Assembly: GCA_963839305.1 (NCBI GenBank)
Contig: CAWIUL010000011.1
Span: 2,633,561-2,697,560 of the forward strand
DNA length: 64,000 nucleotides
Source of the DNA: an uncultured delta proteobacterium
GTDB lineage: Bacteria > Myxococcota_A > Polyangia > Polyangiales > Polyangiaceae
Direction: 5' to 3'
Part shown: positions 1 to 64,000 of the stretch, one piece after another
How positions within the stretch are numbered: the first letter of the stretch is position 1
How the letters are laid out: each line of letters begins with the position of its first letter
Program-made: the position numbers and the translations under genes
Notes under the pieces: generated by a model
Told to the model about the DNA's origin: nothing
The model's database searches: none
The model's input: only the letters and a program-made list of their open reading frames with translations

Positions 1-50
1 GCTCCGCGTGTCGGATCGCGGCGTTCGCTGGGGTCTCGCCGAGTCACTCG

Positions 51-443
51 TCACGGCCCGCACGGCGGCGCACAGCCGCTGACGCACTGGTCGCACGCGA
101 CGACGCACGCGGCGTTGCACGCGTTCTGAGCGTCGGTGCACTGCGCGTGGCAGGCCTTCGAGCCGTCGTCGAGGTTGCACGCGGCGTTGCACGCCTTCGC
201 GTTGGTGGCGCAGACCTTCTTGCACGCGTCCTTTTCCGCGCTGCACCCGCTCGCGTCGCACGTGCTCGCTTCTAGAACGCTCGCGTCGTGGGCGCTCGCG
301 TCTCCCGGCTCTTCGGCGCCTGCCTCGTCGTTCGTTGCGGTATCGCTCCCGGCGTCCGGTCCCTCCACGCGCGGGTCTCTCCCGACGACCCAGGTGCAGC
401 CAGCGAACGCGAACGCGAGGATGGCCCACCGCAGGTGGCTCAT
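51..443 (-). CDS. Small secreted Cys-rich lipoprotein (130 aa, 16 Cys in repeated A-C-x-x-x-C spacing).
   Basis: Signal peptide with lipobox LAFAGC. Acidic linker, then a Cys-rich C-terminus. Its ATG overlaps the TGA of the upstream gene (TGATG at 441-445). Confidence 0.55.
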   Translation of the reverse strand: MSHLRWAILAFAFAGCTWVVGRDPRVEGPDAGSDTATNDEAGAEEPGDASAHDASVLEASTCDASGCSAEKDACKKVCATNAKACNAACNLDDGSKACHAQCTDAQNACNAACVVACDQCVSGCAPPCGP

Positions 444-1300
444 CAGAACCTCATCGAGAGCGTGGGCGTCGCGTGACGCGTGTGCGACGTCGCGAGCAAC
501 ACGATGCTCGTGACGACGAGCACCGCGCCCACACCCAGGAAGACGTCGCTCGCGATCGCGAACGAGTGAGCGGCGTCGTGCGCGCTCACGCCCTCGGGCG
601 TCGTGCAGATCCCGTTCGGACACTGGGCGTTGCTCGCCGAGAGGCTCGTCAGCGCGAAGACGCCGGTCACGGTGCCGGCGACGAGCGACGCGAGGCCCAC
701 CCCGCCGAGCGTGAACCCGACGGCGCGCTTCGGGTCCGGCCGACTCGCGCCGTGCTCGACTTGGAGATCGCGCTCTTCGCCGCGACGCACGATCACGGTG
801 TACGACTGCTCGCGATATCCGCCCTCGCGAACGACGACGAAGTGTCGGCCCGGATCGACGGGCAGCGCCACGCCGAGCGTCATGTCGCCGAGCTCGACGC
901 CATCGCGAAACACGCGCGCCGTCTCGGAGGCGTGCGCGAGGCGCACGCGAAGCTTCGGCATCGAGCGCTCGAGGTTTCGCGCGCGCTCGAGCGCCACGGC
1001 CTTTCGGTCGTCGGTCTCCGGGAGCGCGTCGGCGAGCGCGAGGAAGTCGCGCCACGCGCGGGTGAGCTGCCCGCGCGTCTCCTCGCAGTCGGCGAGGTTC
1101 AAGAGCGTCCCGGGCGCGGGGTCGAGCCTGTGGCTCGCCTCGAACTTCTCGCACGCGACGGCGAAGTTCCCGAGATCGGCCGCGCGGCGGCCTTCGCGAA
1201 ACAGGAGCTCCGCGTCCACCGCGGAGCGCCCGTCTGCTCGAGCTGCACCTGCGGACGAGATCACGAACGCGAGCGCGAGGAGCGACGAGTGCGTGCGCAT
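443..1300 (-). CDS. Secreted/membrane-anchored hypothetical protein (285 aa) co-transcribed with the Ser/Thr kinase.
   Basis: N-terminal signal peptide, TPR-like helical region, C-terminal TM segment. Tightly coupled to the kinase stop (1303) and the downstream lipoprotein. Confidence 0.6.
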   Translation of the reverse strand: MRTHSSLLALAFVISSAGAARADGRSAVDAELLFREGRRAADLGNFAVACEKFEASHRLDPAPGTLLNLADCEETRGQLTRAWRDFLALADALPETDDRKAVALERARNLERSMPKLRVRLAHASETARVFRDGVELGDMTLGVALPVDPGRHFVVVREGGYREQSYTVIVRRGEERDLQVEHGASRPDPKRAVGFTLGGVGLASLVAGTVTGVFALTSLSASNAQCPNGICTTPEGVSAHDAAHSFAIASDVFLGVGAVLVVTSIVLLATSHTRHATPTLSMRF

Positions 1301-1302
1301 GG

Positions 1303-2679
1303 TCAGTATCGCCGGTCGAACAGGGTGCTTCGGCGGGAGAGGCGGCTGACGCTGCTCGCGCGCGAGCCGATCACGTCTTCGTGCGATCGCGCGTGCGTCA
1401 TCTGCGGCTGGATCTGGATCGCGGGCGACGCGTTCGGCTTGGCCCGCAGCGGCGCGTCGTCGTCATCGACGTCTTGCACGTCTTGCACGGCGAGCGGCGC
1501 GAGCGGAGGCGGTGGCTCGACGTTCGCGGCAGCCGCAGCGAGCGGTACGAGGGGCGAGACGGCCACGGCGCCCTCCGAGGGCTCCGTTCGCGCGTGCGCG
1601 CTCACGACGAACGCCCCGATGAGCGCGACAGCGACCGGCGCGACGAGCGCGGCGAGGAGCGGCGTGCGAGCGCGGCCGCGGCGGATCGTCGTCGCGAGGC
1701 GCGCGCGGATCGACGACGCGATGGACACCGCGGGTGTCGACGTGTCCACGCTCGGGGAGGGCGTCGGAGGGATCGGCTCGCCCGTGAGCGCGACGTGCGC
1801 CGCTTCGACCGCGGCGCGCATTTCGACCGCGTCCGCGTAGCGCGCGCGTTTGTCGTACGAGAGCGCGCGATCGATGATCTCCGCGACGACGCCGGGCACG
1901 TCGCCGGCTTGCTTCACGGGCCGCGCGGGGCGCGTGATGACCGCGACGAGCAGCTCGGCCACCGTCATCGCACCGGGGTGAATCGGCTCCCCGGTCGCGA
2001 GCGAGAACATCGTCGCCCCGAGCGAGTAGAGGTCGCTCTGCGCGTCGACCGCTCGCCAGTGTCCGCGCGCTTGCTCGGGCGCCATGAACGCAGGCGTGCC
2101 AATCGGCTCACCCGATTGCGTCACGCGCTGCGCCTCGCCGAGCGCGTTCCATCGCGCGATCCCGAAGTCGAGGATCTTCACCATCCCGTCGTTCGTGAGG
2201 AGCAGATTCTCCGGCTTCACGTCGCGATGCACGATGCCTCGCGCGTGTGCGCACGCGAGCGTGTCGAGGATCTGCGCGGTGAGTCGCAAGAGCTCGCTCG
2301 GCGGAAGCGTTCCGCCACGATCGAGCGCGAGGTGGTCGAGCGTCTTGCCCGCGAGCAGCTCCATCACGAGGAAGGCGCTGCCGTCCTCCGTCTCGTCGTC
2401 GTCGAGCACGCGCACCGCGCCGACGTGAGCGACCTCGTTGGCGAGGCGACCTTCACGCAGGAAGCGCTCGCGACAATCCTTCGTGCGCGAGAGCGCGACG
2501 TCGAGGACCTTCACGGCGCCGCGCATCCCGTTGCGGTGGCGCGCTTCGTAGACGGCGCCCATCCCGCCGACGCCGATGAGTCGCTCGAGGCGCCACTTCC
2601 CACGAAGCGTCGAGCCGATGCGCTGATGCGCTTCGTCCTTCTGAACACTTTCGGGCGGCTCCAGCAGAACGGTCGGCAC
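1303..2679 (-). CDS. Serine/threonine protein kinase.
   Basis: Hanks kinase motifs: GVGGMGAVY...AVK, HRDVKPENLLL, DFGIA, GTPAFMAPE. GTG start in track. C-terminal Pro-rich region plus TM. Confidence 0.9.
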   Translation of the reverse strand: MPTVLLEPPESVQKDEAHQRIGSTLRGKWRLERLIGVGGMGAVYEARHRNGMRGAVKVLDVALSRTKDCRERFLREGRLANEVAHVGAVRVLDDDETEDGSAFLVMELLAGKTLDHLALDRGGTLPPSELLRLTAQILDTLACAHARGIVHRDVKPENLLLTNDGMVKILDFGIARWNALGEAQRVTQSGEPIGTPAFMAPEQARGHWRAVDAQSDLYSLGATMFSLATGEPIHPGAMTVAELLVAVITRPARPVKQAGDVPGVVAEIIDRALSYDKRARYADAVEMRAAVEAAHVALTGEPIPPTPSPSVDTSTPAVSIASSIRARLATTIRRGRARTPLLAALVAPVAVALIGAFVVSAHARTEPSEGAVAVSPLVPLAAAAANVEPPPPLAPLAVQDVQDVDDDDAPLRAKPNASPAIQIQPQMTHARSHEDVIGSRASSVSRLSRRSTLFDRRY

Positions 2680-3013
2680 GGAGACCCGTCGAGCAAGAAG
2701 CGTGCGCTTGGCCGAAACGGGCCGCTTCGTGGGGTTTGCCGGGCGGTCGCAGCTTCGTCCTCACCACGAACGCCACAACCCGCACGGGGTCGCCCCAACG
2801 GTCAGAAACACAAAAGCACACCTTATTGATTTGCATCAATGAAAGCGGCCTTCGATTGGTTGACAAGACGAGGTCTAAAAAAGTAGAGTGCGCCTGCCTG
2901 ATCCTCTAGCCGCGGTTCGACAGTTACGAACGAACGGCTTACCGGCAATCTCACGCTCCGACTGCAACTCGGGAGCGCGCGATGTTTTTTGTCGAGAACA
3001 CCAAGGAGACGCC

Positions 3014-3520
3014 ATGCAAGTTGGAACGGACGTCAAGTTCAAGGTTGGCGACAAGGCGGTTTACCCGGCGCACGGCGTCGGCGAGATCGTCCGCATCGTG
3101 GAGCTCGACATCGCTGGCGCGCGTCAGAAGTTCTACGAGGTTCGCATCCTCGACAAGAACCAGAAGACCGTGAAGATCCCGGTCGCCACGGCCTCGAACG
3201 TCGGACTCCGCCAACTGGTCGGTGAGCAGGAGATCGAGGAGATCTTCGACATCCTCCGCGAGCGCACGATCAACTTCGACAAGCAGACCTGGAACCGCCG
3301 CTATCGCAGCTTCCGCGCGAAGATCCAGACCGGCTCGATCTACGACGTCGCCGAGGTGCTTCGCGATCTGTACCGTCTCAAGACGGACAAGCAGCTCTCG
3401 TTCGGCGAGCGGTCGATGCTCGACATGGCGCGCACGCTCATCGTCAAAGAGATCGCGTGCTCGCGCGGCCAGACCGAAGAGCAAGTGAAGACCGAGATCG
3501 AGTCGATCTTCGTCAACTGA
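3014..3520 (+). CDS. cdnL: CarD_CdnL_TRCF family transcriptional regulator (CdnL).
   Basis: MQVGTDVKFKVGDKAVYPAHGVGEI... is the typical CdnL N-terminal RNAP-interacting domain. RBS AAGGAG sits 7 nt upstream of the ATG at 3014. The ORF extension from 2888 was rejected. Confidence 0.9.
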   Translation: MQVGTDVKFKVGDKAVYPAHGVGEIVRIVELDIAGARQKFYEVRILDKNQKTVKIPVATASNVGLRQLVGEQEIEEIFDILRERTINFDKQTWNRRYRSFRAKIQTGSIYDVAEVLRDLYRLKTDKQLSFGERSMLDMARTLIVKEIACSRGQTEEQVKTEIESIFVN

Positions 3521-3521
3521 C

Positions 3522-3770
3522 TCACGTCTCGAGGAGCCCGAACTCCCAGCTCTCGTCCGGCTCGCGTAAGCCGGCGATCGCCGCCTCCACGCGCTGAAGG
3601 AGCTCTTGCGGGCTCGCGCGTGGGGAGGGGCGCACGGCGACGGCGATTCGTTTCAAGCCGTTCTCCGCTGGCCATTGCCACACGCGGGCCGCGGCGACGC
3701 CGTCGACTGCGTAGACGATCTCCAACATGCGACGCATGCGGGGTGAGAGCTCCGTTCCGGTCTGGGTCAT
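3522..3770 (-). CDS. Small hypothetical protein (82 aa), last gene of the nosL-like ABC operon.
   Basis: ATG at 3768-3770 overlaps the stop of the upstream NosL-like gene (ATGA). The sequence is coding-like and not Arg-rich. Confidence 0.5.
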   Translation of the reverse strand: MTQTGTELSPRMRRMLEIVYAVDGVAAARVWQWPAENGLKRIAVAVRPSPRASPQELLQRVEAAIAGLREPDESWEFGLLET

Positions 3771-4153
3771 GGTGCGAGCGCCTTTTCGTCGACGTCGGCT
3801 AGCGCGAGCGCGCGCGTGCCGCCGTGATCTTTTTCGAACTTGGCGACGCGCGCGGCGTCGACCGGGACGAGATCGGGTCCCATCGGGCCGACGACGTCGC
3901 TCCCGATGACGAAGCGCACGTCCGACGCGGGGCGGAGCGCGCGATCGTAGTAGTCCTGCACGCGCACGGCGCCGTGCTTTCCGCCCTCGAGCCACGTCGA
4001 GAGCGCGCAGCGCGGCGTGTCGAAGCGTCGAGCGTCGAGCTCCGCGTTCCACGGGCTCGTGGGATCGATCTTCATGCCGCAGCGCGCGCATCGCGCGCCG
4101 TCCTGCTTGCAGGAAGCGACGAGGAGTAGCGCGAAGAGCGATCGAGCTCTCAT
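3767..4153 (-). CDS. NosL-like copper-chaperone lipoprotein (128 aa).
   Basis: Lipobox LLVASC. Motif CARCGMKIDP matches the C-x-x-C-G-M-x-I copper-binding motif I recall from NosL. Further similarity to P. stutzeri NosL in ...CALSTWLEG... and YVIGSDVVGPMG. ATGA overlap with the upstream permease gene. Confidence 0.75.
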   Translation of the reverse strand: MRARSLFALLLVASCKQDGARCARCGMKIDPTSPWNAELDARRFDTPRCALSTWLEGGKHGAVRVQDYYDRALRPASDVRFVIGSDVVGPMGPDLVPVDAARVAKFEKDHGGTRALALADVDEKALAP

Positions 4154-5169
4154 CGGAAGAGCGAGGCTCCGTTCGAGACGAACGCCCAGCGCGCGACCGG
4201 GATGATGCACATCACGGTGCAGACGACCCACGCGATCGCGCCGCGACGAAAGCGCGACGACGCGAAAGAGCCCCACGATTCGCGGAGCGCAGGCGCGCGC
4301 GCCAAGAGCGCGGACGCGCCCGCGCCGAAGAGCCAGATGGCGCCGAGGAGCATCGCGCCGAAGAGCGGGTAGCCGATCGCGGCGAAGTCGGGACGAAGGA
4401 GACAGAACGGGCAATGGTGCTGCGGCGCCTCGAACGCGTACGGCGCGACGTGCAAGACGACCGCGGCGAGCCCGAGCGGCAGGGCCAGCGACGCGAGCGC
4501 GCCGGTGAGCACCGCGAGCGGACGGCGCGGGCGGCGAGCGCACGCGAGCGCGAGCGCGATCGACGTGGTGCCCGCGATCGCCGCGAGGACGACCGACACG
4601 ACGCGGGGTCCCGCGGCGGTGCCCGCGCGCGCGGACGCGACGGCGTCGAGCTGCACCGAGCAGCACGAGGCGACGACGCTCAGATCGAGGTCCAGCAAGA
4701 ACACGATCTGAAGCGCGAGATCGATCGCCGCGAGCGGCGCGACGAAGAGCGTGGCCCACGCGAGCGAGCGAACGAGCTCCATGCCTCGAACGCGCGCGTC
4801 GAACGCGAAGAGCTGCGCGAGCGTTCCCGCGGCGAGCGCTGCGACGAGGCTCGCGCCGAGCGCGCGGAACCCCCACGGGCTCGAGTTGAACGTGCCGTAC
4901 GCGCACATCGCGCCGCGGATGCCGCGACTCAGCTTGTCGGCCGCGAGCGCGGAGAGGAGCAGCGCGACGACCTGCGCCGCGGCCCCGACGCGAACGAACG
5001 TGGCCGCGAGCTCGACGCGCCGCTCGAGCGCGAGCTGGCCTTCGGTCGCGCGCATCACGTCGAAGCGGCGAATCACGGTGAGCGCGGTGAAGCTCGCACG
5101 GACCAGCAGCGCGGTCGCGACGACTCCTGCGATGACGCGGAGGAATACCCACGGCTCGAGGAGCTGCAC
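4150..5169 (-). CDS. Polytopic membrane protein (339 aa), probable ABC transporter permease partner.
   Basis: About 8 hydrophobic TM segments. Positioned between the ABC ATPase and the NosL-like gene. Contains an HHCPFC motif. Confidence 0.7.
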   Translation of the reverse strand: MQLLEPWVFLRVIAGVVATALLVRASFTALTVIRRFDVMRATEGQLALERRVELAATFVRVGAAAQVVALLLSALAADKLSRGIRGAMCAYGTFNSSPWGFRALGASLVAALAAGTLAQLFAFDARVRGMELVRSLAWATLFVAPLAAIDLALQIVFLLDLDLSVVASCCSVQLDAVASARAGTAAGPRVVSVVLAAIAGTTSIALALACARRPRRPLAVLTGALASLALPLGLAAVVLHVAPYAFEAPQHHCPFCLLRPDFAAIGYPLFGAMLLGAIWLFGAGASALLARAPALRESWGSFASSRFRRGAIAWVVCTVMCIIPVARWAFVSNGASLFR

Positions 5170-5173
5170 GGCC

Positions 5174-5848
5174 CTATTCTAGCGTGCGAATGCGGCCATC
5201 TGTGACCTCGATGATGCGCGTGACGCCGGGCGCGGCCGTGACGCGCGCGTCGTGGGTCGCGGTGACGATGGCACAGCCGTCCTTCGCGATCGCGCCGATC
5301 TCGCCGAGTATCTGCGCGGCGCGAGCGTCGTCGAGGTGAGCCGTGGGCTCGTCGAGCAGGAGGAGCTTGGGGTTTCCGAGCATCGCGCGTGCGATCGCGG
5401 CGCGCTGGCGCTCGCCGCCCGAAAGCTGCCGCGCCTTGGTATGCGCGAGCGACGCGATCCCGAAGCGCTCGAGGAGCGCGTCGGCGCGCGCGCGATGCTC
5501 GTCGCGAACGCCCACGGGCACGAACGGCAGAAGCACGTTGTCGCGCACGGTGAGGTCGTCGATGAGCTGCAGGTCTTGAAAGACGAACCCCACCGTCGTC
5601 CGTCGAAGGACCGCGCGGTGCTCGTCGCGAAGGCGAGAGGTCGGCTCGTCGTCGAAGAGCACCTCGCCGGCGGTCGGTCTCGACATGGCGCCGATGAGCG
5701 CGAGGAGCGTCGTCTTGCCGCTCCCGCTCGGCCCGCGCAGCACGATCCACTCGCCACGCGCGACCTCGAAGCTCGCGTCGTCGACGATCGTACGGCGCGC
5801 GCGCCCATCCCAGACCTTCTTGGTGACGTTGCGAACGGCGAGCAGCAC
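5174..5848 (-). CDS. ABC transporter ATP-binding protein (FtsE/LolD/MacB-like).
   Basis: Walker A GPSGSGKTTLL, signature LSGGERQR, Walker B LLLLDEP, H-loop. GTG start. Confidence 0.9.
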   Translation of the reverse strand: MLLAVRNVTKKVWDGRARRTIVDDASFEVARGEWIVLRGPSGSGKTTLLALIGAMSRPTAGEVLFDDEPTSRLRDEHRAVLRRTTVGFVFQDLQLIDDLTVRDNVLLPFVPVGVRDEHRARADALLERFGIASLAHTKARQLSGGERQRAAIARAMLGNPKLLLLDEPTAHLDDARAAQILGEIGAIAKDGCAIVTATHDARVTAAPGVTRIIEVTDGRIRTLE

Positions 5849-5983
5849 GGCGTGCCATCATGTGTCATGCGCTTGGGGGCTGACAACCGCGTCGTGCTCG
5901 CACCGCGGGAAAATCGCTAAACAAGGTGGTTGCCAGCTGTTGTGCCGCTGGCACTTGGCGTGCATGCTTGGGGCTGGGCCTCC

Positions 5984-6289
5984 ATGCGCCTTCGCGTCTT
6001 CACCCTCGTCTGTCTTTTTTCCGGCGCCGCCGCGGTCTGGGGCTGTTCACTCAACCCGCAGCCGCTCCCGCCGGACACGGCAGACGGCGGGATTGACGCG
6101 TCCCAGCTCTCTGGGCCGGACGCGACGGGTGGCGCCGATGCAGGCAACACTGCGGACACGTCTCCTCCCCCTACGGGCGACGCGTCGATCGACGCGACGG
6201 AAGATGCGGGCGAGGACGCCAACGACGCCAGCGATGCCAGCGACGGGAGCGAGAGCGACGCGCTCGCCGACGCGGGAGAAGACGGATGA
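5984..6289 (+). CDS. Acidic Asp/Ala/Gly-rich lipoprotein, paralog A.
   Basis: Signal peptide with lipobox VWGC, followed by a conserved SLNPQPLPP motif and a low-complexity acidic tail. The start at M19 of the longer ORF was chosen. Confidence 0.6.
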   Translation: MRLRVFTLVCLFSGAAAVWGCSLNPQPLPPDTADGGIDASQLSGPDATGGADAGNTADTSPPPTGDASIDATEDAGEDANDASDASDGSESDALADAGEDG

Positions 6290-6582
6290 AGCTCCGTACG
6301 CTCCTCGTCGCGCTCGTGGCTTTCGCTTGCAGCGCAGGTGCGTGCTCGCTCAACCCGCAACCGCTTCCGCCGGGCCAGTACGACGCGGCCACGACCGGAA
6401 GCCCTGACGCGGGCAAAGGCGACGACGGCGGCGCGTTCGGCGACGGCGGCGTGCCGACGAGCGAGGACGCAGGAAGCGACGCGAGCGAGGAGGACGCGGG
6501 CGACGCAGAGACCGACGCGGGCGCGGGCGACGCCGAGGTCGACGCCGAGGTCGACGCGGTCGCCGACGCGCCGAGCGACTAA
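6286..6582 (+). CDS. Acidic Asp/Ala/Gly-rich lipoprotein, paralog B (tandem duplicate).
   Basis: MKLRTLLVALVAFACSAGACSLNPQPLPP... has the same motif as the upstream gene. ATGA overlap with paralog A. Confidence 0.6.
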   Translation: MKLRTLLVALVAFACSAGACSLNPQPLPPGQYDAATTGSPDAGKGDDGGAFGDGGVPTSEDAGSDASEEDAGDAETDAGAGDAEVDAEVDAVADAPSD

Positions 6583-7100
6583 CGCACGTACTCGTCGAGC
6601 ACGTTCGCGGCGATGTCCGCGAGGATCCCGTCCGTCACGCGGAGGCGACGCGAGAGATCGCGCGCCACGTTGAGCACGACGATCGCGTACGATTTCACGT
6701 CGTGCCGATAGAGCGAGTCGAGATCTTCGGCCGCGATGCGGAGCAGGCGCGTGGGCGCGAGCGAGCGCACGGTCGCCGAGCGCGGCTGGACGTCGATGAT
6801 CGACATCTCGCCGAACGCGTCGCTCGGGCCGAGGATCGCGATGCGTTGCGTGCGGCCGCGACGGCTCTTCTTGAGCACTTCGACCTCGCCGTCGAGGACG
6901 ACGAACATGTCGTGGCCTTGATCGCCCTCTTGGAACACCGTGGCGCCCGGCGCGACGCGGCGCTGCTGGAGCATGCTCGCGAGGTGCGTGAGGACCTCAT
7001 CGGAGAGCGCGCCGAAGAGGCCGATTTCGCGCAGACGATCCGTCGTCGGGGGGCCGTCGACCGGCGCGGCGTTTGGCATGCGCGGCTGACTGCTACTCAT
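6579..7100 (-). CDS. Cyclic nucleotide-binding domain protein.
   Basis: cNMP-binding fold motifs (FQEGDQG..., FGEMS). The internal ATG at 7098-7100 was chosen because it overlaps the GNAT stop. The longer ORF to 7244 was rejected. Confidence 0.75.
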   Translation of the reverse strand: MSSSQPRMPNAAPVDGPPTTDRLREIGLFGALSDEVLTHLASMLQQRRVAPGATVFQEGDQGHDMFVVLDGEVEVLKKSRRGRTQRIAILGPSDAFGEMSIIDVQPRSATVRSLAPTRLLRIAAEDLDSLYRHDVKSYAIVVLNVARDLSRRLRVTDGILADIAANVLDEYVR

Positions 7101-7540
7101 GACGCGAGCTCCTTCGAGAACACGATGCGCTTTCGCCCCGGTCCCGCGTAGTCGTCGATTTCGTGCGCGGCCCACCCCTGCGAGGTGTGGAAGCGAATGG
7201 AGCCTTCGTTGCCCGTGGTCGTGATCGCCTTCAGCTTCGTGCAACCCGCGGCGACAGCGCCCTCGGTGAACTTCGCGTAGAGGCGGCGACCCACGCCCTT
7301 GCGGCGGTGATCGGGGTGAATTCCGACGAGGTGCACGTAGCCCGTGCGCGTCGGCTCGTGGGCGATGAACCCGAGGAGGAAGCCGATCATCTCACCGCCT
7401 TCTTCCACGACGAGGGCCATGCCGCCGAGCTCGTAGAAGAAGATCGGGTGCGCGAAGGTGCTGATCGGACCACCCCACCAGTGGTCGATGACCTCGACGA
7501 TGCGGTCGAAGTCGGCTTTGGTGATCTTCCGCGTGTCCAT
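7097..7540 (-). CDS. GNAT family N-acetyltransferase.
   Basis: GNAT motif A region HRRKGVGRRLY. 147 aa. Confidence 0.85.
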   Translation of the reverse strand: MDTRKITKADFDRIVEVIDHWWGGPISTFAHPIFFYELGGMALVVEEGGEMIGFLLGFIAHEPTRTGYVHLVGIHPDHRRKGVGRRLYAKFTEGAVAAGCTKLKAITTTGNEGSIRFHTSQGWAAHEIDDYAGPGRKRIVFSKELAS

Positions 7541-7601
7541 CCCGGGTTGAGCCGAAACATCGAACTTTTGGAGGGCCGGCGCAACGCCTTTCGGTTAGAT
7601 C

Positions 7602-8273
7602 GTGCGCATGACCCGCCTCCGCATCGCTCCGTCGATCCTGTCCGCCGATTTCGGACGTCTGGCGGACGAGGTGCGCGCCGTCGAGGCCGCGGGAGCCGAT
7701 GTGATCCACGTCGACGTGATGGATGGCCGCTTCGTCCCGAACATCACCATCGGCCCGCCCGTCGTGGCCGCGTTGCGCAAGGTGACCAAGCTCCCGCTCG
7801 ACGTCCACCTGATGATCGTCGAGCCCGAGCGGTACGTCGAATCATTCGCGGAGGCGGGGGCCGACACGATCCTCGTGCACGTCGAGGCGTCGCCCCACCT
7901 CCACCGTACGCTCCAGTCGATCCGCAAGCTCGGCAAGCGCGCGGGCGCGGTGCTCAACCCTTCGACGCACGAGAGCACGCTGCTCTACGTGATGGACGTG
8001 GTCGACCAGATCCTCGTGATGAGCGTGAACCCCGGGTTCGGCGGGCAATCGTTCATCCCGGAGGTCCTCCCCAAGGTGCGCGCGGTGCGCGCGATGATCG
8101 GCTCGCGCGACGTCGACATCGAGATGGACGGGGGGATCGCGCCGGGCACGATCGGACCGGCCGCGGAGGCGGGCGCGAACGTGTTCGTCGCGGGCAGCGC
8201 CGTGTTCGGATCGAAGGACTACGCGAAGACGATCGCGGCGCTCCGGGCGGAGGCCGAGCGCGCGACGCGATGA
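7602..8273 (+). CDS. rpe: Ribulose-phosphate 3-epimerase.
   Basis: Full-length match to the Rpe family: [25 protein letters not shown]. Confidence 0.95.
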
Positions 8274-9409
8274 GGGCGCTCGCGGCGCTGCCCGTGATCG
8301 CGATCGCGCTCGCGTGCGGCGCCTCGAAGCCGCCGAGCCTAGACTCGCGGGAGCTCTTGCCTGCGCCGAGCGCCAAGCCGGACGCGCCCGCGATCGATCC
8401 CGTGCTCGCTCGCATGGCGCGCGCGAGAGAGCTCGACGCGGTGCGTCCCGTGCGGCGCGTTTCGGTCGATCGCGCCGAGTGGATCGCGACGCTCGAGGCC
8501 CACGTCGCGCGAGAGGTGCCGCGTGACGAGATCGACAGCGAAGAGTCCTTCTTGAAGGCGCTCGGCGCGCTCCCGCTCGACGTGGACTACGAGCGCGGCG
8601 TCTACGACTCGATCCGTGGAAGCGGCGGCGGGATGTACGAGCCGTTCGATCGCACGATCTACCTGCCCGATGATCTTCCTCCCGGAGAGCTCGAGCGCAC
8701 GCTCGAGCACGAGTCGGTTCACGCGCTTCAGGATCAACGTTTCGATCTGCGCGCGTTCGAGCGGTATTTGCCTGGCGCGACCGACACGATGCTCGCGCGG
8801 TCGTGCCTCGCGGAGGGCGACGCCTCGGTCGCGGCGAACGAGCGCTTCTCGCCGAGCGCGGCCACGTACATCGAGCGCGAGCTCGCCGCGCCGTACGTCT
8901 ACGGCTCGGCGTTCGTCTCGGCGCTCCGCGCGCGAGGCGGGTGGGCCGAGGTCGATCGCGCGTGGAAGCGGGAAGCGCTGACGACGCACGAGATCCTCCA
9001 CCCCGAGAAGTGGCCGAGCGCGCCGCCAGCGCAAGTCCCCGCGCCCACCTTCGCGACGCTCGGCGGCGCATTTCACGTGGCGAGCGTCGACGTGAAGGGC
9101 GAGCTCTCGCTCTTGCTCGTGCTCCAGTCGATCGGCGCGAGCGCGCGCGTCGAAGCGCCCGCCGCGGGTTGGGCCGGTGATCGCGCCGTGCTCGCGCGCG
9201 ACGGAAAGCGCACCGCCCTCGCGTGGCGGATTCGCTTCGAGGACGACGTCACGGCGAGCCGCACGGCCGCGCTCTTCGGCCCGTGCGACGAGCGCCGCTT
9301 GAGCCCGATCGCCGCGTTTCGAGCCGCGCGCGACGTCCTCGTCCTTTCGGGACCTGCCGGCGCGCGGTGCGATCTCTTGGCGCGCTGGTCGAAGGAAGTT
9401 TTGCCGTAG
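8270..9409 (+). CDS. Putative zinc-metallopeptidase-like lipoprotein (HExxH).
   Basis: Signal peptide with lipobox IALACG and an HESVH motif. ATGA overlap with the rpe stop. Sits in the true frame inside a long spurious 748-aa ORF. Confidence 0.65.
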
Positions 9410-9424
9410 TAAGGTCCCAAGACC

Positions 9425-11113
9425 GTGACGCACGAGAACGAGAAGAAAGACCCGCTCGCGTTCCTCAAGAGCGATCACGCGATCGGTTTGGGCATCGGCG
9501 TCGTGTACGTCGCGTGGCTCCTCTCGACCTCGCGCGAGCTCGGCTTTCCGCGCGACGAGGGCTTCTACTTCCACGCGGCCACAGACTACGCGCGCTGGTT
9601 CGACATGCTCTTCGAGCACCCGTCGCAAGCGTTCGACCGCGCGACCATCGACGGCATCTGGCAGGAGAACCACGAGCACCCCGCGCTGATGAAGAGCCTC
9701 TTCGCGCTCTCGTGGCACTTCTTCTACGAGAAGTGGCACTGGTTCAAGGACGCGAGCACGGCATTCCGCTTTCCCGGCATGGTGATGGGGGGCCTTTCGC
9801 TCTACGTGACGTACCTCTTCGGCGCGCGCGCGTTCTCTCGGCGCGCGGGCGCGCTCGCCGCGGTGCTCCTCGGCTGCATGCCCGCGGTGTTCTTCAACGC
9901 GCACCTCGCGTGCTTCGACGCGCCCATCATGACGATGTGGCTGCTCAGCGTGTTCGTGTACTGGCAGTCGATCAAGCGCGGCGGCCTCGGGTGGGCGATC
10001 GCGGCGGGCGTCGTCTACGGGCTCACGCTCGAGACGAAGCACAACGCGTGGATCATGCCGGCGGTGTTCTTGCCGCACGCGCTCTTCGTGATGCGAAAGC
10101 CGATCGCGCGCGAGGTCCGCGTCGGTCGCCTTCCGCTACCGACGAGCATTCTCTCGATGGCGATCCTCGGGCCGCTCACGTTCTGGGCGCTCTGGCCGTG
10201 GATGTGGAACGACACGCTGCCGCGAGTTCAGGAGTACCTGAACTTCCACATGAACCACGTCTATTACAACATCGAGTACCTCCACAAAAACTACTTCGGG
10301 CCGCCTTCGCCGCGCTCGTACGCGCCGGTGCTCATCTTCGCGACCGTTCCGACGACGACGATCGCGCTCTTCCTCGTGGGCGCGTTCGATCGACTTCGCG
10401 TCCTCGCGCTGCGCCTCTACGCGGCGGTTCGAAAGCAGGCGGGCGCCGTATCCGGCGACCGCGCGGAGACCGATCTGCTCCTCTTCCTCGCGCTCTCTGC
10501 GCCGCTCGCCGTGTTCGTGCTGCTCTCGAAGACGCCGATTTTCGGCGGCACGAAGCACTGGCTACCCGCGTATCCGTTCCTCGCGCTCTTCGCGGGACGC
10601 GGGTTCGACGTGATCGGCGAGAAGGTCATCGCGGCGATCGATCGCATCAAGACCGACGCGCAGCGCACGGGCGCGTGGGCGGCGCTGTTCGCGCTCCTCG
10701 CCCTTCCGCCCGCGATCATCACGCGGCACTCCGACGTCTACGGGCTCGCGACGTACATGCCGTTCGTCGGCGGAAACCAGGGCGGCGCGGACCTCGGGCT
10801 GAACCGGCAATTCTGGGGTTACACGACCGAGCAGCTCGAGCCGTACTTCGAGAAGAACGCGCCGCCGCGCGCGACGGTGTTCATCCACGACACCGCGTGG
10901 GACTCCTGGGGCCGCATGCAGGCGGAGCACCGCATCCGCCCCGATTTGCAGGCCGTGGGCTCGCCGGGCGAGGCGATGTTCGGCATCGTCCACCACGAGC
11001 TCCACATGAGCGAGGTCGACTATCAGGAGTGGATCGCGTTCAACACCGACGCGCCCGACTACGTGCTCACGCACGACGGCGTGCCGATCATCTCGGTGTA
11101 CCGCCGCAGGTGA
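9425..11113 (+). CDS. Glycosyltransferase family 39 (ArnT / PMT-like) membrane protein.
   Basis: Many TM helices, a DEG-containing first loop and the PMT_2-type topology. Confidence 0.8.
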   Translation: MTHENEKKDPLAFLKSDHAIGLGIGVVYVAWLLSTSRELGFPRDEGFYFHAATDYARWFDMLFEHPSQAFDRATIDGIWQENHEHPALMKSLFALSWHFFYEKWHWFKDASTAFRFPGMVMGGLSLYVTYLFGARAFSRRAGALAAVLLGCMPAVFFNAHLACFDAPIMTMWLLSVFVYWQSIKRGGLGWAIAAGVVYGLTLETKHNAWIMPAVFLPHALFVMRKPIAREVRVGRLPLPTSILSMAILGPLTFWALWPWMWNDTLPRVQEYLNFHMNHVYYNIEYLHKNYFGPPSPRSYAPVLIFATVPTTTIALFLVGAFDRLRVLALRLYAAVRKQAGAVSGDRAETDLLLFLALSAPLAVFVLLSKTPIFGGTKHWLPAYPFLALFAGRGFDVIGEKVIAAIDRIKTDAQRTGAWAALFALLALPPAIITRHSDVYGLATYMPFVGGNQGGADLGLNRQFWGYTTEQLEPYFEKNAPPRATVFIHDTAWDSWGRMQAEHRIRPDLQAVGSPGEAMFGIVHHELHMSEVDYQEWIAFNTDAPDYVLTHDGVPIISVYRRR

Positions 11114-11568
11114 GTTGCTTCGTGGGCGAGGAGCCACTTCTTTCGCGGGACGCCGCCCGCGTAACCGACGAGCGCGCCGCTCGAGCCGATGATGCGATGG
11201 CACGGGACGATGATCGCGATCGGGTTCTTGCCGTTCGCCGCGCCCACGGCGCGCGAGGCTGACGGGTTTTTGATCGCGCGCGCGATCTCGCCGTAGCTCG
11301 CGGTGCGCCCGAAGCCGATCGTGACGAGCGCCTTCCACACGCGCGCCTGGAACGGCGTGCCGCGCGGCGCGAGCCGAAGATCGAACCGCACGCGCTCGCC
11401 TGCGAAGTATTCATCGAGCTGCTTCGTCTCTTCGGTGAACGCTCGCGCGTCGCGTCTTCCGTCGATCGCGGGCACGAGCCCTTCGAGGTACGCGCCCGTG
11501 AGCGCGTCTTGGTCCTTGGTGAGGGTGATCGTCCCAACGGGGCTCGCGTATTCGAAGGACCAACTCAT
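11059..11568 (-). CDS. ogt: Methylated-DNA--protein-cysteine methyltransferase.
   Basis: Active site PCHRII, HTH-like helix ARAIKNP...AVGAANGKNP. ATG at 11566-11568 overlaps the TGA of ada/alkA. Confidence 0.9.
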   Translation of the reverse strand: MSWSFEYASPVGTITLTKDQDALTGAYLEGLVPAIDGRRDARAFTEETKQLDEYFAGERVRFDLRLAPRGTPFQARVWKALVTIGFGRTASYGEIARAIKNPSASRAVGAANGKNPIAIIVPCHRIIGSSGALVGYAGGVPRKKWLLAHEATHLRRYTEMIGTPSCVST

Positions 11569-13019
11569 GATTTTCTCCAGAGGTGCATCGCCGCGTAGGC
11601 GCGCCATGGGCTCCAAGCGGCTGCGCGCTCGCGTAGCGCGCCGGCCGAGAGATCGAGCGCGCGTGCGAGCGCGAGGTCGCCGAACGGAAACGCGTCGGGC
11701 GCTCGGAGCGCTCGCATCGCGACGTACTGCGAGGTCCACGGGCCGATGCCCGCGATGGTCGCGATCGACTCGTCGCACGCGTCGCGCGCGGCGAGCGCGC
11801 GGAGAGCTGCGGCGCGCACGGGCGTGATGCCCACGGCGCAGAGCTCTCGCTGCGAAGCGCTCGCGAGACGCGCGCGCGTCGGGAACGCGAGCGAGAGCTC
11901 CGCGTGCGGCGTCGCCACCGGCTCGCCCAAGGCGCGCGCGAGGCGCCCCGCCAGCGTCGTCGCGCCGCGCACCGTGACCTGTTGACCGAGGACCGCGCGC
12001 GACGCGAGCTCGAACGCGTCGAATCCTCCGGGGACGCGCAAGCCTGGCGCCGCGCGCACGAGCGGACGAAGCGCCGGATCGCGCGCGAGGTGCGCGTCGA
12101 TCGCGTCGGGTCGCGCGTCCAGGTCGAACGCCGCGCGCGCGGACGACGCGATGCCCATGAGCGAGCGCGCGAGCGACGTGCTCACGTCGACGTTCACGAC
12201 TCGCCGCGCGTCATCGAGCGACGCGACGACGAACCCCGCGCGCTCGCCGATCCGCAGCGTGCGCGAGTACGTGAGCCGCTCGAGATCGACGTGCTCTACG
12301 CCGGGCGTCGCGCGGAGGGCCAGGAACTCGAGCATCGGTCGCCACGCGAGCGGCGCGCGATAACCGAGCGCGATGCGCACGACGTCGTTCGCGGACGCGC
12401 TGCGCCGCCGGCGCATCTCGGAGGGCGCGCGGCCGAAGCGATCGCGAAACGCCGCGTTGAAGCGCCGCACGCTCGAGAATCCGCTCGCGTGCGCCACGTC
12501 GACGATCGCGCCCGAGCCGTCTTGAAGGAGCTGCTTGGCGAGCGCGAGCCGCGCGGAGAGCGCGATTTGGACGGGCGACAGCCCCATCTCGCGCTCGAGC
12601 GCTCGCCGCACGTGGCGCCCCGTGACGCCGAGCTCGGCCGCGAGCTCCTCGAGCGATCCGTCGTTGAGCGCGCCCGCCTCGATGCGCGCCGCGGCCGTGC
12701 GCGCGAGCGCCGAGACCGCGTCGACGTTCGAGTGGCCTGGCGCGAGCTCGGGCCGGCAGCGGAAGCACGCGCGAAAGCCGTCCCGCTCGGCCTCCGCAGC
12801 GCGACGAAAGAACACGCACCGCGAGCGCGCCGCGAGCCGCGCGGTGCAAACCGGACGGCAATAGATCCCGGTCGTCGTGACCCCGACGAAGAAGATCCCA
12901 TCGAAGCGCGCGTCACGCGCGACGAGGGCTCTGTATCGGGCGTCGTCGCTGAGGCCGTTCACGACACTCGAGTTAACGCAGCGCGCGCGTTTCGTCTGGC
13001 CGTTTTCGGACCTCGACAC
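11565..13019 (-). CDS. ada: Ada-type regulatory protein fused to a DNA-3-methyladenine glycosylase II (AlkA) domain.
   Basis: N-terminal Ada Zn-binding Cys cluster (CRPVC...C), AraC-type HTH, C-terminal HhH-GPD glycosylase domain. Confidence 0.85.
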   Translation of the reverse strand: MSRSENGQTKRARCVNSSVVNGLSDDARYRALVARDARFDGIFFVGVTTTGIYCRPVCTARLAARSRCVFFRRAAEAERDGFRACFRCRPELAPGHSNVDAVSALARTAAARIEAGALNDGSLEELAAELGVTGRHVRRALEREMGLSPVQIALSARLALAKQLLQDGSGAIVDVAHASGFSSVRRFNAAFRDRFGRAPSEMRRRRSASANDVVRIALGYRAPLAWRPMLEFLALRATPGVEHVDLERLTYSRTLRIGERAGFVVASLDDARRVVNVDVSTSLARSLMGIASSARAAFDLDARPDAIDAHLARDPALRPLVRAAPGLRVPGGFDAFELASRAVLGQQVTVRGATTLAGRLARALGEPVATPHAELSLAFPTRARLASASQRELCAVGITPVRAAALRALAARDACDESIATIAGIGPWTSQYVAMRALRAPDAFPFGDLALARALDLSAGALRERAAAWSPWRAYAAMHLWRKS

Positions 13020-13025
13020 CAGAAA

Positions 13026-14678
13026 TCAGCCGCGCGCGGCGCGCTCGAGCTCGAAATAGAACGAGACGAGGTCGCTCTCGCGCGACCCTTGCTGGAAGAA
13101 GCGGTAAACGCGCCCGATCGGCCACACGCGCGTCGTCGGGGGCACCATCATCGACCAGCGGCCCGGCTCGTCGCCCTCGGTCTCGATCCACTGCGCGCCG
13201 AGGCGGCGCGCGAGGATCTCGCTGAGCAGCGCGCCGTGACGCGTCAGCTCGGTCTCGAGCATGCGCGCTTGGCGCTCGTCGCGCTTGGCGTCACCGAACC
13301 TACGCCGCAGGTGGCGCTGCATCGCCTCGATAGCGACCGGATCGGTCTTGAGCGTCGTCCCGTACGAGAGGCGGTAGTCGCGCGCGAGCTCTCGCGCGAG
13401 CTCGGTCATCTTCGCGCGCGCCGCGTCGCCCTCTGGGATGGCCATCGTCTCGACGACCTCGGCCCCCGAGCGCGCTCCTCCTTCGATGCTCGGCATCGCC
13501 GGCGCGCGCGGGATCGCTTGAGCGGGCGGGAGCGACGCGCCCGCGGGCGCCGCCGCGGGACGATCGCTGATCACGACGTCCGGCGGCCGGAGCGACGCCG
13601 CGGGCGGCGGCCGCATCGACTCGTTGGTCTTCGCGGTCGACTCGAGGATCTCGACCGCGGAGATGCGCGCGCCCGATCCCGCGACGGGGTCCTCGGTCAC
13701 GCGGCGCGCGAAATACCGCGCGTACGCGATCTCGCCGCTCGCGAGCCACGCGCGCGCGGCGAGCACCGCGAGCTCGGACTCGGGTTTGTCACCGCCGGCC
13801 ATCGCGGTGAGAAAGTGCGCGACCTCGCGCAAGCGCGTCTCGCCGTGGAGCATCGCCGAGTGCGCTCGGAGCTCGTCGATGAGCGGCGCGGGCGCGTGCT
13901 CCGCGTGCTCGTCCGCGACGATCATGTCGGGGAGCGCAGCCGCTTGCACCGGGTTCGACGGCGGGCGACGCGACAGCGCGGAGGCGAGCGCGTGGAGGCG
14001 CGGACGCTCTCGGCTCAGCGCGGCCCGCGCGCGCAAATCCGTCACGACGTCCGCGTCCACCTCGGCCTCGTTCGCGGCTCGCCTCGCGTCGATCGGCCGC
14101 TTCGTGAGCGCGAGCGCGTGCGGGAGGTCCTCGATGGCGTCGACGGTCATCCGTCGCCACGTTCGCTGGTTCGCCTTCGTGCGATCGGGGTCGGTCAAGA
14201 GGCGCACGGGGGTGTCGTCGGGCACCTCCGCGAGGACCATCGCGAGGTGCACGAGCTGCAGCGCGAACGCACCGCGTTCCATCGGGCACGCGTCGGCGAT
14301 CGCCCCAAGGTCGAGCCAGGTCCCTCCGTAGTGACGCGCGGTCGCATCGTAGACGCCACCCTGAAACGCCTCGCACGGACCGAGCTGCGACGCGACGCGC
14401 ATGATCGCCGCCGTACGCGCGAGGCTTTCACACGGCCCGAGCGATCGAAACGCCGCGCGCGCGAGCTCCGTCGTCGCACCTGCTCGAACGAGACGATCGC
14501 GCGCGATTGACGCGGTCGTCAGATACCCCTGCTCGCGCACGCCCACGCCCCCAGAAGGCGCCGCGAGGAGCACCTCGGACGCGTCGAAGAGCGCGTACTC
14601 GATCTCGAGCACCCCTTCGGATCGTGCAACGACCCAGTCACCCACGACGAGGCTCGTAGCCACTGCTGGCCATGCTAC
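13026..14678 (-). CDS. Hypothetical protein; start uncertain.
   Basis: Long minus-strand ORF with coding-like composition. The 5' part of the 692-aa ORF overlaps the PilZ gene on the opposite strand and is probably not translated. No recognised domain. Confidence 0.4.
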   Translation of the reverse strand, partial: VAWPAVATSLVVGDWVVARSEGVLEIEYALFDASEVLLAAPSGGVGVREQGYLTTASIARDRLVRAGATTELARAAFRSLGPCESLARTAAIMRVASQLGPCEAFQGGVYDATARHYGGTWLDLGAIADACPMERGAFALQLVHLAMVLAEVPDDTPVRLLTDPDRTKANQRTWRRMTVDAIEDLPHALALTKRPIDARRAANEAEVDADVVTDLRARAALSRERPRLHALASALSRRPPSNPVQAAALPDMIVADEHAEHAPAPLIDELRAHSAMLHGETRLREVAHFLTAMAGGDKPESELAVLAARAWLASGEIAYARYFARRVTEDPVAGSGARISAVEILESTAKTNESMRPPPAASLRPPDVVISDRPAAAPAGASLPPAQAIPRAPAMPSIEGGARSGAEVVETMAIPEGDAARAKMTELARELARDYRLSYGTTLKTDPVAIEAMQRHLRRRFGDAKRDERQARMLETELTRHGALLSEILARRLGAQWIETEGDEPGRWSMMVPPTTRVWPIGRVYRFFQQGSRESDLVSFYFELERAARG

Positions 14679-14756
14679 TCCGAAGCGCTCGTTCGTCGAA
14701 ACAAGGCGCTGGCGTGGCCGAGCCGCAGGCGTATCCTCGATGTTCGGAGGTAGTCG

Positions 14757-15083
14757 ATGGAGGAACGCCGTCAATTTCGACGACTGCAAGTTCCCGTCTA
14801 CTGCCGCGCAGCCGGCATGGAGGTGATGACGCGTCGTCACCCGATCGACTTGAGCCTCGGCGGCGTTCGTATCTACAGCGATCAGCGCTTCGCCAAAGGC
14901 GAGCTTTTGACCCTCGAGCTCATGACCGTCGATGCCCCCGCGAGCACCTTCACCGCCGAGGTCATGTGGATCGAAGACCTCCCAGCTGGATCCCCCGCTC
15001 TGTACGATGTTGGCCTGAGATTCCGCAGCGTTGACCCCACCCAGGCCACCGCGCTGGAGCGGATGTTGGCGAAATCCGAGTAG
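14757..15083 (+). CDS. PilZ domain protein.
   Basis: PilZ c-di-GMP-binding motifs RRQFRR and DLSLGGVRIY. 108 aa. Confidence 0.8.
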   Translation: MEERRQFRRLQVPVYCRAAGMEVMTRRHPIDLSLGGVRIYSDQRFAKGELLTLELMTVDAPASTFTAEVMWIEDLPAGSPALYDVGLRFRSVDPTQATALERMLAKSE

Positions 15084-15177
15084 TTTCGACCACATCGCAC
15101 CCACGAAAACATTTCGGCACCTCGGAGTACAAGGTGGGATAGGTTGTCATGGGCTTTGCATCAGCCTCCCTACTAAG

Positions 15178-16551
15178 ATGTCCCTCTCCCGTCGTACCTG
15201 GCAGAACATCAACTTGATCGGTGACTGCCTGCTGCTGTTTCTCGCAGCCAGCGCAGCGACCGTCTTCCCTGGCGGCATCCACTGGATGGTCGCCCTCGGC
15301 ATGGCCACCGGCGCGATGTTGCTGTGGATTGTCGGCAGCCGTGTGCTTCGGCATTACGACATCGGAAACGGCCGCGGAATCCCGGGCGATGTGGCGCTCA
15401 CGCTCGTCTTGCTCTTCGCCACGGTCGTGCCGATGTTCGCGCTCCGCTACATGGTGCCGCGCTACGCGGCCGTCGCGGACATGACGCGCTTCGTGACCGT
15501 GTTCGTGATGGGCGTCGTGTGGCTTCGCCTCTTGACGAGCTGGCTCAAGACGCGCCCGCCGCAGCCGCCCGAGGAGATTTTGATCGTCGGTGTCGGCCCG
15601 CTCGGACGTCACACGGGTCTCGAGATTCATGCGCAAAAGCGCAACCGACGCGTGACCGGTTATCTCCGCTTGGTCGACGAGCCGGAGCACAAGCGTTTGC
15701 CCGCGGGCATCTTCGGCATGGTCGACGAGCTCGAGAACGTGCTGAAGACGCACGTCGTCCACGAGGTTTACCTCGCGAGCAGCGAGGAGACGCACCGCGC
15801 GCAGATCCAAGAGGCGATCCGCGTCTGCGAGCGCTTCGGGATCCCGTTCGCGCTTCCGGCGAACCGCTTCCGCATCGCGCGCGCCGAGCCGCGCGATCGC
15901 GCCGCGCTGGGCGACGGCTACGTCCACTACCTGTCGTTCCGCCACAAGCCGGTGCAGCTGCTGCTGAAGCGCGCGTTCGACATTTTCGCGTCGAGCGTCG
16001 CGATCGCGCTGCTCTCGCCGATCTTCATCGGCGTGGCCATCGCGATCAAGCTCTCGTCGAAGGGCCCTGTGCTCTTTCGCCAGCCGCGCGTCGGTCGCTA
16101 CGGGCGCATGTTCAACATGCTCAAGTTCCGCTCGATGGTCGTGAACGCCGAGGAGCTCAAGGCGAAGCTCATGGCGCAGAACGAGCAGACCGGCCCGGTC
16201 TTCAAGATGACGCGCGACCCGCGCGTGACGGGCATCGGGCGCTTCATTCGCAAGTACTCCATCGACGAGCTGCCGCAATTCATCAACGTGCTGCGTGGCG
16301 AGATGACCATCGTCGGGCCGCGCCCGCCGGTTCCGAGCGAGGTCGCTCAGTACGAAGCGTGGCAGCGCCGCCGTCTTTCCGTGCGCCCCGGCATCACTTG
16401 CGTGTGGCAAGTGAGCGGACGGAACCAAATCGGCTTCGAGGAGTGGATGTATTTGGACATGCAATACATCGACAACTGGAGCATCACGCAGGATTTCCAG
16501 TTGATTTTCAAGACCGTGCCGGTCGTGCTCTTCGGCAAGGGCGCGAGCTGA
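15178..16551 (+). CDS. Polyprenyl-phosphate glycosyl-1-phosphate transferase (WbaP/EpsZ-like initiating enzyme).
   Basis: Five N-terminal TM segments. C-terminal bacterial sugar transferase domain (KFRSM, DELPQFINVLRGEMTIVGPRP). Start chosen at ATG 15178. Confidence 0.9.
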   Translation: MSLSRRTWQNINLIGDCLLLFLAASAATVFPGGIHWMVALGMATGAMLLWIVGSRVLRHYDIGNGRGIPGDVALTLVLLFATVVPMFALRYMVPRYAAVADMTRFVTVFVMGVVWLRLLTSWLKTRPPQPPEEILIVGVGPLGRHTGLEIHAQKRNRRVTGYLRLVDEPEHKRLPAGIFGMVDELENVLKTHVVHEVYLASSEETHRAQIQEAIRVCERFGIPFALPANRFRIARAEPRDRAALGDGYVHYLSFRHKPVQLLLKRAFDIFASSVAIALLSPIFIGVAIAIKLSSKGPVLFRQPRVGRYGRMFNMLKFRSMVVNAEELKAKLMAQNEQTGPVFKMTRDPRVTGIGRFIRKYSIDELPQFINVLRGEMTIVGPRPPVPSEVAQYEAWQRRRLSVRPGITCVWQVSGRNQIGFEEWMYLDMQYIDNWSITQDFQLIFKTVPVVLFGKGAS

Positions 16552-16602
16552 TCCGCAGCGCGTCTGTCCGCGGCGCGGTGTTTGCTCTACACCTGGGTGG
16601 AT

Positions 16603-17028
16603 ATGCCCATGGCCCGACGTGTCGTTCTCGTCGTCGAAGACGAACCCCTCCAGCGTGAACGTGTGAAGCTCTGGCTCGAGTCGGAGAAGTTCGATGTCGA
16701 GTGCGCTTCCGAGTACAGCTCGGCGCTCAAGGCGCTCGACAAGACGATCCCCGCCATCGCGTGCGTCGACCTGACGCTCCCGCGAGAGTCCGGTTTGGAC
16801 CTCGTGGAGGCGATCCGCAAGCACACCAAGGGCACTGCGGTGCCGATCATCGTGATGAGCGAGCGGCACTCGCCCGAGGACATGGCCGAGGCCGAGCGCG
16901 TCGGCGCGAACGCGTTCTTGAAGAAGCCGTTCGCGAGGCCGCTGCTCCTCAAGTACGTGCGGTGGATTCTCGACGGCCCCCACGCGAGCTCTCCGAGCAT
17001 CCGCGGGCTACGTCGCGTCGAGGGCTGA
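16603..17028 (+). CDS. Single-domain response regulator (receiver).
   Basis: VVLVVEDE...D...VDLTLP...K receiver motifs. Confidence 0.8.
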   Translation: MPMARRVVLVVEDEPLQRERVKLWLESEKFDVECASEYSSALKALDKTIPAIACVDLTLPRESGLDLVEAIRKHTKGTAVPIIVMSERHSPEDMAEAERVGANAFLKKPFARPLLLKYVRWILDGPHASSPSIRGLRRVEG

Positions 17029-17064
17029 GTCCACGACGGCGCGTCGTTCGTTTCGTCGGCCGCG

Positions 17065-17826
17065 TCACGTTACCCTCTTGCTTGGTCCGCCGCGCATCTG
17101 GCGCAAGACCACGAGCGCGAACTCGGGATCACGCAGCAGATAGCGGCGCCAGAGACGCTTCGGCTCGCGGCCGAGCCGGTAGAGCCACTCGAGCCCTGCG
17201 CGCGACATCCACTGCGGCGCGCGCGGGACCACGCCCGCGAGGAAGTCAATCGTCGCGCCGACGCCGAGGAGCACCGCGGGCTTCACGCGCTCGGCGACGG
17301 CGTAGGCGAAGAGCTCCTGCTTGGGCGCGCCGAGGCCGACGAGCACGAGGTCCGGCTCGGCGCGCGCGATCGTCTCCGCGAGCTCGCGGTGCGCGTCGAG
17401 CGACGCGCTCGCCCGCACACGCGGAGACGAAAAACCTGCGACGCGAATATGTCGCTCCTCGAGCGCGCAACTTGCACGCTGTGCGCTGCCCTCGTGGCCG
17501 CCGAGGAGGTACACGCGCCAGCCGCGTTCCGCTGCGCGTTCGAGCAAGGCCGGCACGAGATCCGAGCCGGATATCTTCTCGGGCAGCGGCTCGCGTAGCG
17601 CGCGCGAAGCCCACAAGACGGGCATCCCGTCGACGACCGAGAGGCTCGCGTGCTCGTAGGCCTCGCGAAAAGCCACGTCGTGCTCGGCCATGACGACGTG
17701 GTCCACGTTCGGCGTGAACACAGTGCCGCCAGTCTTGTCGTCGATCATGCGCTCGATGGCCGCGAGGGCGTCGGCGAAGGTCACACGATCGATGGGCAGG
17801 CTTCCGATTCGAACCCGATCCTTCAC
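17065..17826 (-). CDS. WecB/TagA/CpsF family glycosyltransferase.
   Basis: Family-typical full-length sequence. GTG start overlaps the stop of the upstream gene (GTGA). Confidence 0.85.
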   Translation of the reverse strand: MKDRVRIGSLPIDRVTFADALAAIERMIDDKTGGTVFTPNVDHVVMAEHDVAFREAYEHASLSVVDGMPVLWASRALREPLPEKISGSDLVPALLERAAERGWRVYLLGGHEGSAQRASCALEERHIRVAGFSSPRVRASASLDAHRELAETIARAEPDLVLVGLGAPKQELFAYAVAERVKPAVLLGVGATIDFLAGVVPRAPQWMSRAGLEWLYRLGREPKRLWRRYLLRDPEFALVVLRQMRGGPSKRVT

Positions 17827-19460
17827 GATGGAGCGGAGTCTTTCTTGTGCAAAGACCCGGCCACGCGCTGCGTCACGCGTGGGTGGACTTCGGCATCGGG
17901 CGCGCTCACGAGCGAGCCCGGCGGGACGTCGTCGCGGACCACGCAGCTCGCCATGATCTTCGAGTCTTCGCCGATCGTGATCGGTCCGAGGAGCGTCGCG
18001 CCCGGTCCGATGTGGACGTTGCGGCCAACGTTCGGCGCGCCGGTCGCAGATCGGCCGGAGGCGGCCTGCGCAGCCGTGGATGCCGACTCGCCGAGCGTGA
18101 CGTTGTGAAAGAGGATCGCGTCTTTCCCGACGCGGGCCTTCGGCGAGATCGCGAGGCCCATGCCGTGGACGATCTGCACGCCGGGCTCGATCTGCGCGTC
18201 CCAGTGGATGTCGGAGCCGTAGAGGTGGCGGATGAGGCGCGACGTGATCATCGCGAGCGGCGTCGCGCCCGCGTCGCGGAAGAAGTGCATGAGCCTCACG
18301 GCGACCATGATCTGGAAGCCGATTCGGACGACCGCGTCGCGCGGAAGATCGCCCTCGTCGCCGTCGCGGCCGCCGTATTTCGCGCCGTAGTGGCGGAGCG
18401 TCGCGTGGTCCTGGCGGACTGCCTCGCGCAGCTGGCTCGCCGCGACGAGCGTTCGTTCCGTGCGCGACGCGGGGCCCGCGCGGCGCGCGTAGTCGAGCCA
18501 GTCGGTGATCGCGTTGCCGATCGCGCCCGCCTCGGCGCGCATGCCGCGCGCGTACTCGAGCCCGAAGACGAGCGTCATGCCGCGGAGCGCCGCGCGCTCG
18601 AGGCCCGCGCGCTCGAGCCGCGACGCGAGCGCGACGGCGGCGGTCGCGAGCTTCTCACCCGCGCCGGGCGCCGCCAGCGAGAGGACGAGGAGCGGTCGCG
18701 AGAGCGACGAGAGCTCGCGGAAATAGCGCCACGGGCTCGCGTGCGGCGCGTCGGGGTGCTTCTTGCCGATTCGCGAGTCGAACGTGCCGTACGCCTTCGC
18801 GCGCTTGCGAAAACCCGCGAGGCTGTCGCGGTCGGACGAGTGGATGCTCGCCGCGACGTCGCTCAGGTAGAACGTCGCGCCGTTCTTCTCGAGGCGCACG
18901 CCGAGCTCGGCGTCCTCGGAGTGGCCTAGCGTCGCGTCGAAGCCGCCCGCGCGGAGGTACGCGTCGCGCTTCATCGAGAGGTTGCCCGTGTAGACGTTGG
19001 GCCCGCGAAACGTCACCTTGCCCGAGATCACGTCGTTCGCGAAGCGCTCGAGGACGTCCGCGTGGAAGCGCTCGAAGAGCTCGAGCTTCATCTCGGGGTC
19101 CGGCTTGATGCGACCGAGCACGACCGCGTTCGGATCGCGATCGTGGATCGCGAGGTGCGCGGCGACGAGGCCCTCGTGGACCTGCATGTCGTCGTCGAGG
19201 AAGAGGATCACCGGGCCGCGCGCGCGTGTGACGCCACGGTGTCGCGCGGCCGCGGCTCCCGCGTTCTCTTGGCGCTCGACGACGAGCGTGAACGGGACGT
19301 CGAGGGCGCGGAGGCGCGGCGTCGGATCCTCGCGCGAGCCATCGTCGATGATCACGACCTCGAGATCGCTCGCGACCGTCTGCGCGGCGAGCTGGCGCAC
19401 GAGGCGCTCGATCGAGGCGCCGCGGTTGTAGGTCGCAACGACGATGGAGGCGCGTATCAC
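17823..19460 (-). CDS. Family 2 glycosyltransferase fused to a C-terminal serine-acetyltransferase-like hexapeptide domain.
   Basis: N-terminal GT-A fold (SIVVATYNRG, DDGS, DDD). The C-terminus resembles CysE: helical region plus a left-handed beta-helix with GVQIVHGMGLAI...G. No stop between the two domains. GTG start with GGAGG 9 nt upstream. GTGA overlap. Confidence 0.75.
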   Translation of the reverse strand: MIRASIVVATYNRGASIERLVRQLAAQTVASDLEVVIIDDGSREDPTPRLRALDVPFTLVVERQENAGAAAARHRGVTRARGPVILFLDDDMQVHEGLVAAHLAIHDRDPNAVVLGRIKPDPEMKLELFERFHADVLERFANDVISGKVTFRGPNVYTGNLSMKRDAYLRAGGFDATLGHSEDAELGVRLEKNGATFYLSDVAASIHSSDRDSLAGFRKRAKAYGTFDSRIGKKHPDAPHASPWRYFRELSSLSRPLLVLSLAAPGAGEKLATAAVALASRLERAGLERAALRGMTLVFGLEYARGMRAEAGAIGNAITDWLDYARRAGPASRTERTLVAASQLREAVRQDHATLRHYGAKYGGRDGDEGDLPRDAVVRIGFQIMVAVRLMHFFRDAGATPLAMITSRLIRHLYGSDIHWDAQIEPGVQIVHGMGLAISPKARVGKDAILFHNVTLGESASTAAQAASGRSATGAPNVGRNVHIGPGATLLGPITIGEDSKIMASCVVRDDVPPGSLVSAPDAEVHPRVTQRVAGSLHKKDSAPS

Positions 19461-19990
19461 GTCTTGACGCCTCCTCGCGCCGGCATCTTCACGGTCTGAT
19501 GAGCGGGATCGGGCGCCTTCGCCGTCGCTTCGCTCGGGGCGGGCTGCGCGACCTTCGCGCGTGACTTCTTGCGCGCGAGGATCGTCCCCACGAATTTGTC
19601 GTGGCCGATCTCTTCGACGGTCTTCACTGCGGCCTTCATCGGCGTCTCGCCGAGGCGCACGACGAGCACCGCGGTGTCCGCTCCCTTCGCGAGCGCGATC
19701 GAAGTCGGGTTCTGCTGGATGGACGCGAGCGCGATGATCACGCAGTCGCCCTTCTTCACGTGCTCGTCGATTTCCTTCTTGTGGTAGTCGACGAGGCGCA
19801 TCGTGATGTCGCGCAGATCGAGCACGACGGTGGGCTCGCCGCGGTATTGCCACGCGACCTCGGCGATCGCGCTCGCGACGTCGAGTGACGCGATTTGGCG
19901 CATCGTGGGTACGACGGCGAGCACGCGCCACGTCTTCTTCTGCAGCGCGAGCCAGAGGCTTTGGAGCTCGAATTCTGCTTCGGGGGTCAC
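19457..19990 (-). CDS. Degenerate BY-kinase-like (ParA/MinD-fold) domain protein lacking the Walker A motif.
   Basis: Fold-like pattern VLAVVPTMRQIASLDVASA...VVLDLRD in place of the PGEGKST P-loop. GTG start overlapping the GT2 stop. Lies between a GT2 and the PCP gene, the position typical for the Wzc kinase half. Confidence 0.55.
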   Translation of the reverse strand: MTPEAEFELQSLWLALQKKTWRVLAVVPTMRQIASLDVASAIAEVAWQYRGEPTVVLDLRDITMRLVDYHKKEIDEHVKKGDCVIIALASIQQNPTSIALAKGADTAVLVVRLGETPMKAAVKTVEEIGHDKFVGTILARKKSRAKVAQPAPSEATAKAPDPAHQTVKMPARGGVKT

Positions 19991-21198
19991 TTCGCGGCCT
20001 TCTCCCTCGTCGTACGAACCCACGTGCTCGGTCGGTCCGACGCGGCCAGTCCGAGCTTCCAGACGACGTACACCGGCGCCCACGCGAGGTCGAGCGCTGC
20101 CCGCGGCCCGAGCCGCGTGAGCTGAACACCACGGAAGACGTACGCGCCGACCATGGCGCCCGCGACGGTCCACGGGATCCACGCGACCGGGCGCGAGCCG
20201 GTCGCGATCGCGAGGGCTGCCGTGATCGCGGACGCGCCGAGGCCGAGTACGATCGAAACACCGAGCTTCGAGAGCGGCGGCGTCAGGAGATCGGCGCCGA
20301 GGTCGAACAGCATCGCGTTGCGCTCGACGATACCGCGCTTCAAGAGGCGCCAGCCGTGCTTGTCCGTGAGCTCGCGGCGGCCTTCTTCCCAGCGTTGCCG
20401 CTGCGAGCGCGCGGCCTTGCCCGTCGAGACCATCTCGCCGAGCACCGCGGCCTCGCCCACGTACGCGACGCGATGGCCCGCTTCGCCGAGGCGAATGCCG
20501 TACTCGACGTCCTCGACGATCGAGAACGCGTCGTGAGGGACCTCTCGGAGGACGCTGCACGCGAAGCCCATCCCGTTTCCGCGCAGGCCGCACGAGACAC
20601 CGAGTCGCTCGCGCGCGTTCGAGCGCACCACGTGGAAGAGCGACATCGCGATGACCATGAGCCGCGTGCGCCAAGAGGCCTCCGGGTTTCGCACGCCGTA
20701 CTCGGCTTGCACGGCGACCTCGCCCGCGGAGAAGCGCGCGGCGAACGCCATGAGCAGGTTCTTCGTGACGCGCGTGTCAGCGTCGACCACGACGACGGCG
20801 TCGGCGTGACCTCGAGCGAGCGCCTCTTCGAACGCGCGCGCGAGCGCGTAGCCTTTGCCGCGTTTCTCCGCGTCGACGCGCTCGATCACCTCGGCGCCAG
20901 CCGCTCGTGCGCGAGACGCGGTGGCGTCGCTGCAGTTGTCCGCGACGACCACGACGCGAAAGCGATCGCGCGGATAGTCCACGGCGAGCAGGCTCGCGAC
21001 GGTCTCGGCGATGTTCGCCTCCTCGTCGTGCGCGGGGACGATCACGTCGAAGTACGGGCGCTTGCCGTTCGCCTTGGGCGCCGCCTTCGGCTTCGACAGC
21101 GCGGTGAGCGCGCCGAGGTAGCCGGACGCGGCGAGCGTGGGGAGTGACGCCGCGGCTACCGCGCCGTCGAGGAGCCGAAAGGCGGTCCGGAGTCTCAC
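19987..21198 (-). CDS. Family 2 glycosyltransferase, membrane-anchored.
   Basis: DVIVPAHDEE, VVVADNCSD, VVVDAD, QRQRWEEG (QxxRW), C-terminal TM helices. GTG at 21198 overlaps the PCP stop. An alternative ATG lies at 21249. Confidence 0.8.
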   Translation of the reverse strand: MRLRTAFRLLDGAVAAASLPTLAASGYLGALTALSKPKAAPKANGKRPYFDVIVPAHDEEANIAETVASLLAVDYPRDRFRVVVVADNCSDATASRARAAGAEVIERVDAEKRGKGYALARAFEEALARGHADAVVVVDADTRVTKNLLMAFAARFSAGEVAVQAEYGVRNPEASWRTRLMVIAMSLFHVVRSNARERLGVSCGLRGNGMGFACSVLREVPHDAFSIVEDVEYGIRLGEAGHRVAYVGEAAVLGEMVSTGKAARSQRQRWEEGRRELTDKHGWRLLKRGIVERNAMLFDLGADLLTPPLSKLGVSIVLGLGASAITAALAIATGSRPVAWIPWTVAGAMVGAYVFRGVQLTRLGPRAALDLAWAPVYVVWKLGLAASDRPSTWVRTTREKAAK

Positions 21199-22676
21199 GT
21201 CTCGAGCTCCCCCAGGATCGGCAACTTGAGCTTCCGCTCGACCTGCCACGGTTCGACGATGACCCCGAGGCGCCGCTCGCGCAGCACGACGCCGCCGAAC
21301 GCGAAGACGAAGATCGCGAACGCGATGCCCAAGAAGAGCGCGATCGGGTTGGGGTTACGCGGGCGCCTCGTGACCTCGGCGGGGTGGACGATGCTGAAGC
21401 GGTATTTGTGCGCCGTCTTCGCGATGTCGAGCTCGATCTGCGCGCCGTCGATGCGGTTCTCGAGATCCGCGTATTTCTGGGCGCATTGCTGCAATTTCAT
21501 CTGCGCGACGGTGACCGCGGGATCCTCCTCCATGATGAGCCGCGAGCTCGGCGAACCCGTGAGCGCGGCGATCGTCGCGGCGGACGAGTGCGTCGTCGAC
21601 GCCGCGGCGATCGCGGTCGCGAGCGGCGGCGCGTTCACGGCCACCTTGTCGATGAGCGCGCGCTCCTCGTTGCGCAGGCGCGCGAGGTCCGGCGGCTCGG
21701 CCTGAGCCTCCACGAGCTTCTGCTTGAGCGCGACGACCGTCGGGTGCTCGGGCCTGTACTGAACGAGCGCGTCCGAGAGCTGCTTGTTCAGCTCGTTGAT
21801 GCGCTGCGTGCGCTGCGACTCGACCTGTTGGATCTCGTTGCGCTTGTCCTGGAGCGCTTGGAGGAGCGCGGGATCGACGGCCGGCGCGTTGGCGCTTGCC
21901 TTCGGCGCGGGCGGCGCCATGAAGCGCGGCTGAGCGACCGCGTTGTTCGCCTTCGCCGCCGGTTTCTTCTTCATCTCCAGCGACTCGAACTCGTCGCGCG
22001 CCTCGTCGAAATGCGACTTCTCCTCTTTCGCGTGCTGCTGCAGAATGTCGATCGCGTCGTTGATGACGCTGATCTCCGCGTCGTAGCGCGCGTCGATGAA
22101 GTTCTTCTCGACCGCGGAAGCGAGGTCATACGCCATCTGCGCGTCGGTCCACTCCGCGGTGATCGTGATCGTCGTGTCGTCGCTCGTGACGGTGAGCCGC
22201 TTCTCGAGCACTCCTTCGATCGCTCGCATCCGGTCTTGCTCATCCGGCCGTCCCGCGAGCTTCTCGGTGACGCGATCCCTCCAACGGAGGAGGGTCGGCC
22301 GCGACCCCGCCCACCGGTCGACGAGGTTCACTTGCTTGATGAGCCCGACGAGGTTGTCGTGCTGGAGGATCGTGTCGCCGACGTTCTTCGTGGGGTTGTC
22401 GGCCTCGCGCGGGACGGTGCGGTTCGGGTTTCCGAGCGCGGGGAGCACCAGGTTGCGCTGCGCGAGGATTTTCACCTCGGTCGAATACGTCCGCGGGTAG
22501 AGGACGAACAGCGCACCGCCCAGACCGAGCGACAGCACGAGGAGGGCGATGAACCTGTACGGGTTCCTCCTCGGAGCGCGCAGCACGTAGCCGACGAAGT
22601 CGGAGATGGCGTGTAGGTCAAGCCCCTCCTCTTCCTCCTCGTCTTCGTGCCGATTGTGATCTTCGCCTTTGGGCAT
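21195..22676 (-). CDS. Polysaccharide co-polymerase (Wzz/Wzc periplasmic domain) protein without a kinase domain.
   Basis: N- and C-terminal TM helices flank a long coiled-coil periplasmic region. Acidic N-terminus. Ends right after the second TM. Confidence 0.8.
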   Translation of the reverse strand: MPKGEDHNRHEDEEEEEGLDLHAISDFVGYVLRAPRRNPYRFIALLVLSLGLGGALFVLYPRTYSTEVKILAQRNLVLPALGNPNRTVPREADNPTKNVGDTILQHDNLVGLIKQVNLVDRWAGSRPTLLRWRDRVTEKLAGRPDEQDRMRAIEGVLEKRLTVTSDDTTITITAEWTDAQMAYDLASAVEKNFIDARYDAEISVINDAIDILQQHAKEEKSHFDEARDEFESLEMKKKPAAKANNAVAQPRFMAPPAPKASANAPAVDPALLQALQDKRNEIQQVESQRTQRINELNKQLSDALVQYRPEHPTVVALKQKLVEAQAEPPDLARLRNEERALIDKVAVNAPPLATAIAAASTTHSSAATIAALTGSPSSRLIMEEDPAVTVAQMKLQQCAQKYADLENRIDGAQIELDIAKTAHKYRFSIVHPAEVTRRPRNPNPIALFLGIAFAIFVFAFGGVVLRERRLGVIVEPWQVERKLKLPILGELET

Positions 22677-22742
22677 ACAGGCTCCAGTATATCAATGGTC
22701 GTGCCATGAGGCACTGCGGAGGCGTGGTATCGTGCCGGCTGA

Positions 22743-23159
22743 ATGTACGCCGCAGTCGGTTTCGACCTCGTCGACGTACGTGAGGTGCAAGACTCTATCG
22801 ATCGCTTCGGTGAGCGATACCTCACGCGCGTCTACACGCCAGCGGAGATTGAGTACGCGATGAGCGCGCCCGATCGCGCGACGGCAGCGCGCAGGCTGGG
22901 GGCGCGCTTCGCTGCCAAGGAAGCCACGATCAAAGCGCTCGGCGCGAGCGAGCGGGGCATTAGTCCTCGCGAGATCGAGGTCGCGAGGAGTGCTGACGGC
23001 GCGATCCGGATCATCTTGCACGGTCCGGCATTTGCTGCAGCTCGGGAAGTGGGTGCAACGGCGTTCGTCGTCAGTGTGTCGCATCAAGGCGATTTGGCGG
23101 GCGCAGTCGTAGTCATGGAGAAAAAGCCGACGAGTCGAATCAGGTGGAAGAAGAAATGA
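22743..23159 (+). CDS. 4'-phosphopantetheinyl transferase (AcpS-type).
   Basis: AVGFDLVDVREV...RF...EA..KA.G. AcpS-size (138 aa). Confidence 0.8.
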   Translation: MYAAVGFDLVDVREVQDSIDRFGERYLTRVYTPAEIEYAMSAPDRATAARRLGARFAAKEATIKALGASERGISPREIEVARSADGAIRIILHGPAFAAAREVGATAFVVSVSHQGDLAGAVVVMEKKPTSRIRWKKK

Positions 23160-23404
23160 ACGATCGCATTCGGACGATTTTGAAGGAACACGGACGCCTC
23201 GCTGTGGAAATATCGACACTCGCCGACGACGCGGACTTATACGAAGCGGGAATGACCTCGCACGCGAGCGTCAACGTGATGCTCGCCCTCGAAGGCGCGT
23301 TCGACGTGGAGTTCCCCGACCGCATGCTTCGGCGCGGCGTCTTCGAGAGCGTCGTGGCGATCGCCACCGCGCTGAACGAGCTCACCCAAGGGAAGGCATC
23401 ATGA
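23156..23404 (+). CDS. Acyl/aminoacyl carrier protein.
   Basis: About 82 aa with a four-helix pattern. Ser in DLYEAGMTSHASVNVMLALE. The ATG at 23156 overlaps the PPTase TGA. Confidence 0.75.
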   Translation: MNDRIRTILKEHGRLAVEISTLADDADLYEAGMTSHASVNVMLALEGAFDVEFPDRMLRRGVFESVVAIATALNELTQGKAS

Positions 23405-24561
23405 GCGAAACAGTCGAGCTGGTCGCGCGGATTGGCCGTGAGGTCGCCGCGCCGAACGCTGATTCAGTCGATCGAGAGGCCCGCTTTCCGACCGAAGCGA
23501 TCGACGCGCTGAAGAAGGCGAAGCTGATGAGCACGCTCGTGCCGCGCGCCCTCGGCGGTCACGGCACCGGGATGATCGAGCTCGCCGCGATGTGCGAGGC
23601 CCTCGGCCAGCACTGCGCGTCGACGGCGATGGTCTTCGCGATGCACCACATCCAAGTGGCGAGCATCCTCCGCCACGCGATGAAGCAGCCGTATTACGAG
23701 CGCTACGTCGCGGAGCTCGTCGAGAAGCAGCCGCTCATCGCGTCGGCGACGAGCGAGGTCGGCATCGGCGGCGAGATGCGGACGAGCCGCTGCGCCGTGG
23801 TCCGCGACGAGGACGCGCGGTTCAAGCTCGACAAGGACTGCTCGACGATCTCGTACGGCGCCCAGGCCGACGACATCTTGTTCCAGGCTCGGCGCGGGCC
23901 GGACTCGCCGCCGAACGATCAGATCTTCGTCCTCGTGCGAAAGCCCGAGTGCACGCTCACGCAGAAGGGCAACTGGGACACGCTCGGCATGCGCGGGACG
24001 TGCAGCCCGCCGTTCATGCTCGAATCGAGCGGCGAGGTCGGTCAGATCTTCGACACGCCGTTCTCCGACGTCGCGAGCGAGACGCAGGTGCCGTTCAGCC
24101 ACGTGCTCTGGTCGAACGTGTGGCTCGGGATCGCCACGGCCGCCGTCGGCCGGGCGCGCGCGTTCGTGAGGCAGCAAGCGCGCGCGAAGCCCGGCACCGT
24201 GCCGCCCACCGCGCTCCGCCTCGCGGAGGCCTCGAGCATGCTCCAGACGATGCGCACCAACGTGCACGACGTCGCGAGCGAGTGCGACCGCTTGATGCAC
24301 GACGACAAAGAGGGCACCGCCGCGCTCTCGTCGATCGGGTTCGCGCTCAAGATGAACAACCTGAAGGTGAGCTCGTCGCAGCTCGTCGTTCAGATCGTGA
24401 ACCATGCGCTCTCGATCTGCGGGATCATGGGCTACAAGAACGACTCGAAGGTGTCCGTCGGACGCCACCTGCGCGACGCGCACTCCGCCGCGCTCATGGT
24501 CGGAAATGACCGCATCTTCGCGACCAACGCGTCGATGCTCCTCGTTCTCAAAGACGATTGA
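23401..24561 (+). CDS. Acyl-CoA / acyl-ACP dehydrogenase family protein (FkbI-like).
   Basis: Full-length ACAD fold. ATGA overlap with the carrier-protein gene. Confidence 0.8.
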   Translation: MSETVELVARIGREVAAPNADSVDREARFPTEAIDALKKAKLMSTLVPRALGGHGTGMIELAAMCEALGQHCASTAMVFAMHHIQVASILRHAMKQPYYERYVAELVEKQPLIASATSEVGIGGEMRTSRCAVVRDEDARFKLDKDCSTISYGAQADDILFQARRGPDSPPNDQIFVLVRKPECTLTQKGNWDTLGMRGTCSPPFMLESSGEVGQIFDTPFSDVASETQVPFSHVLWSNVWLGIATAAVGRARAFVRQQARAKPGTVPPTALRLAEASSMLQTMRTNVHDVASECDRLMHDDKEGTAALSSIGFALKMNNLKVSSSQLVVQIVNHALSICGIMGYKNDSKVSVGRHLRDAHSAALMVGNDRIFATNASMLLVLKDD

Positions 24562-24569
24562 GGCAAACC

Positions 24570-25475
24570 ATGTCGTACTCGCCGCAGGAGCTCTACGAAG
24601 GGCTCGTCTCGAACAGGTTGATCATCCCCGTCGGCGTGCAGGGCATCTTCGGGCGCGGCCCGGTGTTCGAGGAAGTCCTCGCGCGGTTCGACGACTACGT
24701 CTCGCGCGTCGCGAAGGACGACGGCGCGGAGAAGATGATGTTCCCGCCCACGCTCGACCGAAGGGTGTTCGAGAAGGTCGAGTACATGGACTCGTTCCCG
24801 CATTTGTCGGGCGTGATCTTCTCGTTCAAGGGGACCGAGCGTCAGGCGCTCGAGCTCGGCGCGAAGATCCACGCGGGCGAAAACTGGGACGGGCTCATGG
24901 CGTCGACGGAGTGCGTGCTCACGCCGGCCGCTTGTTATCCGGTCTATCCGAGCTTCGCGGGGACGGTGCCCGAGCAAGGTCGGCTCGTCGACATGCAAAA
25001 CTGGGTGTTCCGTCACGAGCCCTCGCCCGAGCCGACGCGCATGCAGGCGTTCCGCGTTCGCGAGTTCGTCCGCGTGGGAACGCCCGACGTGGTCCTCGCG
25101 TGGCGCGACATGTGGCTCGAGCGCGGGCTTCAAATCATGAAGTCGCTCGGGCTGCCCGCGAAGAGCGACGTCGCGAGCGATCCGTTCTTCGGCCGCGGCG
25201 GCAAGATGCTCGCTGCGAACCAGAAGAACGCGCGGCTCAAGTTCGAGGTGCTCGTGCCCGTCATCTCCGAGGAGAACCCGACGGCGCTCTGCTCGTTCAA
25301 CTGGCACCAAGAGCACTTCGGTCAGGTGTTCGACATCAAGACGACGGACGGCGCCGTCGCCAACACCGCGTGCCTCGGCTTCGGCATGGAGCGCGTGTGC
25401 ATGGCGCTCTTCAAGCACCACGGGTTCGATCCCGCGAAGTGGCCAGCCGAGGTGCGCGCGAAGCTCTGGCCATGA
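24570..25475 (+). CDS. Amino acid--[carrier protein] ligase: truncated class-II aaRS (atypical SerRS-like) catalytic core.
   Basis: Class II motif 2 (FRVREFVRVGT) and motif 3 (GFGMERVCMALF). Cys residues (ACYPVYP) resemble the Zn site of methanogen-type SerRS. No tRNA-binding domain. About 300 aa. Adjacent to the carrier protein and the PPTase. RBS GAGG upstream of the ATG at 24570. The track ORF begins with TTG at 24558. Confidence 0.7.
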   Translation: MSYSPQELYEGLVSNRLIIPVGVQGIFGRGPVFEEVLARFDDYVSRVAKDDGAEKMMFPPTLDRRVFEKVEYMDSFPHLSGVIFSFKGTERQALELGAKIHAGENWDGLMASTECVLTPAACYPVYPSFAGTVPEQGRLVDMQNWVFRHEPSPEPTRMQAFRVREFVRVGTPDVVLAWRDMWLERGLQIMKSLGLPAKSDVASDPFFGRGGKMLAANQKNARLKFEVLVPVISEENPTALCSFNWHQEHFGQVFDIKTTDGAVANTACLGFGMERVCMALFKHHGFDPAKWPAEVRAKLWP

Positions 25476-26461
25476 GCGCCATCGTCCACGCCCTGCCGCG
25501 CATCGACGCGTCCACGTACGCGCCCCACGAGCTCCATCGCGGCGAGCGCGCCTGGGGCGAGTCGAACTGTTACATCGACGTGTGGATCGAGGTGCTGAAC
25601 GCGCTCGGGTGCGATCCGCACGCGTGCCTCTCGTTCGTGACGAGCCTCGACTGGGAGGGCGATCAGTTCACGTTCTTCAAGCCGCCGCACGAGGATCTCT
25701 ACGAGCTCTACGGCGTCGACATCCAGGAGCTCACGATCTACAGGCCGCTCGTCGAGAACGCGATCGAGCAGCTGAAACAGGGCAAAATCGTGCTCTCCGA
25801 GATCGACGCGTACTACCTGCCGGACACCGCGGGCACGGACTATCGCGCGCAGCACACGAAGACGACGATCGGGATCCAGGAGATCGATCTCGAGGCGCGC
25901 ACGCTCGGGTACTTCCACAACTCGAGCTACCACGTGCTCGAAGGCGCGGACTTCGTCGGGCTCTTTCGGCTCGACGCGGCGCCTGACCCGACCTTCATGC
26001 CGTTCTTCGCCGAGCTCGTGCGGACGAAGCGCGTCGTGCGCCACGAGCCGCGCGCGCTCGTCTCGCGCTCGGTCGCGCTCTTGAAGAAGCACCTCGCGCG
26101 GAGGCCCGACCAAAACCCGATCCCGCGCTTCGCGGAGACGTTCAAGGCAGACATCGAGCGCCTCAAAAGCGAGGGGCTCGCCGCGTATCACCTCTACGCG
26201 TTCGCCACGATTCGCCAGCTCGGCGCGGCGTTCGAGTTCGCCGCGCTCTACCTCCGCTGGCTCGAGCGAAACGGCGAGGGCGATCTCGAGCCCAGCGCGC
26301 TCGCGTTCGACGCGATCTCGAGCGTGTCCAAATCGCTCGTGTTGAAGGCCGCGCGCGCCGTGGGCGCCAAGAAGGACGTGGACCTTTCGTCGATGCTGCA
26401 CGAGATCGAGTCGCAGTGGACGAGCGGGATGACGCACCTCGCGAAGCGGTACGGCGTGTGA
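25472..26461 (+). CDS. Conserved hypothetical protein (329 aa), co-transcribed with the aa:CP ligase.
   Basis: ATGA overlap with the ligase stop. No motif recognised. Confidence 0.6.
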   Translation: MSAIVHALPRIDASTYAPHELHRGERAWGESNCYIDVWIEVLNALGCDPHACLSFVTSLDWEGDQFTFFKPPHEDLYELYGVDIQELTIYRPLVENAIEQLKQGKIVLSEIDAYYLPDTAGTDYRAQHTKTTIGIQEIDLEARTLGYFHNSSYHVLEGADFVGLFRLDAAPDPTFMPFFAELVRTKRVVRHEPRALVSRSVALLKKHLARRPDQNPIPRFAETFKADIERLKSEGLAAYHLYAFATIRQLGAAFEFAALYLRWLERNGEGDLEPSALAFDAISSVSKSLVLKAARAVGAKKDVDLSSMLHEIESQWTSGMTHLAKRYGV

Positions 26462-26462
26462 G

Positions 26463-28857
26463 ATGAGGCTCGACGAGGGGTGGGAGATGGCGCTCGGAGC
26501 GCCCGTGGCTTGGAGACCGATCCCACGCGAGCGATTCGGCACCGTCGCGCGCGTCCTCGGAACGACCCTCGACGGCGACGTGACCGATTTCGACGCGACC
26601 GAGGTTTGGTATCGCAAGCGGCTCGCGCCCGGCGAGACGGGCGATCTCCTGAGGCTCGGCGGTCTCGCGACGCTCTGCGACGTGCGCGTCGACGGCGAAG
26701 AGGTGCTCCGCACGGACAACATGTTCGTGGAGCACGAGCTCACCGTCGCGCGACCCGCGCGAGATCGAGCTTCACTTTGCGCCGCTCGCGAAGGCGCTCG
26801 CCGAGCGTCGTCCGCGCCCGCGGTGGAGGGCGACGATCGTGGCGCAGCAGCAGCTCCGGTGGTTTCGCACGAGCCTGCTCGGGCGGATCCCGGCGTGGAC
26901 TCCGCCGATCGCGCCGGTGGGACCGTGGCGGCCCATCACGCTGGAAAGGGCGTCGCCCATCGCCGCGCACGACCTCAAGACGCGACTCGAAGGGCGCGAC
27001 GGCGTGGTCGAGGCCACGATCGCGCTGCGAGGCGACGTGAAGACCGTCGAGCTCGCCGTGGGCGAGCATCGCGCGACCCTCGAGGTCGACGGCGTCGCGC
27101 GCGGCACGCTGCGCGTCCCGAACGCGCCGCTCTGGTGGCCGCACACGCACGGTGCGCAGCCCCTCCTTCCGGTGCGCGCGCGGGTCGACGGAGCCGACTT
27201 CGAGCTCGGCGCGACCGGGTTTCGCAAGCTCGACGTCGATCAGCAGGGCGGCGCGTTCACGCTGCACGTCAACGGCGTTCGCGTCTTCGCGCGCGGCGCG
27301 TGCTGGACGCCGCTCGACCCGATCGGCCTCGGCGCCACGAAGGCCGAGCTCCGCGCTGCGCTGACGCAGGTGAAGCGCGCGGGGATGAACATGGTCCGCC
27401 TCTCGGGGACGATGGTCTACGAGTCGCGAGACTTCCACGAGCTGTGCGACGAGCTCGGGATCCTCGTCTGGCAGGACTTCATGTTCGCGAACATGGACTA
27501 TCCGATCGCGGACGAGCGCTTCGCCGCGTCCGTGCGCCGCGAAGCGACGCAGGCGATGTCGCGTCTTCAGCTCTCACCGAGCCTCGTCGTGTGCTGCGGC
27601 GGAAGCGAGGTCGAGCAGCAAGCGGCGATGATGGGGCTGCCCGAGAAGGACTGGTCGAGCCCGCTCTTCGCGGAGGTCTTGCCGGGGATCGTGCGCGAGG
27701 CGCGCCCCGACGTCGCGTACGTGCGCTCGACCCCCGCCTCGCATTTGGGGGGCGGCGTCCTGCCTTTTCACGTCGATCGCGGCGTGTCGCATTATTACGG
27801 CGTCGGCGCGTACCTTCGCGATTTCGACGACGCGCGGCGCGCGCGCGTGCGCTTCACGTCCGAGTGCCTCGCGTTCGCGAACGTGCCGCGCGACGAGACT
27901 ATCGAGGCGCTCATGCGCGACGGTGAGTCGCCTCCGAACCACCCGCGCTGGAAGAGCCGCGTGCCGCGCGACCGCGGCACGCCGTGGGACTTCGACGACG
28001 TGCGCGATCACTACGTGAAGGAGATCTTCGGCGTCGATCCACGCGCGCTCCTCTTCGGCGACGGCGCGCGGTACCTCGAGCTCGGGCGCGTCGCGACGGG
28101 CGAGGCGATGGCCGCGGCCATGAGCGAATGGCGTCGCGCGGGGTCCGAGTGCGCGGGCGCGCTCGTGTGGTTCCTGCGCGATCTGTGGGACGGCGCGGGT
28201 TGGGGCGTCATCGACGCGCGCGGCGCGCCCAAGGCGGCGTACCACCACTTGAAGCGCGTCCTCGCGCCCGTCGCGCTGCTCGCGATCGACGAAGGGCTCA
28301 ACGGGCTCGCGCTCCACGCGGTGAACGACGCGCCGAGCGCGATCGACGCGGAGCTCCGCGTCGCGCTTCATCGTGGCGAGGGGATCGTCGCCGAGGGCAC
28401 GCGCGCCGTCGCGCTCGGAGCGCACGACGCCATCGCCGTCTCCGCGGACGAGGTCATCGGCCGCTTCACGGACGTCACCTACGCGTATCGCTTCGGGCCG
28501 CGCGGTCACGACGCCACGCTCGCGACGCTTCGCGATCGCGCGAGCGGCGCGCTCCTCGGGCGCGCGTTTCATTTCCCGCGCGGCGCTCGCGCAGAGCGCG
28601 CGAGCGATCTCGGCCTCGAGGCACGCGCCGAACGCGTCGACGAGGGCTCGTGGAGGCTCACGGTGCGCACGAAGAAGGTCGCGTACGCGGTCGCCATCGA
28701 CGCGCGCGGATTCGTCGCCGACGACGACTTCTTCCACGTGGCGCCCGGCGACACTGGCGCGTTCTCGACCGTGCTCACGGGGCGAGGCGACACGATCTCG
28801 GGGACGGTTAAGGCGCTCAACGCCACGACGCCGACGAAGATCGTTTGCGCGCGTTGA
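26463..28857 (+). pseudogene. Glycoside hydrolase family 2 (beta-mannosidase-like), reading frame broken near 26750. Pseudogene or sequencing indel.
   Basis: The N-terminal sugar-binding domain is in frame 26463 (…TDNMFVEHELTVA). The rest is in the frame of ORF 26839..28857 (…REIELHFAPL…, GH2 TIM-barrel). The switch falls within about 26745-26760. Confidence 0.65.
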
Positions 28858-28888
28858 CAGCTCGAGTTTCCGTAGTCACGCCATATGA

Positions 28889-29698
28889 ATGACGGCAGTA
28901 CAAGACGCGCTGAATCGTTCGACGTGGTCGCAGCGCTCGTCGCGACGCTGGCTCGACTCGGTGCGCGACTTCACCGACCCTGGCGAGGAGGCGGCGCTCG
29001 CGGTCGTGCGCGAGCGCGCGCGCGGAAAGCCGATCCTCGACCTCGGCGTCGGCACGGGCCGAACGATACCGATGCTCGAGCCGCTCACGCACGATTACCG
29101 CGCGATCGACTATCTGGAGGGGATGGTCGACGCGTGCCGAGCGCGTCACCCGCGCGTCCGCGTCGAGCTCGGTGACGCTCGGGCGCTCGACGGCGTGCCT
29201 GACGCCCACTTCGGCCTCGTGAATTTCAGCTTCAACGGGATCGACGCGGTCGATCACGACGATCGCACGCGCGTGCTCGGCGAAATGCGGCGCGTCGTTC
29301 GCCGCGACGGATACGTCCTGTTCTCGACGTTGAACCTGGACGGCCCCGCGTTCCGCGAGCGGCCTTGGACGCCGCGCGCTGCGACCCAGTGCAGCCTGCC
29401 CCGCGCGGCCGCGCGCACCGCCATCGCGCTCGCGAGCGTGCCCTTCGACGTCGCGCGGTGGATGCGCATTCGTCCTGGCGCGCATCGCGGCGACGGTTGG
29501 GCGATCGCGCCGCTCAGCGCGCACCACTACGGCGTGCTCGCGCACTTCACGACACTGGAGCGCGCGCTCGAGGAGCTCGCGAGCGCGCGACTCGATCGGG
29601 ACGTCGTCGTCCTCGAGAACACGCGAGGGGCTCACGTGAAGCCTGGCGACGACACGAGCGACGCGGACTGGTTCCACTTCGTCGCGCGCCCGGCCTAG
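28889..29698 (+). CDS. Class I SAM-dependent methyltransferase.
   Basis: Motif I ILDLGVGTGR, plus post-I and motif II regions. Confidence 0.8.
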   Translation: MTAVQDALNRSTWSQRSSRRWLDSVRDFTDPGEEAALAVVRERARGKPILDLGVGTGRTIPMLEPLTHDYRAIDYLEGMVDACRARHPRVRVELGDARALDGVPDAHFGLVNFSFNGIDAVDHDDRTRVLGEMRRVVRRDGYVLFSTLNLDGPAFRERPWTPRAATQCSLPRAAARTAIALASVPFDVARWMRIRPGAHRGDGWAIAPLSAHHYGVLAHFTTLERALEELASARLDRDVVVLENTRGAHVKPGDDTSDADWFHFVARPA

Positions 29699-29701
29699 GT
29701 A

Positions 29702-30163
29702 CTAAGGCAGGTCGGTGACGAACGTCGCCGGGTTTCCCGCGACGAGCGTGTTCGGCGCGACGTCCGCCGCGACGACCGAGCCCGCGGAGACCACGCAGCC
29801 GCGACCGAGACGAACGCTGGGCAGGACGATCGCGCCGAGGCCGATCCATACGACGATCGCGTTGCCGATGATCGCAGGCGACATGCGCCGCGCGGACGGG
29901 CCGAGCGCGTGCGTGCCCGTGTGGAGCGTCACGCGAGGACCGATCGACGCGCCGCGGCCGATCGTGATGCGCTCGTCGAGCCCGAACGTGACGTCGGGGC
30001 CGATCGTGACGTCCGGGCCGATGCGGAGGTTCTTGATGGCGCCGCGAGGACCGATCAAATAGACGTCGCCGAGGACCGCGGCGCCGCGGCGAACGTCGCA
30101 ACCCGCGAAGCGGAGTAGCTGCGCGCGGACTCCGGGGAACGTGAAGTCCGGGAGCATGCGCAT
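29702..30163 (-). CDS. Hexapeptide-repeat (LbH) sugar O-acetyltransferase (maltose/galactoside acetyltransferase-like).
   Basis: Tandem [LIV]-G-x-x-x-x hexapeptides: IGPDVTIGPDVTFG...IGRGASIGPRVTL...IGNAIVVWIGLGAIVLPSVRLGRGCVV. Confidence 0.85.
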   Translation of the reverse strand: MRMLPDFTFPGVRAQLLRFAGCDVRRGAAVLGDVYLIGPRGAIKNLRIGPDVTIGPDVTFGLDERITIGRGASIGPRVTLHTGTHALGPSARRMSPAIIGNAIVVWIGLGAIVLPSVRLGRGCVVSAGSVVAADVAPNTLVAGNPATFVTDLP

Positions 30164-30326
30164 CGCGAGCTTCGCACCGAGTCGGGAGCGTCGACGACGA
30201 GCGTCGCCCCGCGCGCTTCGCGCATGACGCGCGCGAGCCTCCCGCGAGGCTGCTCGGACGCGTCCTCGGCGGTCGTGGACGCGGGCGATTCGAAGGTCGC
30301 AACGAGCGGCTTGGCGAGCGGGCTGG

Positions 30327-30974
30327 TCACGGTGGCGATTCTCCTCGAGCGAACGCGGCGAGTGAATCGAAAGTCCGCGGGCGCGCGAACAGGTCGTGCG
30401 GGAAGCTCACGCCGAGCTCCTTCTCGAGCGCGACGAGCACTCGAAGCGCGGCGAGCGAGTCGAAGCCGCGCGCTCTCCGCACGTCGCTCGCGTCGTCGAG
30501 CTCCGCGGCGGCCGCGACGATGCGGCAGACCACGTCGCGCACGCGCTCGCGGGTCGCGTCCTTCGCCGGCGCGCCGTTCGCCTTCTGGGCGTGGGGCATC
30601 TCGCCGGTGCCGGTCACCACCGCCCCATCAGCGATCCACGCGTTGTCGGCGATCGAGAGGTCGCCCGCGATCTCGTCGTCGACGATGCACCCGACGCCGA
30701 TGCGCGCGCCGCGACCGACGACGACGCGACCGCGCGCGCGGATCACGGCGCCGCTCTCGATGAGCGCGTCTTCGCCGATCTCGAGCTACGCGCCCGGGCG
30801 TACGACGATCGTGATCGGCGCGGGCGTCGACACGAGCACCGCGCGCGCCCCCACGACGAGCGCTCCCTCCACTGCGACGCTCGGCATCCCCAGCACCCGA
30901 ACGCCCGAGCCCACGCGAGCGCCGAGCGTGAAGCGCGCGCGCGCGGCGTCCAAGCGCCCGGCCACGGCACGCAC
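30327..30974 (-). pseudogene. Hexapeptide-repeat acyltransferase fused to a C-terminal acyl carrier protein, interrupted by an in-frame TAG at 30786-30788.
   Basis: ORFs 30786..31103 and 30327..30746 share a frame. Hexapeptide repeats continue across the TAG. The C-terminal 80 aa are a canonical ACP (GFDSLAALRVLVALEKELG). Probable GTG start at 30974. Confidence 0.6.
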
Positions 30975-30988
30975 GAGCTTGCGTCGGA

Positions 30989-32524
30989 TCAAGCGAGCCC
31001 CTCGACGGTCACGAGCGAGCGCGCCCCGGGCATTTCGCCGAGGTCCACGCGCCACGCCTCGCCGTCTCGCGCGAGCCGCGCGCGCGCGAAGAAATCGACG
31101 CACGGCTTGTTCTTCTTCGTCGGGATCGGCTCGACCGAGAGAGAGAGCGCGCGCTGAGCGCCTTCGCGCGCGACACCGCCGCCCAGAGGATCGTCTCCTC
31201 GACTCGGCGCCCCATCACGCGGCAGCTCAAGAGGTAATCCTCCAGCGTCGCGCGATCGCCCTCGCGCGAGACGCCGAAGAGGCCCGTCAACCCTGCGTCG
31301 CCGAAGCGGTCGGAGACGTGCGCCGCCCAGACCTCGTGGCCAGGAGCGGCGGCCCACGCGAGGAGCTCGCTCTCGCTCATGCGGCGCGTGCGGAGGTTCA
31401 TCTGGTTCGTCTTGTTGAGGAGCTGCGCGGCGCGCGCGACGTTGCCCTTCGCGACGCGCTCGAAGCGAACGACGAGACCGAGCGTCGCGAGCCAGTCGTC
31501 GATCGACGTCGACACGCTGCGTAGCGCGGTCCGCTGGCGCTCGGTCGCGTACATCGCGTTGCGCTCGAGGTCCTCCTTGCTCACGTGCGGCGTGTCGAAG
31601 CAGCGAAGCGACTCCAGCGCGCGGCCGTAGTGCGTCGGGTCGAGCGCCCACTCCGGCACGTAGACCTCGGGCAACGCCTCGCTGACGCGGCCGCGTTCGA
31701 CGGGGTTGTCGTCGATGAACACGACCGACTGAAGGCCGAGGTTCAGCTCCGTCGCGATCTCGACGATGTTACGCGCCTTGTCGCTCCAGTTGATGCGATA
31801 CGAGGCCAGCATCTCCGGCCGGATGATCATCTCCGGGCGCCCAGACGAACGCGAGATCGACTTTCGAATCGCGCGAGCCGAGCCCGATGAGCGTGGGGAT
31901 CACGTGGTCGAACGGCGCGACCTCGGCCTCGATGGAGAGGCCGTCGAAGTCGATGTCCGCGAGCTTGTGGGCGAGCTCGTCGATCGTGAAGTCGGCGGCG
32001 AGCACTGCGCGGACGCGCGTCATCGTGGGCGCGCCTCGCACGGTTTGTGCAGCGAAAGGGGCGTGTTTGGCCGGCGCGCGTTGCTCGGAGGGGACGGTGG
32101 ATCCGGGTGGCACTACTGCGCCCCGTGGCACGACGCAGCCCGCGACGATTCGCGCGCCCGCGCCGATGCGTACGCCCGCTTCGATCGTGATCGCCGAGGA
32201 GACGCCGTCCGCGCCGCGGTCGCATATCGTCACGTTGGGGCCAATGATCACGTCCTGGTGCACGCGCACCTCAGAGTCCGAGAAGATGGCGACGCCGGGC
32301 TCGATCGTGACGCGCTCACCGATCGTGATCGTTCCCGCGTTGGTGGTCGCGAGGCGAACCGGCGAGGCGCTCGAGTGGATCGTGACCTCGTCTCCGATCT
32401 CGATGCGGCCCTCGTTGCGAACGAGCGGGCGGCCCGAGACGCGAACGTCGCGTCCGACGCTGTCGCAATCGTCCAGGCGCAGCATCGCGGAGAGGCCACG
32501 AAGCATCATGAGCGGTGCGATCAT
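30989..32524 (-). pseudogene. LbH (hexapeptide) domain fused to an FkbH-like (HAD-IIIC) domain, with two apparent frameshifts.
   Basis: LbH repeats run from the ATG at 32524 (ITIGERVTIEPGVAIF...). The FkbH-like N-terminus (IDFDGLSIEAEV...SKVDLAFVWA) is in the frame of ORF 31769..32932. The central part (RINWSDKARNIVEIATELNLGLQSVVFIDDNPVERGRV) is in the frame of ORF 31009..31830. The C-terminus (VEPIPTKKNKPCVDFFARA) is in the frame of ORF 30989..31651. Shifts fall near 31835 and 31140. Confidence 0.55.
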
Positions 32525-32566
32525 CGAGCGTTCGACGTCAGAGCACGGAGCATGCCGTGTCCTGTG

Positions 32567-34356
32567 GTACTCTGCCGGGTCGCCCTGTGAGCACTGCGCA
32601 CGCGTTTTGGTTCGGGCCGAAAGGACGGCGTGCGTTCGGTTGGTTTCATCCACCGGTGGGGAAGGCGCGCGCTCTGGGCGTCGTCTTGTGTCCGCCGCTC
32701 GGTCACGAAATGTTGTGCACGCATCGCGCTTATCGTCACCTCGCCGAAGGTCTGGCCGAGCTCGGATTTCCGGTTCTGCGCTTCGATTACCACGGGACAG
32801 GCGATTCGCCAGGGGGCGATCGTGACGAGGATCGCGTCGGCGCGTGGCTCGGGACGATCGACGACGCGATCGAAACGCTGAGGCAGACGGGGATCGCGCG
32901 CGTGGCGCTCTTCGGCATGCGCGTCGGCGCAACCTTCGCCGCTGCGGCCGCCGCGCGACGCGGCGGGGTCGACGAGCTCGTGATGGTCGCGCCGTGCGTC
33001 TCTGGCGGCACGTTCCTCCGCGAGCTCCGCGCGTTGCACAAGCTCCGCGAGCGCGGCGAGGCGAGGCCGCCCTTCCACGGACAGCGCGAGGGCGACGAGG
33101 AGGCGATCGGCTTCGTATTCCGGCGCGAGACGATCGAGGCGCTCGCGAAGGTGGACTTTCGCACGCTCGCCACGAAGCCCGCGGCGCGCGCGATGATCGT
33201 GCCGCGCGACGACATGCCTGGCGGGGAGACGCGCATCGCGGACCGCCTCCGCACGCTCGGCGTCGACGTCGAGGTCGTTTCGGCGCCGGGCTACGCGACC
33301 GCGGCGAGCGACGATCCGTACGTCGCCGAGGTGCCCACGGAGATCTGGCGCGCCGTGACGGCCTGGCTCGAGCGCGCGAACCCGGAGAGAGACATCACTC
33401 ACGCGAGCCCGGAGGGCGACAAGGTCGAGCCGATCGACTCGCGCGTCGTCGAGTCCGCGATCCGCTTCGGCGAAAACGACCGGTTCTTCGGCGTCCTCAG
33501 CGAGCCCATCGGATCGCGCAGCGAACTCGCGGTCATCGTTCCAAACACGGGCGCGAACTCGCGCGTCGGGACGAACCGCTTCAACGTCGCGCTCGCGCGT
33601 CGCCTCGCTTCGCGCGGGCACGCGGTCCTTCGCATGGATCTCGGGGGAATCGGCGACAGCGCACCGCACGACGGCGCGCGAGAAAACGACCTGTTCGCGG
33701 ATCGGTCGATCGCCGACGTGCGCGCCGCGATCGACGCCACCGCCGCGCGCGGATACCGCCACTTCGTCACGATGGGTCTCTGCGCCGGCGCGTACATGTC
33801 CTTCCACACGGGCCTCACGGATCCGCGCGTCGCGGGGATGGTTCTGATGAACCCGCCCGCGTTCGAGTGGACGCCGGGGCGCAAGGTCGAGCGCATCGTG
33901 ACGCGGCCACACGGCAACGTGCGTTCGATGCGCTACTACCGAAATCGCGCGCTCCGGCTCGACACGTGGCGTCGGCTCGCGCGCGGCGAGGTCCAAGCCG
34001 GCGCGATCGGTCGCGTGCTCGCGGCGCGCGCGAGAGGTCGCGCCGCGACGGCGGTGAAGCGCGCGGCGATCATCCTCGGTCGTCCCGAGTGGGTGATGAG
34101 CGATCTCGCGCAGAAATTCACGGCCCTCGTGCTGCGCCGCACCCGCGTGCTCTTGTTGTTCAACGACGAGGAGGCGATGCTCGACGAGCTCGACAAACAC
34201 CTCGGCGGCCTCATGGTTTGGCTGACGAAGCGCGGCGTCGAGCTCGAGACCATCGACAACACCGATCACATCTTCGCGCCCGTGTGGTCGCAGGAACGCG
34301 CCTCGGACGTCCTCACGGACTTCATCGATCGGGTGGCGAGGGAGAAATCGCGATGA
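32567..34356 (+). CDS. Tandem alpha/beta-hydrolase fold protein (two hydrolase domains).
   Basis: Two repeats of an alpha/beta-hydrolase core, with nucleophile-elbow-like GMRVGAT and GLCAGAY. A GTG start at 32567 with GGAG upstream was chosen over the longer ORF, which overlaps the divergent gene. Confidence 0.6.
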
Positions 34357-34757
34357 TCGACTACAAGACCGGAAACGACCTCGATCTCGATCAAGTGATC
34401 GCGCTCTACCGCTCTTCCACGCTCGGCGAGCGGCGGCCGGTCGACGATCGCGAGCGCATGCGGGAGATGCTCGAGCGCGCGAACGTCGTCGTCAGCGCGT
34501 GGGACGAGACGCGCCTCGTCGGGATCGCGCGCAGCTTGAGCGATTTTGCGTGGTGCACATACCTCTCGGACCTCGCCGTCGACGCCGCGTACCAGCGCCA
34601 CGGCATCGGCAAAGAGCTCGTGCGGCGCACCCAGCAGATCGGCGGACGCGCGACGATCGTGCTCTTCGCGGCGCCCGCCGCCATCGACTACTACCCGCGC
34701 ATAGGCTTCACCGCCGGCAGCGGCTGGATGCTCCGTGAGCACGAACGCGTACGCTGA
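34353..34757 (+). CDS. GNAT family N-acetyltransferase.
   Basis: QRHGIGKELV motif A. ATGA overlap with the upstream hydrolase. 134 aa. Confidence 0.8.
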   Translation: MIDYKTGNDLDLDQVIALYRSSTLGERRPVDDRERMREMLERANVVVSAWDETRLVGIARSLSDFAWCTYLSDLAVDAAYQRHGIGKELVRRTQQIGGRATIVLFAAPAAIDYYPRIGFTAGSGWMLREHERVR

Positions 34758-34761
34758 GCCT

Positions 34762-35628
34762 TCAACGGAGCGCACGATCGAGGAACTCGATCACGACGCG
34801 TTCGTATTCCTCGGGCGCGGCCGCGGCGTATTCGCCGTGTTCGGCTCCGGGCACGATCCAGAATTGCTTCGGGTCCGGAGACGCGTCCACCACGCGCCGC
34901 ATGACGGCGGGGGGCGTGTCGTCGTCCTCGCTCCCGGCGATGAAGAGCTTCGGCCGCGAGCCGAGCTCAGCGGCGTGATCGATCGGCCGCACGCGCGAAA
35001 AGTCGATGCCCGAGCGCTTCATCGCGAGCACCGCGGGATAGCGAGAGAGCGCGCCGCGGCCACCGGCCTTGCGCGTCATCTCGTCGTCGATGTCGGGCCA
35101 GATCGCCTCGAGGATGACCGCCCGCACGCGCGGATCGGTCGCCGCTTCGAAGAAGACCGGCGTCGTGCCGACGGAGAAACCGAGCGTCACGACCTTCTCT
35201 GCGCGCGCCGCCGCGAAGGCGACGGCCGCCTCGACGTCGCGCTGCTCGTCGATCCCCCACGTCGCGCGATCGCCGTCGCTCTCGCCGTGCGCCCGCGAGT
35301 CGTAGAAGAGCGCTCCGTAGCGGTGCCGCACGAGCATCTCCGCGACGGCGAGGAAGTGCATTCGGTTCTGGCCGAGCCCGTGGGCCATCACGACGACGGC
35401 GCCGTTCTTGGGCGCGGCGAAGCTCCCGCGGAGCGTGAGGCCGTCGCTCGTCACAAACGTGACCTCTTCGGAGAATTTCTTCGCGCGCTCTCGGTCTGCC
35501 GCCTCGATGGGGCGGCGCGGGGGATGCACTTGAGCGAGGCCGTACCGGTAGTAGCGAATCTCCTCGATCGCGCTCACGATGGCGAGCACGGCGAGAACCG
35601 CCCCCACGATCTTCCACCGACGCGCCAT
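34762..35628 (-). CDS. Membrane-anchored alpha/beta hydrolase.
   Basis: N-terminal TM helix. GxSxG-like GFSVG. Asp/His candidates near the C-terminus (AEHGEY). Confidence 0.75.
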   Translation of the reverse strand: MARRWKIVGAVLAVLAIVSAIEEIRYYRYGLAQVHPPRRPIEAADRERAKKFSEEVTFVTSDGLTLRGSFAAPKNGAVVVMAHGLGQNRMHFLAVAEMLVRHRYGALFYDSRAHGESDGDRATWGIDEQRDVEAAVAFAAARAEKVVTLGFSVGTTPVFFEAATDPRVRAVILEAIWPDIDDEMTRKAGGRGALSRYPAVLAMKRSGIDFSRVRPIDHAAELGSRPKLFIAGSEDDDTPPAVMRRVVDASPDPKQFWIVPGAEHGEYAAAAPEEYERVVIEFLDRALR

Positions 35629-35645
35629 CACCTCTCCGCTACCAC

Positions 35646-37136
35646 ATGATCGACGAGCACAAGGCACGAAGACGGCACGAGACGCAGCTCGCCATGCGCA
35701 ACATGGCGATCGTGGGCACTTCGCTGGTCGCCACGTGGAGCGTCGCGCTGCTCGTGCGGCTCGTCCTCCCGCGCCGGCTCGGACCGGCGATCTTTGGGCA
35801 ATACAGCTTCGCTGAGGCGCTCGCCATCAACGGCTTCGCGTTCCTCGGGCTCGGCGTCGACATGTACATCCAGAAGGAAATCCCGCGCAGGCCGGAGCAC
35901 GCGTCGGACTTCTTCGGCGGGACGCAACTCATTCGCGTGGCCGGCAGCGTCGTCATACTCGCCGTGCTGGCGCTCACGGCGCGGCGCGCAGGCTACGGCG
36001 CGGAGGTCGTCGGCACCACGCTTGCTTTTGGCGTTGCACAGCTGTGCGTACTGCTCGCCAACACGTGCGCCACGCTGCTCTACGCGGCCCGGCGCGTCGG
36101 CAGGCTCTCGGCGCTGAACATCGCGACGAAGGTCGTCTGGGCGGCCGGCGTGAGCCTCGCGCTCGTGCGCCGCGCGAGCTTGTGGACCTACGCGGCGGTC
36201 GCGGTGCTGAGCGAGGCGATTCGGCTGGTCGTGCTCTATCGCCTCAGTCAGACCGTGGCGGACGTGCGCGTGCGCATCGAGCCGCGCCAGACGTTCACCG
36301 TCCTCAGGCGGAGCGCGCCGTTCTGGGTGAACCAGGTCGCGATCGTCCTCTACTCGAAGATCGACGTGGCGATCATGGGCATGCTCGTGACCGATCGCGA
36401 GCTTGGGTTCTACGGCGCCGCGACGAACATCTCGAGCGTCGCGATGCTGATGTCGCCGTTCGTGGGATGGGTGCTGACGCCGCAGCTCGCGCGCGTGGTG
36501 GACGATCGCGTGGAGTTCGTGTCGCTGCTCCGGCGCTCGTTCGAGTGGACGCTGGCGCTGGCCATCCCGATCGCGATGATCCTCGGGCTCGGCGCGGACG
36601 TGATCGTCCACGGGGTCTTCGGCGCGAAGTTCGACCCCGCGATCGGCGCGATGCGAATGCTGATGCCGATCTTCGTCGTCGTCTACGTCGCGATGCTCGG
36701 CGCGACGGCGATGATCCTGCTCGATCGATCGTGGACGGTGACGATCGTCACGCTGCTCTCGCTCGTCGCGAATGCATTGCTCAACCTGATCGTCGTGCGC
36801 CCGGCTTGGCACGCGCTCGGCGAGGGCGGCGCGGGCGTCGGCGCGGCCGCGATCTCGGTGAGCACGGAGGCGGTGGTCGCGGTGACGTACATCTGGTACC
36901 TGCGCCGCGAGATCCTCGACGCGCGAAACGTCACGTCGGCCTTGAAATCGCTGGCGGCGTGCGCCGTCGTCGTGGCGTTCCACGTGCTCAGCCCCGACCT
37001 GCGCGCTTGGCGCCTGCCGATCGATGTGGTGCTCTACAGCGCGCTCGTCGTCGGGACGCGAGCCGTGCGAGTCTCGGAGCTTGTCGCGCTCGTACGAACC
37101 ACGTTAACTCGGAGAGGAAGTCATGCGAATTCGTGA
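35646..37136 (+). CDS. wzx: Wzx-type oligosaccharide flippase (polysaccharide biosynthesis protein, MOP superfamily).
   Basis: About 14 TM helices in the Polysacc_synt family pattern. The start may be the internal ATG at 35694. Confidence 0.8.
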   Translation: MIDEHKARRRHETQLAMRNMAIVGTSLVATWSVALLVRLVLPRRLGPAIFGQYSFAEALAINGFAFLGLGVDMYIQKEIPRRPEHASDFFGGTQLIRVAGSVVILAVLALTARRAGYGAEVVGTTLAFGVAQLCVLLANTCATLLYAARRVGRLSALNIATKVVWAAGVSLALVRRASLWTYAAVAVLSEAIRLVVLYRLSQTVADVRVRIEPRQTFTVLRRSAPFWVNQVAIVLYSKIDVAIMGMLVTDRELGFYGAATNISSVAMLMSPFVGWVLTPQLARVVDDRVEFVSLLRRSFEWTLALAIPIAMILGLGADVIVHGVFGAKFDPAIGAMRMLMPIFVVVYVAMLGATAMILLDRSWTVTIVTLLSLVANALLNLIVVRPAWHALGEGGAGVGAAAISVSTEAVVAVTYIWYLRREILDARNVTSALKSLAACAVVVAFHVLSPDLRAWRLPIDVVLYSALVVGTRAVRVSELVALVRTTLTRRGSHANS

Positions 37137-37710
37137 GCTGATCCTCGTGTGTGCGCTCGGTGCGGGCGCATGCGGCCCCTCGGGGTCGTACGTCTGGGTG
37201 AAAGACCTTCCGCCAACCGGCGATTTCTCGACGGACTACCTCATCGCCACTGGCGACGTGATCAGTGTGCGTGTGATCAATCAAGATTCGATGAGCACAC
37301 GCGCGCGCGTCCGCAACGACGGCCGCGTGGCGCTCCCGCTCGTCGGTGACGTCGAGGTCCGCGGGAAGAAACCGGCGTCGGTGCGCCTCGAGCTCGAGGC
37401 GCGCCTCAAGGAGTACCTCGTTGCGCCGAGTGTCACCGTGAACGTCGAGGAGGTGGCACCCGTGACGGTGAGCGTTCTCGGCGAGGTCACGCACCCGGGC
37501 GTCGTGCAGATGGACGGCTCGGGCGGCGTCGCGCAGGCGCTCGCGTCCGCGGGCGGCCTCACCGACTACGCGTACCGCGATCGCATCTTCGTCGTACGCT
37601 CCGGTGGCAAGCCTTCGCGCGTGCGCTTCACGTTCGACGAGCTCGCGGGCGGCGATTCGGCTGCGTCGCGCTTCACGCTGCGACGCGGAGACGTCGTCGT
37701 CGTCGAGTGA
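37123..37710 (+). CDS. Short outer-membrane polysaccharide export (OPX/Wza-like) lipoprotein lacking the C-terminal OM-spanning helix.
   Basis: Lipobox LGAGAC. Poly_export (PES) motif PLVGDVEVRGK with SLBB-like regions. Only 195 aa. Confidence 0.8.
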   Translation: MRIRELILVCALGAGACGPSGSYVWVKDLPPTGDFSTDYLIATGDVISVRVINQDSMSTRARVRNDGRVALPLVGDVEVRGKKPASVRLELEARLKEYLVAPSVTVNVEEVAPVTVSVLGEVTHPGVVQMDGSGGVAQALASAGGLTDYAYRDRIFVVRSGGKPSRVRFTFDELAGGDSAASRFTLRRGDVVVVE

Positions 37711-37790
37711 GGCGGCTGATGAGCGCGCTCATGTTCGGCTGGTCTTGTCCTCAACCTGCGCGCGATGTGCGAGCCTCGGCTGCGGGGTGA

Positions 37791-39263
37791 TCAGCCGTGG
37801 GCAAGTTCATCGTCTTCAGCATCCTCGGCGCGACGGTCATCATTCCCCTCATTTATGCGCGCGAGGGGCGTCGTACCAAGCGAGGGCTTCGGAGGACCCT
37901 CGTCGCCTTCGGCGTGTACTGCGCGCTCTGGGTCCTCGCCACGCTCTTCATCGCTCCCCGCCTTTGAGGGCTTCGCCTCGGGCCACGCGCCGCTGAGGAC
38001 TGGCACGCGGATCGCGACGCCGATCGAGACCGCCATGAGCACGTCCGGCGAGAGCGTGACCCAGCCCATGTCGCCCCACATCTGCAGGATGAACGTCGTG
38101 ATCGTCGTCAGCCCCAAGATCGCCGCGACGCGCACCGTGCCCGACCGCGAGGCGCGCACGGATATCAAGAGGAAGAACGACGCGACGACGAAGAGCTGCC
38201 AGCACAGCCAGAAGCCAAGGATCCCGCTGAACGCGAGGAGCCCGAGCACGCTGTTGTGCGGGATGAACCGGTACTGCGGGAAGACCTCCTTGATGCTGAG
38301 CGCGACGGACTGCTCGTCGTACTCGTGGCCCCACCCCGTTCCGAGGAGCGGGTTCGTGCGCAGCGTCTGGACGAGGTTGTAGTTCTCGATGTCGCGCATC
38401 TCGCTCGACGTGTCCTGGTGCGTGCCGAACATCGTCGAGATCGAGCCGACGGGCTTGAACACCCCCTCGGTGCGGCCCCAGCCGACCGCGACGTAGAACG
38501 CGAAGAGCGGGACCGCGCCGATCATGAGCCAGTTCATGCGCCGCTTGAAGCGCGTCCGCGGGAGTACGTAGTAGAAGAGCGCGAGGCCGACCATCAGGCT
38601 CAGCCACGCGAGGCGCCGGTTGTTCCACTTGATCGCGAGCGCCAGCGGGACGCACGCGGCGATCATCCACAAGAACGAGGTGAGCCTACGACGCTCGATC
38701 GCGTTGGCGATCACGACGAGCATGCCCGTGACGAAGAGCGCGCTGTCGGCGTGCGTCGTCATCACCTGCAGCGGCGGGTCCAGCCCACGCGCGACGGTCA
38801 AGTAGAAGACGATGAGCACGAGCGCGCGATAGACCGCGGCGAAGAGCACCACCTTGCCGAGCGCCGCGATGTGCTTCGCCGTGCGGCACGTCGCCGCGAC
38901 GGCGAACGCGAGCGCGAGCGACATGACGAAGCTGTGGAGCTGCCACATCGTTTGCCGCACGTCGCCGCCCCGGATGACGCCCCAGATCCAGAAGCCCGCG
39001 ATCGAGAGCAGGGCGACCTTCGCCGACTTGACCACGGGCTTCGCGCGGTCCTTCGACGCGCCCTTCGCGCCAAGCGCGACGAAGAGCGTGATGAGGAGCG
39101 CGATGTCCCAGAGTGGGAATTTGATGCCCGGGAGCGGCTTGAAGATCGCCGTGCCGATCGTCGTGAGCGGCGTCTCCCACTTGCCCGAGAAGGTGTCGCC
39201 CTCGATCTCCGCCGTGAGGGCCAGCCAGGCGAGCAGGAGTGTGAAGCGTCGGGCCACGATCAA
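37791..39263 (-). CDS. wzy: Wzy-type polysaccharide polymerase / O-antigen ligase family membrane protein.
   Basis: About 11 TM helices with a large periplasmic loop, in the Wzy_C family pattern. Acidic C-terminal tail. Confidence 0.8.
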   Translation of the reverse strand: MIVARRFTLLLAWLALTAEIEGDTFSGKWETPLTTIGTAIFKPLPGIKFPLWDIALLITLFVALGAKGASKDRAKPVVKSAKVALLSIAGFWIWGVIRGGDVRQTMWQLHSFVMSLALAFAVAATCRTAKHIAALGKVVLFAAVYRALVLIVFYLTVARGLDPPLQVMTTHADSALFVTGMLVVIANAIERRRLTSFLWMIAACVPLALAIKWNNRRLAWLSLMVGLALFYYVLPRTRFKRRMNWLMIGAVPLFAFYVAVGWGRTEGVFKPVGSISTMFGTHQDTSSEMRDIENYNLVQTLRTNPLLGTGWGHEYDEQSVALSIKEVFPQYRFIPHNSVLGLLAFSGILGFWLCWQLFVVASFFLLISVRASRSGTVRVAAILGLTTITTFILQMWGDMGWVTLSPDVLMAVSIGVAIRVPVLSGAWPEAKPSKAGSDEERGEDPERAVHAEGDEGPPKPSLGTTPLARINEGNDDRRAEDAEDDELAHG

Positions 39264-39266
39264 TCC

Positions 39267-40655
39267 TCAGAGAACAAACCTGGGTTCGTGCCAAACGAAC
39301 GTGAGGAACAGGTTCGCCGACCAGAACTCTCCGGTGAAGGGGTCATGCTGCCAAGCGCCGCGGAGGCCGAGGCCCGCTTCGATGCGCTTGTCGAGCCTGC
39401 GCAGGACCTCGGCCTCCCCCGTGACGTACGTCGCGTCGAGCGACGAGCCCCAAAGGCTGCGCACGAACGCGACGTCGCCCCTGAGCGAGTGCCTCTCGTC
39501 GATGCGCTTGAGCGCGGCGGCGCCGACCTCGAGTCGCGGGTCGATGATGCCATAGTGCATGTCCACGACCGGGCCGACGCGCGTGTAGACGTACGCCGCG
39601 GGTCGCGGCAGGGTCATCGGATGGAGGGCAGGACGATCGGCCTGCGCGTTCTGAAGCGTGTACGTGAGGATCGCGCCGAAGACCGGGTATGGCACGACGC
39701 GGTACGGTTGCGCGGGGTTGCCGTCTTTGAACGTGAGCGTGTCGATTGACGACGACGGGTAATAGATTCGTTGCGAGCGGTCGTCCGTGTCGTTGACGGT
39801 CACCCGCGCGAGCGTCGCGCCGCCGACGAGATCGATCATGATTCGCCTCGCGATGGCGTGACTCCACACCTCGCGCACGCCCACCCACTGGCCGCTCGGC
39901 GCGCACAGCGGAGGATTCGGGGTGGTGAGGTTGAGCTGCGGCCCTCCGGTCGCCGGATCGCACGGGCGTTGCGTCGAATCCGCGGCCGTTGCATCGCCCT
40001 GCGTGACGAGGGTGTCGCGGCGCGTGACGCGTTGCGCGACGGTGAGGTCGACGTGCGGAACCGACACGAGGGGTACGAGCGCGCGCGAGGGTTCGTCGAG
40101 GCCACCGTTCAGGCTGTAGCTGGCCGAGATCGAGAACGTCGTCTTGCGGTGGGTGTAGTGCAGCATCGCGCTCGTGGACGACGAGCCGTACGTCACGGTC
40201 TCGCTGGCGCAGTGAGCCAGGTCGGTGCAGGGAAGGAGCTGCACGGGCGGTGGGCCGCCCAGCACCTGTCCCGGCGCGATGGCGTACGGCGTGAGGAACG
40301 AGAAGTTCATCTGCCCGAACGAGGCGCCTTCCGACGCGCTGATGCCCCAGTGGCGAGACGCGTACGAGGCCGACGTCTCCGCATACTGGAAGAGCAGCGG
40401 CGCTTGCGGCGTGGTGAAGAGCATCTCGAGATCGGGCTCGGTGATCTGCGCCGCGTAGCTGAACCTGAAGTCGAACTGGCGCGACTTCGTCTCGAAGTGC
40501 GCGTAGGGCGACGTCATCAGATCGAGCCCGGCAGTCGGCACCTGCGCGCCCGTCGCCGAGATCGTCGGGGTCAAGCGCAGGCGAAGCTCGTTGACCGCGC
40601 CGATGTCGATCGTGGAGAGGAGACCGCTCGCGACGAGGACGATGCTGCCCAGCAT
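39267..40655 (-). CDS. Predicted outer-membrane beta-barrel protein, probable partner of the short OPX.
   Basis: Alternating amphipathic beta-strand pattern, with aromatic residues at the C-terminus (…HEPRFVL). Gene context between wzy and the glycoside hydrolase. Confidence 0.55.
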   Translation of the reverse strand: MLGSIVLVASGLLSTIDIGAVNELRLRLTPTISATGAQVPTAGLDLMTSPYAHFETKSRQFDFRFSYAAQITEPDLEMLFTTPQAPLLFQYAETSASYASRHWGISASEGASFGQMNFSFLTPYAIAPGQVLGGPPPVQLLPCTDLAHCASETVTYGSSSTSAMLHYTHRKTTFSISASYSLNGGLDEPSRALVPLVSVPHVDLTVAQRVTRRDTLVTQGDATAADSTQRPCDPATGGPQLNLTTPNPPLCAPSGQWVGVREVWSHAIARRIMIDLVGGATLARVTVNDTDDRSQRIYYPSSSIDTLTFKDGNPAQPYRVVPYPVFGAILTYTLQNAQADRPALHPMTLPRPAAYVYTRVGPVVDMHYGIIDPRLEVGAAALKRIDERHSLRGDVAFVRSLWGSSLDATYVTGEAEVLRRLDKRIEAGLGLRGAWQHDPFTGEFWSANLFLTFVWHEPRFVL

Positions 40656-40659
40656 TGCG

Positions 40660-42762
40660 TCACTCGACCGCTACACCGATGGGCGCGACGAGGTGCGCGT
40701 CGATGACGCTGATCGAATAGGCGGGCAAGGTGAGCTTCACGTGGCCCGTCGCGGCGGTCGCCGGCGTGCTCGTGAACGCGTCGCCCTGGCCCGTGTAAGT
40801 GTACGCGGTCGTCTTCTCGGTCTCGCCGCACGATCCCATGTCGACGTCCGCGGCGATCGCGGCATCGGGCGAGAAGTTGAGCACGACGAGGACCACGTGC
40901 TTGCCGTCGCGATCGCGCGACGCGAAGAGCGACGTCTGGAGCGAGGCCTTCGTCGGGATGGAGAAGTCCTCGAAGCGCGCTCCCTTGCCGTCGAAGTTAC
41001 GATATGCGTTGAACGCGGCCGCAGCGGGCGAACCAGCGGGCGGGACGGTCCAGTAGTACGCCGCGGTCACGCCGTACTCGCCGAAGCGACCGAGCGCCTC
41101 CGCGTCCGCGAGCCCGCCGCTCATGTGCGGCTCGCCGCCGAAGCTCCACTCGCCGATCATGATGCCGAGCCCCGGGTAGCTCTCGTCGATCCACTGGCGC
41201 ATGCGCGGCAGCAGGTACACCGGTTCGTTGATCCACGACTCGTCGGTGTAGCTGCGATCCCAGAGGCCGCGCGTCATGTTGATGCGGAGCGCGGCGGTCT
41301 TCGGATCCGAGGCGGCGGAGTAGACGTTCTGCCCCTGCGGGTAGAAGTGCAGGTCGAGGAGATCGAGCAGCCTCGTGTTCGTCTTGTCGGCCTCGGCCTT
41401 CACGCGCTTGAGGAGCCACGGCACGAGCGGCTCGTCGCCGTGGGCGCGCCGGTCGGGCTTGATGCGGAAGCCGGCCTTCGCGTCCTTTGCGGAATACAAA
41501 TATCCGGGCCATCCCCACTCGGCGGGTCCGGCGATCTTCACGTCGGGCGCGGCCTTGCGCACCGCGGCCGCGTACTGGAGGGTCTTCTCGAGGAGCTCGT
41601 CGTACGTGGTCGGGTCGGGGTGGACGTCGCCGTGCGTGCTGTTCCAGAGGGCGGGCTCGTTGTCGAGGATGACGATGTCGATCTTGCGGCCGTCCTTCTT
41701 GAGCGCCTCGAGCCAGCGCGCGTCGAAGCTCGGATCGATGCGGATGCTCGTGCGTTCGGGAGGACCCGGCGTGACCGGCTTGCCGTCGGGTTTCATGCCG
41801 TTGCCCGCGTCCTTGCGGAAGTCGTCCACGCGCTGCTGCGCGCCGAAGACGCTCACGGGGTACGACGACGACGTCGTGTCCTTCGCGACCCAGCCGAGGA
41901 TCGGCACGGTCAGCGCGCTCGACATCCCCATGCTGACGTTCTCGTTGAAGAACGCCGAGACCGGCTTGGCCTCGACGTTCTCGAAGAACCAGTCGTTCCC
42001 TGTGTTCCAGGCGTTGAGCTGCCAGTTGTATCGCGTCGTCGGGTTGCCGCCCCAGCGGCGCGAGGTCGCATGCACCGTCGGCGGAGCCTTCGCCATCGCG
42101 TTCCACGCGATGCCGTACACGAGCGGGCTGATCGCCTTGCCGTGCGCGCGGCAGTCGACGCGGAGCGTGGCGCTCGCCGACGGGATCGGCGAAGGCGGGG
42201 GCGCGCCGCCGTCGGCGCCGGCGGCGACGAGCGCGATCTTGTCGATCAGCACGCGGTCCGAGGGCATGTCGCGAAACGCGCGCAAGACGATGCGATCGAA
42301 CGGCGCGTCGTCCGGATCGAGCTCGCCGATCGGCACGTAGACCTCTTCCCAGCCATCGGCGAGATCGGCCTTCTGATCGGCGCGCACCATCACGCGCGGG
42401 AAGATCTTCTTGTCGCGCGAGTCGAGCCGCACCTCGAGGAACTCGGCCTCACCCGGCGGCACCTTCACGTGCAACACCAAGCCTCCGAAGCGTCCCTTCA
42501 GGTTCGGCTTCGTGAGCATCCACCCGCCGCGCTTCGAAAAATCGATGCTCGCGGGGCCATGACCGATCTCGTGAGGCGACCACCCCGAGTCTTCCCAGCC
42601 GGCCTTGAGCGCGCCGTCATAGACGCTCTCGGCGATCGGGCGCGTCGCGGGGAGCGCGCCCGCCGACGACGCGAGCGGCTGTCCGCCGCGCGAGTGAGGG
42701 CATCCAAGCGCGCCGCAAGCGAGCAGTGCGAGAGCGGAGAGGTGTCGTATGCGAGTCGTCAA
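40660..42762 (-). CDS. Secreted glycoside hydrolase lipoprotein (GH44-like by motif recollection).
   Basis: Lipobox LLACGALGC, an RWGGNPTTRYNW motif and a TIM-barrel-like catalytic region. 700 aa. Confidence 0.6.
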   Translation of the reverse strand: MTTRIRHLSALALLACGALGCPHSRGGQPLASSAGALPATRPIAESVYDGALKAGWEDSGWSPHEIGHGPASIDFSKRGGWMLTKPNLKGRFGGLVLHVKVPPGEAEFLEVRLDSRDKKIFPRVMVRADQKADLADGWEEVYVPIGELDPDDAPFDRIVLRAFRDMPSDRVLIDKIALVAAGADGGAPPPSPIPSASATLRVDCRAHGKAISPLVYGIAWNAMAKAPPTVHATSRRWGGNPTTRYNWQLNAWNTGNDWFFENVEAKPVSAFFNENVSMGMSSALTVPILGWVAKDTTSSSYPVSVFGAQQRVDDFRKDAGNGMKPDGKPVTPGPPERTSIRIDPSFDARWLEALKKDGRKIDIVILDNEPALWNSTHGDVHPDPTTYDELLEKTLQYAAAVRKAAPDVKIAGPAEWGWPGYLYSAKDAKAGFRIKPDRRAHGDEPLVPWLLKRVKAEADKTNTRLLDLLDLHFYPQGQNVYSAASDPKTAALRINMTRGLWDRSYTDESWINEPVYLLPRMRQWIDESYPGLGIMIGEWSFGGEPHMSGGLADAEALGRFGEYGVTAAYYWTVPPAGSPAAAAFNAYRNFDGKGARFEDFSIPTKASLQTSLFASRDRDGKHVVLVVLNFSPDAAIAADVDMGSCGETEKTTAYTYTGQGDAFTSTPATAATGHVKLTLPAYSISVIDAHLVAPIGVAVE

Positions 42763-42799
42763 GGGCCAGCTCGTGAGGGTAGCGGATGGAAACGTCTGC

Positions 42800-43792
42800 T
42801 CAAAGCATCGCGCGGTCTTTCGACTGCTCGAGCGCGCGGATCGTCAAGAGGGTGACGCGATGGAGAGGCGAGTCGGGGCTGATGACCGTCACGTCCTGGC
42901 GAAGCTGGTCGGCGATGCCTTGGAGGATGCCGGCGACGGCCGCCTCGTGGCGCGCCTGCGGCGGCGCGCTCGGGTTCGGGATCGGGTGGCGCGCCTGGCG
43001 CGCGACGTCGGTGAGGTAGAGTAACCATCCGCCGCGCTCGAGCGGACGCGCGGCGTCGTGCGGCAGCGCGGGTGGCGTGCCTCCGAAGACGATGCGCAGC
43101 GGCTCGGCGACGACGTACGGCTTGAGGTGCACGGGAAGCTCTTCGGCGACGCGCATGCGATCGAGCAAGACCATCAGCGTGAGCGCGTGCGCCTCGCCGC
43201 CGAGCTCGCCCGCGTCGACGCGATAGAGCTCGGAGAACGCGAGGGACGACTCGAGCTCGGGCAGCGCGAACGCCTCTTCGACGTCGAGCTTCTCGCGCTC
43301 GTGATCGAAGTCACGCGTGATGCGATGCGCCGCGCGGCGAGCGAGCGTCGTCTCGCGCTCGGCGGCCGCGAGCTTCGTGAAGAGCCTCTGGAGGGCGTCG
43401 GCGTTGCGCGCCTCGGTGGGATCGTGGAGCGCGCGGCGACCGAGCGTCGCGTTGATCGCGTCGAGCGTCTCTGGCTCGAACGCGCGAAGCTGGAGGTAAC
43501 GCGTGTGATCGGCCTTGCCGAAGACGTTCTGGATGACGGCTTCGCACCGGAGCTCCGACGACGCGGCGCGCTCAGCGGGCGTCTCGCCTTGGACGTCGCC
43601 CCAGATGCCGCCCATCCAGCACGATGCGGTGTCGACGAGGAGAGCGTGCGCGGAGTGCGCGTGCGCGGCGCCGACCGCTGCGCTCGTGACGGTCGTAGAG
43701 CCGGAGGTGGATTGCGCGCACGCCGCGAGGGCGCACGTGAGCACCATCGCAGATCCGTTGAGGCGCTTTTGCTTCGTGTTCATGATGCTCAC
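42800..43792 (-). CDS. Hypothetical lipoprotein.
   Basis: Signal peptide with lipobox LTCALAAC. 330 aa. Confidence 0.55.
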   Translation of the reverse strand: MSIMNTKQKRLNGSAMVLTCALAACAQSTSGSTTVTSAAVGAAHAHSAHALLVDTASCWMGGIWGDVQGETPAERAASSELRCEAVIQNVFGKADHTRYLQLRAFEPETLDAINATLGRRALHDPTEARNADALQRLFTKLAAAERETTLARRAAHRITRDFDHEREKLDVEEAFALPELESSLAFSELYRVDAGELGGEAHALTLMVLLDRMRVAEELPVHLKPYVVAEPLRIVFGGTPPALPHDAARPLERGGWLLYLTDVARQARHPIPNPSAPPQARHEAAVAGILQGIADQLRQDVTVISPDSPLHRVTLLTIRALEQSKDRAML

Positions 43793-44069
43793 CCGGCTCT
43801 AGGGGAAGCATCGGATGTGCCACGCGCCTCAGGAGCTGCGCCTGCGATGGCGCGCCGCGGGAGCGCTCGTCTTGCGCTCGCGGCGACGCGAAGTTCGTGT
43901 CGGGCTTGCTCCGGTTCGCGCTCTTGCGCGTGGACTTCCGTGACGGGCGAGCGCTCGCGGTGCGACGCACGAGCGCGTACGTAGCTTTTCGTCCCGCCCT
44001 GCGGTTGGGCGCACTTTTGCGCCCTTGCGCGTCGTGTGCGCCGTGCGGTTCTTGGGTCCGGGTTTCGCG

Positions 44070-45258
44070 TCACGCGCGCCGCACGAACGCGAACGCCGCG
44101 ACCACGGCGACCGTCGCGAAGCCTCCGGCGACGACCGTCGCGGGCGCGCCGAAGCGCTCGCCGAGCGCGCCCGCGGCCAAGCTGCCGAACGGCGTCATGC
44201 CGAAGAACGCCATCGTGAAGAAGCTCATCACACGACCGCGCTTGTCTTCCTCGACGAGCGTCTGGATCAGCGTGTTCGTCGCGGCCATCGTGATCATCAT
44301 CCCCGCGCCTGTCGTCACCATCAGCGCGAGCGAGAGCGCCATGTCGGTCGAGAACCCGAACGCGACGAGCGACGCGCCGAAGAGCGCGCCCGCGAGGATC
44401 ATCGCGCGCTCCATGCGCGACGCGTCCTTGCGCGACGCGAGCCAGAGCGCGCCCGCGATCGCGCCGACGCCGGAGCCAGCCGTGAGGATGCCGAGCGTGT
44501 GCGGCCCGCCGCGGAGGACGACCTTCGCAAAGATGGGCAAGAGCACCTGAAACGGCGCGCCCACGAGGCTCACGAGCGCGAGGAGCATCAGCGCAGAGCG
44601 GATCGGCACGTGAGCCGCGACGTAGCGGAATCCGTCGCGAAGCTCGAGGAGCGGGTGGCGCGGCGCGCGCCGCGGCCGGAGCGCGACGCGCATCATGAGG
44701 AGCGACGCGATCACGGCGACGTAGCTCGCGGCGTCGATCGCGAAGCACCACCCCTCGCCGAACGAGGGCGATGAGCACGCCCGCGATCGACGGACCGACG
44801 AGGCGCGCGATGTTCACGATGGTCGAGTTGAGCGCGATCGCGTTCGGCAGATCCTCGCGCGCCTCGACCATCTCGACGACGAACGCCTGCCGCGCGGGCG
44901 TGTCGAACGCGTTCACCAGCCCTTGGACGATGACGAGCGCGATGACGTGCCAGACCGTGATGCGCGTGAGCGCGAACGCGGCAAGCGCCGCGGACTGCGC
45001 CATCGAGAGCACCTGCGACCAGACGAGCACGCGGTGGCGGTTCCACCGGTCGACGGCGACGCCCGCGAACGGCGCGAGCAAGAACGTCGGGATTTGCCCC
45101 GCGAAACCGACGATCCCGAGGAGCCACGCCGACCCCGTGAGCCGGTAGACGAGCCAGCTCGTCGCGACGCGCGTGATCCACGTGCCGATGAGCGAGATGC
45201 CTTGTCCGACGAAGAAGAGCCGGTAGTTCCGGTGCCGAAGCGCCCGCCCGACGTTCAT
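44070..45258 (-). pseudogene. MFS transporter (EntS-like), apparent single frameshift near 44760.
   Basis: N-terminal 6 TM in the frame of ATG 45258 (MNVGRAL...GVLIAL). C-terminal 6 TM in the frame of ORF 44070..44714. Hand translation shows continuity (...FGEGWCFAIDAASYVAVIASLL...) after a 1-nt shift. Confidence 0.65.
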
Positions 45259-46855
45259 ACTTCGACGTGCGCGTCGATCTTCACCACTTCGCCGCCGTCG
45301 TGGTCGGGCGACTTCAAGAAGAGGAGCAGCGGCAGCACGAACAAGAACGCGATCCCCGAGAAGAGGAACAGCTTCTCGAACATGAGCACCGCCGCTTGGC
45401 GCGCGACGAGACCTTGCATGGCGCGCTCGGCCGCCTGCGTCGCGGATTGGAAATCGTACCCGCGCGACTCGAAGGCCTGCGTGATGCCCATCACGCGCCC
45501 GGAGACCTCGGGGCGCGTCATCGTGACGTGCGCGCCGACGGACTGCATCGCGCTCTGCGTGAAGCGCGGGATGAACGTCGCGATGACGGCGAGCCCCATC
45601 GACCCGCCGATTTGGCGCAAGAGCGAGTTCAGCCCCGTCGCGTCCGGGAGCTTGTGGCGCGGCACCTGCGCGAGCGCGACCGTCGTCAGCGGGATGAACA
45701 AGCACGCGAAGGCGATGCCTTGGATGATGAGGACCGCGATGATGTCCTTTTGCGTCGTGTCGAGCGTGTAGTGGCTCATCATGTACGCGCTGATCGAGAA
45801 CATGCAGATGCCGAACGCGACGGTGAGCCGCGGGGAGACCTTGTTGTAGAGGCGCCCGATGATGGGCATCATCACCATCATCGTGAGCGCGCGCGGCATG
45901 AGCGCCATGCCGGACTGCACGGCCGTGAAGCCGAGCATCTCTTGCATGAAGACGGGCAAGAGGAACGTGAGCGAGATCAGCATCGCGAACATCACCGCGC
46001 CGATGAGCGTGCCGGACGTGAAGACCGCGTCGCTGAAAGAGAGACAGGTTCACGACGGGCGCCGTCGCGGTGCGCTCGCGGATGACGAACGCGGCGAGCG
46101 CAAATCGCGGCGACCGCCGCGCACACCGTGATGAGCGGCGACTCGAACCAGTCGTCCTTTTGACCTTCTTCGAGCACGTACTGGAGCGTCGCGACGCCGA
46201 CGGTGAGCAGCGCGATCCCCGCCCAGTCCATGTTCCTGCGCTGTTTTTCGGCCATCGCGACGTTCACCGCGCGGACGTCCTCTGGCTCGTGCACGAACGT
46301 GCTCACCATCACGAGCGCGAGCGCGCCGACGGGGAGGTTGATGTAGAAGATCCACGGCCAGCTGTAGTTGTCGACGATGTACCCGCCGAGCGTGGGACCG
46401 AACGCTGGGCCGATGACGACCGCGACGCCGAAGAGCGCCATCGCCATGCCCTGCTCTTTCGGCGGGAAGGTCTGCCGGAGGATCGCTTGCTCCGTCGGTT
46501 GGAGCGCGCCTGCGCCGAGGCCTTGGAAGAACCGGCACACGACGAGCATCGGCAGCGAGCGCGCGAGGCCGCAGAACGCCGAGCCGAGGACGAACATCGT
46601 GAGCGCGATCATGTAGACGCGCTTCTGCCCGAAGAGCCGACCGAGGAACGCCGTGAGCGGCATCACGATGACGTTGGCGATGATGAACCCCGTCGACACC
46701 CAGGTGATCTCCTCGACGGTCGCGCCGAGCGAGCCGCGGAGGTGCGGCGTCGCGACGTTCACGATCGACGCGTCGATCGTTCCCATGAGCGTGCCGAAGG
46801 TCACCGAGAGCGCGACGAGCCACTTGTTCTGCGGACGCGCTGCCATCGCGGGAGC
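45255..46855 (-). pseudogene. DHA2-family (EmrB/QacA-like) MFS efflux transporter with two closely spaced frameshifts.
   Basis: N-terminal part from ATG 46855 (MAARPQNKWL...). A middle 22 codons (RFALAAFVIRERTATAPVVNLS) is readable only in the third frame, between about 46046 and 46112. The C-terminal part is in the frame of ORF 45255..45995. Confidence 0.65.
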
Positions 46856-46876
46856 GAGTAGCATATCCTCGTCGCG

Positions 46877-48379
46877 GTGCCGACGCTTCGCATCGTTTCG
46901 GTCAACGACGTCTACACGCTCGAGCATTTGCCGCGGCTCAAGAATCTCGTGCGCCATTTTCGCGCCGCGCCCGGCGCAAACGTGACGCTCGTCGTCCTCG
47001 CCGGCGACTTCCTCGCGCCGAGCTTGCTGTCGAGCTTGGACGCGGGGCGCGGGATGATCGACTGCATGAACGACGTCGGGTTCACGCACGTCGTGCTCGG
47101 AAATCACGAGGATGACATCCCGACGACCGAGCTCCACCGTCGCATCGCGGAGCTCCACGCGACGTGGCTCGTGACCAACGTACGCTTCGACCCGAAGACC
47201 AAGCACCACGAGGTCATCGACGTGGACAACGTGCGCGTCGGTCTCCTCGGCGTGGTCGTCGTCGATCGCAACCTCTACCGTGACGGCCCATTCGGCGGCG
47301 CGCCGTCCGAGCCGGCGAACGCGTGCGCGCTGCGCGAGGCCAAGAAGCTCGTCGACGAGGGCTGCGCGTGCGTCGTGCCGATCACGCACCAGTCGATCGA
47401 GGACGATCGCGCCCTCGCGCGCGCGGGGATGTGGCCGCCGTTTCCGGTCATCGTCGGCGGGCACGAGCACACGCCGTTCCTCGAGAAGATCAACGGAACC
47501 GAGATCGTCAAAGCAGGCTCGGACGCCGTCTCCGCGGTGATCACCGAGGTCACGTGGCCCGGTCCCTCGGTCACGTCGCACCTCGAGCCCGTCGCGAAAT
47601 ATCCCGAGGACCCCGAGCTCCGCGAGCGCGTCGACGCGCACATGCTCAAGGTCCACGAGATCCAGACCGCGACGCTCGTCGTCCTTCCGCCGGGCGAGAA
47701 GCTCTCGTCCATCGGCTCGCGACGCGCTGTGACCTCGCTCGGCACGCTCCTCTGCTCGCGCATGCGCGACGCGCTCGGCGCCGAGCACTGCCTCTTCAAC
47801 GGCGGAGGCATCCGCGGCGCTCGCGACTACGAGGAGCGGCTCACCTACGGAGACATCGAGACCGAGGTCCCGTTCGACAACGAGATCGTCGTCGTGCGGA
47901 TGCCCGGCCGCGTGCTGCGCGAGGCCGTGATCGCCTCGCGCTCGCACGCGCCCGAGGAGTCCGGCGCGTTCCTCCAAGTCGACGACGCGCTCGAGCTCGA
48001 CGCGCTCGAGGACGACCGCGAGTACCGCGTCGCGCTCGTTCGAAACCTCCTCACGGGGATGGACCACGTCGAGCCGCTCGAGCGCTTCGCGAAGGAGCAC
48101 CCCGAGAAAGTCCCGCCGGTCACGACCGGTCGCGACGTGAAGCACGTGCTCGTCGACGCGTTCGCGGTCGAGCTCTGGCGCAAGCTCGGCGGCTTCGACC
48201 AGATCGACGCGAACCACGACGGCGTCATCACCGAGCCCGAGGTCGCCGCGGCGCTCGCGCGCGTCACCGCCGAGGCGCCCTCGCACGTGACCGCGCACCT
48301 CTTGATCCACGCGATCGACCGAAACGCCGACGACGTGATCTCGCCGAGCGAGCTCGAGCAAATCGCCAAGCGCACATGA
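46877..48379 (+). CDS. Metallophosphoesterase / 5'-nucleotidase-like protein with a C-terminal EF-hand pair.
   Basis: Calcineurin-like motifs (GDF, GNHE). 5'-NT C-terminal-like region. Two canonical EF-hand loops: DANHDGVITEPE and DRNADDVISPSE. Confidence 0.75.
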   Translation: MPTLRIVSVNDVYTLEHLPRLKNLVRHFRAAPGANVTLVVLAGDFLAPSLLSSLDAGRGMIDCMNDVGFTHVVLGNHEDDIPTTELHRRIAELHATWLVTNVRFDPKTKHHEVIDVDNVRVGLLGVVVVDRNLYRDGPFGGAPSEPANACALREAKKLVDEGCACVVPITHQSIEDDRALARAGMWPPFPVIVGGHEHTPFLEKINGTEIVKAGSDAVSAVITEVTWPGPSVTSHLEPVAKYPEDPELRERVDAHMLKVHEIQTATLVVLPPGEKLSSIGSRRAVTSLGTLLCSRMRDALGAEHCLFNGGGIRGARDYEERLTYGDIETEVPFDNEIVVVRMPGRVLREAVIASRSHAPEESGAFLQVDDALELDALEDDREYRVALVRNLLTGMDHVEPLERFAKEHPEKVPPVTTGRDVKHVLVDAFAVELWRKLGGFDQIDANHDGVITEPEVAAALARVTAEAPSHVTAHLLIHAIDRNADDVISPSELEQIAKRT

Positions 48380-49272
48380 TGTTCGACCCAGTCACGCTCG
48401 ATCAGCTCCGCGCTTTCGTCACGGTCGTCGAGGAGGGCAGCTTCTCCGCGGGCGCGCGCAAGCTCCGGCGCGTGCAGTCCGCGATCAGCACGGCAATGGG
48501 AAACCTCGAGGAGCAGCTCGGCGTGACGCTCTGGGATCGCTCGACGAAGATCGCGAAGCTCACGCCACAAGGACGCGCGGTGCTCGCGGCGTCGCGCCGC
48601 GTCCTCGTCGAGGTCGACTCGCTGAAGCAGCTCACCGCGGGGATGGTCGCTGGGCTCGAGCCCTCGGTCTCGCTGTGCGTCGACGCGCTCTTTCCGGTCC
48701 CCGCGCTCGTCGACATCTGCGCGGCGTTCGCGAAGGAGTTTCCCACGGTCGATCTGCGCGTCGACACGCAGGTTCTCTCCGGCGTGAGCGCTGCGGTCCT
48801 CTCGGGGACGGCGACGATCGGCGTCGTCGGCCCGCCCGCGCTCCCGCCTGCGCTCGAACGAAAGCAGCTCGCGTCGATTCGCATGATCCCGGTCGTCGGC
48901 CCGAAGCACGCGCTCGCCGCCGAGAAGAAGGCGATCTCGACCGCGCGCCTCTCGGAGTTCGTTCAAATCGTCCTCTCCGAGCGCGGCGAGAGCGGCGTCC
49001 CCGATCAAGCCGTGCTCTCGCCTCGAACGTGGCGCGTCGCCGATCTCCACACGAAGCACGCGATGCTGCGAGCGAACCTCGGCTGGGGAAACCTGCCCGA
49101 TCACCTCGTTCTCGAGGACATCGAGCGAAAGCGCCTCGTGGCCATTCGCCCGCAGGCCTGGAGCGAGTCCGAGACGCGGCTTCCGTTCTACGCGATTTAC
49201 CGCGGAACGACGTTCGGGCCGGCGCACGAGTGGCTCCTCGCCGCGCTCGAGGGCCATCTTCAAAATCGATGA
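48376..49272 (+). CDS. LysR family transcriptional regulator.
   Basis: N-terminal LysR HTH (LDQLRAFVTVVEEGSFSAGARKL) plus a substrate-binding domain. ATGA overlap with the upstream gene. Confidence 0.9.
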   Translation: MMFDPVTLDQLRAFVTVVEEGSFSAGARKLRRVQSAISTAMGNLEEQLGVTLWDRSTKIAKLTPQGRAVLAASRRVLVEVDSLKQLTAGMVAGLEPSVSLCVDALFPVPALVDICAAFAKEFPTVDLRVDTQVLSGVSAAVLSGTATIGVVGPPALPPALERKQLASIRMIPVVGPKHALAAEKKAISTARLSEFVQIVLSERGESGVPDQAVLSPRTWRVADLHTKHAMLRANLGWGNLPDHLVLEDIERKRLVAIRPQAWSESETRLPFYAIYRGTTFGPAHEWLLAALEGHLQNR

Positions 49273-49343
49273 TACACATCGAGATTTCATCGATTCCGCT
49301 CATCATTTAAAGTCGTACGTTGAGCGGCATCGGAGGTCTTCAG

Positions 49344-49871
49344 ATGGCTACGTACAGCGTCGATGGTTCTCACTCGGAGATTGGTTTCAGCGTTCGCCAC
49401 ATGATGTTCGCGAAGGTGCGCGGGCAGTTCAAGACGTGGACCGCGAAGCTCGGTTACGACGCGGCGAGCCCGGCCAAGTCGACGATCGAGGTCGAGGTCG
49501 ACACGGCGAGCATCGACACGCGCGACGAGAAGCGCGACGGGCACCTCAAATCCGGCGACTTTTTCGATGCGGAGAAGCACCCGAAGATGATCTTCAAGAG
49601 CACGGCCATCGAGCCGGCGGGCTCGGGCAAGTACAAGCTCACGGGCGATCTCACGATCCGCGGCGTCACGCACCCGCTCACCCTCGAGGTCGAGCAGACG
49701 GGCAGCGGCAAAGACCCGTGGGGCAACGATCGCCTCGGTTTCTCCGCGCGCGGCTCGATCAGCCGCGGCGAGTGGGGCCTCAAGTGGAACCAGGCGCTCG
49801 AGGCCGGCGGCGTCCTCGTGAGCGACAAGGTCGACATCGAGGTCGAGGCGCAGGTCGTTCAGGGAAAGTAG
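49344..49871 (+). CDS. YceI family periplasmic polyisoprenoid-binding protein.
   Basis: YceI family pattern (HSEIGFSVRHMMFAKVRGQF...LTIRGVTHP...). GGAGG RBS 7 nt upstream of the ATG at 49344. Confidence 0.85.
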   Translation: MATYSVDGSHSEIGFSVRHMMFAKVRGQFKTWTAKLGYDAASPAKSTIEVEVDTASIDTRDEKRDGHLKSGDFFDAEKHPKMIFKSTAIEPAGSGKYKLTGDLTIRGVTHPLTLEVEQTGSGKDPWGNDRLGFSARGSISRGEWGLKWNQALEAGGVLVSDKVDIEVEAQVVQGK

Positions 49872-49936
49872 GCGCCGCGCGTCCGTGCGCGAGTGCTTGC
49901 ACGCGGGGGCCGCGAAAAGTATGTTCCGCGGCCTTC

Positions 49937-50024
49937 GGAGAGGTGACCGAGTGGCCGAAGGTACTCGCTTGCTAAGCGAGCGTAGGTCAAAAGCCTACCG
50001 CGGGTTCGAATCCCGCCCTCTCCG
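49937..50024 (+). tRNA. tRNA-Ser (anticodon GCU).
   Basis: Cloverleaf: acceptor GGAGAGG/CCTCTCC, anticodon stem CTCGC/GCGAG with loop TTGCTAA, long variable arm, T-arm GCGGGTTCGAATCCCGC. Confidence 0.9.
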
Positions 50025-50037
50025 CTAAGCTTCCGCG

Positions 50038-50454
50038 ATGAGCTTTGAAGAGGCGTGGGTCCTCCCGAAACCGGTCGAGTCGTATGGGACCGACGATCTC
50101 ATCGCGCGCGTCCGCGCGCTCTTGCCCGAAGGCGTTACCATCTCCGCCTTCGGCGACGTCGATCGCGCGATCACCGTCGAGTTTCCCGCGACGCTCGTCG
50201 ACGCGATCGCCGCGAAGCTCTCGGCGCGCGATGGACAGCTCGATTGGGACTGGCGCCGCGAGCTCGACCCGCCGCGCAAAGGCGATCGTTATCGCGTCGA
50301 CCTCGACGTCGTCGACGACGAGCGCCCGCTGATTCGCGTCGCGTCGAACGACGGCGACAACCGCGAAGCGTGGCCGCTCGTCTTCAGCATCGCGTCGAGC
50401 CTCGCCGAAGATCTCGGCGCGGTCGACGCGGAGGACGAAATCCCGCCGCGCTGA
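50038..50454 (+). CDS. Hypothetical protein (138 aa).
   Basis: ORF begins 14 nt after the tRNA. Acidic, coding-like. No motif. Confidence 0.45.
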   Translation: MSFEEAWVLPKPVESYGTDDLIARVRALLPEGVTISAFGDVDRAITVEFPATLVDAIAAKLSARDGQLDWDWRRELDPPRKGDRYRVDLDVVDDERPLIRVASNDGDNREAWPLVFSIASSLAEDLGAVDAEDEIPPR

Positions 50455-50596
50455 GACATCCGCGATCCACCCTTTTGTCGCATGGAGTCCCATGTTTCGT
50501 TCAGCGCGGCGGCATTGTTTCGTCCATGCTGCTTTCGCGGTGATTTTCAGGTGGATTTAGACTTCATCTCGGATGAGCCATTCGTAAGCTTCGTGC

Positions 50597-51274
50597 ATGG
50601 ATCAGCACGACGACGACATCTGGCTCGTTCAACTCGTAGGCGGAGCAGTGCGCGCGATGACGCTCGACGAGCTCGACGCGGCCTTCCAAGACGGCTCGAT
50701 CGACGAAGACACTTTCGTCCGTCGCGACGGCGCGTCGAAGTGGAGCCGCCTTCGTGACGAGCTCGGTGGCGAGGAGCCCGCAGCGCCTGTCCCGATGCAG
50801 ACGTACGCGCCGCCCGCGCCCGTCGTGTCGTATCCCACGAGCTACAGCGTTCGACCCGTCGTGTCGGAGATCGACACGAGCGAGCTCGTCTCGCCGTTCG
50901 CGAGGAAATCGAAGAAGCCCATCTTCATCGGCGCGGGCCTCGCCGCCGCGGCCGCCGTCGCGATCGCCGCGTTCGGCGCGACGAAGCTGAAGAACGCACC
51001 CATCGCCGACGTGAACGCGTCCGTCGCGAACGCCGTGCAGGCGCCGCAAGTGGTCACGCCGCCGCCGCCGGTCGATCCGCAACCGGTCGCGAAGCCCGCG
51101 CTCAACGAGGACGTGAAAAAAGCCCTCGCCGCGAAAGACACGCAGTTCACCCAGAAGATGGATCAGAAGCGAAAGGACCGCGCCAAGTACGTCGCGCCGA
51201 CGACGCACAAGACGCAGCCTCCGCCGTTCCACAAGGGCGGCAACGCGTACGACCCGCTCAACGCGAAGCTCTAA
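50597..51274 (+). CDS. Hypothetical membrane-anchored protein with an N-terminal GYF-like (DUF4339-type) domain.
   Basis: DIWLVQLVGGAVRAMTLDELDAAFQDGSIDEDTFVRRDGASKWSRL, then a Pro-rich linker, a TM helix and a Pro/Lys-rich tail. Confidence 0.5.
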   Translation: MDQHDDDIWLVQLVGGAVRAMTLDELDAAFQDGSIDEDTFVRRDGASKWSRLRDELGGEEPAAPVPMQTYAPPAPVVSYPTSYSVRPVVSEIDTSELVSPFARKSKKPIFIGAGLAAAAAVAIAAFGATKLKNAPIADVNASVANAVQAPQVVTPPPPVDPQPVAKPALNEDVKKALAAKDTQFTQKMDQKRKDRAKYVAPTTHKTQPPPFHKGGNAYDPLNAKL

Positions 51275-51819
51275 GCCACGAACGGAACCTTTCCGGGCGG
51301 ATCGCCAGGCTCGATCAGCCAAAACCAATAGTCTTCCGCCTCCCACGTGTAGAGGCTCCGCCGACCGCGAAACCGTGGCCGCGTCCGAAACATTCTCGCG
51401 AGCGCAGTGCACGAGTGAAGAAACGCGTTGCGCCGATTCATGGCGTCCGCCTCCGCGTGCCCGTCCGTCAGCCCGTAATCCATTTCAACCGCGATGTTGC
51501 CGCTCTCGACGCAGTCATCGAACGCGCTCTCGAAGATCGCGCGCCCGCGCTGCGTCAACATGACGAGCCACGTTCGCCCATCGGCCGCCCGCACGCGCTT
51601 CACCCACGAAAGCGCTTGGAGCACGCGCACCATCTCGGAGATCACCGAGCGCACCACGTTCAGCCGCTTCCACAAGTCGCTCTGTTTCAGCCCCTTTCTT
51701 CCGAGCGCGTTCATCAGGTCGAACCGCGCAGGCGTGAGCCCATAAGGTCGCAGCCGCTTCCGTCCTACACCCTGAACCGCCAGATGCGCGGCCTTCGTCT
51801 CGAACATCAAAGCATCCAT
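51271..51819 (-). CDS. MarR family transcriptional regulator.
   Basis: Winged-helix region LTPARFDLMNALGRKGLKQSDLWKRLNVVRSVISEMVRVL...RTWLVMLTQRG. Internal ATG at 51819 chosen. Confidence 0.75.
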   Translation of the reverse strand: MDALMFETKAAHLAVQGVGRKRLRPYGLTPARFDLMNALGRKGLKQSDLWKRLNVVRSVISEMVRVLQALSWVKRVRAADGRTWLVMLTQRGRAIFESAFDDCVESGNIAVEMDYGLTDGHAEADAMNRRNAFLHSCTALARMFRTRPRFRGRRSLYTWEAEDYWFWLIEPGDPPGKVPFVA

Positions 51820-51961
51820 GGGGCGCGCCAAAGCACCCACCATGCCGTTCCAACCCACCCACTCCAAGACGCAAAATTCCGCCAGATCGTTCGGATCCGA
51901 ACGACCTGCCTCCTTTTTTGTCCTTGGCGGGGCCGGCATTGGGCCGGCCGCGGGCCAGGGG

Positions 51962-53005
51962 TTAGTCGTCCGTAAGGTCCATGACGCGCTGCTCGAGGCC
52001 GCGGCCCTTCGTGACGCCACTAATGCGGATTTGCGCGTTGAGCAGGATCCACAAGACGGCGCCGATGATGGTCTCGGCGTCCGTCTGTTTGCGCTCGAAG
52101 AAGACGCCGAGATCGCGCGCGTCCTCGTCGTACTCGTAGCGCGTCACGCCAGCGATCGCCTTGATCGCGTCGAACGGGATCGTCTGCGTCTTCGAGGCGC
52201 CCGCCGCCACAGCAGCCTTCGAGACGCGTCCGATGCGCACGTGCACCTCTTCGCTCGCCGCGGTGAGCTCGGCGATCGTGCCTGACGTGATGAGCTTTCC
52301 GTGATCGAGGATCGCGGCGGCGTCGCACACCTCTTCGAGCTCTTGGAGGTTGTGGCTCGAGATGATGACGGTGCACTTGCCCTTGAGCGCTTTGACGAGC
52401 TGACGGACCTCGTAGGCGACGCGCGGATCGAGGCCGGCGGTCGGCTCGTCGAGGAGCACGACGTCCGGATCGCCGAGGAGCGCTTGCGCGAGCGCGACGC
52501 GCTTGGCCATGCCGTGCGAGAGGTTCGAGCAGCGCATGTCCCACCACTCGAGACCGCCGACCTCGCGGAGCGCGTCACGCGCTGCGGCGATGGCCTTCGT
52601 GGGCGGGATGTCTTGCAGGCGCGCCATGTGAATCAAGAACTCGCCGACGCGATCGAGCGCCGGGAGCAGCGCGTCCTGCGGGAGGACGCCGAGGCGACCG
52701 CGAAGCTCGTCGACGCTGCGCGAAGAGAAGCCGAGCACCTCGACGCTGCCGCCCGTCGGCTCGAGGTAGCCCGCCATCATCGAGAACGTGGTCGTCTTGC
52801 CGGCGCCGTTTGGCCCGATGAGGCCGTAAATCCAGCCTGCGCGGATGTTGAGCGTGAGCTCGTCGACCGCGAGCTTGTCGCCGAAGCGCTTGGTCACGTT
52901 CGTCAGCTTCACGGCCGACTCGTGGACCTTCTTCTTTTTGGCCGGTTTGTCCGCGTCGGACTTCTCCTCGGACTTCTCCGGCTCCTGCGTGCTCTCGGCG
53001 ACCAT
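51962..53005 (-). CDS. ABC transporter ATP-binding protein (ABC-2 type).
   Basis: Walker A GPNGAGKTT, signature LSHGMAKR, Walker B VVLLDEP. ATG at 53003-53005 overlaps the permease stop. Confidence 0.9.
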   Translation of the reverse strand: MVAESTQEPEKSEEKSDADKPAKKKKVHESAVKLTNVTKRFGDKLAVDELTLNIRAGWIYGLIGPNGAGKTTTFSMMAGYLEPTGGSVEVLGFSSRSVDELRGRLGVLPQDALLPALDRVGEFLIHMARLQDIPPTKAIAAARDALREVGGLEWWDMRCSNLSHGMAKRVALAQALLGDPDVVLLDEPTAGLDPRVAYEVRQLVKALKGKCTVIISSHNLQELEEVCDAAAILDHGKLITSGTIAELTAASEEVHVRIGRVSKAAVAAGASKTQTIPFDAIKAIAGVTRYEYDEDARDLGVFFERKQTDAETIIGAVLWILLNAQIRISGVTKGRGLEQRVMDLTDD

Positions 53006-53910
53006 CAGACGTCCTTCTTCGCGAAGAGAACCGTCGCGAGCCCGACGAACACGAGCATGTAGATCGCGCACGCCGCCGTCCCTTTCGCGAAGTCGATCGG
53101 CTTCGGCGAAAGCAAGAGGTCGTCGTAGCCGTTCGGGTAGAGGTACTCGTACCAGTGGATGTTGGTGACGATCGATCGCGAGACGCCCTTCGACGCGGCG
53201 CTCGATTGCTGGAGCGCGGTCCCCCAGCGCACCGCCCACCCGATGAAGCCGGGTAGCCACATGCAGAAGAACGCGGCGAACGTCGTGAGGAGCGCGAGCA
53301 GCGGCGTCTTGAAGCGCGAGCTGACGAACGTCGCGACCGCGGTCCACGTGCCGACGATCATCGCGGAGATGAACCAGCAGCGAAGGCCCCACGTGAAGAA
53401 ATCACCGATGGTGATGTAGCCGCGGATGAGCACCGCGATGCTCGAGATCACCGTGAGCGCGAGGGTGACGATCGAGACGATGCCCCAGAGGCCGAAGAAC
53501 TTTCCGAGGAGGTACGACCAGCGGCGCGTGCGCACGGTCCAGTAGCGGACGCTGCGGTGCTGCAGGTCCCCGCTGATCGAATCGAACCCGAGGAGCGCGA
53601 CGAGCGCAGGGCCGATCCACACGAGCACCTTCAAGAAGGTGACGAGCGAGAGCGGCATGTGCGCGACGTAATGCGCGACCGTGGGATCGGCGCCGGCCTT
53701 CGCGGCGGCGGCTTCGTATGCCTCTTGGTAGGCTGCGGTGGAGTCCGCGCCGAGGTCTTGGCGCACGCCGGACTCGATCCAGATGCAGATCAAGACGGCG
53801 AGGAAGCTCCCAAGGAGCGTCAGGATCCCGAAAATGATGCCTTTGACGCTGCGGATGCTCTTTTTGAGCTCGCGTCCGGCAACGAGTGCGATTTCGGTAG
53901 CGGGGCTCAC
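53005..53910 (-). CDS. ABC-2 family transporter permease.
   Basis: Six TM helices. GTG start at 53910 with AAGGAAG upstream preferred over the ATG at 54138. Confidence 0.7.
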   Translation of the reverse strand: MSPATEIALVAGRELKKSIRSVKGIIFGILTLLGSFLAVLICIWIESGVRQDLGADSTAAYQEAYEAAAAKAGADPTVAHYVAHMPLSLVTFLKVLVWIGPALVALLGFDSISGDLQHRSVRYWTVRTRRWSYLLGKFFGLWGIVSIVTLALTVISSIAVLIRGYITIGDFFTWGLRCWFISAMIVGTWTAVATFVSSRFKTPLLALLTTFAAFFCMWLPGFIGWAVRWGTALQQSSAASKGVSRSIVTNIHWYEYLYPNGYDDLLLSPKPIDFAKGTAACAIYMLVFVGLATVLFAKKDV

Positions 53911-54204
53911 GGGCTTCCTTTTGTAGTCTGCGAGTGCTACGAAGTCATCAGCGGGATTGTTCCCCGCTTTTGTGGCCTCATCGACTCGGAAGCGTGAACC
54001 CCGCCAGGCCCGAGAGGGAGCAACGGTAGCGTGGAAGGGTGTGATGGGGCCTTTGCCTTTAAGGGCCGAAGGCGCTAGACCAGCCTTCAGGGAGCTCCCT
54101 CCCCAAAGTTTTTCGGTTCCGTTGATGCCCTCGGGCATCCGGAGCTTTCCTCACCACCTCAAGCTTCCGGTCGTGCCGCTCTGCGGCAGACCTTTTCGAG
54201 ATCC

Positions 54205-56405
<2,201 letters not shown>

Positions 56406-56409
<4 letters not shown>

Positions 56410-56723
56410 GCGACCAAAAGCGCGCGGAAGAGCGGCTCACCATCAACAAAGAGTTCGAGTCGTTCGACGCGTTCATCCAGGAATACGTCACGAACATCTC
56501 GAAGACCGGCGTCTTCGTGCGAACGCAAACGCCGCTGCCGATCGGCACGAAGGTGAACCTGTGCTTCTCGGTCATCACCGACACCGTCGAGACGATCGAG
56601 GGCGTGGGCGAGGTCGTCCGCGTCGAGACGAACGCAAACGGGCCCATGGGCATGGGCGTCGTCTTCCGCGAGCTCTCGAGCTTCTCGCGCGATCTCCTCG
56701 ACAAGCTCCTCACGCGCCGCTGA
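56406..56723 (+). CDS. PilZ domain protein (105 aa).
   Basis: PilZ-like beta-barrel motifs (TGVFVRTQTPLPIGTKV). ATGA overlap with the RNase E/G stop. Confidence 0.7.
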
Positions 56724-56730
56724 AGCGGCG

Positions 56731-57769
56731 TTACTGGATGCGCTCGGCGAGGTACTTCATCGCCTTCGGGTAGCGGTACTCGATGGCGGCGTGGGTCGCG
56801 TCGAAGAGCTCGAAGAAGTAGTGCTTGTCGCGCTGCATGCCGAGCTTATCGAGCTCGCGGCGGAACGCTTCGGCGCCGATGTCGAGGAAGTACTCGTCGC
56901 GTTTTCCCGCGTCGATGTAGATTGCACGCATCGATTGGAGCGCCTTGGCGTAATCGGGCTTGCGCGCCATGTAGACGGGATCGAGCGCTTGCCAGCGGGC
57001 CCACACCTCGGGGATGCGCTCGCCGGTGTCGGTGTCGAACGGCATGCGGACGGTGCCGTCGGGGTCCGCGGAGTAGCAGGCGGCCATGCAGTAGTCGTTG
57101 AGGAGCGTGTGGTCGCTCGATTTGCTCAGCGCGGGGCGCGAGCGGAAGTCGGCCCAGAATTTTTCGAAGCTGCCGCCGTAGTTGTCGCGGAGAGCGCGGA
57201 CCGTGTCGCCGAACGAGCGCGCGTAGCAGAGGTCGAACATCGCGTCGCCCGCGTGCGTCGCGAGCGCGCCGAAGACGTCGGGGCGCATCATCGGGACGAC
57301 CATCGCGCCGTAACCGCCGCTCGATTTTCCGGTGAGCGCGCGGTGCGCGCTTGCGGCCTTCGTGCGGTATTTCGCGTCGACGAATGGCACGACATCGTCG
57401 CACAAGTACGTCATGTATTTCCCCGTGCCGGGGGAGTCGACGTATTGGCTTCCGCCGAGCGACGTCCACGCGTCGACCATCACGACGAGGCACGGGGCGC
57501 GCCGCGTCGCTCGAGAACATCTCGTCGACGAGCTCGATCACGTTGGGCCGAAACGCGGCGCGGTTGCGCCACATGTCGACCTGGCCCGTGAGGCCTTGAA
57601 TCAAATAGATGGTCGAGAACCGCTGCGCGGCGTTCTTTTCGTACGCCGGTGGGCGATACACCCAGAGCGGTCGCACGTGCGGATCGCCCAGCCGATTGCC
57701 CTGGAGCGCGCGGCTGTCGATCTCGAGCTCATCGAGCTTGCCGCGCAGCGGAGTCGACCACGGCTTCAC
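56731..57769 (-). pseudogene. Esterase D / S-formylglutathione-hydrolase-like esterase, apparent frameshift near 57485.
   Basis: N-terminal third in the frame of ORF 56846..57769 (…VDEMFSSDAA). The remainder is in the frame of ORF 56731..57483 (VDAWTSLGGSQYVDSP, GKSSGGYGA nucleophile elbow). Confidence 0.65.
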
Positions 57770-58344
57770 TCGTCCTCTTTTTCTTCCTCGTCCTCGTCGT
57801 CGTCGTCTTCGTCTTCGTCATCGAGCTCGTCGGCGATCTCTTCCCAGAGCTCGTCGTCGCTCTCGGTCTCGTAGTCCGCTTCGTCCTCGCCGACGTCGAC
57901 GAGCGATGCACGGAACTCGTCGAGCGACTTGGCGATCATGTAGACGCCGGTCGTGTAACCGTCGCCGTCCTCGCGGAAGTTCTCTTCGTTGAAGAGGCCC
58001 ACGGGACAGCTCGGGTCGTCGATTTTCGCGACGATGTAGCTCGACTGCTCGACGCCGAAGATCGGAACGAACCGATCGGCGTCTTCCCACTCGCCGTCCT
58101 CGCCGACGACGGCGTCGTCGAGGTTGGCCGCGGCCGCGGCCTCCCACGACGGAGGAACGGTGACGAGTCGGAACGTGCCGGGCTCGAAACCCGGCACGTC
58201 CAACTTCGCGCATTTGCCCTCGCAATTGAACGCGGCGCCGCTCGCGAAGAAGACCTGGAGCTTCTTCGGGATCTCGACGTCGTAGAGGTCCGCGAACCGT
58301 TGCAAGAGCGCCGCAGCGACTTGCTGCTTTTCGTCGAATTCCAT
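57766..58344 (-). CDS. Hypothetical protein with a SMI1/KNR4(SUKH)-like core and a poly-acidic C-terminal tail.
   Basis: Internal ATG at 58344 chosen because the upstream part of the ORF is Arg-rich junk. The tail ends DDEDEDDDDEDEEEKEDE. Confidence 0.5.
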   Translation of the reverse strand: MEFDEKQQVAAALLQRFADLYDVEIPKKLQVFFASGAAFNCEGKCAKLDVPGFEPGTFRLVTVPPSWEAAAAANLDDAVVGEDGEWEDADRFVPIFGVEQSSYIVAKIDDPSCPVGLFNEENFREDGDGYTTGVYMIAKSLDEFRASLVDVGEDEADYETESDDELWEEIADELDDEDEDDDDEDEEEKEDE

Positions 58345-58355
58345 CGAGCTCCTGA

Positions 58356-58958
58356 CTAGTGCGAGTGCGTCGCCGCGGCGAATCGCTTCGCGACGTTGTC
58401 CCAGTTGACCACGCTCCACCAGGCCGCGACGTAGTCGGCGCGCTTGTTCTGGTACTTCAGGTAGTACGCGTGCTCCCACGCGTCGCAGATGAGGAGCGGG
58501 ATCGCGCCGGGGAACGCGCTGTTCTGGTGGTTCATGAGGGCGAGCGTGATGAGGCGCTTGCCGAGCGGCTCCCACGCGAGGAGACCCCAGCCCGAGCCCT
58601 CGACGGTGACGGTCGCCGCGGTGAGCTCCTTCTTGAACGCTTCGAACGAGCCGAAGTCGCGCTTGATCTGATCGGCGATCGGACCCGACGGCTCGCCGCC
58701 GCCGCCCGGCTTCATGTTCTCCCAGTACTGCACGTGGTTCTGGTGACCGGCGCCGTGGAACGCGACGAGGCGCTCGTAGTGCTGCACGAGCGCGAAGTCG
58801 CCGCTCTTGCGCGCCTCTTCGAGCTTGCCGAGCGCGGCGTTCAAACCATCGACGTAGCCCTTGTGGTGCTTGTCGTGGTGGAACTCGAGCGTCGCCTTGT
58901 CGATGTGCGGCTCGAGGGCGTCGTATGCGTACGGCAGCGGGGGAAGTTCGTAGGCCAT
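58356..58958 (-). CDS. sodB: Fe/Mn superoxide dismutase.
   Basis: Full-length SOD_Fe N- and C-terminal domains (HHDKHH, DAWEHAYY). Confidence 0.95.
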   Translation of the reverse strand: MAYELPPLPYAYDALEPHIDKATLEFHHDKHHKGYVDGLNAALGKLEEARKSGDFALVQHYERLVAFHGAGHQNHVQYWENMKPGGGGEPSGPIADQIKRDFGSFEAFKKELTAATVTVEGSGWGLLAWEPLGKRLITLALMNHQNSAFPGAIPLLICDAWEHAYYLKYQNKRADYVAAWWSVVNWDNVAKRFAAATHSH

Positions 58959-59010
58959 TGCGGCTCCTTCGTGGTTGGGCCGCGTAGCCTAAGGACCAGC
59001 CGCCACCCAG

Positions 59011-59628
59011 TCAATCCAAGTACGGCTCCAGGTACCGCTGAACGAGGACTTTTGCCTCATCGAGGAGCGCGTTCGCTTGCGCGCGCGGCTTGTCGGCCGA
59101 GAGCAGGAGGAGCGCGGACATCGTCTCGATGGTGACCGTCGCGAGGAGCTTTCGGCGCGCGGGCGGGACCTTTCTCGCAAACTGCCCGAAGACCAGCTCG
59201 GACCGCTCGGCGAGCTCGCGGTTCATCGCCTGCCCCGCGTCGAGGAACCGGCGCGAGTAGAAAATGTTCGACCAGATGGCGCGAAACGTCACGCTGGTTC
59301 GATGGAGCTCGGCGAACGCGTCGATCGTCGCGTCGATGATCTTGCGCCAAGGCACGCTCGGCGCGTCGCTGCTCACGAGCACCGCGAAGAGCGCGCGCAC
59401 CTCTTCGAGGTACCGGTCGCCGATGGCGTCGTAGATCGCGAGCTTGTTCGGGAAGAATTGGTAAATCGAGCCCACCGACGTCTCGGCGCGCTCGGCGATG
59501 CTCTCGATCGTCGCGGCCTCGACCCCGCGCTCGGCGAGCTCGTGCGACGCGGCGTCCAAGATCCGCGCCACGCGCTCGCGGCTCCGTTCCTGCGCCGGCA
59601 CGCGGCGGCGCACTTTCTTCGACTTCAC
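59011..59628 (-). CDS. TetR/AcrR family transcriptional regulator.
   Basis: HTH (RVARILDAASHELAERGVEAATIESIAERAETSVGSIYQFF). GTG at 59628 preferred, so the gene does not overlap the divergent P450 start or the operator palindrome. Confidence 0.75.
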   Translation of the reverse strand: MKSKKVRRRVPAQERSRERVARILDAASHELAERGVEAATIESIAERAETSVGSIYQFFPNKLAIYDAIGDRYLEEVRALFAVLVSSDAPSVPWRKIIDATIDAFAELHRTSVTFRAIWSNIFYSRRFLDAGQAMNRELAERSELVFGQFARKVPPARRKLLATVTIETMSALLLLSADKPRAQANALLDEAKVLVQRYLEPYLD

Positions 59629-59643
59629 GCCTTGACAATAACA

Positions 59644-59657
59644 TGAGGGCGCCCTCA
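59644..59657. promoter_or_regulatory. Perfect 14-bp palindrome TGAGGGCGCCCTCA between the divergent tetR and P450 genes. Candidate TetR operator.
   Basis: Seen directly in sequence. Located 18 nt upstream of the P450 ATG. Confidence 0.45.
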
Positions 59658-59674
59658 CATTCGAGGACCCAAAC

Positions 59675-61069
59675 ATGAGGCAATCTTCACATTTGCTTTT
59701 CCCGCCCGGCCCGCCGGGTTTGCCCGTCGTCGGCAGCGCGTTCACGGCGCTCCGCGATCCGCTCGGCCTGTTCATGCAGGCGACGCGCGAGCACGGCGAC
59801 ATCGTCGGCTTCCGGATGCTGCACCTTCGTTACGTGCTCCTCACGAACCCGGACGCGATCCGTCACGTGCTCGTCGAGAACCACAAGAACTACACGAAGA
59901 GCCGCAACTACAAGGGCCTCAAGGTCATCCTCGGCGAGGGGCTCGTCACGAGCGAGGGCGAGACGTGGCGAAAGCAGCGGAGGCTCATGCAGCCCGCGTT
60001 TCACCGCGAGCGCATTCAGTCCTTCGTGCAGGCGATCACCGAGTGCACGCGCGACATGCTCGCGCGGTGGGGCGGAGAGACGGAGCTCGACGTCCACCGG
60101 GAGATGAGCCGGCTCACGTTCCGCGTCGTCGGGCGCGCGCTCCTCTCGCGCGAGCTCGAAGGCGAGGCGAGCGCGATCGGCGAGGCGCTCACCGTCGGCC
60201 TCCACTGGGCCAACGACTACGCCGAGGCGCTCGTGCCCATCCCGCCGTCGATCCCGACGCGAAAGAACCGGCGCCTCAAGGAGGCGATGCGCACGTTCGA
60301 CGCGCTCATCCAGCGCACGATCCAGGAGCGTCGGCGCGACGGGCACAAGGACGATCTCCTCTCGATGCTGCTCGAGGCGCGCGACGAGGAGACGGGCGAG
60401 GCGATGAGCGACAAACAGCTCCGAGACGAGCTCATCACGATGGTCTCGGCGGGCCACGAGACGACGGCGAACGCGCTCGCCTTCGCGCTCTATCTCCTCT
60501 CGAAGAACCCGGAGTGGATGCGCGCGGTGCGCGAGGAAGCGAGCGAGGTCTTCGGCGATAGGCTGCCGAGCTTCGACGACGTGAAGAAGCTTCGCGTCGC
60601 GTCGATGGTGATCGAAGAGGCGATGCGGCTCTATCCGCCGGTGTGGACGTTCGAGCGGCGCGCGCTCGAGGCCGATCGCGTCGGCGGGCTCGAGATCCCG
60701 AAGGACGCGACCGTGGGCATCTCGCCGTACGCGCTCCATCGGTCGCCGAAGCTCTGGGACGACCCGGAGCGCTTCGACCCGACGCGCTTCGAGCCGCGCG
60801 CCAAGGAGACGAGGCACAAATACGCGTACATGCCGTTCGGCGGCGGGCCGCGCACCTGCATCGGGAACGTGTTCGCGCTGACCGAGGCGACGATCGTGCT
60901 CGCGATGATCGTGCGGCGGTTCGCCTTCGAGCTCGTGCCGGGCTACGAGCTCGCGCTCGAGGCGCAGGTCACGCTTCGACCGAAGAACGGCGTCCGGATG
61001 CGCCTCGGTCAGCCGCCCGCGAGATCGCGGCGGAGCGAGGCGAGCGCTGGCGTCACGCCGCTCGGGTAG
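59675..61069 (+). CDS. Cytochrome P450.
   Basis: Heme-binding loop FGGGPRTCIGNVFAL, ExxR (EEAMRLYPP), I-helix AGHETT. Confidence 0.95.
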   Translation: MRQSSHLLFPPGPPGLPVVGSAFTALRDPLGLFMQATREHGDIVGFRMLHLRYVLLTNPDAIRHVLVENHKNYTKSRNYKGLKVILGEGLVTSEGETWRKQRRLMQPAFHRERIQSFVQAITECTRDMLARWGGETELDVHREMSRLTFRVVGRALLSRELEGEASAIGEALTVGLHWANDYAEALVPIPPSIPTRKNRRLKEAMRTFDALIQRTIQERRRDGHKDDLLSMLLEARDEETGEAMSDKQLRDELITMVSAGHETTANALAFALYLLSKNPEWMRAVREEASEVFGDRLPSFDDVKKLRVASMVIEEAMRLYPPVWTFERRALEADRVGGLEIPKDATVGISPYALHRSPKLWDDPERFDPTRFEPRAKETRHKYAYMPFGGGPRTCIGNVFALTEATIVLAMIVRRFAFELVPGYELALEAQVTLRPKNGVRMRLGQPPARSRRSEASAGVTPLG

Positions 61070-62433
61070 CGAGCGGGCACGGTCGGCCTCTTGTGCTTCG
61101 GCAAGAGCGAGCCCACGGCGCGCAGGGCTCGCTCGCGGAGCTCGCGCGCGGGCTCCATTTCTTGGACGCGCTTGCCGGCGCGCATGACGTTGCGGAGGAG
61201 CGGTGCGCTCGAGACGGCGTCGTGGAGCTTCGTCGTGCGACCCGTCTGCACGCACACGAGCTTCGCGTCGCGCGCCGCCGAGTGGCGCTCGTTGGCCGCG
61301 TGGGCGATGTCACCCACTGGGTGACCGTCGGCGTCGAAGTATCGGAGCACGACCTTGCGCCCTGGAACGCCGCGCGCGCCGAGAGAGGCGCTCACGCGAA
61401 GGCGCGGAGACCAGCTGCCGCCCTCCTCGATCGCGACGATGTCGTAGCTCGCGTGCGGCTCGGCGCGAACGAGCGGGGCGATGACGAAGGCCGCGATGGG
61501 CGCGCCGCTGCGGCGCAAATCGGCGAGGTGCTCCGGCGATGACGTACCCGAGACGACGACCACCGGCTCCTTGAGACCCGCCTTCGCGAAGCGCTCGTAG
61601 GCGGCGGGCCAGGCGTCGAGCACGTCGGTCGCGCTCATCTCGATCGCGATCGGCGCGTCGCTCCACGAGGCCGTCGCCTTCGCGCGCGCCGCGGCGACGA
61701 TCTTCTCGATGCCCTCGAGGACGTCGCGCACGTCGACGCGCACGATCGGCTGCTCGGGCACGGCGCGAAGCCAGGCCTCGAACGCGGCCTGCTCGTCCTT
61801 CGCGGCGAGAATGAAAGACGCGGGTTGCAGCGCGCGCACGGGGATCCCGTAGCGTCGGCCCGCGAGCGCGTGCGTGGTCGCCCCGGCGCCACCCACGAAC
61901 GCGGCGCGCGCGTGGAGCACGTTTCCGCCGAGCCGGCCGAGGAGCGTCGAGCCGGCCTCGATGATCTCGGCGCCCTCCGCGGCGATCACGCAACGCGCGA
62001 CCTGCGAGGCGACCTGCGTCGCGCCGTCGATCGAGCTCAAGACCCACGCCGCGACGAGCTGCGCCTGCCAGAACGGTCCCTCGATCGTGAGCACGGGTTG
62101 GCCCGCGCAGACGACCGAGCCTTCGGGCACGGCGTCGACGTCGCACGTGAAGCGCGCGCCGTCGATCTTGCGCGCGAGCTCGCCGCTGATCGCGCCGGCC
62201 TCCTTCAGGTACGTCGCCTCCTCGCTCTTGATCCGGAAGCGCTCGAGCGCGTCGATGAGCGGCTCGATCCCCGCGAGCACCGAGAGCGGATCGTCCGCGG
62301 TGCCGTCGAGCGTGCACTCGAACGTCGTCCGCGCCGTCTCGAAGCCCGCGTAGTGCGCGGCGGCGACGGCGTGAAATGCATCGAGCCCGACCGAGAGCGG
62401 GTTCACCGTGAGCGTGGGGATCGGCGGCGGCAT
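61009..62433 (-). CDS. pncB: Nicotinate phosphoribosyltransferase family protein.
   Basis: NAPRTase family-like throughout (474 aa). Convergent overlap with the P450 3' end. Confidence 0.75.
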   Translation of the reverse strand: MPPPIPTLTVNPLSVGLDAFHAVAAAHYAGFETARTTFECTLDGTADDPLSVLAGIEPLIDALERFRIKSEEATYLKEAGAISGELARKIDGARFTCDVDAVPEGSVVCAGQPVLTIEGPFWQAQLVAAWVLSSIDGATQVASQVARCVIAAEGAEIIEAGSTLLGRLGGNVLHARAAFVGGAGATTHALAGRRYGIPVRALQPASFILAAKDEQAAFEAWLRAVPEQPIVRVDVRDVLEGIEKIVAAARAKATASWSDAPIAIEMSATDVLDAWPAAYERFAKAGLKEPVVVVSGTSSPEHLADLRRSGAPIAAFVIAPLVRAEPHASYDIVAIEEGGSWSPRLRVSASLGARGVPGRKVVLRYFDADGHPVGDIAHAANERHSAARDAKLVCVQTGRTTKLHDAVSSAPLLRNVMRAGKRVQEMEPARELRERALRAVGSLLPKHKRPTVPARYPSGVTPALASLRRDLAGG

Positions 62434-62449
62434 GCTTGGCTCGAGCGTA

Positions 62450-63178
62450 CTATTTCCGCGCTCGTTTGCGCGGGCGCGTCGCAGGCGGCGGCTTCGACGG
62501 CGCGGCGGGCTCCGCCGGGGCCTCCGTCCAGCGATAGAGCTGCGCGGGGCGATGGCGGCCCGTTCGGTGCGCGGACGCGACCGGCTCGACGAGGTTCTGC
62601 GAGATGAGCTTCGCGCGGAAGTTCCGCTTGTCGAGGCGACGACCGAGCACCGCCTCGTGCACGTGCTGGAGCTCGCTCAACGTGAAGCGCGCCGGCACGA
62701 GCTCGAGTCTGGGGCGCGAGGGTGCGTCGTGGCCCGCGAGGTGATCGCGCAGCCGCATGGCCGCGAGCGCGATGATGCGCGAGTGATCGAACGCGACGCG
62801 CGCGCGCATGATGGTCGCGAGCGGGACCCACTGCGCGTCCGCGGCGTCGTCCGCGGCGACGGGCCTGGTCGCGGCGACGACGAACGCGAAGAACGCGACG
62901 CTCACCGTGTGACCGCGCGGATCGCGCCCCGGATCGCCGAACGCGCCGAGCTGCTCGAGCTGGGTCTGCACGAGGCCCGTCTCTTCTTGGAGCTCTCGCG
63001 CCGCGGCCCGCTCGAGCGTCTCGCTCTCCTCGACGAAGCCTCCGGGGAGCGCCCAATGACCTTTGAACGGCGGACCGCCTCGGCGGATCATGAGCACCGC
63101 GAGGTCGCCCGCGCGGATCGTGAAGAGGACGACGTCGACTGTGACCGCGGGGCGCGGATATTCGTACGTGTACGGCAC
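62450..63178 (-). CDS. NrtR-like regulator: Nudix hydrolase domain fused to a C-terminal winged-helix domain.
   Basis: Nudix box GGFVEESETLERAAARELQEETG. About 90 C-terminal residues beyond the Nudix fold. Adjacent to the NAPRTase gene. Confidence 0.7.
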   Translation of the reverse strand: MPYTYEYPRPAVTVDVVLFTIRAGDLAVLMIRRGGPPFKGHWALPGGFVEESETLERAAARELQEETGLVQTQLEQLGAFGDPGRDPRGHTVSVAFFAFVVAATRPVAADDAADAQWVPLATIMRARVAFDHSRIIALAAMRLRDHLAGHDAPSRPRLELVPARFTLSELQHVHEAVLGRRLDKRNFRAKLISQNLVEPVASAHRTGRHRPAQLYRWTEAPAEPAAPSKPPPATRPRKRARK

Positions 63179-63239
63179 GGGCTGGGCACACTAGATTGAG
63201 ACCATGCGGTGGGGAAGCCACGACGACCAAGTACTGCCG

Positions 63240-63746
63240 ATGCGCGCCTCGTTGGCGCTCATCGTCCTCCTCTCCGGGTGCCTCGACAAGGCGAAGTCCG
63301 ACTACGACAAGTGCATCGAGCGCGACCGAAACTACGACGTCGCGGGCGCGGTCGCCGCGTGCCAGGCCGCGGTCGCCGCGGATCCGAAGAGCACGAGCGG
63401 CCAGGCCGCGGCGAAGAAGCTCTTCGATTTGCAGACCGTCAGCGACAAGATGAAGGTCGAGCGCGAGGAGAAATCGCAGCGCGAGACGAGCATCAAGAAG
63501 GACGACCCGCCGCTCGTCATCGTTCATCCCAGCGCTTCCGCCGCGCCTTCTGGCGGCGTGCCCGTGCTCGCGCAGGCGCAGGCGCTCGCGACGAAGGGCG
63601 ACGAGAAGGGCGCGCGCGCCCTCATTCAGGATCGCGTGCTCGCAGGCGAGGGATCACCGGAAGAGGTGAAGCTCCTCAAGAGCATCTGCAGGACGCAGAA
63701 GGACAAGGCGTGCCTCGTCGCGATCTCGAAAGCCGGCAACAAGTGA
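63240..63746 (+). CDS. Hypothetical lipoprotein (TPR-like).
   Basis: MRASLALIVLLSGC lipobox. Start chosen at the internal ATG at 63240. Confidence 0.55.
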   Translation: MRASLALIVLLSGCLDKAKSDYDKCIERDRNYDVAGAVAACQAAVAADPKSTSGQAAAKKLFDLQTVSDKMKVEREEKSQRETSIKKDDPPLVIVHPSASAAPSGGVPVLAQAQALATKGDEKGARALIQDRVLAGEGSPEEVKLLKSICRTQKDKACLVAISKAGNK

Positions 63747-63754
63747 CGCTTTGA

Positions 63755-63994
63755 TCAGAGGCGCTTCGCGAGCTCTTTGATCGCGGGCGGGCGCGCGGCG
63801 TCCTCGAAGAGCAGCGGGAAGAACGCTGGCGCGATCGGGAGCTCTTTCTCGAGACGCGCGAGGCTCTCGGCCTGAACGCGCTCTCGGATCGCGCGCGAGC
63901 ACGCCGAACCGAGCGCCGAGGTCCCCGCGTCTTTCGGAACTATCACGAGCGGCTCGAGCTTCTCGCGCTCCGCGCGCGAGAAGAGCGGCGGCAA
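63755..63994 (-). CDS. Hypothetical protein, 3' part only. The gene start lies beyond the window edge.
   Basis: Minus-strand ORF open to the window end. Confidence 0.3.
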   Translation of the reverse strand: MPPLFSRAEREKLEPLVIVPKDAGTSALGSACSRAIRERVQAESLARLEKELPIAPAFFPLLFEDAARPPAIKELAKRL

Positions 63995-64000
63995 GACGCC

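Follow-up and report, generated by a model that had tools for sequence, protein, structure and literature searches.

The 64-kb stretch of DNA analysed here (the window) carries, within a Polyangiaceae-type genome, the myxobacterial exopolysaccharide (EPS) pathway in a complete and compact form; the gene for a putative pseudokinase and the gene for a kinase-less polysaccharide co-polymerase (PCP) lie only one gene apart. The neighboring genes find their best matches in nearly all Myxococcus xanthus EPS-pathway models (EpsZ, W, A, D+C, U, V, Wzx, EpsY, Wzy, EpsX, and EpsB), and the relevant features, with the evidence for each, are as follows:

15031..16551, plus strand: EpsZ-type initiating phosphoglycosyl transferase (NF041877, 559 bits)
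16582..17028, plus strand: EpsW-like single-domain response regulator (best NCBIfam match NF041866 EpsW; PF00072)
17065..17826, minus strand: EpsA-type WecG/TagA glycosyltransferase (NF041872, 282 bits; PF03808)
17823..19460, minus strand: EpsD-type GT2 fused to an EpsC-type hexapeptide acetyltransferase (NF041875, 347 bits, aa 5-316; NF041874, 104 bits, aa 378-520)
19457..19990, minus strand: probable EcpK-type bacterial tyrosine (BY) pseudokinase gene (ORF and translation, coding phase, homologues, AF2 model, BYK fold matches)
19987..21249, minus strand: EpsU-type GT2 glycosyltransferase (NF041865, 500 bits; its stop overlaps the pseudokinase start)
21195..22676, minus strand: EpsV-type PCP-2 without a kinase domain, 493 aa (NF041864 EpsV, 269 bits; hydropathy)
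21198..21281, minus strand: cytoplasmic C-terminal extension of the PCP, RERRLGVIVEPWQVERKLKLPILGELET (sequence, compared with the 25-residue M. xanthus EpsV tail)
35646..37136, plus strand: Wzx flippase of the EPS pathway (NF041871, 312 bits; Polysacc_synt)
37123..37710, plus strand: EpsY-type short OPX export protein (NF041843, 200 bits; Poly_export and SLBB)
37791..39263, minus strand: Wzy polymerase of the EPS pathway (NF041870, 285 bits; Wzy_C)
39267..40655, minus strand: probable EpsX-type outer-membrane partner of EpsY, a weak match (NF041842, 32 bits, E 5e-8)
40660..42762, minus strand: EpsB-type GH44 glycoside hydrolase (NF041873, 719 bits; PF12891)

The pseudokinase ORF translates as 177 codons plus a stop, and its coding strand and frame are supported by the third-position GC phase. 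It adjoins the EpsD homologue and is translationally coupled to two glycosyltransferase genes, but not to epsV, which lies one gene upstream with epsU between: 4-nt GTGA overlaps tie the pseudokinase start (GTG, 19990) to the stop of the EpsU-type gene before it, and the pseudokinase stop to the GTG with which the EpsD/C-type gene after it begins. The true EpsU start is probably downstream of 21249. A Shine-Dalgarno-like run, GGGAGAAGG, lies just 5′ of the GTG at 19990, and this is the start position in most homologues in a 36-sequence clade alignment; the public annotation P0001 (188 aa) starts at an alternative GTG at 20023, and the real start is taken to be 19990 or, conceivably, 20023.

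The gene has 35 close homologues, with E values down to 1e-107, and a profile search with the pseudokinase alignment returned at least 823 clusters at 50% identity; given this breadth, the ORF must be a conserved gene rather than a chance ORF. Among 149 representatives of the family, W13, W21, D105, G129, and G135 are near-invariant, and the family signature reads WQxLWLA...RFxGxV. Scanning genome contigs revealed four Polyangiaceae loci with a pseudokinase homologue, and the matches found in homologue searches with both broad and sub-family alignments were all environmental or Polyangiaceae sequences.

The AF2 model of the 177-aa protein has a pLDDT of about 90 over residues 1-142 and the topology H-E-H-E-H-E-H-E-H-E. 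All 46 Foldseek matches in the PDB at E <= 1e-3 are BYKs, among them Wzc (3la6, E 2e-5), BceF, CapAB, Etk, and VpsO, and a second fold search with the model likewise returned a P-loop NTPase fold that is BYK-like. The predicted structure thus confirms that the pseudokinase keeps the core BY-kinase fold, namely a P-loop NTPase fold of the SIMIBI kind in which helices flank five strands, which the preliminary description of this DNA had proposed from the hydrophobic pattern alone; the P-loop NTPase fold of BYK type, whose absence would have spoken against that proposal, is what structure prediction found. The profile searches that it had also called for agree in part, giving BYK matches that are marginal and no Pfam match: the window pseudokinase matches TIGR03018 at E 0.0019, the same model is matched by 7 of 107 family members (best 4.4e-5) and the EpsG BYK model by 2 of the 107, and the best PDB sequence match of the family profile is VpsO at E 0.015. 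The pseudokinase sequence by itself has no Pfam match, and the close-homologue profile no PDB sequence match. Because the BYK matches in the profile searches were only marginal, it is structure prediction that establishes the fold. A ParA/MinD-type deviant Walker A ATPase was also considered and rejected, there being no KGGxxK[ST] and the closest folds being BYKs rather than MinD or ParA. The protein contains two tyrosines, Y49 and Y69, both in the folded core.

Four parts of the protein bear on catalysis:

19886..19909, minus strand: loop equivalent to the P-loop, PTMRQIAS (aa 28-35), without GxxxxGK[ST] (AF2 model)
19811..19819, minus strand: D58-L59-R60 at the end of strand 2, in the Walker A′ position (clade and representative conservation)
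19721..19741, minus strand: strand equivalent to Walker B, VIIALAS (aa 84-90), with Ala87 in place of Asp (profile alignment to VpsO)
19460..19573, minus strand: basic, Tyr-free C-terminal tail (aa 140-177), predicted to be disordered (pLDDT, composition, conservation)

The preliminary description had noted that the Walker A motif (PGEGKS) is replaced by PTMRQIA and that there is no Tyr-rich C-terminal tail, and both observations hold. The loop, which reads PTMRQIAS, follows strand 1 (residues 23-28) and precedes helix 2 (residues 35-50) in the model, in a register against PGEGKS that is uncertain by about 2 residues, and GK[ST] occurs at the P-loop position in 0 of 150 family representatives. 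The 38-residue tail (residues 140-177) has no Tyr (there is none after residue 69), 9 Lys or Arg, and 2 Asp or Glu; its pLDDT is below 50 over residues 143-177, it terminates in TVKMPARGGVKT, conserved in the 36-sequence clade, and the family tails have at most one Tyr each among the representatives listed. The pseudokinase also lacks hhhhDxxP, the Walker B motif: in the profile alignment, the family sequence rvivALss falls on RIVIDTPP of VpsO so that Ala87 occupies the position of the catalytic Asp, A87 is invariant in the close clade (36 sequences), Ala is found in 115 of 149 representatives, and across the family the Asp has been exchanged for Ala or Val. Being a smaller domain without the canonical BYK motifs, the pseudokinase cannot autophosphorylate in the known way.

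The Walker A′ consensus hhhhDxDxR is absent as well, and what remains of it is D58 and, in the clade, R60. Both residues are invariant in the 36-sequence clade; in the wider family D58 is retained in 127 of 149 representatives (85%) and R60 in 77 of 149. D58-L59-R60 looks like a partial Walker A′ remnant, an equivalence to DxDxR that we infer from its equal spacing to the P-loop. Since the Asp at this position has been retained, the nucleotide site is not wholly erased, and some residual ligand binding may persist in the family.

The PCP encoded one gene upstream aligns with the EpsV model over its full length (residues 15-492 on model positions 9-482 out of 484). Hydropathy identifies two hydrophobic segments, at approximately 41-62 and 443-467, and the protein ends 28 residues after the second, in keeping with the earlier view that this PCP has no kinase domain. 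Nor could a canonical BYK or LMW-PTP motif, or a second copy of the pseudokinase, be found in the 64-kb window. We propose that the C-terminal extension of the PCP could be a docking peptide for the pseudokinase, by analogy with M. xanthus, where the 25-residue EpsV tail has been modelled in a groove of EcpK (PMC12004946); the tail of the window EpsV has the pattern of a helix and then a strand (EPWQVERKL / KLPILGEL). The family also includes a natural fusion, P0044 (687 aa), in which an EpsV-like PCP is followed by a pseudokinase domain at residues 543-684. The window EpsV is 38% identical to residues 18-505 of P0044 (E 7e-106), the same C-terminal-extension motif recurs in P0044 just before the linker to the pseudokinase domain, and in an AF2 model of the fusion the pseudokinase domain is confident, but the membrane and linker parts have pLDDT <50, so the model does not bear on docking. 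From the genomic side, such PCP-pseudokinase fusions independently support the proposed physical coupling.

A BY pseudokinase of this kind has already been published for M. xanthus as EcpK, earlier called WzeX (Blocher et al., J Bacteriol 2025, PMC12004946). Specifically, i) ecpK lies within the eps gene clusters; ii) its deletion abolishes EPS; iii) EcpK binds the kinase-less PCP-2 EpsV directly, as judged by two-hybrid and proteomics, plus modelling; iv) EcpK, without Walker A, Walker B, or a Tyr tail, was concluded to be a pseudokinase; and v) a third PCP-2 subfamily, functioning without tyrosine phosphorylation, was described (all PMC12004946). The ecpK primers (Table S1, PMC12004946) encode M-AADSS, QRLWF, VIDSL, FLGSV, and a C-terminal ASQKKKA, and these peptides fit the family signature, especially as it appears in representative P0099. 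P0099 matches the window-protein profile at 2.8e-23, and shares 35% identity with the window protein itself over 130 residues (E 2e-26). The primer-encoded peptides, the intermediate P0099, and synteny, rather than a reciprocal best hit, form the basis for orthology, and suggest that the window protein belongs to the EcpK sequence family.

In M. xanthus, ecpK, which we take to be MXAN_7447, abuts epsD (presumably MXAN_7448). In the window, too, the gene lies beside an epsD homologue in an EPS Wzx/Wzy cluster, and the two proteins resemble each other in further respects: both are small, stand-alone proteins whose Rossmann fold is BYK-like but reduced, consisting of a sheet of five strands and the helices that flank it; both have the same top fold matches (Wzc, Etk, VpsO, and CapAB); neither has Walker A, Walker B, or a Tyr tail, and both C-termini are basic; and the PCP partner of each lacks a kinase domain but has a short cytoplasmic C-terminal extension. 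They differ in that the window protein is only about 35% identical to the EcpK-like P0099, and carries, where Walker A′ would be, D58 and R60, both invariant in its clade; its tail is predicted to be disordered with a clade-specific TVKMPARGG end, whereas that of EcpK is a Lys/Arg-rich helix; and the two eps sub-clusters of M. xanthus, which place ecpK about 26 locus tags from epsV, are merged in the window. The PCPs differ as well, M. xanthus EpsV ending in LAELERR but the window EpsV in ...LGELET, without the terminal Arg-Arg. In M. xanthus this Arg pair is described as a hook that engages Glu pockets on EcpK (PMC12004946); with the hook absent from the window EpsV, the contact details must differ.

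We conclude that the window gene probably encodes an EcpK-type BY pseudokinase that is the partner of the kinase-less PCP-2 EpsV in a Wzx/Wzy-dependent EPS pathway, a reading to which we assign a probability of about 0.8. It builds on what is established here: the fold, the motif loss, a partner that has no kinase domain, conservation of the gene context, the EcpK family link, and the natural PCP-pseudokinase fusion. The preliminary description had seen in this protein a likely pseudokinase partner of a kinase-less PCP; this is supported, and the same conclusion was reached experimentally for M. xanthus EcpK/EpsV (PMC12004946), hence it is not new. Of its further suggestion, that chain length is regulated without tyrosine phosphorylation, the second half agrees with the lost motifs, the PCP without a kinase, and the lack of a BYK or LMW-PTP in the window, but the first is a putative role, the published one being in EPS synthesis as a whole.

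By analogy with the M. xanthus work, the window protein would bind EpsV in a similar docking mode, would be required for EPS synthesis, and would not bind nucleotide. The pseudokinase is a small cytoplasmic protein whose gene is translated together with glycosyltransferase genes of the EPS pathway. By homology with EcpK/EpsV, the 28-residue extension of EpsV would dock on that face of the pseudokinase which is turned to the membrane, and might supply counterparts of the α1 helix and β1 strand of a true Wzc kinase domain; the basic pseudokinase tail would face the inner membrane; the pseudokinase would thereby scaffold the PCP oligomeric state needed for polymerisation and export; and binding and unbinding of the pseudokinase may take the place of the tyrosine phosphorylation/dephosphorylation cycle.

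The protein might instead still bind nucleotide or be catalytic through a non-canonical site, like some eukaryotic "pseudokinases", and might phosphorylate, or sense a nucleotide or second messenger. The P-loop NTPase fold, the widely retained Asp at the end of strand 2 with an Arg two residues on that is invariant in the close clade, and the frequency of Ser/Thr at positions 34-35 are all compatible with this, but positions 29-35 are otherwise highly variable across the family, neither a Gly-rich loop nor a Lys is found at the P-loop in any of the 150 representatives, the Walker B Asp has become Ala or Val, there is no Tyr acceptor tail, and the published analysis of EcpK came to the same view (PMC12004946); we regard such activity as quite improbable. 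It seems equally improbable that the partner of the pseudokinase is not the PCP but one of the adjacent glycosyltransferases (EpsU, EpsD/C) or some other protein of the cluster, with the pseudokinase acting, for instance, as an assembly factor of the cytoplasmic repeat-unit machinery. The 4-nt GTGA overlaps with both glycosyltransferase genes might suggest as much, and so might the gene order EpsV-EpsU-pseudokinase-EpsD/C-EpsA, which is kept in five related loci; yet the natural fusion P0044 joins the pseudokinase domain to an EpsV-like PCP and not to a glycosyltransferase, a 30%-identical homologue (loci L006/L007) is found near an EpsV-like PCP, Wzy, and EpsX without flanking EpsU or EpsD homologues, and EcpK binds EpsV directly in M. 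xanthus (PMC12004946).

We consider it very unlikely that the pseudokinase serves as adaptor or modulator for a true BY kinase whose gene is located in another part of the genome, with tyrosine phosphorylation occurring in trans. Eukaryotic pseudokinases often pair with active kinases, true BYKs exist in myxobacteria (BtkA and BtkB of M. xanthus; PMC12004946), and the genome was inspected here over 64 kb only; against this, no BYK or LMW-PTP is found in those 64 kb, M. xanthus EPS is at or near wild type after loss of BtkA, BtkB, or the phosphatase PhpA (PMC12004946), and the only two tyrosines of the pseudokinase lie in the folded core. That the gene is a decaying, functionless kinase remnant, as the loss of all catalytic motifs might imply, is effectively refuted by conservation, the frame being intact with a coding signature, the family extending to 823 clusters with five near-invariant residues, synteny being conserved, and the M. 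xanthus counterpart being essential for EPS.

An EcpK-type pseudokinase paired with EpsV has parallels outside the myxobacteria, the first two being likened here from published descriptions. HfsB of Caulobacter crescentus (holdfast) likewise stands alone, is BYK-like but has neither catalytic residues nor a Tyr tail, and pairs with a kinase-less PCP-2, HfsA, both being required for polysaccharide synthesis (PMC12004946); HfsB/HfsA belong to another pathway in another phylum, and the published models have the C-terminal helix of HfsB touching the membrane helix of the PCP instead of the membrane itself (PMC12004946). SMc01795 of Sinorhizobium meliloti, a single-polypeptide PCP-2 whose kinase domain is degenerate (from the list of Cuthbertson et al. 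2009, cited by PMC12004946), combines a PCP with an inactive BYK-like module and is in this respect analogous to the fusion P0044, but proteins of this type are fused and come from other phyla, whereas the window protein stands alone. In canonical BYKs (Wzc/Etk of PCP-2a; CapB with CapA, PCP-2b) the domain is about 250 residues long against about 140 in the window protein, which is missing their Walker A GxxxxGK[ST], Walker B Asp, and C-terminal Tyr cluster; in the published EcpK model, too, a number of the helices and strands found in Wzc are absent (PMC12004946).

The finding mainly confirms that pseudokinase-PCP pairing reaches distant myxobacteria at about 35% identity. It is conceivable, though we think it unlikely, that the EcpK-like domain matters beyond the myxobacteria as a large unmodelled module in which W13 and W21, together with the Walker A′ Asp (85%), could form a site for a small ligand or partner, so that a non-phosphorylation signal would gate EPS polymerisation in place of passive scaffolding. 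For mutagenesis in M. xanthus, the residues that are truly conserved (W13, W21, D58, D105, G129, and G135) would be the natural choice. Because no Pfam or NCBIfam model exists for the family, its members are annotated everywhere as "hypothetical protein", which a profile built from the present alignments would remedy; they occur as stand-alone proteins, fused to a PCP, in tandem, and behind long Pro-rich extensions.

Exactly the strand and frame of the 177-codon gene at 19457-19990 (-) are marked as coding by third-position GC phase (the window is 68% GC). Its GTG start at 19990, with GGGAGAAGG just ahead of it, shares a GTGA with the TGA stop of the glycosyltransferase gene upstream, and the gene's TGA is overlapped likewise by the GTG start of the gene that follows, so the three genes are most likely coupled in translation. 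An alternative GTG at 20023, 11 codons upstream, is used in the public 188-aa annotation (P0001); homologue alignment places the start at position 19990 in most homologues. Every one of the 35 close homologues found is unannotated, and a six-frame scan found no second member of the family in the window.

Features of the window referred to in the text
1303-2679 (-): Hanks-type (PknB-like) Ser/Thr kinase, 234 bits, separated from the cluster by ~12 kb
13026-15104 (-): large ORF, 692 aa
15031-17028 (+): EpsZ-type initiating phosphoglycosyl transferase gene, directly followed by an EpsW-like single-domain response regulator gene
17823-19460 (-): single ORF, EpsD-like GT2 (aa 5-316) and EpsC-like hexapeptide serine O-acetyltransferase domain (aa 378-520)
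19457-19990 (-): the 177-codon gene
19460-19495 (-): clade-conserved C-terminal motif of its product, TVK[ML]PA[RS]GG
21195-22676 (-): EpsV-like polysaccharide co-polymerase (PCP)
22743-26461 (+): cassette divergent from epsV, encoding a phosphopantetheinyl transferase, acyl carrier protein, acyl-CoA dehydrogenase, amino acid-[ACP] ligase, and DUF1839
26839-28857 (+): large ORF, 672 aa

The preliminary description had read the 177-aa protein as a bacterial tyrosine kinase (BYK) fold with its P-loop replaced, likely the pseudokinase partner of a kinase-less PCP. The profile search it proposed returned no Pfam match and one marginal NCBIfam match, to the last third of the tyrosine-autokinase model TIGR03018 (E 0.0019), and a PDB sequence search with the close-homologue profile found no match. 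The AlphaFold2 model, computed from an alignment of 36 sequences, has high confidence across residues 1-142 (block means of 83-94 once past the first ten residues) and there predicts an N-terminal helix and then five strand-helix units; residues 143-177 come out as disordered. All 46 Foldseek matches in the PDB at E <= 1e-3 are BYKs (Wzc, BceF, CapAB, Etk, and VpsO), which bears out the proposed fold; structure prediction thus found a BYK-like fold rather than no P-loop NTPase fold, and does not refute the pseudokinase reading.

In true BYKs the loop after strand 1 carries the Walker A motif GxxxxGK[ST]. Here the loop between strand 1 (residues 23-28) and the next helix (35-50) of the model is PTMRQIAS, which contains the replacement originally reported (PTMRQIA), and GK[ST] occurs at this position in 0/150 family representatives in the profile alignment, positions 29-35 being among the family's most variable. 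Alignment of the broad family profile with VpsO sets the family strand 'rvivALss' against the VpsO Walker B strand 'RIVIDTPP', so that Ala87 (invariant in the close clade, and Ala in 115/149 representatives) sits at the catalytic Asp position. Nor is there a Tyr-rich C-terminal tail, again as first described: the protein has no tyrosine besides Y49 and Y69, and the tail is strongly basic and Tyr-free. Strand 2 ends VVLDLR, whose D58 and R60 never vary within the close clade and persist in 127/149 and 77/149 representatives, respectively. The spacing from P-loop to DxR equals that from Walker A Lys to Walker A′ DxR in E. coli Wzc; the two DxR motifs may be equivalent, and a Walker A′ remnant may therefore survive. 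A non-canonical nucleotide site is unlikely.

The product of 21195-22676 gives an end-to-end match to the NCBIfam EpsV model (269 bits), contains two hydrophobic segments, and stops 28 residues past the second (RERRLGVIVEPWQVERKLKLPILGELET) with no kinase domain, confirming what had been said of this PCP. One 687-aa homologue (P0044) is a natural fusion of a PCP and a pseudokinase domain (residues 543-684) in the same domain order as Wzc; the PCP part, residues 18-505, is 38% identical to the window EpsV (E 7e-106), and the alignment takes in the tail motif WQIRRRLKLEILGE. Judged by sequence, this Rosetta-stone case supports physical coupling of PCP and pseudokinase, and a partnership with the flanking glycosyltransferases, whose genes adjoin that of the pseudokinase, is unlikely.

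MXAN_7447 is the Myxococcus xanthus gene adjoining epsD. Its product, named EcpK (Blocher et al., J Bacteriol 2025, PMC12004946), has by AlphaFold2 and Foldseek a structure similar to the BYK domains of Wzc, Etk, VpsO, and CapAB; it lacks Walker A, A′, and B as well as a Tyr tail and interacts with the kinase-less PCP-2 EpsV, and in-frame deletion of ecpK abolishes EPS. In the model proposed there, a 25-residue C-terminal extension of EpsV occupies the EcpK groove, mimicking helix alpha1 and strand beta1 of the Wzc kinase domain, and a third, phosphorylation-independent PCP-2 subfamily takes in Caulobacter HfsB/HfsA. The pseudokinase-partner idea is thus an independent rediscovery, and the window protein is very probably a further member of this recently published kind, the EcpK-type pseudokinases. 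The ecpK primer table (PMC12004946) encodes M-AADSS at the N-terminus, QRLWF, VIDSL, FLGSV, and ASQKKKA-stop at the C-terminus; the family signature is WQxLWLA ... RFxGxV, and a homologue that the window protein's profile retrieves at E 2.8e-23 (P0099; 35% identity to the window protein over 130 residues, E 2e-26) reads MSADSSP...LSRLWFAL...VVVIDSLL...RFAGSV...KKKP, closely matching all five pieces. Together with the place beside an EpsD homologue, this match makes it very likely that the window protein belongs to the EcpK family, as compared via primer-encoded peptides.

The two systems differ in that i) the window EpsV ends ...LGELET whereas M. xanthus EpsV ends LAELERR, so the window EpsV lacks the two Arg that make up the M. 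xanthus 'hook'; ii) the window protein has a predicted disordered tail with a clade-specific TVKMPARGG end, whereas EcpK has a Lys/Arg helix; and iii) the M. xanthus eps genes form two sub-clusters, which are merged into one in the window. Of the three Glu residues in the EcpK pockets, two are conserved in close relatives only (PMC12004946).

The present analysis establishes the BYK fold, the motif loss, the kinase-less EpsV, the EPS context, and the EcpK family link, and the partner reading of the preliminary description is supported. The best-supported interpretation is that a catalytically dead BYK-fold scaffold would bind the cytoplasmic tail of EpsV, and that tail binding would enable the PCP oligomeric cycling needed for EPS polymerisation and export without tyrosine phosphorylation; from the M. 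xanthus study we infer EpsV binding, the docking mode, essentiality, and the absence of nucleotide binding.

Beyond epsV, genes of the window have almost all of the M. xanthus EPS-pathway models as their best matches: EpsZ, EpsW, EpsA, EpsD fused to EpsC, EpsU, Wzx, EpsY, Wzy, EpsX (weak), and EpsB. All scores fall short of the equivalog cut-offs, which is no surprise in a distant myxobacterium. A six-frame scan found no canonical BYK or LMW-phosphatase signature in the window, where Walker A motifs in real genes are confined to two ABC-transporter ATPases; that the protein, BYK-like in fold, is an adaptor for a trans-acting BYK is unlikely. The order EpsV-EpsU-X-EpsD/C-EpsA...EpsW-EpsZ (X being the pseudokinase) is kept in five related loci (L001-L005) from Polyangiaceae metagenome-assembled genomes, and X is the least conserved of the set (49-68% identity, versus 58-90% for its neighbours). 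A 30%-identical homologue in a distant EPS-like locus (L006/L007) again lies near an EpsV-like PCP (26% identical), Wzy, and EpsX; a Ser/Thr kinase also lies inside that locus.

A profile search over 1.84 billion representatives recovered 823 clusters at E <= 1e-3, of which 484 pass E <= 1e-10. None of 107 scanned members matches a relevant Pfam family and a few match BYK models, weakly; standard annotation therefore misses this large pseudokinase family. W13, W21, D105, G129, and G135 are near-invariant across 150 representatives, with D58 at 85%, and none of the six is in the P-loop; a decaying remnant is unlikely. In one member (P0059) a PCP C-terminus precedes a tandem pair of pseudokinase domains, and several others (among P0047, P0051, P0060, and P0103) carry Pro-rich low-complexity N-terminal extensions of 150-470 residues. 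Family size, architectural variety, the lack of a database model, and the retained Asp and Trp pair add to what was published (PMC12004946).

Two of the genomes (L001/L003 and L002/L004) each hold two paralogous whole eps clusters, and every copy has its own pseudokinase and kinase-less PCP. The EpsD/EpsC fusion is kept in L001-L005; in M. xanthus epsD and epsC are separate genes. Codons of the terminal Gly pair of TVK[ML]PA[RS]GG (GGAGG) double as the Shine-Dalgarno of the overlapping epsD/C start, so part of the motif's conservation may reflect a translational signal and not the protein. The divergent cassette, whose amino acid-[ACP] ligase scores above cut-off (NF005479, 411 bits), may serve to decorate the polysaccharide with aminoacyl or acyl groups; its four tested genes are present in L002, L003, and L005 (DUF1839 confirmed in L005 only), and L001 and L004 have Wzx-EpsY in its place, so that each of the two genomes has the cassette in one eps copy and Wzx-EpsY at the same place in the other. 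The epsZ-epsW adjacency fits an mBio 2025 report (PMC12802240) in which a regulator of this kind switches on EPS synthesis through binding to the initiating transferase. Both large ORFs, in or beside the cluster, have a clear coding signature and products with no Pfam or NCBIfam match; the corresponding L005 position holds a called gene with a Glyco_hydro_2_N2 mark.

Follow-up and report, generated by a model that had tools for sequence, protein, structure and literature searches.

Bll0957 and Atu2573 are amino acid:[carrier protein] ligases of B. japonicum and A. tumefaciens, respectively (Mocibob et al. 2010/2013), and their physiological role is still open in the literature (PMC9437257). 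In A. tumefaciens, Atu2573 is followed by Atu2574, a conserved unknown, and by a glycosidase gene (PMC2922099, PMC10318531). A note added in proof by Iyer et al. (Biol Direct 2010) placed an ACP, a redox enzyme, Atu2574, a glycosidase and lipo(poly)saccharide genes together, and predicted that the Atu2574-type ORF links an amino acid to a cell-surface sugar by an amide bond (PMC2922099). GH2, DUF1839, aa-ACP ligase, ACAD and ACP were also given as a consistent neighbourhood in the supplementary information of Ozhelvaci & Steczkiewicz 2023 (PMC10318531).

The DNA analysed here, a stretch of 64,000 nucleotides from an uncultured member of the Polyangiaceae (referred to as the window), contains an operon of the same type as the Atu2573/Atu2574 operon. 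The operon at 22743-26461 is real, and its five ORFs, all on the plus strand, have the coordinates of an earlier note on this DNA. That note had regarded a link to sugars as not described for these ligases, which cannot be upheld, since the link was already predicted in PMC2922099 and the neighbourhood reported in PMC10318531. As both the operon type and the sugar idea have been published as predictions, the operon is a good new example and not a new kind of system. New here are the non-canonical active site of the ACAD-fold flavoenzyme, from which the catalytic Glu is missing, and the pairing of an Arg-substituted first domain with a GxCxG/Asp-His second domain in the tandem hydrolase. The operon charges the carrier protein with a small amino acid and then probably passes the amino acid to a sugar. 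The explanation that we prefer, with about an even chance of being correct, is that the window holds a Polyangiaceae copy of a widespread amino acid:[carrier protein] ligase operon in which aminoacyl-ACP is converted to an amide on a sugar-containing acceptor. The same mechanism was predicted independently in PMC2922099.

The first gene (22743-23159, plus strand) encodes an AcpS-type 4'-phosphopantetheinyl transferase of 138 aa (Pfam ACPS, 1.2e-15), which scored 72 bits against TIGR00556 (cutoff 45) and 61.6 bits, also above the cutoff, against TIGR00516. The second (23156-23404, plus strand) encodes a dedicated carrier protein of 82 aa (PP-binding, 2.1e-6) with 112 bits against NF005480/PRK07081 (cutoff 72). 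Conversion of the carrier protein to its holo form by the PPTase is a secure step, given close homology to biochemically and structurally characterised proteins. The presence of an AcpS-type PPTase, a small carrier protein and an ACAD-family enzyme in the cassette was confirmed by the Pfam and NCBIfam matches. ATGA overlaps, previously claimed for each junction, were found at three of the four, namely between the PPTase and carrier protein genes (1/2) and at junctions 2/3 and 4/5. At junction 3/4 an 8-nt spacer with GAGG separates the TGA at 24559-24561 from the ATG at 24570, which is also the ligase start in the public gene call. Module genes were counted in those related loci, 44 in all, that had 7 kb or more of flanking sequence on both sides. 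The ACAD gene was present in all 44 of these, the carrier protein and DUF1839 genes were each present in 43, and a PPTase homolog adjoined the ACP in 27.

The amino acid:[carrier protein] ligase (24570-25475, plus strand, 301 aa) reached 410.8 bits against the NCBIfam equivalog NF005479 (cutoff 357). The comparison with Bll0957 and methanogen-type SerRS suggested by the earlier note gave matches to both, at E 3.4e-74 with the Bll0957 crystal structures and at E 1.6e-16 with the SerRS. Because the SerRS match covers the catalytic core only (ligase residues 113-295 versus 310-505 of 3w3s), the ligase has no tRNA-binding domain. The motifs FRHE...FRVREF and GFGMER were invariant in the alignment with Bll0957, as were C122, E150 and C268 (Cys/Glu/Cys). 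These alignments agree with the earlier description of class-II aaRS motifs 2 and 3 and Zn-site-like Cys in the absence of a tRNA-binding domain. The approximately 300-aa protein thus truly belongs to the amino acid:[carrier protein] ligase family, with a SerRS-derived class II core and with a carrier protein, ACAD homolog and PPTase of its own. The earlier assignment to this family was therefore correct. The family is not confined to the alpha-proteobacteria in which the earlier note knew it to be described, as ligase-family matches were obtained in at least 591 species in a genome scan. The loci with the module come from Myxococcota, from alpha-, beta- and gamma-proteobacteria and from Gemmatimonadota, and annotated operons of this type are found on replicons of Azospirillum, Mycetohabitans, Rhizobium and Caballeronia. 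Across the complete catalytic core the window ligase is 42% identical to Bll0957, the Cys/Glu/Cys positions coincide, and the window ligase likewise has an ACAD homolog and a carrier protein of the PRK07081 type as neighbours. In the Bll0957-type locus, however, the fourth gene encodes a 293-aa protein without similarity to DUF1839, and there is no GH2. A motif that reads C-V-A-F-G in the Bll0957 type reads C-[LV]-G-F-G in the DUF1839-associated ligases, and the amino-acid preference may therefore differ. By homology, adenylation of a small amino acid (Gly/Ala class) by the Zn-site ligase and its thioesterification to the phosphopantetheine arm are again secure. We infer all of the steps that follow the formation of aminoacyl-ACP.

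The ACAD-fold flavoenzyme (23401-24561, plus strand, 386 aa) has Acyl-CoA_dh_N and C-terminal domains, and no NCBIfam equivalog was reached in the NCBIfam profile search. The catalytic Glu of YEG is absent, with LM[V/I][G/S]N found instead, and the IVD-type position is held by an invariant Ser233-His234. The enzyme is 39% identical to a Bradyrhizobium ACAD that adjoins a Bll0957-type ligase (itself 90% identical to Bll0957). It presumably tailors the tethered aminoacyl group oxidatively, with Ser-His in place of the catalytic Glu. ZmaI and FkbI are ACAD homologs whose substrates are seryl or glyceryl units tethered to an ACP, and the operon has nothing in common with the Bll0957-type locus beyond the ACP, ACAD and ligase; these three proteins might accordingly make an oxidised acyl-ACP block, comparable to aminomalonyl- or hydroxymalonyl-ACP, for use elsewhere, e.g. 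in lipid or polyketide synthesis. This is very improbable, as the genes conserved with the module include none for a ketosynthase, a condensation domain or lipid synthesis, and DUF1839, GH2 and the hydrolase would be left unexplained.

The fifth gene (25472-26461, plus strand), present as described but not simply a conserved unknown, encodes a 329-aa protein of the Pfam family DUF1839 (2.2e-109). It is predicted to be a papain-like, carrier-protein-dependent transacylase (amide synthase), and its AF2 model had a pLDDT of 89.6. Neither Pfam BtrH_N nor PDB sequences gave a match to the protein. A permuted C(T/S)H site has been described for DUF1839, and DUF6005, a petrobactin-cluster family adjoining AsbD, is a remote homolog (PMC10318531). 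CcbD uses a Cys ping-pong mechanism to join carrier-protein-tethered proline to an amino sugar (PMC12945683), which speaks for the amide reading. Its catalytic residues form a Cys-His-Glu triad. The canonical Cys-His-Asp/Glu order is missing in DUF1839, and this, like the lack of BtrH_N and PDB matches, counts against a role in amide transfer. Sequence identity to the lincosamide condensation enzymes CcbD/LmbD is 14%. Loading of the donor depends on an NRPS-type A domain in the lincosamide pathway and on an aaRS homolog in the window cassette, and DUF1839 is a Pfam family separate from the antibiotic- and siderophore-pathway enzymes whose loading enzymes are ATP-grasp or ANL. AziU3, from the crystal structure of the AziU3/U2 complex, was one of three structural neighbours of DUF1839. 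This complex makes an aziridine and not an amide, which likewise counts against the amide-synthase reading. In the preferred explanation DUF1839, as a CcbD/CtaG-fold cysteine transacylase, would take the acyl group onto Cys33 and hand it to the amine of a cytoplasmic, sugar-containing acceptor to give the amide.

The conserved unit is larger than the five-gene cassette and includes a GH2-like gene and a tandem hydrolase gene; it does not end at 26461, as had been assumed. The GH2 beta-mannosidase-like gene (26463-28857, plus strand) was present in 41 of the 44 loci and absent from L004, the closest species representative. In the window it lies in two frames, with one frameshift near 26750-26764. 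The ortholog in locus L001 (817 aa) matched beta-mannosidase structures at 1.8e-54. Both catalytic Glu were invariant in 56 homologs, Ser and not Asn precedes the acid/base residue, and no signal peptide was found among the 56 homologs; the enzyme is cytoplasmic. A hydrolytic GH2 has no obvious biosynthetic role, which counts against the preferred explanation. The frameshift, the absence of the GH2 gene from L004, a degraded second copy elsewhere in the MAG (L073) and a neighbouring FkbH/LbH gene that also lies in two frames compared with L001 could mean that the module is decaying in the window genome and contributes to the polysaccharide no longer. We regard this as highly unlikely, as all five upstream genes and those for the hydrolase and the GNAT are intact and tightly coupled, and an assembly error is an equally likely source of a single-base indel when it falls, as here, within a GC-rich variable loop in metagenome data.

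The tandem alpha/beta-hydrolase (32515-34356, plus strand, about 590-613 aa) was found in 34 of the 44 loci. Its N-domain has Arg in the place of the nucleophile and its C-domain has GxCxG and Asp-His, with R136, C423 and D584-H585 invariant in 43 homologs. With GxCxG and Asp-His it is probably an acyl-S-enzyme transferase or thioesterase. The two domains matched the XrtA EPS-associated hydrolase pair in the order 2 then 1, both below the cutoffs (N-domain 105 bits against TIGR03101, cutoff 203; C-domain 140 bits against TIGR03100, cutoff 168). Unlike that pair, the domains are fused and accompany an aaRS-type ligase. In EPS loci the XrtA pair also occurs beside an ACP and an acyl ligase. Variants L055, L070 and L090 are without DUF1839 and GH2, so that the actual transferase could be the tandem hydrolase. 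In the preferred explanation the GH2-like enzyme and the hydrolase, through its Cys-His second domain, would process a glycoside or shuttle the acyl group.

The Dlt (DltABCD) and AlmEFG systems follow the same logic as the cassette. D-Ala or Gly is loaded onto a small carrier protein by a dedicated ligase, and a cell-envelope polymer or lipid then receives the aminoacyl group. Their ligase is an ANL adenylating enzyme and not a class II aaRS core, their transferases are of the MBOAT/DltD or LpxL type, and they have no flavoenzyme tailoring, papain-like transacylase or GH2. A similar envelope aminoacylation, in which aminoacyl-ACP would esterify a lipid or glycan via the Cys-His hydrolase, and via Acyl_transf_3 where present, with DUF1839 and GH2 editing or recycling, is an unlikely explanation. 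The minimal loci L090 and L050 keep only the ACP, ligase and tandem hydrolase (the sole partner of ACP and ligase in L090), the GxCxG and Asp-His are invariant, the hydrolase resembles the exosortase-A EPS-associated pair, and in about 13 loci the gene after the hydrolase encodes a membrane acyltransferase of the Acyl_transf_3 family. The ACP also matched the DltC model (2.3e-4) and the hydrolase a DltD-domain structure (1.9e-3), although both matches are weak and far under the family cutoffs. The module has no MBOAT or LpxL-type transferase, Acyl_transf_3 is missing from the window cassette and most loci, ACAD-type tailoring has no counterpart in Dlt or Alm, and no signal peptides or TM segments were found in the module proteins, as far as these were inspected.

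The cassette lies inside a Wzx/Wzy-type locus, as had been noted before. Genes for a Bac_transf priming transferase (15031-16551, plus strand), a GT2 with hexapeptide (17823-19454, minus strand), a GT2 (19987-21249, minus strand) and an EpsV-like PCP (21195-22676, minus strand, divergent from the cassette; NF041864 EpsV, 269 bits, below cutoff) are located upstream, and a Wzx flippase (35646-37136, plus strand), Poly_export/SLBB (37123-37710, plus strand) and a Wzy_C polymerase/ligase (37791-39263, minus strand) downstream; these genes were assigned by Pfam. The upstream genes are syntenic with L001, L004 and L089, the downstream order is kept in L089, and full Wzx/Wzy synteny comprises the window and these three loci. 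The embedding is lineage-specific. Polysaccharide genes occurred within 10 kb of the module in about 15 of 84 loci and were absent from this distance in about 69, and in most relatives the module stands alone without a glycosyltransferase, flippase or amino-sugar gene nearby. The module could therefore be autonomous and make a soluble thiotemplated small molecule, e.g. an N-acylated amine or glycoside, unrelated to EPS, with the Wzx/Wzy position a lineage-specific insertion. This is possible but doubtful. The block is conserved while its flanks vary, pst/phoU and gatCA are the neighbours of L003, secondary replicons carry the module as an isolated operon in Azospirillum, Rhizobium and Caballeronia, and CtaG, AsbE and CcbD all serve small-molecule pathways. 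The Polyangiaceae copies, however, are located mid-locus between PCP/GT genes and Wzx/Wza/Wzy, their gene order is kept across proteins 77-89% identical, closeness to polysaccharide genes recurs in unrelated lineages, and neither an exporter nor a regulator is conserved with the module.

In the preferred explanation, a sugar-linked amide, the module would have been captured by the Wzx/Wzy EPS locus in the window genome, where an amino sugar belonging to the repeat unit or its precursor would be the likeliest acceptor. The catalytic Glu kept in the GH2-like enzyme, Acyl_transf_3, nearby polysaccharide genes and the Wzx/Wzy synteny speak for the sugar link. The isolated modules in most genomes and the state of the GH2 gene in the window and L004 speak against this explanation, as does the lack, among the annotated window genes (part of the ORFs), of an aminotransferase or deacetylase supplying a free sugar amine. 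The same locus has a second carrier-protein route, with an FkbH domain and an LbH-ACP fusion. The L001 version of the FkbH domain forms one protein with a sugar N-acyltransferase domain of the NeuD/PglB/VioB kind, which points to amino sugars that bear unusual N-acyl groups.

Two further enzymes may cap the product. A SAM-dependent methyltransferase (28889-29698, plus strand, 269 aa; Methyltransf_25/11) is a lineage-specific accessory, found in about seven loci overall and in the same position after the GH2 gene in L001, L004 and L089. A GNAT N-acetyltransferase (34353-34757, plus strand, 134 aa; Acetyltransf_1/7/10), weakly similar to the AAC(3)-I and AAC(6') aminoglycoside N-acetyltransferases, is an occasional module member and follows the tandem hydrolase in L001, L004, L026, L068 and L089.

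All five plus-strand open reading frames proposed for the cassette at 22743-26461 were present, and their families were assigned unambiguously. [quoted passage not shown] The carrier protein, encoded two genes upstream of the ligase, passed the PRK07081 equivalog model (NF005480) with 112 bits versus a cutoff of 72. ATGA overlaps had been claimed for every junction; they were found at three, and the genes of the ACAD homolog and the ligase were separated by an 8-nt spacer containing GAGG. The public gene call likewise begins the ligase with the ATG at 24570. An Rfam scan gave no match in or near the cassette, and within the window it matched only a tRNA gene and a small SRP RNA gene (49937-50024, 53968-54060). 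Neither a sigma-70-like promoter nor an intergenic terminator was found in 22400-29000, which fits a single transcript and is uninformative for a myxobacterium.

When the product of 24570-25475 was compared with Bll0957, the characterised aa:CP ligase of B. japonicum, and with methanogen-type (type-2) SerRS by profile and structure-sequence search, both matched, as expected for the class-II SerRS-like ligase postulated in the earlier note. It scored 410.8 bits with NF005479 (curated cutoff 357) and matched the Bll0957 crystal structures with an E value of 3.4e-74. With the SerRS (1.6e-16) the catalytic core alone aligned; the ligase of 301 aa covered residues 310-505 of the 527-aa synthetase, and the tRNA-binding N-terminal domain was absent. 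The motif 2 and 3 residues and the Cys of the putative Zn site were also confirmed: C122, E150, C268, FRHE, FRVREF and GFGMER have their counterparts in Bll0957 and do not vary in two alignments, of 8 and of 7 sequences. The closest relatives are proteins from Polyangiaceae MAGs with 84-89% identity; the G+C content of the window is about 68%, and an uncultured representative of this family is its most likely source. Ligases associated with DUF1839 carry C-[LV]-G-F-G (C-L-G-F-G in the window), whereas those of the Bll0957 type carry C-V-A-F-G. This difference hints at a slightly larger amino acid substrate than that of the glycine-preferring Bll0957. The preference of the characterised ligases for Gly or Ala is taken here from a table in a 2022 review. 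By their close similarity to characterised proteins, the PPTase and the ligase are predicted to prime the carrier protein and to aminoacylate it.

The ACAD homolog matched PF02771 (2e-14) and PF00441 and PF08028 (both about 2e-8). In the alignment the YEG position was occupied by M-V-G and the position of the IVD-type E-R by S-H. The catalytic Glu is thus missing at both known positions; the pattern was the same in 76 family members, and Ser233-His234 was invariant. True dehydrogenases and ACAD-fold oxygenases were about equally distant. An identity as a nitrososynthase-type N-oxygenase was considered. KijD3 and DnmZ matched at about 1e-11 to 1e-12 and ordinary ACADs matched equally well or better, and for this reason no reaction type was assigned. 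The protein is called a putative oxidative tailoring enzyme, and nothing more specific.

An AlphaFold2 model of the DUF1839 protein, computed with 32 homologs, reached a pLDDT of 89.6 and a pTM of 0.88. [quoted passage not shown] N32-C33-Y34 was invariant in the 32 sequences, as were H128, T131, T132 and H149, and in the model C33 opens the first long helix (33-44). According to a 2023 survey the triad of this site is a permuted one, C(T/S)H, and DUF6005, a family of petrobactin clusters encoded beside AsbD, is a remote homolog (PMC10318531). A search of PDB sequences with DUF1839 gave no match even at an E value of 10, and in the Pfam scan PF08893 was the sole match, with no BtrH_N. Judged from the model, the protein is related to the papain-like transacylases CcbD, CtaG, BtrH and AsbE at the level of the fold only. 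CcbD takes a carrier-protein-tethered amino acid onto its catalytic Cys and links it as an amide to the amino sugar of lincosamides (PMC12945683). The predicted fold of DUF1839 is shared with enzymes that join acyl groups from a carrier protein to amines, amino sugars among them, through an amide bond.

The Bll0957-type locus of Bradyrhizobium shares only the ACP, the ligase and the ACAD homolog (39% identity to that of the window) with the cassette. Unlike the window it has a fourth gene unrelated to DUF1839, and it has no GH2-like gene. At a Bradyrhizobium locus of this type (L088, 11012-11893) the ligase gene is followed by one for a 293-aa protein without Pfam match or similarity to DUF1839. 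A cryptic DUF1839 beside the Bll0957-type ligase was rejected (hhalign probability 0.05), and a non-homologous replacement of the transferase is possible. The locus of Atu2573, the characterised ligase of A. tumefaciens, belongs to the operon type of the window; Atu2574 was reported as a tightly linked conserved unknown (Iyer et al. 2010, PMC2922099) and Agrobacterium is listed among the DUF1839 hosts in the 2023 survey (PMC10318531).

A scan of a genome collection with the ligase alignment yielded hits in at least 591 species, and the best 80 loci were kept. These came from Polyangia, Haliangiales, Burkholderiales (Undibacterium, Ramlibacter, Rhizobacter), Steroidobacteraceae, Lysobacterales, Methylococcales, Gemmatimonadota and one alphaproteobacterium. 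Neighbouring genes were counted by tblastn with the proteins of the window and of a syntenic relative in the 44 loci where 7 kb or more flanked the ligase in both directions. The ACAD homolog was present in all 44, the ACP and DUF1839 in 43 each, a GH2-like gene (about 800 aa) in 41, a tandem alpha/beta-hydrolase (about 590 aa) in 34, the PPTase in 27 and a GNAT gene in 6. The conserved unit is thus larger than five genes and includes the GH2-like gene and the tandem hydrolase with its Cys nucleophile. The window has these further members at 26463-28857 (GH2-like), 32515-34356 (tandem hydrolase) and 34353-34757 (GNAT). In 23 loci the module is abutted by a gene for a small Abhydrolase_2 protein; about 13 (L011, L012, L023, L030-L032, L061 and others) have an Acyl_transf_3 integral-membrane acyltransferase immediately after the tandem hydrolase. 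All-against-all clustering of every ORF of the loci revealed no further broadly conserved partner besides these two. Some variants deviated from this composition. L090 (10001-12678) and L050 consist of ACP, ligase and tandem hydrolase only, plus the PPTase in L050; ACAD, DUF1839 and GH2 are all absent, and L090 has a GT2 gene alongside. In L030 (4747-7656) DUF1839 is flanked by two ligase genes.

Homology of the GH2-like protein extends across the GH2 domains and takes in the TIM barrel. The ortholog from the related locus L001 matched beta-mannosidase structures with E values of 1.8e-54 (5n6u) and 5.8e-49 (BtMan2A), and the fragment in the window reached 5.6e-44. GGSE aligns with GNNE at the acid/base site and TSEC with MSEY at the nucleophile, which is mutated to Ala in 6byg; both Glu residues were invariant in 56 homologs. 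Ser replaces the Asn before the acid/base Glu in the ten commonest motif variants, which account for 36 of the 56 module-associated homologs, and no other residue occurred there among these ten. No signal peptide was found. The enzyme looks catalytically competent.

In the window the GH2-like gene lies in two frames, with L001 residues ~12-111 matched in frame +3 and residues 120-813 in frame +1. The break was located to 26750-26764 within a GC-rich variable loop, and an indel of 1 nt would restore the frame; the gene could be a true pseudogene, or the break an error of assembly. L004, the closest species representative, has no GH2-like gene at all. The MAG of L004 carries a second module copy (L073) about 110 kb away on contig CAVSWE010000004.1, which gave fragmentary matches only. 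That the module is decaying locally is regarded as very improbable.

In the tandem hydrolase the nucleophile position of domain 1 is always Arg, and domain 2 has an invariant G-x-C-x-G with Asp-His (43 homologs). The latter is the signature expected of acyl-S-enzyme transferases or thioesterases, not of serine esterases. Its two halves matched exosortase-A-associated EPS families below cutoff, the first 'hydrolase 2' (TIGR03101, 105 bits versus 202.75) and the second 'hydrolase 1' (TIGR03100, 140.3 bits versus 168.45). An O-aminoacylation similar to Dlt or Alm systems, with the tandem hydrolase as the transferring enzyme, would be in line with the minimal loci of ACP, ligase and hydrolase alone and with the Acyl_transf_3 partners; we consider it unlikely. 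The GNAT protein encoded after the tandem hydrolase has weak similarity to the aminoglycoside N-acetyltransferases AAC(3)-I and AAC(6'), so its substrate could be an amine of a sugar or of the aminoacyl group after transfer, which it would acetylate.

Pfam families on both sides bore out the placement of the cassette inside a Wzx/Wzy polysaccharide locus. The gene set comprises Bac_transf (6.7e-68), two GT2 genes, Polysacc_synt, Wzy_C, Poly_export and an EpsV-like PCP. The Bac_transf priming enzyme (15031-16551), both GT2 enzymes and the PCP are encoded upstream of the cassette, and the PCP gene (21195-22676, minus strand; EpsV 269 bits, cutoff 800) is divergent from it. Downstream are Wzx (35646-37136), the Poly_export and Wzy_C proteins and a GH44 glycoside hydrolase (40660-42762, minus strand; 9.7e-65). 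The latter has a signal-like N-terminal sequence, its gene adjoins that of Wzy, and it may serve the locus in polysaccharide processing. Since a 462-aa protein (39267-40655, minus strand) also weakly matched EpsX, the locus is similar to the eps pathway of Myxococcus. No family matched the 405-aa ORF at 19457-20674.

A second carrier-protein system lies on the minus strand between the cassette and the tandem hydrolase. It consists of a hexapeptide-repeat/PP-binding (LbH-ACP) fusion (30327-30746) and an FkbH domain (31009-31830, extending to about 32480; 202 bits with TIGR01686, which exceeds the cutoff). The L001 homolog is one protein of 707 aa with a NeuD/PglB/VioB-like LbH (sugar N-acyltransferase) domain and FkbH; its counterpart in the window has its halves in different frames (32482-31841 and 31836-31165). 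This system fits a polysaccharide with unusual N-acyl amino sugars. The whole arrangement was kept in L001, L004 and L089, whose ligases are 77-86% identical, and the embedding in an EPS locus is thus stable within this lineage of the Polyangiaceae.

In the most far-reaching reading, which we consider possible but less likely than not, the module is a thiotemplated glycan-tailoring machine, in which ligase, ACAD-fold oxidase and CcbD-like transacylase would equip an amino sugar, within the precursor of a surface polysaccharide, with an N-acyl group that derives from an amino acid and has been oxidised. After charging of the carrier protein, the ACAD homolog would oxidatively tailor the bound acyl group, Cys33 of DUF1839 would pick it up, and it would pass to an amine on a cytoplasmic acceptor that carries a sugar. 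Trimming or shuttling may be the role of the GH2-like enzyme and the Cys-hydrolase. If the reading is correct, aa:CP ligases would gain their first physiological function, and there would be a route to the sugars with amino-acid substituents that occur in many bacterial glycans. The polysaccharide embedding is not general across the relatives: a recognisable polysaccharide gene within 10 kb was present in only about 15 of 84 loci, and several loci were plainly isolated. An autonomous small-molecule pathway is a possible explanation, held with some doubt, and we attach very little credence to a role in making a building block that is consumed elsewhere.

The aa:CP ligases have been known structurally and kinetically since 2010, and the biological role of charging carrier proteins was still called unknown in a 2022 review (PMC9437257). 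The link to sugars, which the earlier note regarded as undescribed, had in fact been predicted: Iyer et al. noted the linkage to glycosidase and lipo(poly)saccharide genes in 2010 and proposed that the Atu2574-type protein is an amide-forming ligase and that the redox enzyme modifies the aminoacyl group (PMC2922099). The neighbourhood of GH2, DUF1839, ligase, ACAD and ACP is also listed in the SI of the 2023 survey (PMC10318531). The interpretation in the note was partly supported, and its claim to novelty was refuted. The literature search found no experimental follow-up of the prediction and nothing functional on the ligase, Bll0957, Atu2573 or the gene combination; the locus is therefore another example of a known, functionally unsolved operon type. 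The finding in the window alone is incremental, as standard annotation names the genes correctly and the idea had been published before.

What is added here is fold-level support for the 2010 prediction, drawn from a structural model and from structures solved only in 2022-2025. In addition, the larger module was defined along with its variants, unusual active sites were recognised in the tandem hydrolase and in the ACAD homolog, and the module was shown to be built into a Wzx/Wzy locus in the Polyangiaceae, one lineage of the myxobacteria. The locus and the comparative data sharpen the old prediction into a concrete, assayable scheme. The operon also occurs in tractable hosts (A. tumefaciens, Azospirillum, Burkholderia multivorans, Mycetohabitans), so that the question of function is answerable by experiment. 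Annotated copies of the ACP-ACAD-ligase-DUF1839-GH2(-hydrolase) operon lie on secondary replicons of Azospirillum lipoferum, Mycetohabitans rhizoxinica, Rhizobium leguminosarum and Caballeronia. In M. rhizoxinica an 'acyltransferase' is encoded immediately upstream of the ACP as well.

Follow-up and report, generated by a model that had tools for sequence, protein, structure and literature searches.

A conserved three-gene LbH-FkbH, LbH-ACP and acyltransferase operon of a Polyangiaceae-like bacterium, probably inactivated recently, in a Wzx/Wzy-type exopolysaccharide cluster

In the 64,000-nt stretch of DNA that we analyzed (the window), three consecutive, overlapping minus-strand genes, here called A, B and C, occupy positions 29702 to 32524. 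They lie in the genome of a Polyangiaceae-like bacterium, inside a Wzx/Wzy-type exopolysaccharide cluster, and fill exactly the interval given for them by an earlier description based on the letters alone (the sequence-only reading). The TGA stop codon of gene A (30991-30989) overlaps the TTG start codon of gene B (30992-30990), and the TGA stop codon of gene B (30329-30327) overlaps the GTG start codon of gene C (30330-30328). The intact A, B and C genes at three related loci (L001, which is a syntenic Polyangiaceae-like contig, L002 and L003) likewise overlap by 4 nt. Because the TGA/TTG overlap in the window matches these 4-nt overlaps, we took A and B to be separate genes and rejected the possibility that they form one fused gene. 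A scan of the interval from 29.4 to 32.9 kb for promoters and terminators found nothing exceeding background, and GC3 across the three genes is still about 0.9. We also found the hexapeptide or left-handed beta-helix (LbH) fold that had been proposed for all three genes: Pfam identifies it in A and C, and for B it is indicated by PF00132 matches in its homologues, by a profile of the gene A LbH domain, and by the structure model of the homologue P0121.

The gene A remnant (30989-32524, minus strand, with an ATG start codon at 32524) is a pseudogene of an FkbH-like loader with an N-terminal LbH domain, followed by HAD-IIIC and GNAT-fold domains. The LbH domain (32075-32524, minus strand) has no lesion that we could see; it matches Pfam Hexapep at residues 112 to 144 (4.5e-10, 39.2 bits against a cut-off of 27), and this end of the gene aligns to L001 and L002 as a single tblastn piece from 32482 to 31841. 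In the model of the intact homologue P0013, the beta-helix lies at residues 12 to 130. The proposed identity of gene A, an LbH domain joined to an FkbH-like HAD-IIIC domain, held up for the HAD-IIIC part on the TIGR01686 (FkbH domain) profile, with an E-value of 4.4e-62 and a score of 210 bits, where the cut-off is 146.65. Its completeness did not, since only profile positions 68 to 316 of 323 are matched and positions 1 to 67 have no counterpart in the remnant; P0013 scores 292 bits over profile positions 2 to 318.

The missing part of gene A is explained by a deletion junction at 31831-31840 on the minus strand (GTCTGG GCGCCCGGAG ATGATC), where the reading frame changes in the alignment with eight intact homologues; the sequence across the junction is GTCTGGGCGCCCGGAGATGATC. 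Compared with these homologues, gene A has a gap of about 205 columns and is short of about 213 codons (~640 nt), and amino acids 214 to 428 of the L001 orthologue have no counterpart in it by tblastn. What is lost is the remainder of the N-domain together with HAD motif I (VVVDLDDTLWGG, DLDDT, containing the nucleophile Asp) and motif II (SKNEE), so that gene A as sequenced has neither motif. Thus, the HAD catalytic Asp, whose absence the sequence-only reading had named as the observation that would speak against it, is gone along with the motif I segment. We looked for the missing segment across the whole window and found no trace of it, and relocation of the segment within the window was rejected on this ground. 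The junction contains CCCGGAG; judging by the codons of the homologues, these 7 nt would form a microhomology with their HPEM site.

Downstream of the junction, several functional signatures are retained. These are HAD motif III (INWSDK, with K250 invariant in the alignment with the eight intact homologues), the two Asp codons of HAD motif IV (FIDDNP, 31708-31713, minus strand; D272 and D273 are invariant in the alignment), and the Cys codon of LSCRVMGR in the GNAT-fold C-domain (31222-31224, minus strand), which is invariant both in 9 and in 37 sequences and which, in characterized enzymes of the OzmB/FkbH kind, is the presumed acyl-enzyme site. A second lesion follows at a (TC)5 run (31137-31146, minus strand), which introduces a +2 frameshift; a (TC)4 version reads ALSARSLSVEPIPTKKNKPC, equivalent to ALGARSLVIEP in the homologues. 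In tblastn, the frame switches near this run, between pieces that end at 31165 and pieces that start at 31186 or 31144. Overall, intact orthologues align to gene A in three pieces (amino acids 10 to 214, 428 to 651, and 644 to 707) lying in two frames, one of which recurs. With its out-of-frame junction and its (TC)5 frameshift, gene A has no uninterrupted frame and needs three frames to be read.

The gene B remnant (30327-30992, minus strand), identified by its PP-binding match and by alignment to the L001, L002 and L003 orthologues, encodes a short LbH domain followed by an ACP and is interrupted by a stop codon. The fusion of an LbH domain to a DSL-type ACP, as described earlier, is borne out by a PP-binding (PF00550) match at residues 186 to 251 of a 258-aa query (7.4e-8, 33 bits against a gathering score of 20.8) and by the phosphopantetheine attachment motif GFDSLAAL, in which the Ser codon lies at 30456-30458 (minus strand) and D178, S179 and L180 are invariant. 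Pfam Hexapep does not match the N-terminal part of the window copy of gene B. Homologues of gene B carry PF00132, and the gene A LbH profile matches B at 1e-11 to 1e-30. The model of P0121, an intact gene B homologue with 83% identity, has a pLDDT of 83.8 and shows a beta-helix and a four-helix ACP, with the four-helix bundle reaching a TMt of about 0.77 to ACPs in Foldseek; E-values from Foldseek with this two-domain model were weak, and the search served only to confirm each fold separately. The orthologues in L001, L002 and L003 are 206 to 226 aa long and align over their full length. In the window, an in-frame TAG at codon 69 (30786-30788, minus strand), where orthologues have Ser or His, ends gene B after codon 68, and no full LbH-ACP protein can be read. 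The context of this codon is GCG TAG CTC, compared to GGC CAC CTC in L003. The source assembly annotates only a 139-aa tail of gene B (P0125).

The gene C remnant (29702-30330, minus strand, with its stop codon at 29704-29702) encodes a WcaF-like LbH O-acyltransferase. It matches Hexapep at 1e-10 (41.3 bits against a cut-off of 27) and the WcaF family at 3.4e-16, although the 59 bits of the latter match are far under the family cut-off of 192. Gene C had been described as a stand-alone acetyltransferase; its Hexapep and WcaF identity stands, but the gene is not intact, because the 153-aa open reading frame (29702-30163, minus strand, start ATG at 30163) is only the part that follows a frameshift and is without the first ~55 residues of relatives and orthologues that are 186 to 192 aa long. 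The -1 frameshift lies at 30184-30186 (minus strand), near codon 49, where the window reads GACGCTCC-CGAC and L003 reads GACGCGCCGCGCC (DNA alignment, column 983), and the frame with high GC3 switches at about 30200. When the frame is repaired, gene C reads VVDARRLGAKLAMRMLPDF, as in the orthologues. The His-containing loop HTGTHALGP is kept. A 12-nt in-frame deletion with its junction at 29854-29855 (minus strand; L003 alignment columns 1314-1325) removes four residues (HIEE/EEGA) from the beta-helix turn directly before a conserved WIG. The TAG codon, the -1 frameshift and the 12-nt deletion are visible when the sequence is aligned with that of a relative at 89% identity, and also in protein alignments.

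The frameshifts and stop codon noticed earlier are therefore present, but the lesions are more numerous than had been described: at least five (deletions of ~640 nt and of 12 nt, one nonsense substitution and two frameshifts), affecting all three genes. As sequenced, the module is unable to work, because gene A is without its nucleophile Asp, gene B is cut by TAG, and gene C is frameshifted and without a beta-helix turn. The surviving pieces (a free LbH domain and a 273-aa HAD-tail/GNAT piece from gene A, a 139-aa ACP open reading frame and a 153-aa acetyltransferase open reading frame) might instead still work as split or truncated genes; each has a possible start codon and an open frame, no damage touches the ACP domain with its Ser or the gene A Cys motif, and two of the pieces were called as proteins by the gene caller of the source assembly. 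We consider this highly improbable. The loader would be without HAD motifs I and II, whose residues D362, D364, T366, S413, K414 and N415 do not vary across 37 homologues (nor does C632), and no homologue among 30 loci has such a split arrangement. In addition, the acetyltransferase piece is without a four-residue core beta-helix turn as well as its first ~55 residues, and every gene C homologue is 186 to 192 aa long.

The damage is restricted to the three-gene operon, since in tblastn a single alignment over the full length links each of 17 flanking genes, located from 19.5 to 42.7 kb, with its orthologue in L001; for ten further genes of the window, Pfam domain matches are complete or there are none. 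The chance that five random lesions over 23.2 kb would all fall within 2.8 kb is about (2.8/23.2)^5, or 3e-5. Values of dN/dS relative to L003 are 0.21 for gene B and 0.23 for gene C, and Tajima-type relative-rate tests found no consistent excess of amino-acid change on the window branch. The outcome of these tests fits very recent decay and also a sequencing artifact, and lends no support to old decay.

The lesions could be assembly or sequencing artifacts, in which case the organism would have an intact, working LbH-FkbH, LbH-ACP and acetyltransferase operon, the outcome that the sequence-only reading expected of resequencing. The sequence comes from a single long contig in an assembly that was probably made from a metagenome, and both small frameshifts fall in short repeats, a C run in gene C and the (TC)5 run in gene A; C runs and (TC)n runs are error-prone sites in long-read assemblies. 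Split FkbH-like open reading frames are also found at other loci from long-read metagenome-assembled genomes (L029 and L035), and codon usage and dN/dS are still coding-like. Database matches to this sequence consist only of P0125, P0156 and P0157, all from the same 3.65-Mb contig, so there is no independent copy; a 33-nt pattern spanning the deletion junction was absent from JGI metagenomes, and a metagenome scan with a protein query found no near-identical relative, with a best match of 71%. Against an artifact, there are five lesions of four kinds within 2.8 kb and none in at least 17 neighboring genes over about 20 kb, the loss of ~640 nt with just 7 nt of microhomology is atypical of a consensus error, and the C-to-A change that produces TAG is not a homopolymer error. 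We therefore regard an artifact as unlikely. Since the lesions are confined to the operon, real and recent pseudogenization is the best reading, with "recent" resting on the dN/dS of 0.21 to 0.23, on the absence of excess amino-acid change and on the GC3 of still about 0.9. The region is thus probably what recent inactivation has left of a conserved operon of three genes in a Wzx/Wzy-type exopolysaccharide cluster.

The conservation of this operon is evident in other genomes. An LbH-ACP gene adjoins the LbH-FkbH gene at all 30 loci examined. When the FkbH-like gene has no LbH domain, an LbH-ACP gene adjoins it in 2 of 116 cases, and 100 of these 116 loci have no LbH-ACP neighbor. In intact relatives, LbH-FkbH is a single open reading frame of 700 to 800 aa and LbH-ACP one of 206 to 260 aa, in agreement with the earlier proposal that both are single-gene fusions. 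The fusions had also been called unusual; the occurrence of the pair at 30 of 30 loci in several phyla argues otherwise. The cassette is found in Myxococcota, Gemmatimonadota, Actinomycetota and Alphaproteobacteria (at least four phyla by our count) and is also present in the cultured Labilithrix luteola DSM 27648 (NZ_CP012333, about 6.84 Mb). The intact A/B/C trio occurs in L001, L002 and L003, and two paralogues are present in the relative to which P0013 belongs. Fold matches and structure models of intact homologues agree on 3slr-like, GNAT, ACP and gamma-carbonic-anhydrase/SAT beta-helix domains. The LbH domain of gene A has no conserved His. The motif D[TS]D[FY]H is conserved in the gene B LbH domain of 26 lineages and missing from gene B of the clade to which the window belongs; gene C aligns to that part of the gene B LbH domain which this clade is without, the catalytic half that is fused to the ACP in other lineages. 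A literature search for a characterized FkbH-like or HAD-IIIC protein in the context of polysaccharides, O antigen or gellan returned passing mentions only, one example being a cj1302 pseudogene in one Campylobacter jejuni strain.

The sequence-only reading had linked the three genes to an upstream FkbI-like dehydrogenase and to the logic of methoxymalonyl- or hydroxymalonyl-ACP synthesis. An ACAD-family (acyl-CoA-dehydrogenase-like) gene is indeed found at 23413-24558 and a SAM methyltransferase gene at 28889-29698, so that these two genes, the FkbH-like loader and the ACP all fall within 9 kb, with the same neighbors in L001. However, the ACAD gene belongs to a separate, intact and conserved amino-acid:carrier-protein ligase cassette, in which it is accompanied by a PPTase, a carrier protein specific to the cassette, an amino acid-[ACP] ligase (PRK07080, 6.7e-123) and DUF1839; a literature search on such ligases returned nothing directly useful. 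The ligase cassette is near only 2 of the 30 LbH-FkbH loci, as is the methyltransferase. We found no FkbK-type 3-hydroxyacyl-CoA dehydrogenase and no FkbG-type O-methyltransferase among the genes examined in the window, L001 and L002, and the adjacent methyltransferase matches Methyltransf_11/25, which we take to differ from the FkbG type. The analogy is unsupported because no FkbK-type gene was seen and the methyltransferase is of the Methyltransf_11/25 type, and it is very unlikely that the intact module, together with the ACAD gene and the adjacent methyltransferase, is part of such a pathway.

Comparison with known systems suggests what the intact cassette may do. Like the polyketide loaders FkbH, OzmB and Mad7, the cassette loader has a HAD-IIIC core followed by a Cys-bearing acyl-transfer domain and is adjoined by a dedicated ACP gene. 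It differs from them in having an extra N-terminal LbH domain and a roughly 190-aa N-domain, in that the ACP is fused to an LbH domain, and in that the window locus is a Wzx/Wzy cluster without PKS, FabH-like or FkbK genes, whose loader copy is without motifs I and II. The same arrangement of N-domain and HAD domain is found in BF1531 of Bacteroides fragilis (PDB 3slr; phmmer 1.2e-39, Foldseek TMt 0.79), and FkbH-like proteins of roughly 560 to 600 aa, such as cj1302 of C. jejuni, are widespread in polysaccharide and glycosylation loci, but these proteins have no N-terminal LbH domain and usually no LbH-ACP neighbor. LpxA and LpxD are LbH acyltransferases that use an acyl-ACP thioester, with a sugar as the acceptor. 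Their profiles match the cassette LbH domains weakly, a similarity at the level of the fold only, and the cassette differs from them in that its ACP is covalently fused to the LbH domain, that the acyl group is probably a short hydroxy acid, and that the use of acyl-ACP is deduced. Gene C resembles the exopolysaccharide O-acetyltransferases WcaF, WcaB and HpsU in its size and its conserved His-containing loop, with WcaF as its best family match. In contrast to these enzymes, gene C of this clade lines up with the catalytic half of the LbH domain that is ACP-fused in other lineages, so that it may use acyl-ACP as its donor instead of acetyl-CoA; a frameshift and an internal deletion further set the window copy apart. 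The best LbH matches of the short gene B LbH domain are CcmN and gamma-carbonic anhydrases, at marginal E-values. This is a fold-level resemblance to the CcmM/CcmN and gamma-carbonic-anhydrase scaffolds of a domain unrelated to carboxysomes, and together with the missing D[TS]D[FY]H motif it would fit a structural or docking role.

In polyketide pathways, FkbH-like enzymes are known to take a glyceryl unit from 1,3-bisphosphoglycerate and load an ACP with it (PMC7489565). By analogy, intact relatives of the window genes probably load a glycerate-derived acyl group onto an ACP and then transfer it to a sugar. Gene A would be a multidomain loader in which an N-terminal LbH domain is joined to a BF1531-like N-domain plus HAD-IIIC phosphatase and to a GNAT-fold domain that contains the invariant Cys. 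As judged from its homology to FkbH and OzmB, it would most likely take a glycerate-derived unit from 1,3-bisphosphoglycerate, dephosphorylate it, and pass it to the phosphopantetheine arm of the gene B ACP domain. An LbH acyltransferase would then take the acyl group off the ACP and attach it to one of the repeat-unit sugars, using acyl-ACP as LpxA and LpxD do; this transferase would be the ACP-fused LbH domain in most lineages and the separate gene C in the clade of the window. Two LbH domains, the His-less one of gene A and, in the clade of the window, the short one of gene B, are probably trimerizing or docking modules that link loader and carrier. The analysis shows the lesions, their restriction to the operon, the domain architecture and the conservation of the cassette; what the substrate is, how the acyl group is transferred and whether the domains dock we infer from these likenesses. 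A broader proposal, which we put forward tentatively and with more doubt than confidence, is that the intact cassette is an undescribed carrier-protein machine that adds glycerate-type esters or amides to polysaccharides, in which the paralogous beta-helices fused to the loader and to the ACP would come together in a single trimeric complex, with the ACP-fused (in this clade split-off) beta-helix serving as the acyl-ACP:sugar transferase. The window would then represent a natural knockout, and the decoration would be dispensable in at least one lineage.

On the best reading, the three genes in the window are a dead copy of a common, uncharacterized gene set for decorating polysaccharides. They are best left out of any count of working tailoring pathways, and since they are inactive, the polysaccharide made here is probably without the corresponding substituent. 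The 139-aa and 273-aa proteins called in the source assembly should likewise be treated as fragments in annotation. Across several phyla, an LbH-FkbH gene is always followed by LbH-ACP, and no member of this gene set has been characterized in the literature we searched. If the proposed chemistry is correct, the cassette would open to genetic study the route by which glycerate-type acyl groups are added to bacterial polysaccharides.

The three minus-strand genes at 29702-32524 in the window (G+C content, ~69%) overlap one another: gene A runs from an ATG at 32524 to a TGA at 30991-30989, gene B from a TTG at 30992-30990 to a TGA at 30329-30327, and gene C from a GTG at 30330-30328 to its end at 29704-29702, so that the stop codons of A and B each overlap the next start codon. 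Identical 4-nt overlaps separate the genes of the trio in intact relatives, which shows a single, translationally coupled operon in which A and B are distinct genes. We found that the domains assigned to these genes by the earlier, sequence-only reading were correct. Gene A has an N-terminal hexapeptide or left-handed beta-helix (LbH; Pfam Hexapep, 4.5e-10) and an FkbH domain match (TIGR01686, 4.4e-62; 210 bits versus a cutoff of 146.65). Gene B ends in an acyl carrier protein (ACP; PP-binding, 7.4e-8) with the motif GFDSLAAL. A Pfam search detected no hexapeptide repeat in the N-terminal part of the window's gene B; PF00132 is present in its homologues, and a profile of the gene A beta-helix matches this part at 1e-11 to 1e-30. 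In addition, an AlphaFold model of P0121, an intact homologue 83% identical to gene B (pLDDT, 83.8), contains a helix, a beta-helix (residues 32 to 128), a disordered linker, and a four-helix ACP, with fold matches to ACPs (TMt, ~0.77) and to the beta-helices of gamma-carbonic anhydrase, CcmN, and serine acetyltransferase. Gene C encodes a small hexapeptide acyltransferase, whose top match, the WcaF family (3.4e-16), is far under the family cutoff.

The genes are therefore real, as that reading had observed, but its description was incomplete, since all three carry lesions. The FkbH match of gene A spans only profile positions 68 to 316 of 323, and its three reading-frame pieces sum to ~511 amino acids (aa), compared to 700 to 800 aa in homologues. 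Alignment with eight intact homologues revealed a gap of ~205 columns between ...DLAFVWAP and EMIIRPEML..., with the loss of most of the N-domain, of HAD motif I (VVVDLDDTLWGG, which holds the nucleophile Asp), and of motif II (SKNEE). Residues 214 to 428 of the syntenic orthologue were likewise unmatched by tblastn, and a relaxed search across the whole window found the missing segment nowhere. The deletion junction (31831-31840) lies within CCCGGAG, a sequence that, judged from homologue codons, was common to both deletion flanks, and the reading frame switches there. Gene A also has a +2 frameshift in a (TC)5 run at 31137-31146; with (TC)4 it would read ALSARSLSVEPIPTKKNKPC, as in homologues. 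Gene B contains an in-frame TAG at 30786-30788, where orthologues have Ser or His. Gene C has lost 1 nt at ~30185, so the 153-aa ORF noticed earlier is just the downstream part of a protein of ~190 aa, the size found in relatives, and a 12-nt in-frame deletion at 29854/29855 removes one beta-helix turn directly ahead of the conserved WIG. The trio retains INWSDK, FIDDNP, the invariant Cys of LSCRVMGR, and the ACP Ser.

We compared this region to L001, a syntenic 2.7-Mb contig from a Polyangiaceae-like organism with the same cluster (GH44, EpsX, Wzy, Poly_export, flippase, GNAT, alpha/beta hydrolase, the A/B/C trio, methyltransferase, DUF1839, a 302-aa protein, an acyl-CoA-dehydrogenase-like protein [ACAD], carrier protein, PPTase, and glycosyltransferases). 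Seventeen L001 orthologues each match the window as one full-length tblastn piece; split matches are confined to A and C, and the match to B runs through its TAG. Genes in other parts of the window also match their domains in full, for example, Bac_transf (1-178/179), RNase E/G (1-270/270), Pkinase, and ABC_tran. The 2.8 kb of the trio contains five lesions, of four different kinds, versus none in ~20 kb of flanking coding sequence, a clustering with a chance of ~3e-5 if lesions fell randomly over the 23 kb compared. Random error would not produce this pattern, and neither the loss of 640 nt nor the nonsense substitution is a typical consensus error, so that an assembly or sequencing artefact seems unlikely, even though both small frameshifts are in short repeats and no independent copy was found: the sole identical database proteins (139-aa and 273-aa fragments and the methyltransferase) all come from the same 3.65-Mb contig, and the deletion junction was not found in JGI metagenomes, where the nearest relative is just 71% identical. 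Split FkbH-like genes, in two or three overlapping ORFs, also occur in other long-read metagenome-assembled loci (L029, 5126-6870; L035, 5228-6837); they represent frameshift errors or else additional pseudogenes and are a caveat for the window's small frameshifts. On balance, we consider it probable that the lesions reflect real pseudogenization. If so, inactivation would be recent, judging from a GC3 still at ~0.9 in the correct frames, dN/dS values of 0.21 (B) and 0.23 (C) against the 89% identical locus L003, and relative-rate tests showing no excess amino acid change on the window branch. The trio in the window genome is best read as a recently decayed pseudogene operon.

The surroundings form a Wzx/Wzy-type exopolysaccharide locus, mostly colinear with L001, that encodes a Bac_transf priming transferase, a flippase, Poly_export, a Wzy_C polymerase, an EpsX-family protein, and GH44 (15019-16548, 35646-37136, and 37123-37686 on the plus strand; 37944-39257, 39276-40655, and 40663-42699 on the minus strand). 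A 672-aa ORF between the DUF1839 and methyltransferase genes (26839-28857, +) has coding-like GC3 and no Pfam match at 1e-3; it is not at that position in L001, and the related locus L002 has a GH5 cellulase there. A 613-aa protein (32515-34356, +) has two alpha/beta-hydrolase domains versus one in its L001 orthologue (297 aa), and its possible start region abuts that of gene A, so the two genes share a very short divergent intergenic region. A complete Ada/AlkA-type fusion (11568-13025, -; Ada Zn-binding, AraC HTH, AlkA_N, and HhH-GPD) comes after a 706-aa ORF without a Pfam match (13029-15146) in the same frame.

The sequence-only reading had further linked the trio to the upstream dehydrogenase and proposed a methoxymalonyl/hydroxymalonyl-ACP logic. 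We found instead that the ACAD gene (23413-24558) belongs to an intact five-gene plus-strand cassette (22752-26455) with a PPTase (22752-23129), a PRK07081-type carrier protein (23156-23401), a seryl-tRNA-synthetase-like amino acid--[acyl-carrier-protein] ligase (24570-25469; PRK07080, 6.7e-123), and DUF1839 (25466-26455). These genes are syntenic in L001 and in a further locus (L007), travel together, and are near only 2 of 30 LbH-FkbH loci. The methyltransferase adjoining gene C is present at only 2/30 loci and is of the Methyltransf_11/25 type, and the genes examined include no FkbK-type dehydrogenase; the analogy is therefore unsupported. Two carrier-protein modules, independent of each other, lie in the window: this cassette, which is intact, and the trio, which is probably dead. 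The composition of the intact one suggests aminoacyl decoration of the polysaccharide via a carrier-protein route.

A search with gene A yielded 4,431 proteins with E ≤ 1e-5. Of the best 120, the majority are 680 to 835 aa long, contain PF00132, and are annotated just as "FkbH-like protein" or "HAD-IIIC family phosphatase." Among 163 fetched loci scanned with profiles built in this analysis, the FkbH-like gene includes an N-terminal beta-helix in 30, and each of these 30 genes is followed directly by one for a beta-helix protein, compared to only 2 of 116 FkbH-like genes without a beta-helix. A small profile detected the C-terminal ACP of that neighbor in 21/30 loci, and a WDSLG-type motif is visible in the C-terminal helical region of the remaining 9. 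The two fusions, thought unusual at first, are therefore the usual, tightly linked form of one cassette, found in Polyangiaceae, Anaeromyxobacteraceae, Labilithrix luteola DSM 27648, Gemmatimonadaceae, Ilumatobacteraceae, and Hyphomicrobium; of the initial interpretation, the domains stand, and function, rarity, and the dehydrogenase link do not. Gene C is confined to the window's clade (the window, L001 to L003, L084, and L085). In the other 26 lineages (L004-L012, L016, L020, and L086-L155), the ACP-fused beta-helix is longer, and the motifs SHL, D[TS]D[FY]H, and GVPAR are conserved in it. Its counterpart in the window's clade is short and without these motifs, and the missing portion is precisely the one to which gene C aligns; in this clade, the catalytic beta-helix seems to have become detached from the ACP. 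One relative has two paralogous LbH-FkbH genes (P0013 and P0109) on the same 2,713,438-nt contig, so the source genome of the window might have a second, intact copy outside it.

The model of P0013, an intact gene A homologue (pLDDT, 86.7), can be divided into a beta-helix, an alpha/beta N-domain with the HAD phosphatase, a helical insert, and a GNAT-fold domain that holds the invariant Cys. The second of these four parts superposes on an uncharacterized Bacteroides fragilis BF1531 fragment (3slr; TMt, 0.79). Loading by OzmB involves the phosphatase and a Cys-linked intermediate. In the intact cassette, a glycerate-derived acyl group would be loaded on the ACP domain of gene B, and a His-bearing beta-helix, supplied by the ACP fusion in most lineages and by gene C in the window's clade, would then transfer it to a sugar, much as LpxA and LpxD transfer acyl groups from acyl-ACP. 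The strict pairing of paralogous beta-helices, of which that of gene A has no conserved His, suggests that the two domains may also bring loader and carrier together in a single trimeric complex. Our literature search found no characterized member of the LbH-FkbH/LbH-ACP cassette, and its intact form in relatives is a reasonable biochemical target.

Follow-up and report, generated by a model that had tools for sequence, protein, structure and literature searches.

A gene for an LbH-ACP fusion protein is interrupted by an in-frame TAG in the 64,000-nucleotide stretch of DNA analysed here (the window, to which all positions refer). We lean, without great confidence, towards the view that this stop is a recent genuine nonsense mutation, which arose in an operon already inactivated by a deletion. 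The TAG is an ordinary feature, a knockout lesion if it is real and an error of the assembly if it is not, rather than a special decoding signal.

Direct reading of positions 30786-30788 gives CTA on the plus strand, that is, TAG on the minus strand; on the sequence and the homologue alignment it is codon 69 of the gene. The gene itself (30327-30992, minus strand), delimited by its open reading frame, a homologue search and an alignment, starts with TTG at 30992 and comprises 221 codons followed by TGA (30327-30329). Across the stop the minus-strand frame reads ...PITIVVRPGA-stop-LEIGEDALIESGAVIRARGRVVVGRG...; the longer translation of 31103-30327 gives ...STPAPITIVVRPGA-stop-LEIGEDALIESGAVIRARGRVVVGRG... 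and runs on to an ACP-like C-terminus and the TGA. The joined 221-residue sequence, with the stop replaced by X, was used as the search query and matched 36 homologues, the top match showing 83% identity over 100% coverage (E 5e-104). The best homologues are full-length, unbroken proteins of 216-257 residues in which both halves of the query are covered. Judged by these matches, the two sides of the TAG are one gene, far beyond chance.

Thirty of the 36 homologues, aligned in full, were taken into the alignment (A1). The column of the stop holds a sense residue in 30/30 of them: S, which is the consensus, or H, T, R or K; the four nearest homologues have the codons CAC (L001, the nearest relative), AGC (L009 and L011) and TCC (L010). 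The ACP (PP-binding) domain lies downstream of the stop, at residues 149-214 (30351-30548, minus strand), and matches Pfam PF00550 with 33.4 bits against a cutoff of 20.8, over profile positions 1-66 of 67. Its phosphopantetheine-attachment serine, Ser179 of the DSL motif (30456-30458), is invariant among the 30 aligned homologues. The Hexapep profile PF00132 reaches only 16.8 bits on the window protein alone, which is below its cutoff of 27, so the LbH assignment rests on homologues that have PF00132 and with which the protein aligns end to end. According to this alignment, the TAG at residue 69 falls within the LbH repeats and truncates a conserved domain. Outside the stop the gene is undamaged and all invariant residues are kept. 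The first-pass annotation had described an in-frame amber codon here, with hexapeptide repeats uninterrupted on both sides of it and an intact ACP downstream; this description is borne out, since the frame is as first written, full-length homologues span the site, and the ACP domain scores above its cutoff with Ser179 in place.

An in-frame UAG beyond which coding continues in the same frame is also what programmed read-through or pyrrolysine UAG decoding presents, and by such a route (programmed read-through, amber suppression or pyrrolysine recoding) a full-length LbH-ACP protein would be made. The base 3' of this TAG is C, and in E. coli a stop codon followed by C is considered to terminate weakly. 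The likeness does not go further. A stop in the TAG column occurs in none of the 30 aligned homologues; an in-frame stop is thus not conserved at all. TAG is a regular terminator in the window, closing 9 of 56 gene ends (TGA closes 43 and TAA 4), so the code is standard. Neither a suppressor tRNA (tRNA-CUA) nor pyl genes were found in the 64-kb window, where tRNA-Ser(GCT) is the sole tRNA, and there is accordingly no decoding tRNA in it. The 161 nucleotides around the stop fold with -86.5 kcal/mol, no better than their shuffles (mean -92.0 kcal/mol, z = +1.31), which speaks against a stimulatory RNA structure; the Rfam scan together with local RNA folding returned nothing relevant near the TAG. 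The neighbouring genes, moreover, are broken as well. Considering that the stop is unconserved, that TAG is a normal terminator, and that suppressor tRNA in the window and RNA structure are both absent, read-through is left without support, and we hold it to be extremely improbable. The initial ranking, with a nonsense mutation or a base-call error first and read-through as less likely, is therefore retained.

The interrupted gene is the second of three LbH genes on the minus strand, in the order LbH-FkbH, LbH-ACP, LbH acyltransferase. The stop codon of one gene overlaps the start codon of the next: TTGA at 30989-30992 joins the TGA of LbH-FkbH to the TTG start of LbH-ACP, and GTGA at 30327-30330 joins the TGA of LbH-ACP to the GTG start of the acyltransferase. 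Such overlaps imply translational coupling of the three genes. The nearest relative has intact versions of all three, encoding 722, 221 and at least 192 residues; in the window each of them is damaged. That both flanking genes are broken too goes beyond the first-pass annotation, and it means, together with the frameshifts in the window (at least seven), that the TAG is no isolated oddity.

The operon belongs to a glycan-type locus (17823-37700), in which GT2 glycosyltransferases occur with FkbH, ACP and further genes, in particular an acyl-CoA-dehydrogenase-like gene (23401-24561), a DUF1839 gene (25470-26458) and a SAM methyltransferase gene (28889-29698). A GH2-like glycosidase and alpha/beta hydrolases are also encoded; among the latter is an intact 613-residue protein with two tandem alpha/beta-hydrolase domains (32515-34356, plus strand), divergent from the broken operon. 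The locus is syntenic in metagenome-assembled genomes of Polyangiaceae and Myxococcales.

The glyceryl unit that FkbH-type enzymes load onto a dedicated ACP comes from 1,3-bisphosphoglycerate (PMC7489565). The window resembles the known FkbH/FkbJ-type systems of glyceryl-ACP loading (methoxymalonyl-ACP, tetronate; PMC7489565) in that FkbH adjoins an ACP and that the acyl-CoA-dehydrogenase-like and SAM methyltransferase genes lie in the same locus. It differs from them in the LbH domains fused to the N-termini of both FkbH and the ACP, and in that the locus contains many glycosyltransferases but no PKS; a 3-hydroxyacyl-CoA dehydrogenase (FkbK) was not seen in the locus. Considering the many glycosyltransferases and the missing PKS, glycan decoration is a likelier purpose than the supply of a polyketide extender. 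We presume from these gene assignments that the intact operon likely serves to make a small ACP-bound acyl group and to transfer it to a glycan.

The upstream LbH-FkbH gene (30989-32563, minus strand, with an approximate 5' end), recognised by TIGR01686 and by tblastn with the relatives' ORFs, is broken and runs through three frames. The NCBIfam FkbH profile TIGR01686 scores 202 bits on it, but profile positions 71-305 alone are present, and tblastn matches to the relatives' ORFs fall successively in frames -1, -2 and -1. The ORFs of four relatives more distant than the nearest one (L002, L004, L005 and L006), with which the deletion was mapped, match 32.8-31.84 kb and 31.836-31.165 kb in two different frames. 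At the junction (31836-31850, minus strand) all four jump by 211-216 residues while the window coordinates are contiguous; about 214 codons (about 640 bp) are missing, and the rest of the gene is put out of frame. In the relatives the missing segment holds the HAD motifs VVDLDDTLWGG (the nucleophile, DxDxT) and VVSKNEE. By the TIGR01686 profile and by comparison with the relatives, the FkbH domain of the window's gene is incomplete and lacks the DxDxT nucleophile motif. In 4/4 relatives CC[CG]GA (Pro-Asp/Glu codons) is found at both edges of the missing segment, a microhomology on which the junction lies and which fits a genuine slippage deletion. Further downstream, the relatives' ORFs and the frame analysis place a frameshift at a (TC)5 repeat (31137-31147, minus strand), which would be accounted for by one additional TC unit. 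The corresponding position on the nearest relative's contig is occupied by the intact 722-residue gene.

The downstream LbH acyltransferase gene (29702-30330, minus strand), which is WcaF-like by its profile matches and was further delimited by DNA alignment and the relatives' ORFs, is broken by a frameshift: one nucleotide is deleted at a run of C (30184-30186, minus strand), as seen in the DNA alignment with L001 (A2, column 963). The same gene has a 12-nt in-frame deletion at 29848-29856 (minus strand), found by comparison with L001 and L003, which costs it four residues of a conserved I-x-I-G-D/E-G-x-W-I-G rung of the LbH domain. The gap is placed as IGNAI[HIEE]GVW against L001 and as IVV[GDGA]WIG against L003.

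These observations can be arranged as follows for the genuine nonsense mutation that we prefer. The FkbH-type enzyme, encoded upstream, would normally load the carrier protein. With the loss of about 214 codons, including the catalytic aspartate motif, LbH-FkbH would have been disabled and the operon would have died first. A carrier with nothing to carry would follow from the loss of the FkbH catalytic core, so that selection on LbH-ACP would be relaxed; a nonsense mutation arising after this loss would be neutral. Translation would then end at codon 69, and no full-length LbH-ACP protein would be made. The stop, the intact homologues and the lesions of the two neighbouring genes are shown by the sequence; we infer that the stop is present in the DNA rather than in the consensus alone and that the deletion preceded it. 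Support comes from the full-length homologues with sense codons at the site, from the deletions of about 640 bp and of 12 nt in the same operon, neither of which is typical of base-calling error, from the concentration of lesions in this operon, and from the position of the window's one nonsense codon within it; by our estimate, substitution errors spread uniformly would hit this operon about 5% of the time.

One of the points against a real mutation is that LbH-ACP itself bears no sign of relaxed selection. Its dN/dS against L001 is 0.20, the lowest among all pairs, and the relative-rate comparison gives 8 residue changes derived in the window against 15 derived in P0001; neither dN/dS nor the relative-rate test gives a signal of relaxation, and both have low power for a recent event. 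If the mutation is real, the undamaged state of the rest of the gene means that the event is recent. The absence of decay fits an error and a very recent real event alike.

The relatives do not agree on the codon before the change: CAC, in the nearest of them, is two steps away from TAG, and AGC or TCC is found in the outgroups. One base change leads to TAG from TCG, CAG, AAG, GAG, TAC, TGG or TTG. A double indel, with T gained and C lost, could possibly convert AGC CTC into a reading with TAG, but it is no simpler than one substitution.

A bacterial nonsense pseudogene in a decaying operon is the known counterpart of our preferred reading. The window shares with it the full-length intact orthologues, the stop inside a conserved domain, and several independent deletions and frameshifts in the same transcription unit. 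It departs from it in two respects: the gene shows no measurable relaxation of selection, so the event would have to be very recent, and some of the lesions could be due to noise in the assembly.

The latter point leads to the state of the window as a whole. Reading frames were surveyed with a codon-usage Viterbi frame plot, and the candidates were then checked against homologues or Pfam profiles; in DNA of 70% GC the Viterbi caller puts some stretches (e.g., 19.4-20.0 kb) in antisense shadow frames, and only frameshifts backed by homologues or by split Pfam profiles were counted. Five lie outside the operon. The GH2-like glycosidase gene (26463-28857) is shifted at 26745-26765 (plus strand), where an 817-residue ORF of L004 matches with residues 12-111 in frame +3 and then with residues 120-813 in frame +1, and where the Pfam Glyco_hydro_2_N2 profile is broken off at position 102 of 167. 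An MFS_3 transporter gene has one extra T at 44761-44762 (minus strand), with the MFS_3 profile split into 7-166 and 183-393 in two frames. An EmrB-like MFS gene has two shifts of one extra T each, 66 nt apart (46102-46104 and 46036-46038, minus strand); it uses three frames, and its MFS_1 match falls into two parts, profile positions 2-187 and 214-346. An esterase gene has an extra C in a run of C at 57494-57497 (minus strand), according to the frame analysis and Pfam.

With the two in the operon, the count for the 64 kb reaches at least seven frameshifts, all at homopolymers of 2-4 nt or at short dinucleotide repeats (C3-4 or T2-3 runs, (TC)n or (GC)n repeats). The rate is about one frameshift per 9 kb, or roughly one frame-breaking lesion per 6-9 kb; about 7 of about 58 genes (about 12%) are broken, by about 10 gene-breaking defects. 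Eleven other genes syntenic with the relatives give single unbroken matches. The lesions are unevenly spread: the operon has five in approximately 2.9 kb, and the other five, all of them frameshifts, are distributed over about 61 kb. The TAG at 30786-30788 is the sole in-frame nonsense codon found in the window.

Some candidate lesions of the survey were rejected. Same-frame stop junctions at about 9407, at 13026, at 16549 and at about 39267 are normal gene boundaries rather than nonsense lesions; those at 13026 and 16549 were read directly, and the other two were judged from the frame plot and the relatives' matches. A run of short segments at 3.5-5.9 kb consists of small genes and normal boundaries.

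Under-polished long-read assemblies of the nanopore type yield fragmenting indels of such density and type (PMC9262707). The five frameshifts outside the operon suggest indel noise across the contig, and the size of the source contig (3.65 Mb) and of the contigs of the relatives L002 and L006, which are metagenome bins (2.7 and 0.4 Mb), suggests long-read assembly. Downstream of the stop, a 139-residue C-terminal ORF can be read from GTG 30746 (30327-30746, minus strand). It matches a public protein of 139 residues, P0005, which is 99% identical to the C-terminal fragment and lies on a 3.65-Mb contig in NCBI/ENA; the TAG is therefore present in the deposited assembly. The fragments P0005 and P0037 are listed as separate proteins in the public collection, a further likeness to long-read assemblies, whose consensus errors fragment gene calls (PMC9262707).

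It is accordingly a serious possibility, although one to which we give less credence than to a real mutation, that the TAG itself arose from base-calling or polishing in a noisy assembly of long reads and that the gene is intact in the true genome, with a sense codon at this place. At least seven frameshifts at short repeats make the consensus demonstrably unreliable, and they sit at the short mono- and dinucleotide runs expected of a nanopore-type consensus (PMC9262707). The gene is otherwise perfectly conserved, with a low dN/dS and every invariant residue kept, and one base change from any of several sense codons suffices. Errors may also cluster in regions of low coverage or of strain variation, and glycan loci are often such regions. 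There are also points on the other side. The other error-like lesions in the window are all single indels, with 0 substitutions among them, and the TAG would have come about by a base substitution or, less simply, by a +T/-C pair relative to AGC CTC. Stops result from no more than a few percent of random substitutions, so that, if substitution errors are assumed to be about as frequent as indel errors, we estimate that well under one such stop is expected in the whole window. Finally, the TAG is found in the one operon that also has the 640-bp and 12-nt deletions, which base-calling does not explain.

The same 139-residue ORF raises the question of whether the stop is real and tolerated. It could be proposed that the gene is split, with reinitiation at GTG 30746 producing an LbH remnant with the ACP (139 residues in all), which would still work as a stand-alone carrier. 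The ACP domain is undamaged and keeps its serine, a protein of exactly this length is in the public collection as P0005, and a purine-rich GAGAG is located about 7 nt 5' of the GTG. Yet none of the 30 fully aligned homologues starts near this GTG, the remnant would leave a truncated beta-helix exposed, and the destruction of the FkbH partner leaves the carrier with no loading enzyme in the operon; we find the proposal very unlikely. We think just as little of the broader variant, in which a functional carrier would be supplied either by reinitiation at GTG 30746 or by low-level read-through in the weak UAG-C context. If it were true, the tolerated stop would be a natural split of the LbH-ACP fusion, whose ACP would then serve a different pathway of the glycan locus.

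Several features elsewhere in the window are recorded here for completeness. A bacterial small SRP RNA (53968-54060, plus strand; 45.2 bits) and the tRNA-Ser(GCT) (49937-50025, plus strand) are the sole Rfam matches. Two tandem small ORFs (5930-6289 and 6286-6582, plus strand) are probably paralogues: each encodes a product with a lipoprotein-like N-terminus and many Asp, Ala and Gly residues, and the motif CSLNPQPLPP occurs in both. An ORF at 57766-58575 (minus strand) ends in a long acidic tail (...DDEDEDDDDEDEEEKEDE), and a low-complexity, trinucleotide-like stretch at about 57770-57830 gives a poly-Ser run on the strand opposite to it.

The main use of the observation is that of a quality flag. 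Gene calls are fragmented in the window, and probably throughout the contig, and apparent pseudogenes, gene splits and recoding sites in it should be treated with caution. The biological weight is small: at most, the TAG would reflect the recent loss of a small acyl-carrier-dependent glycan-decoration operon in one Polyangia-like lineage.
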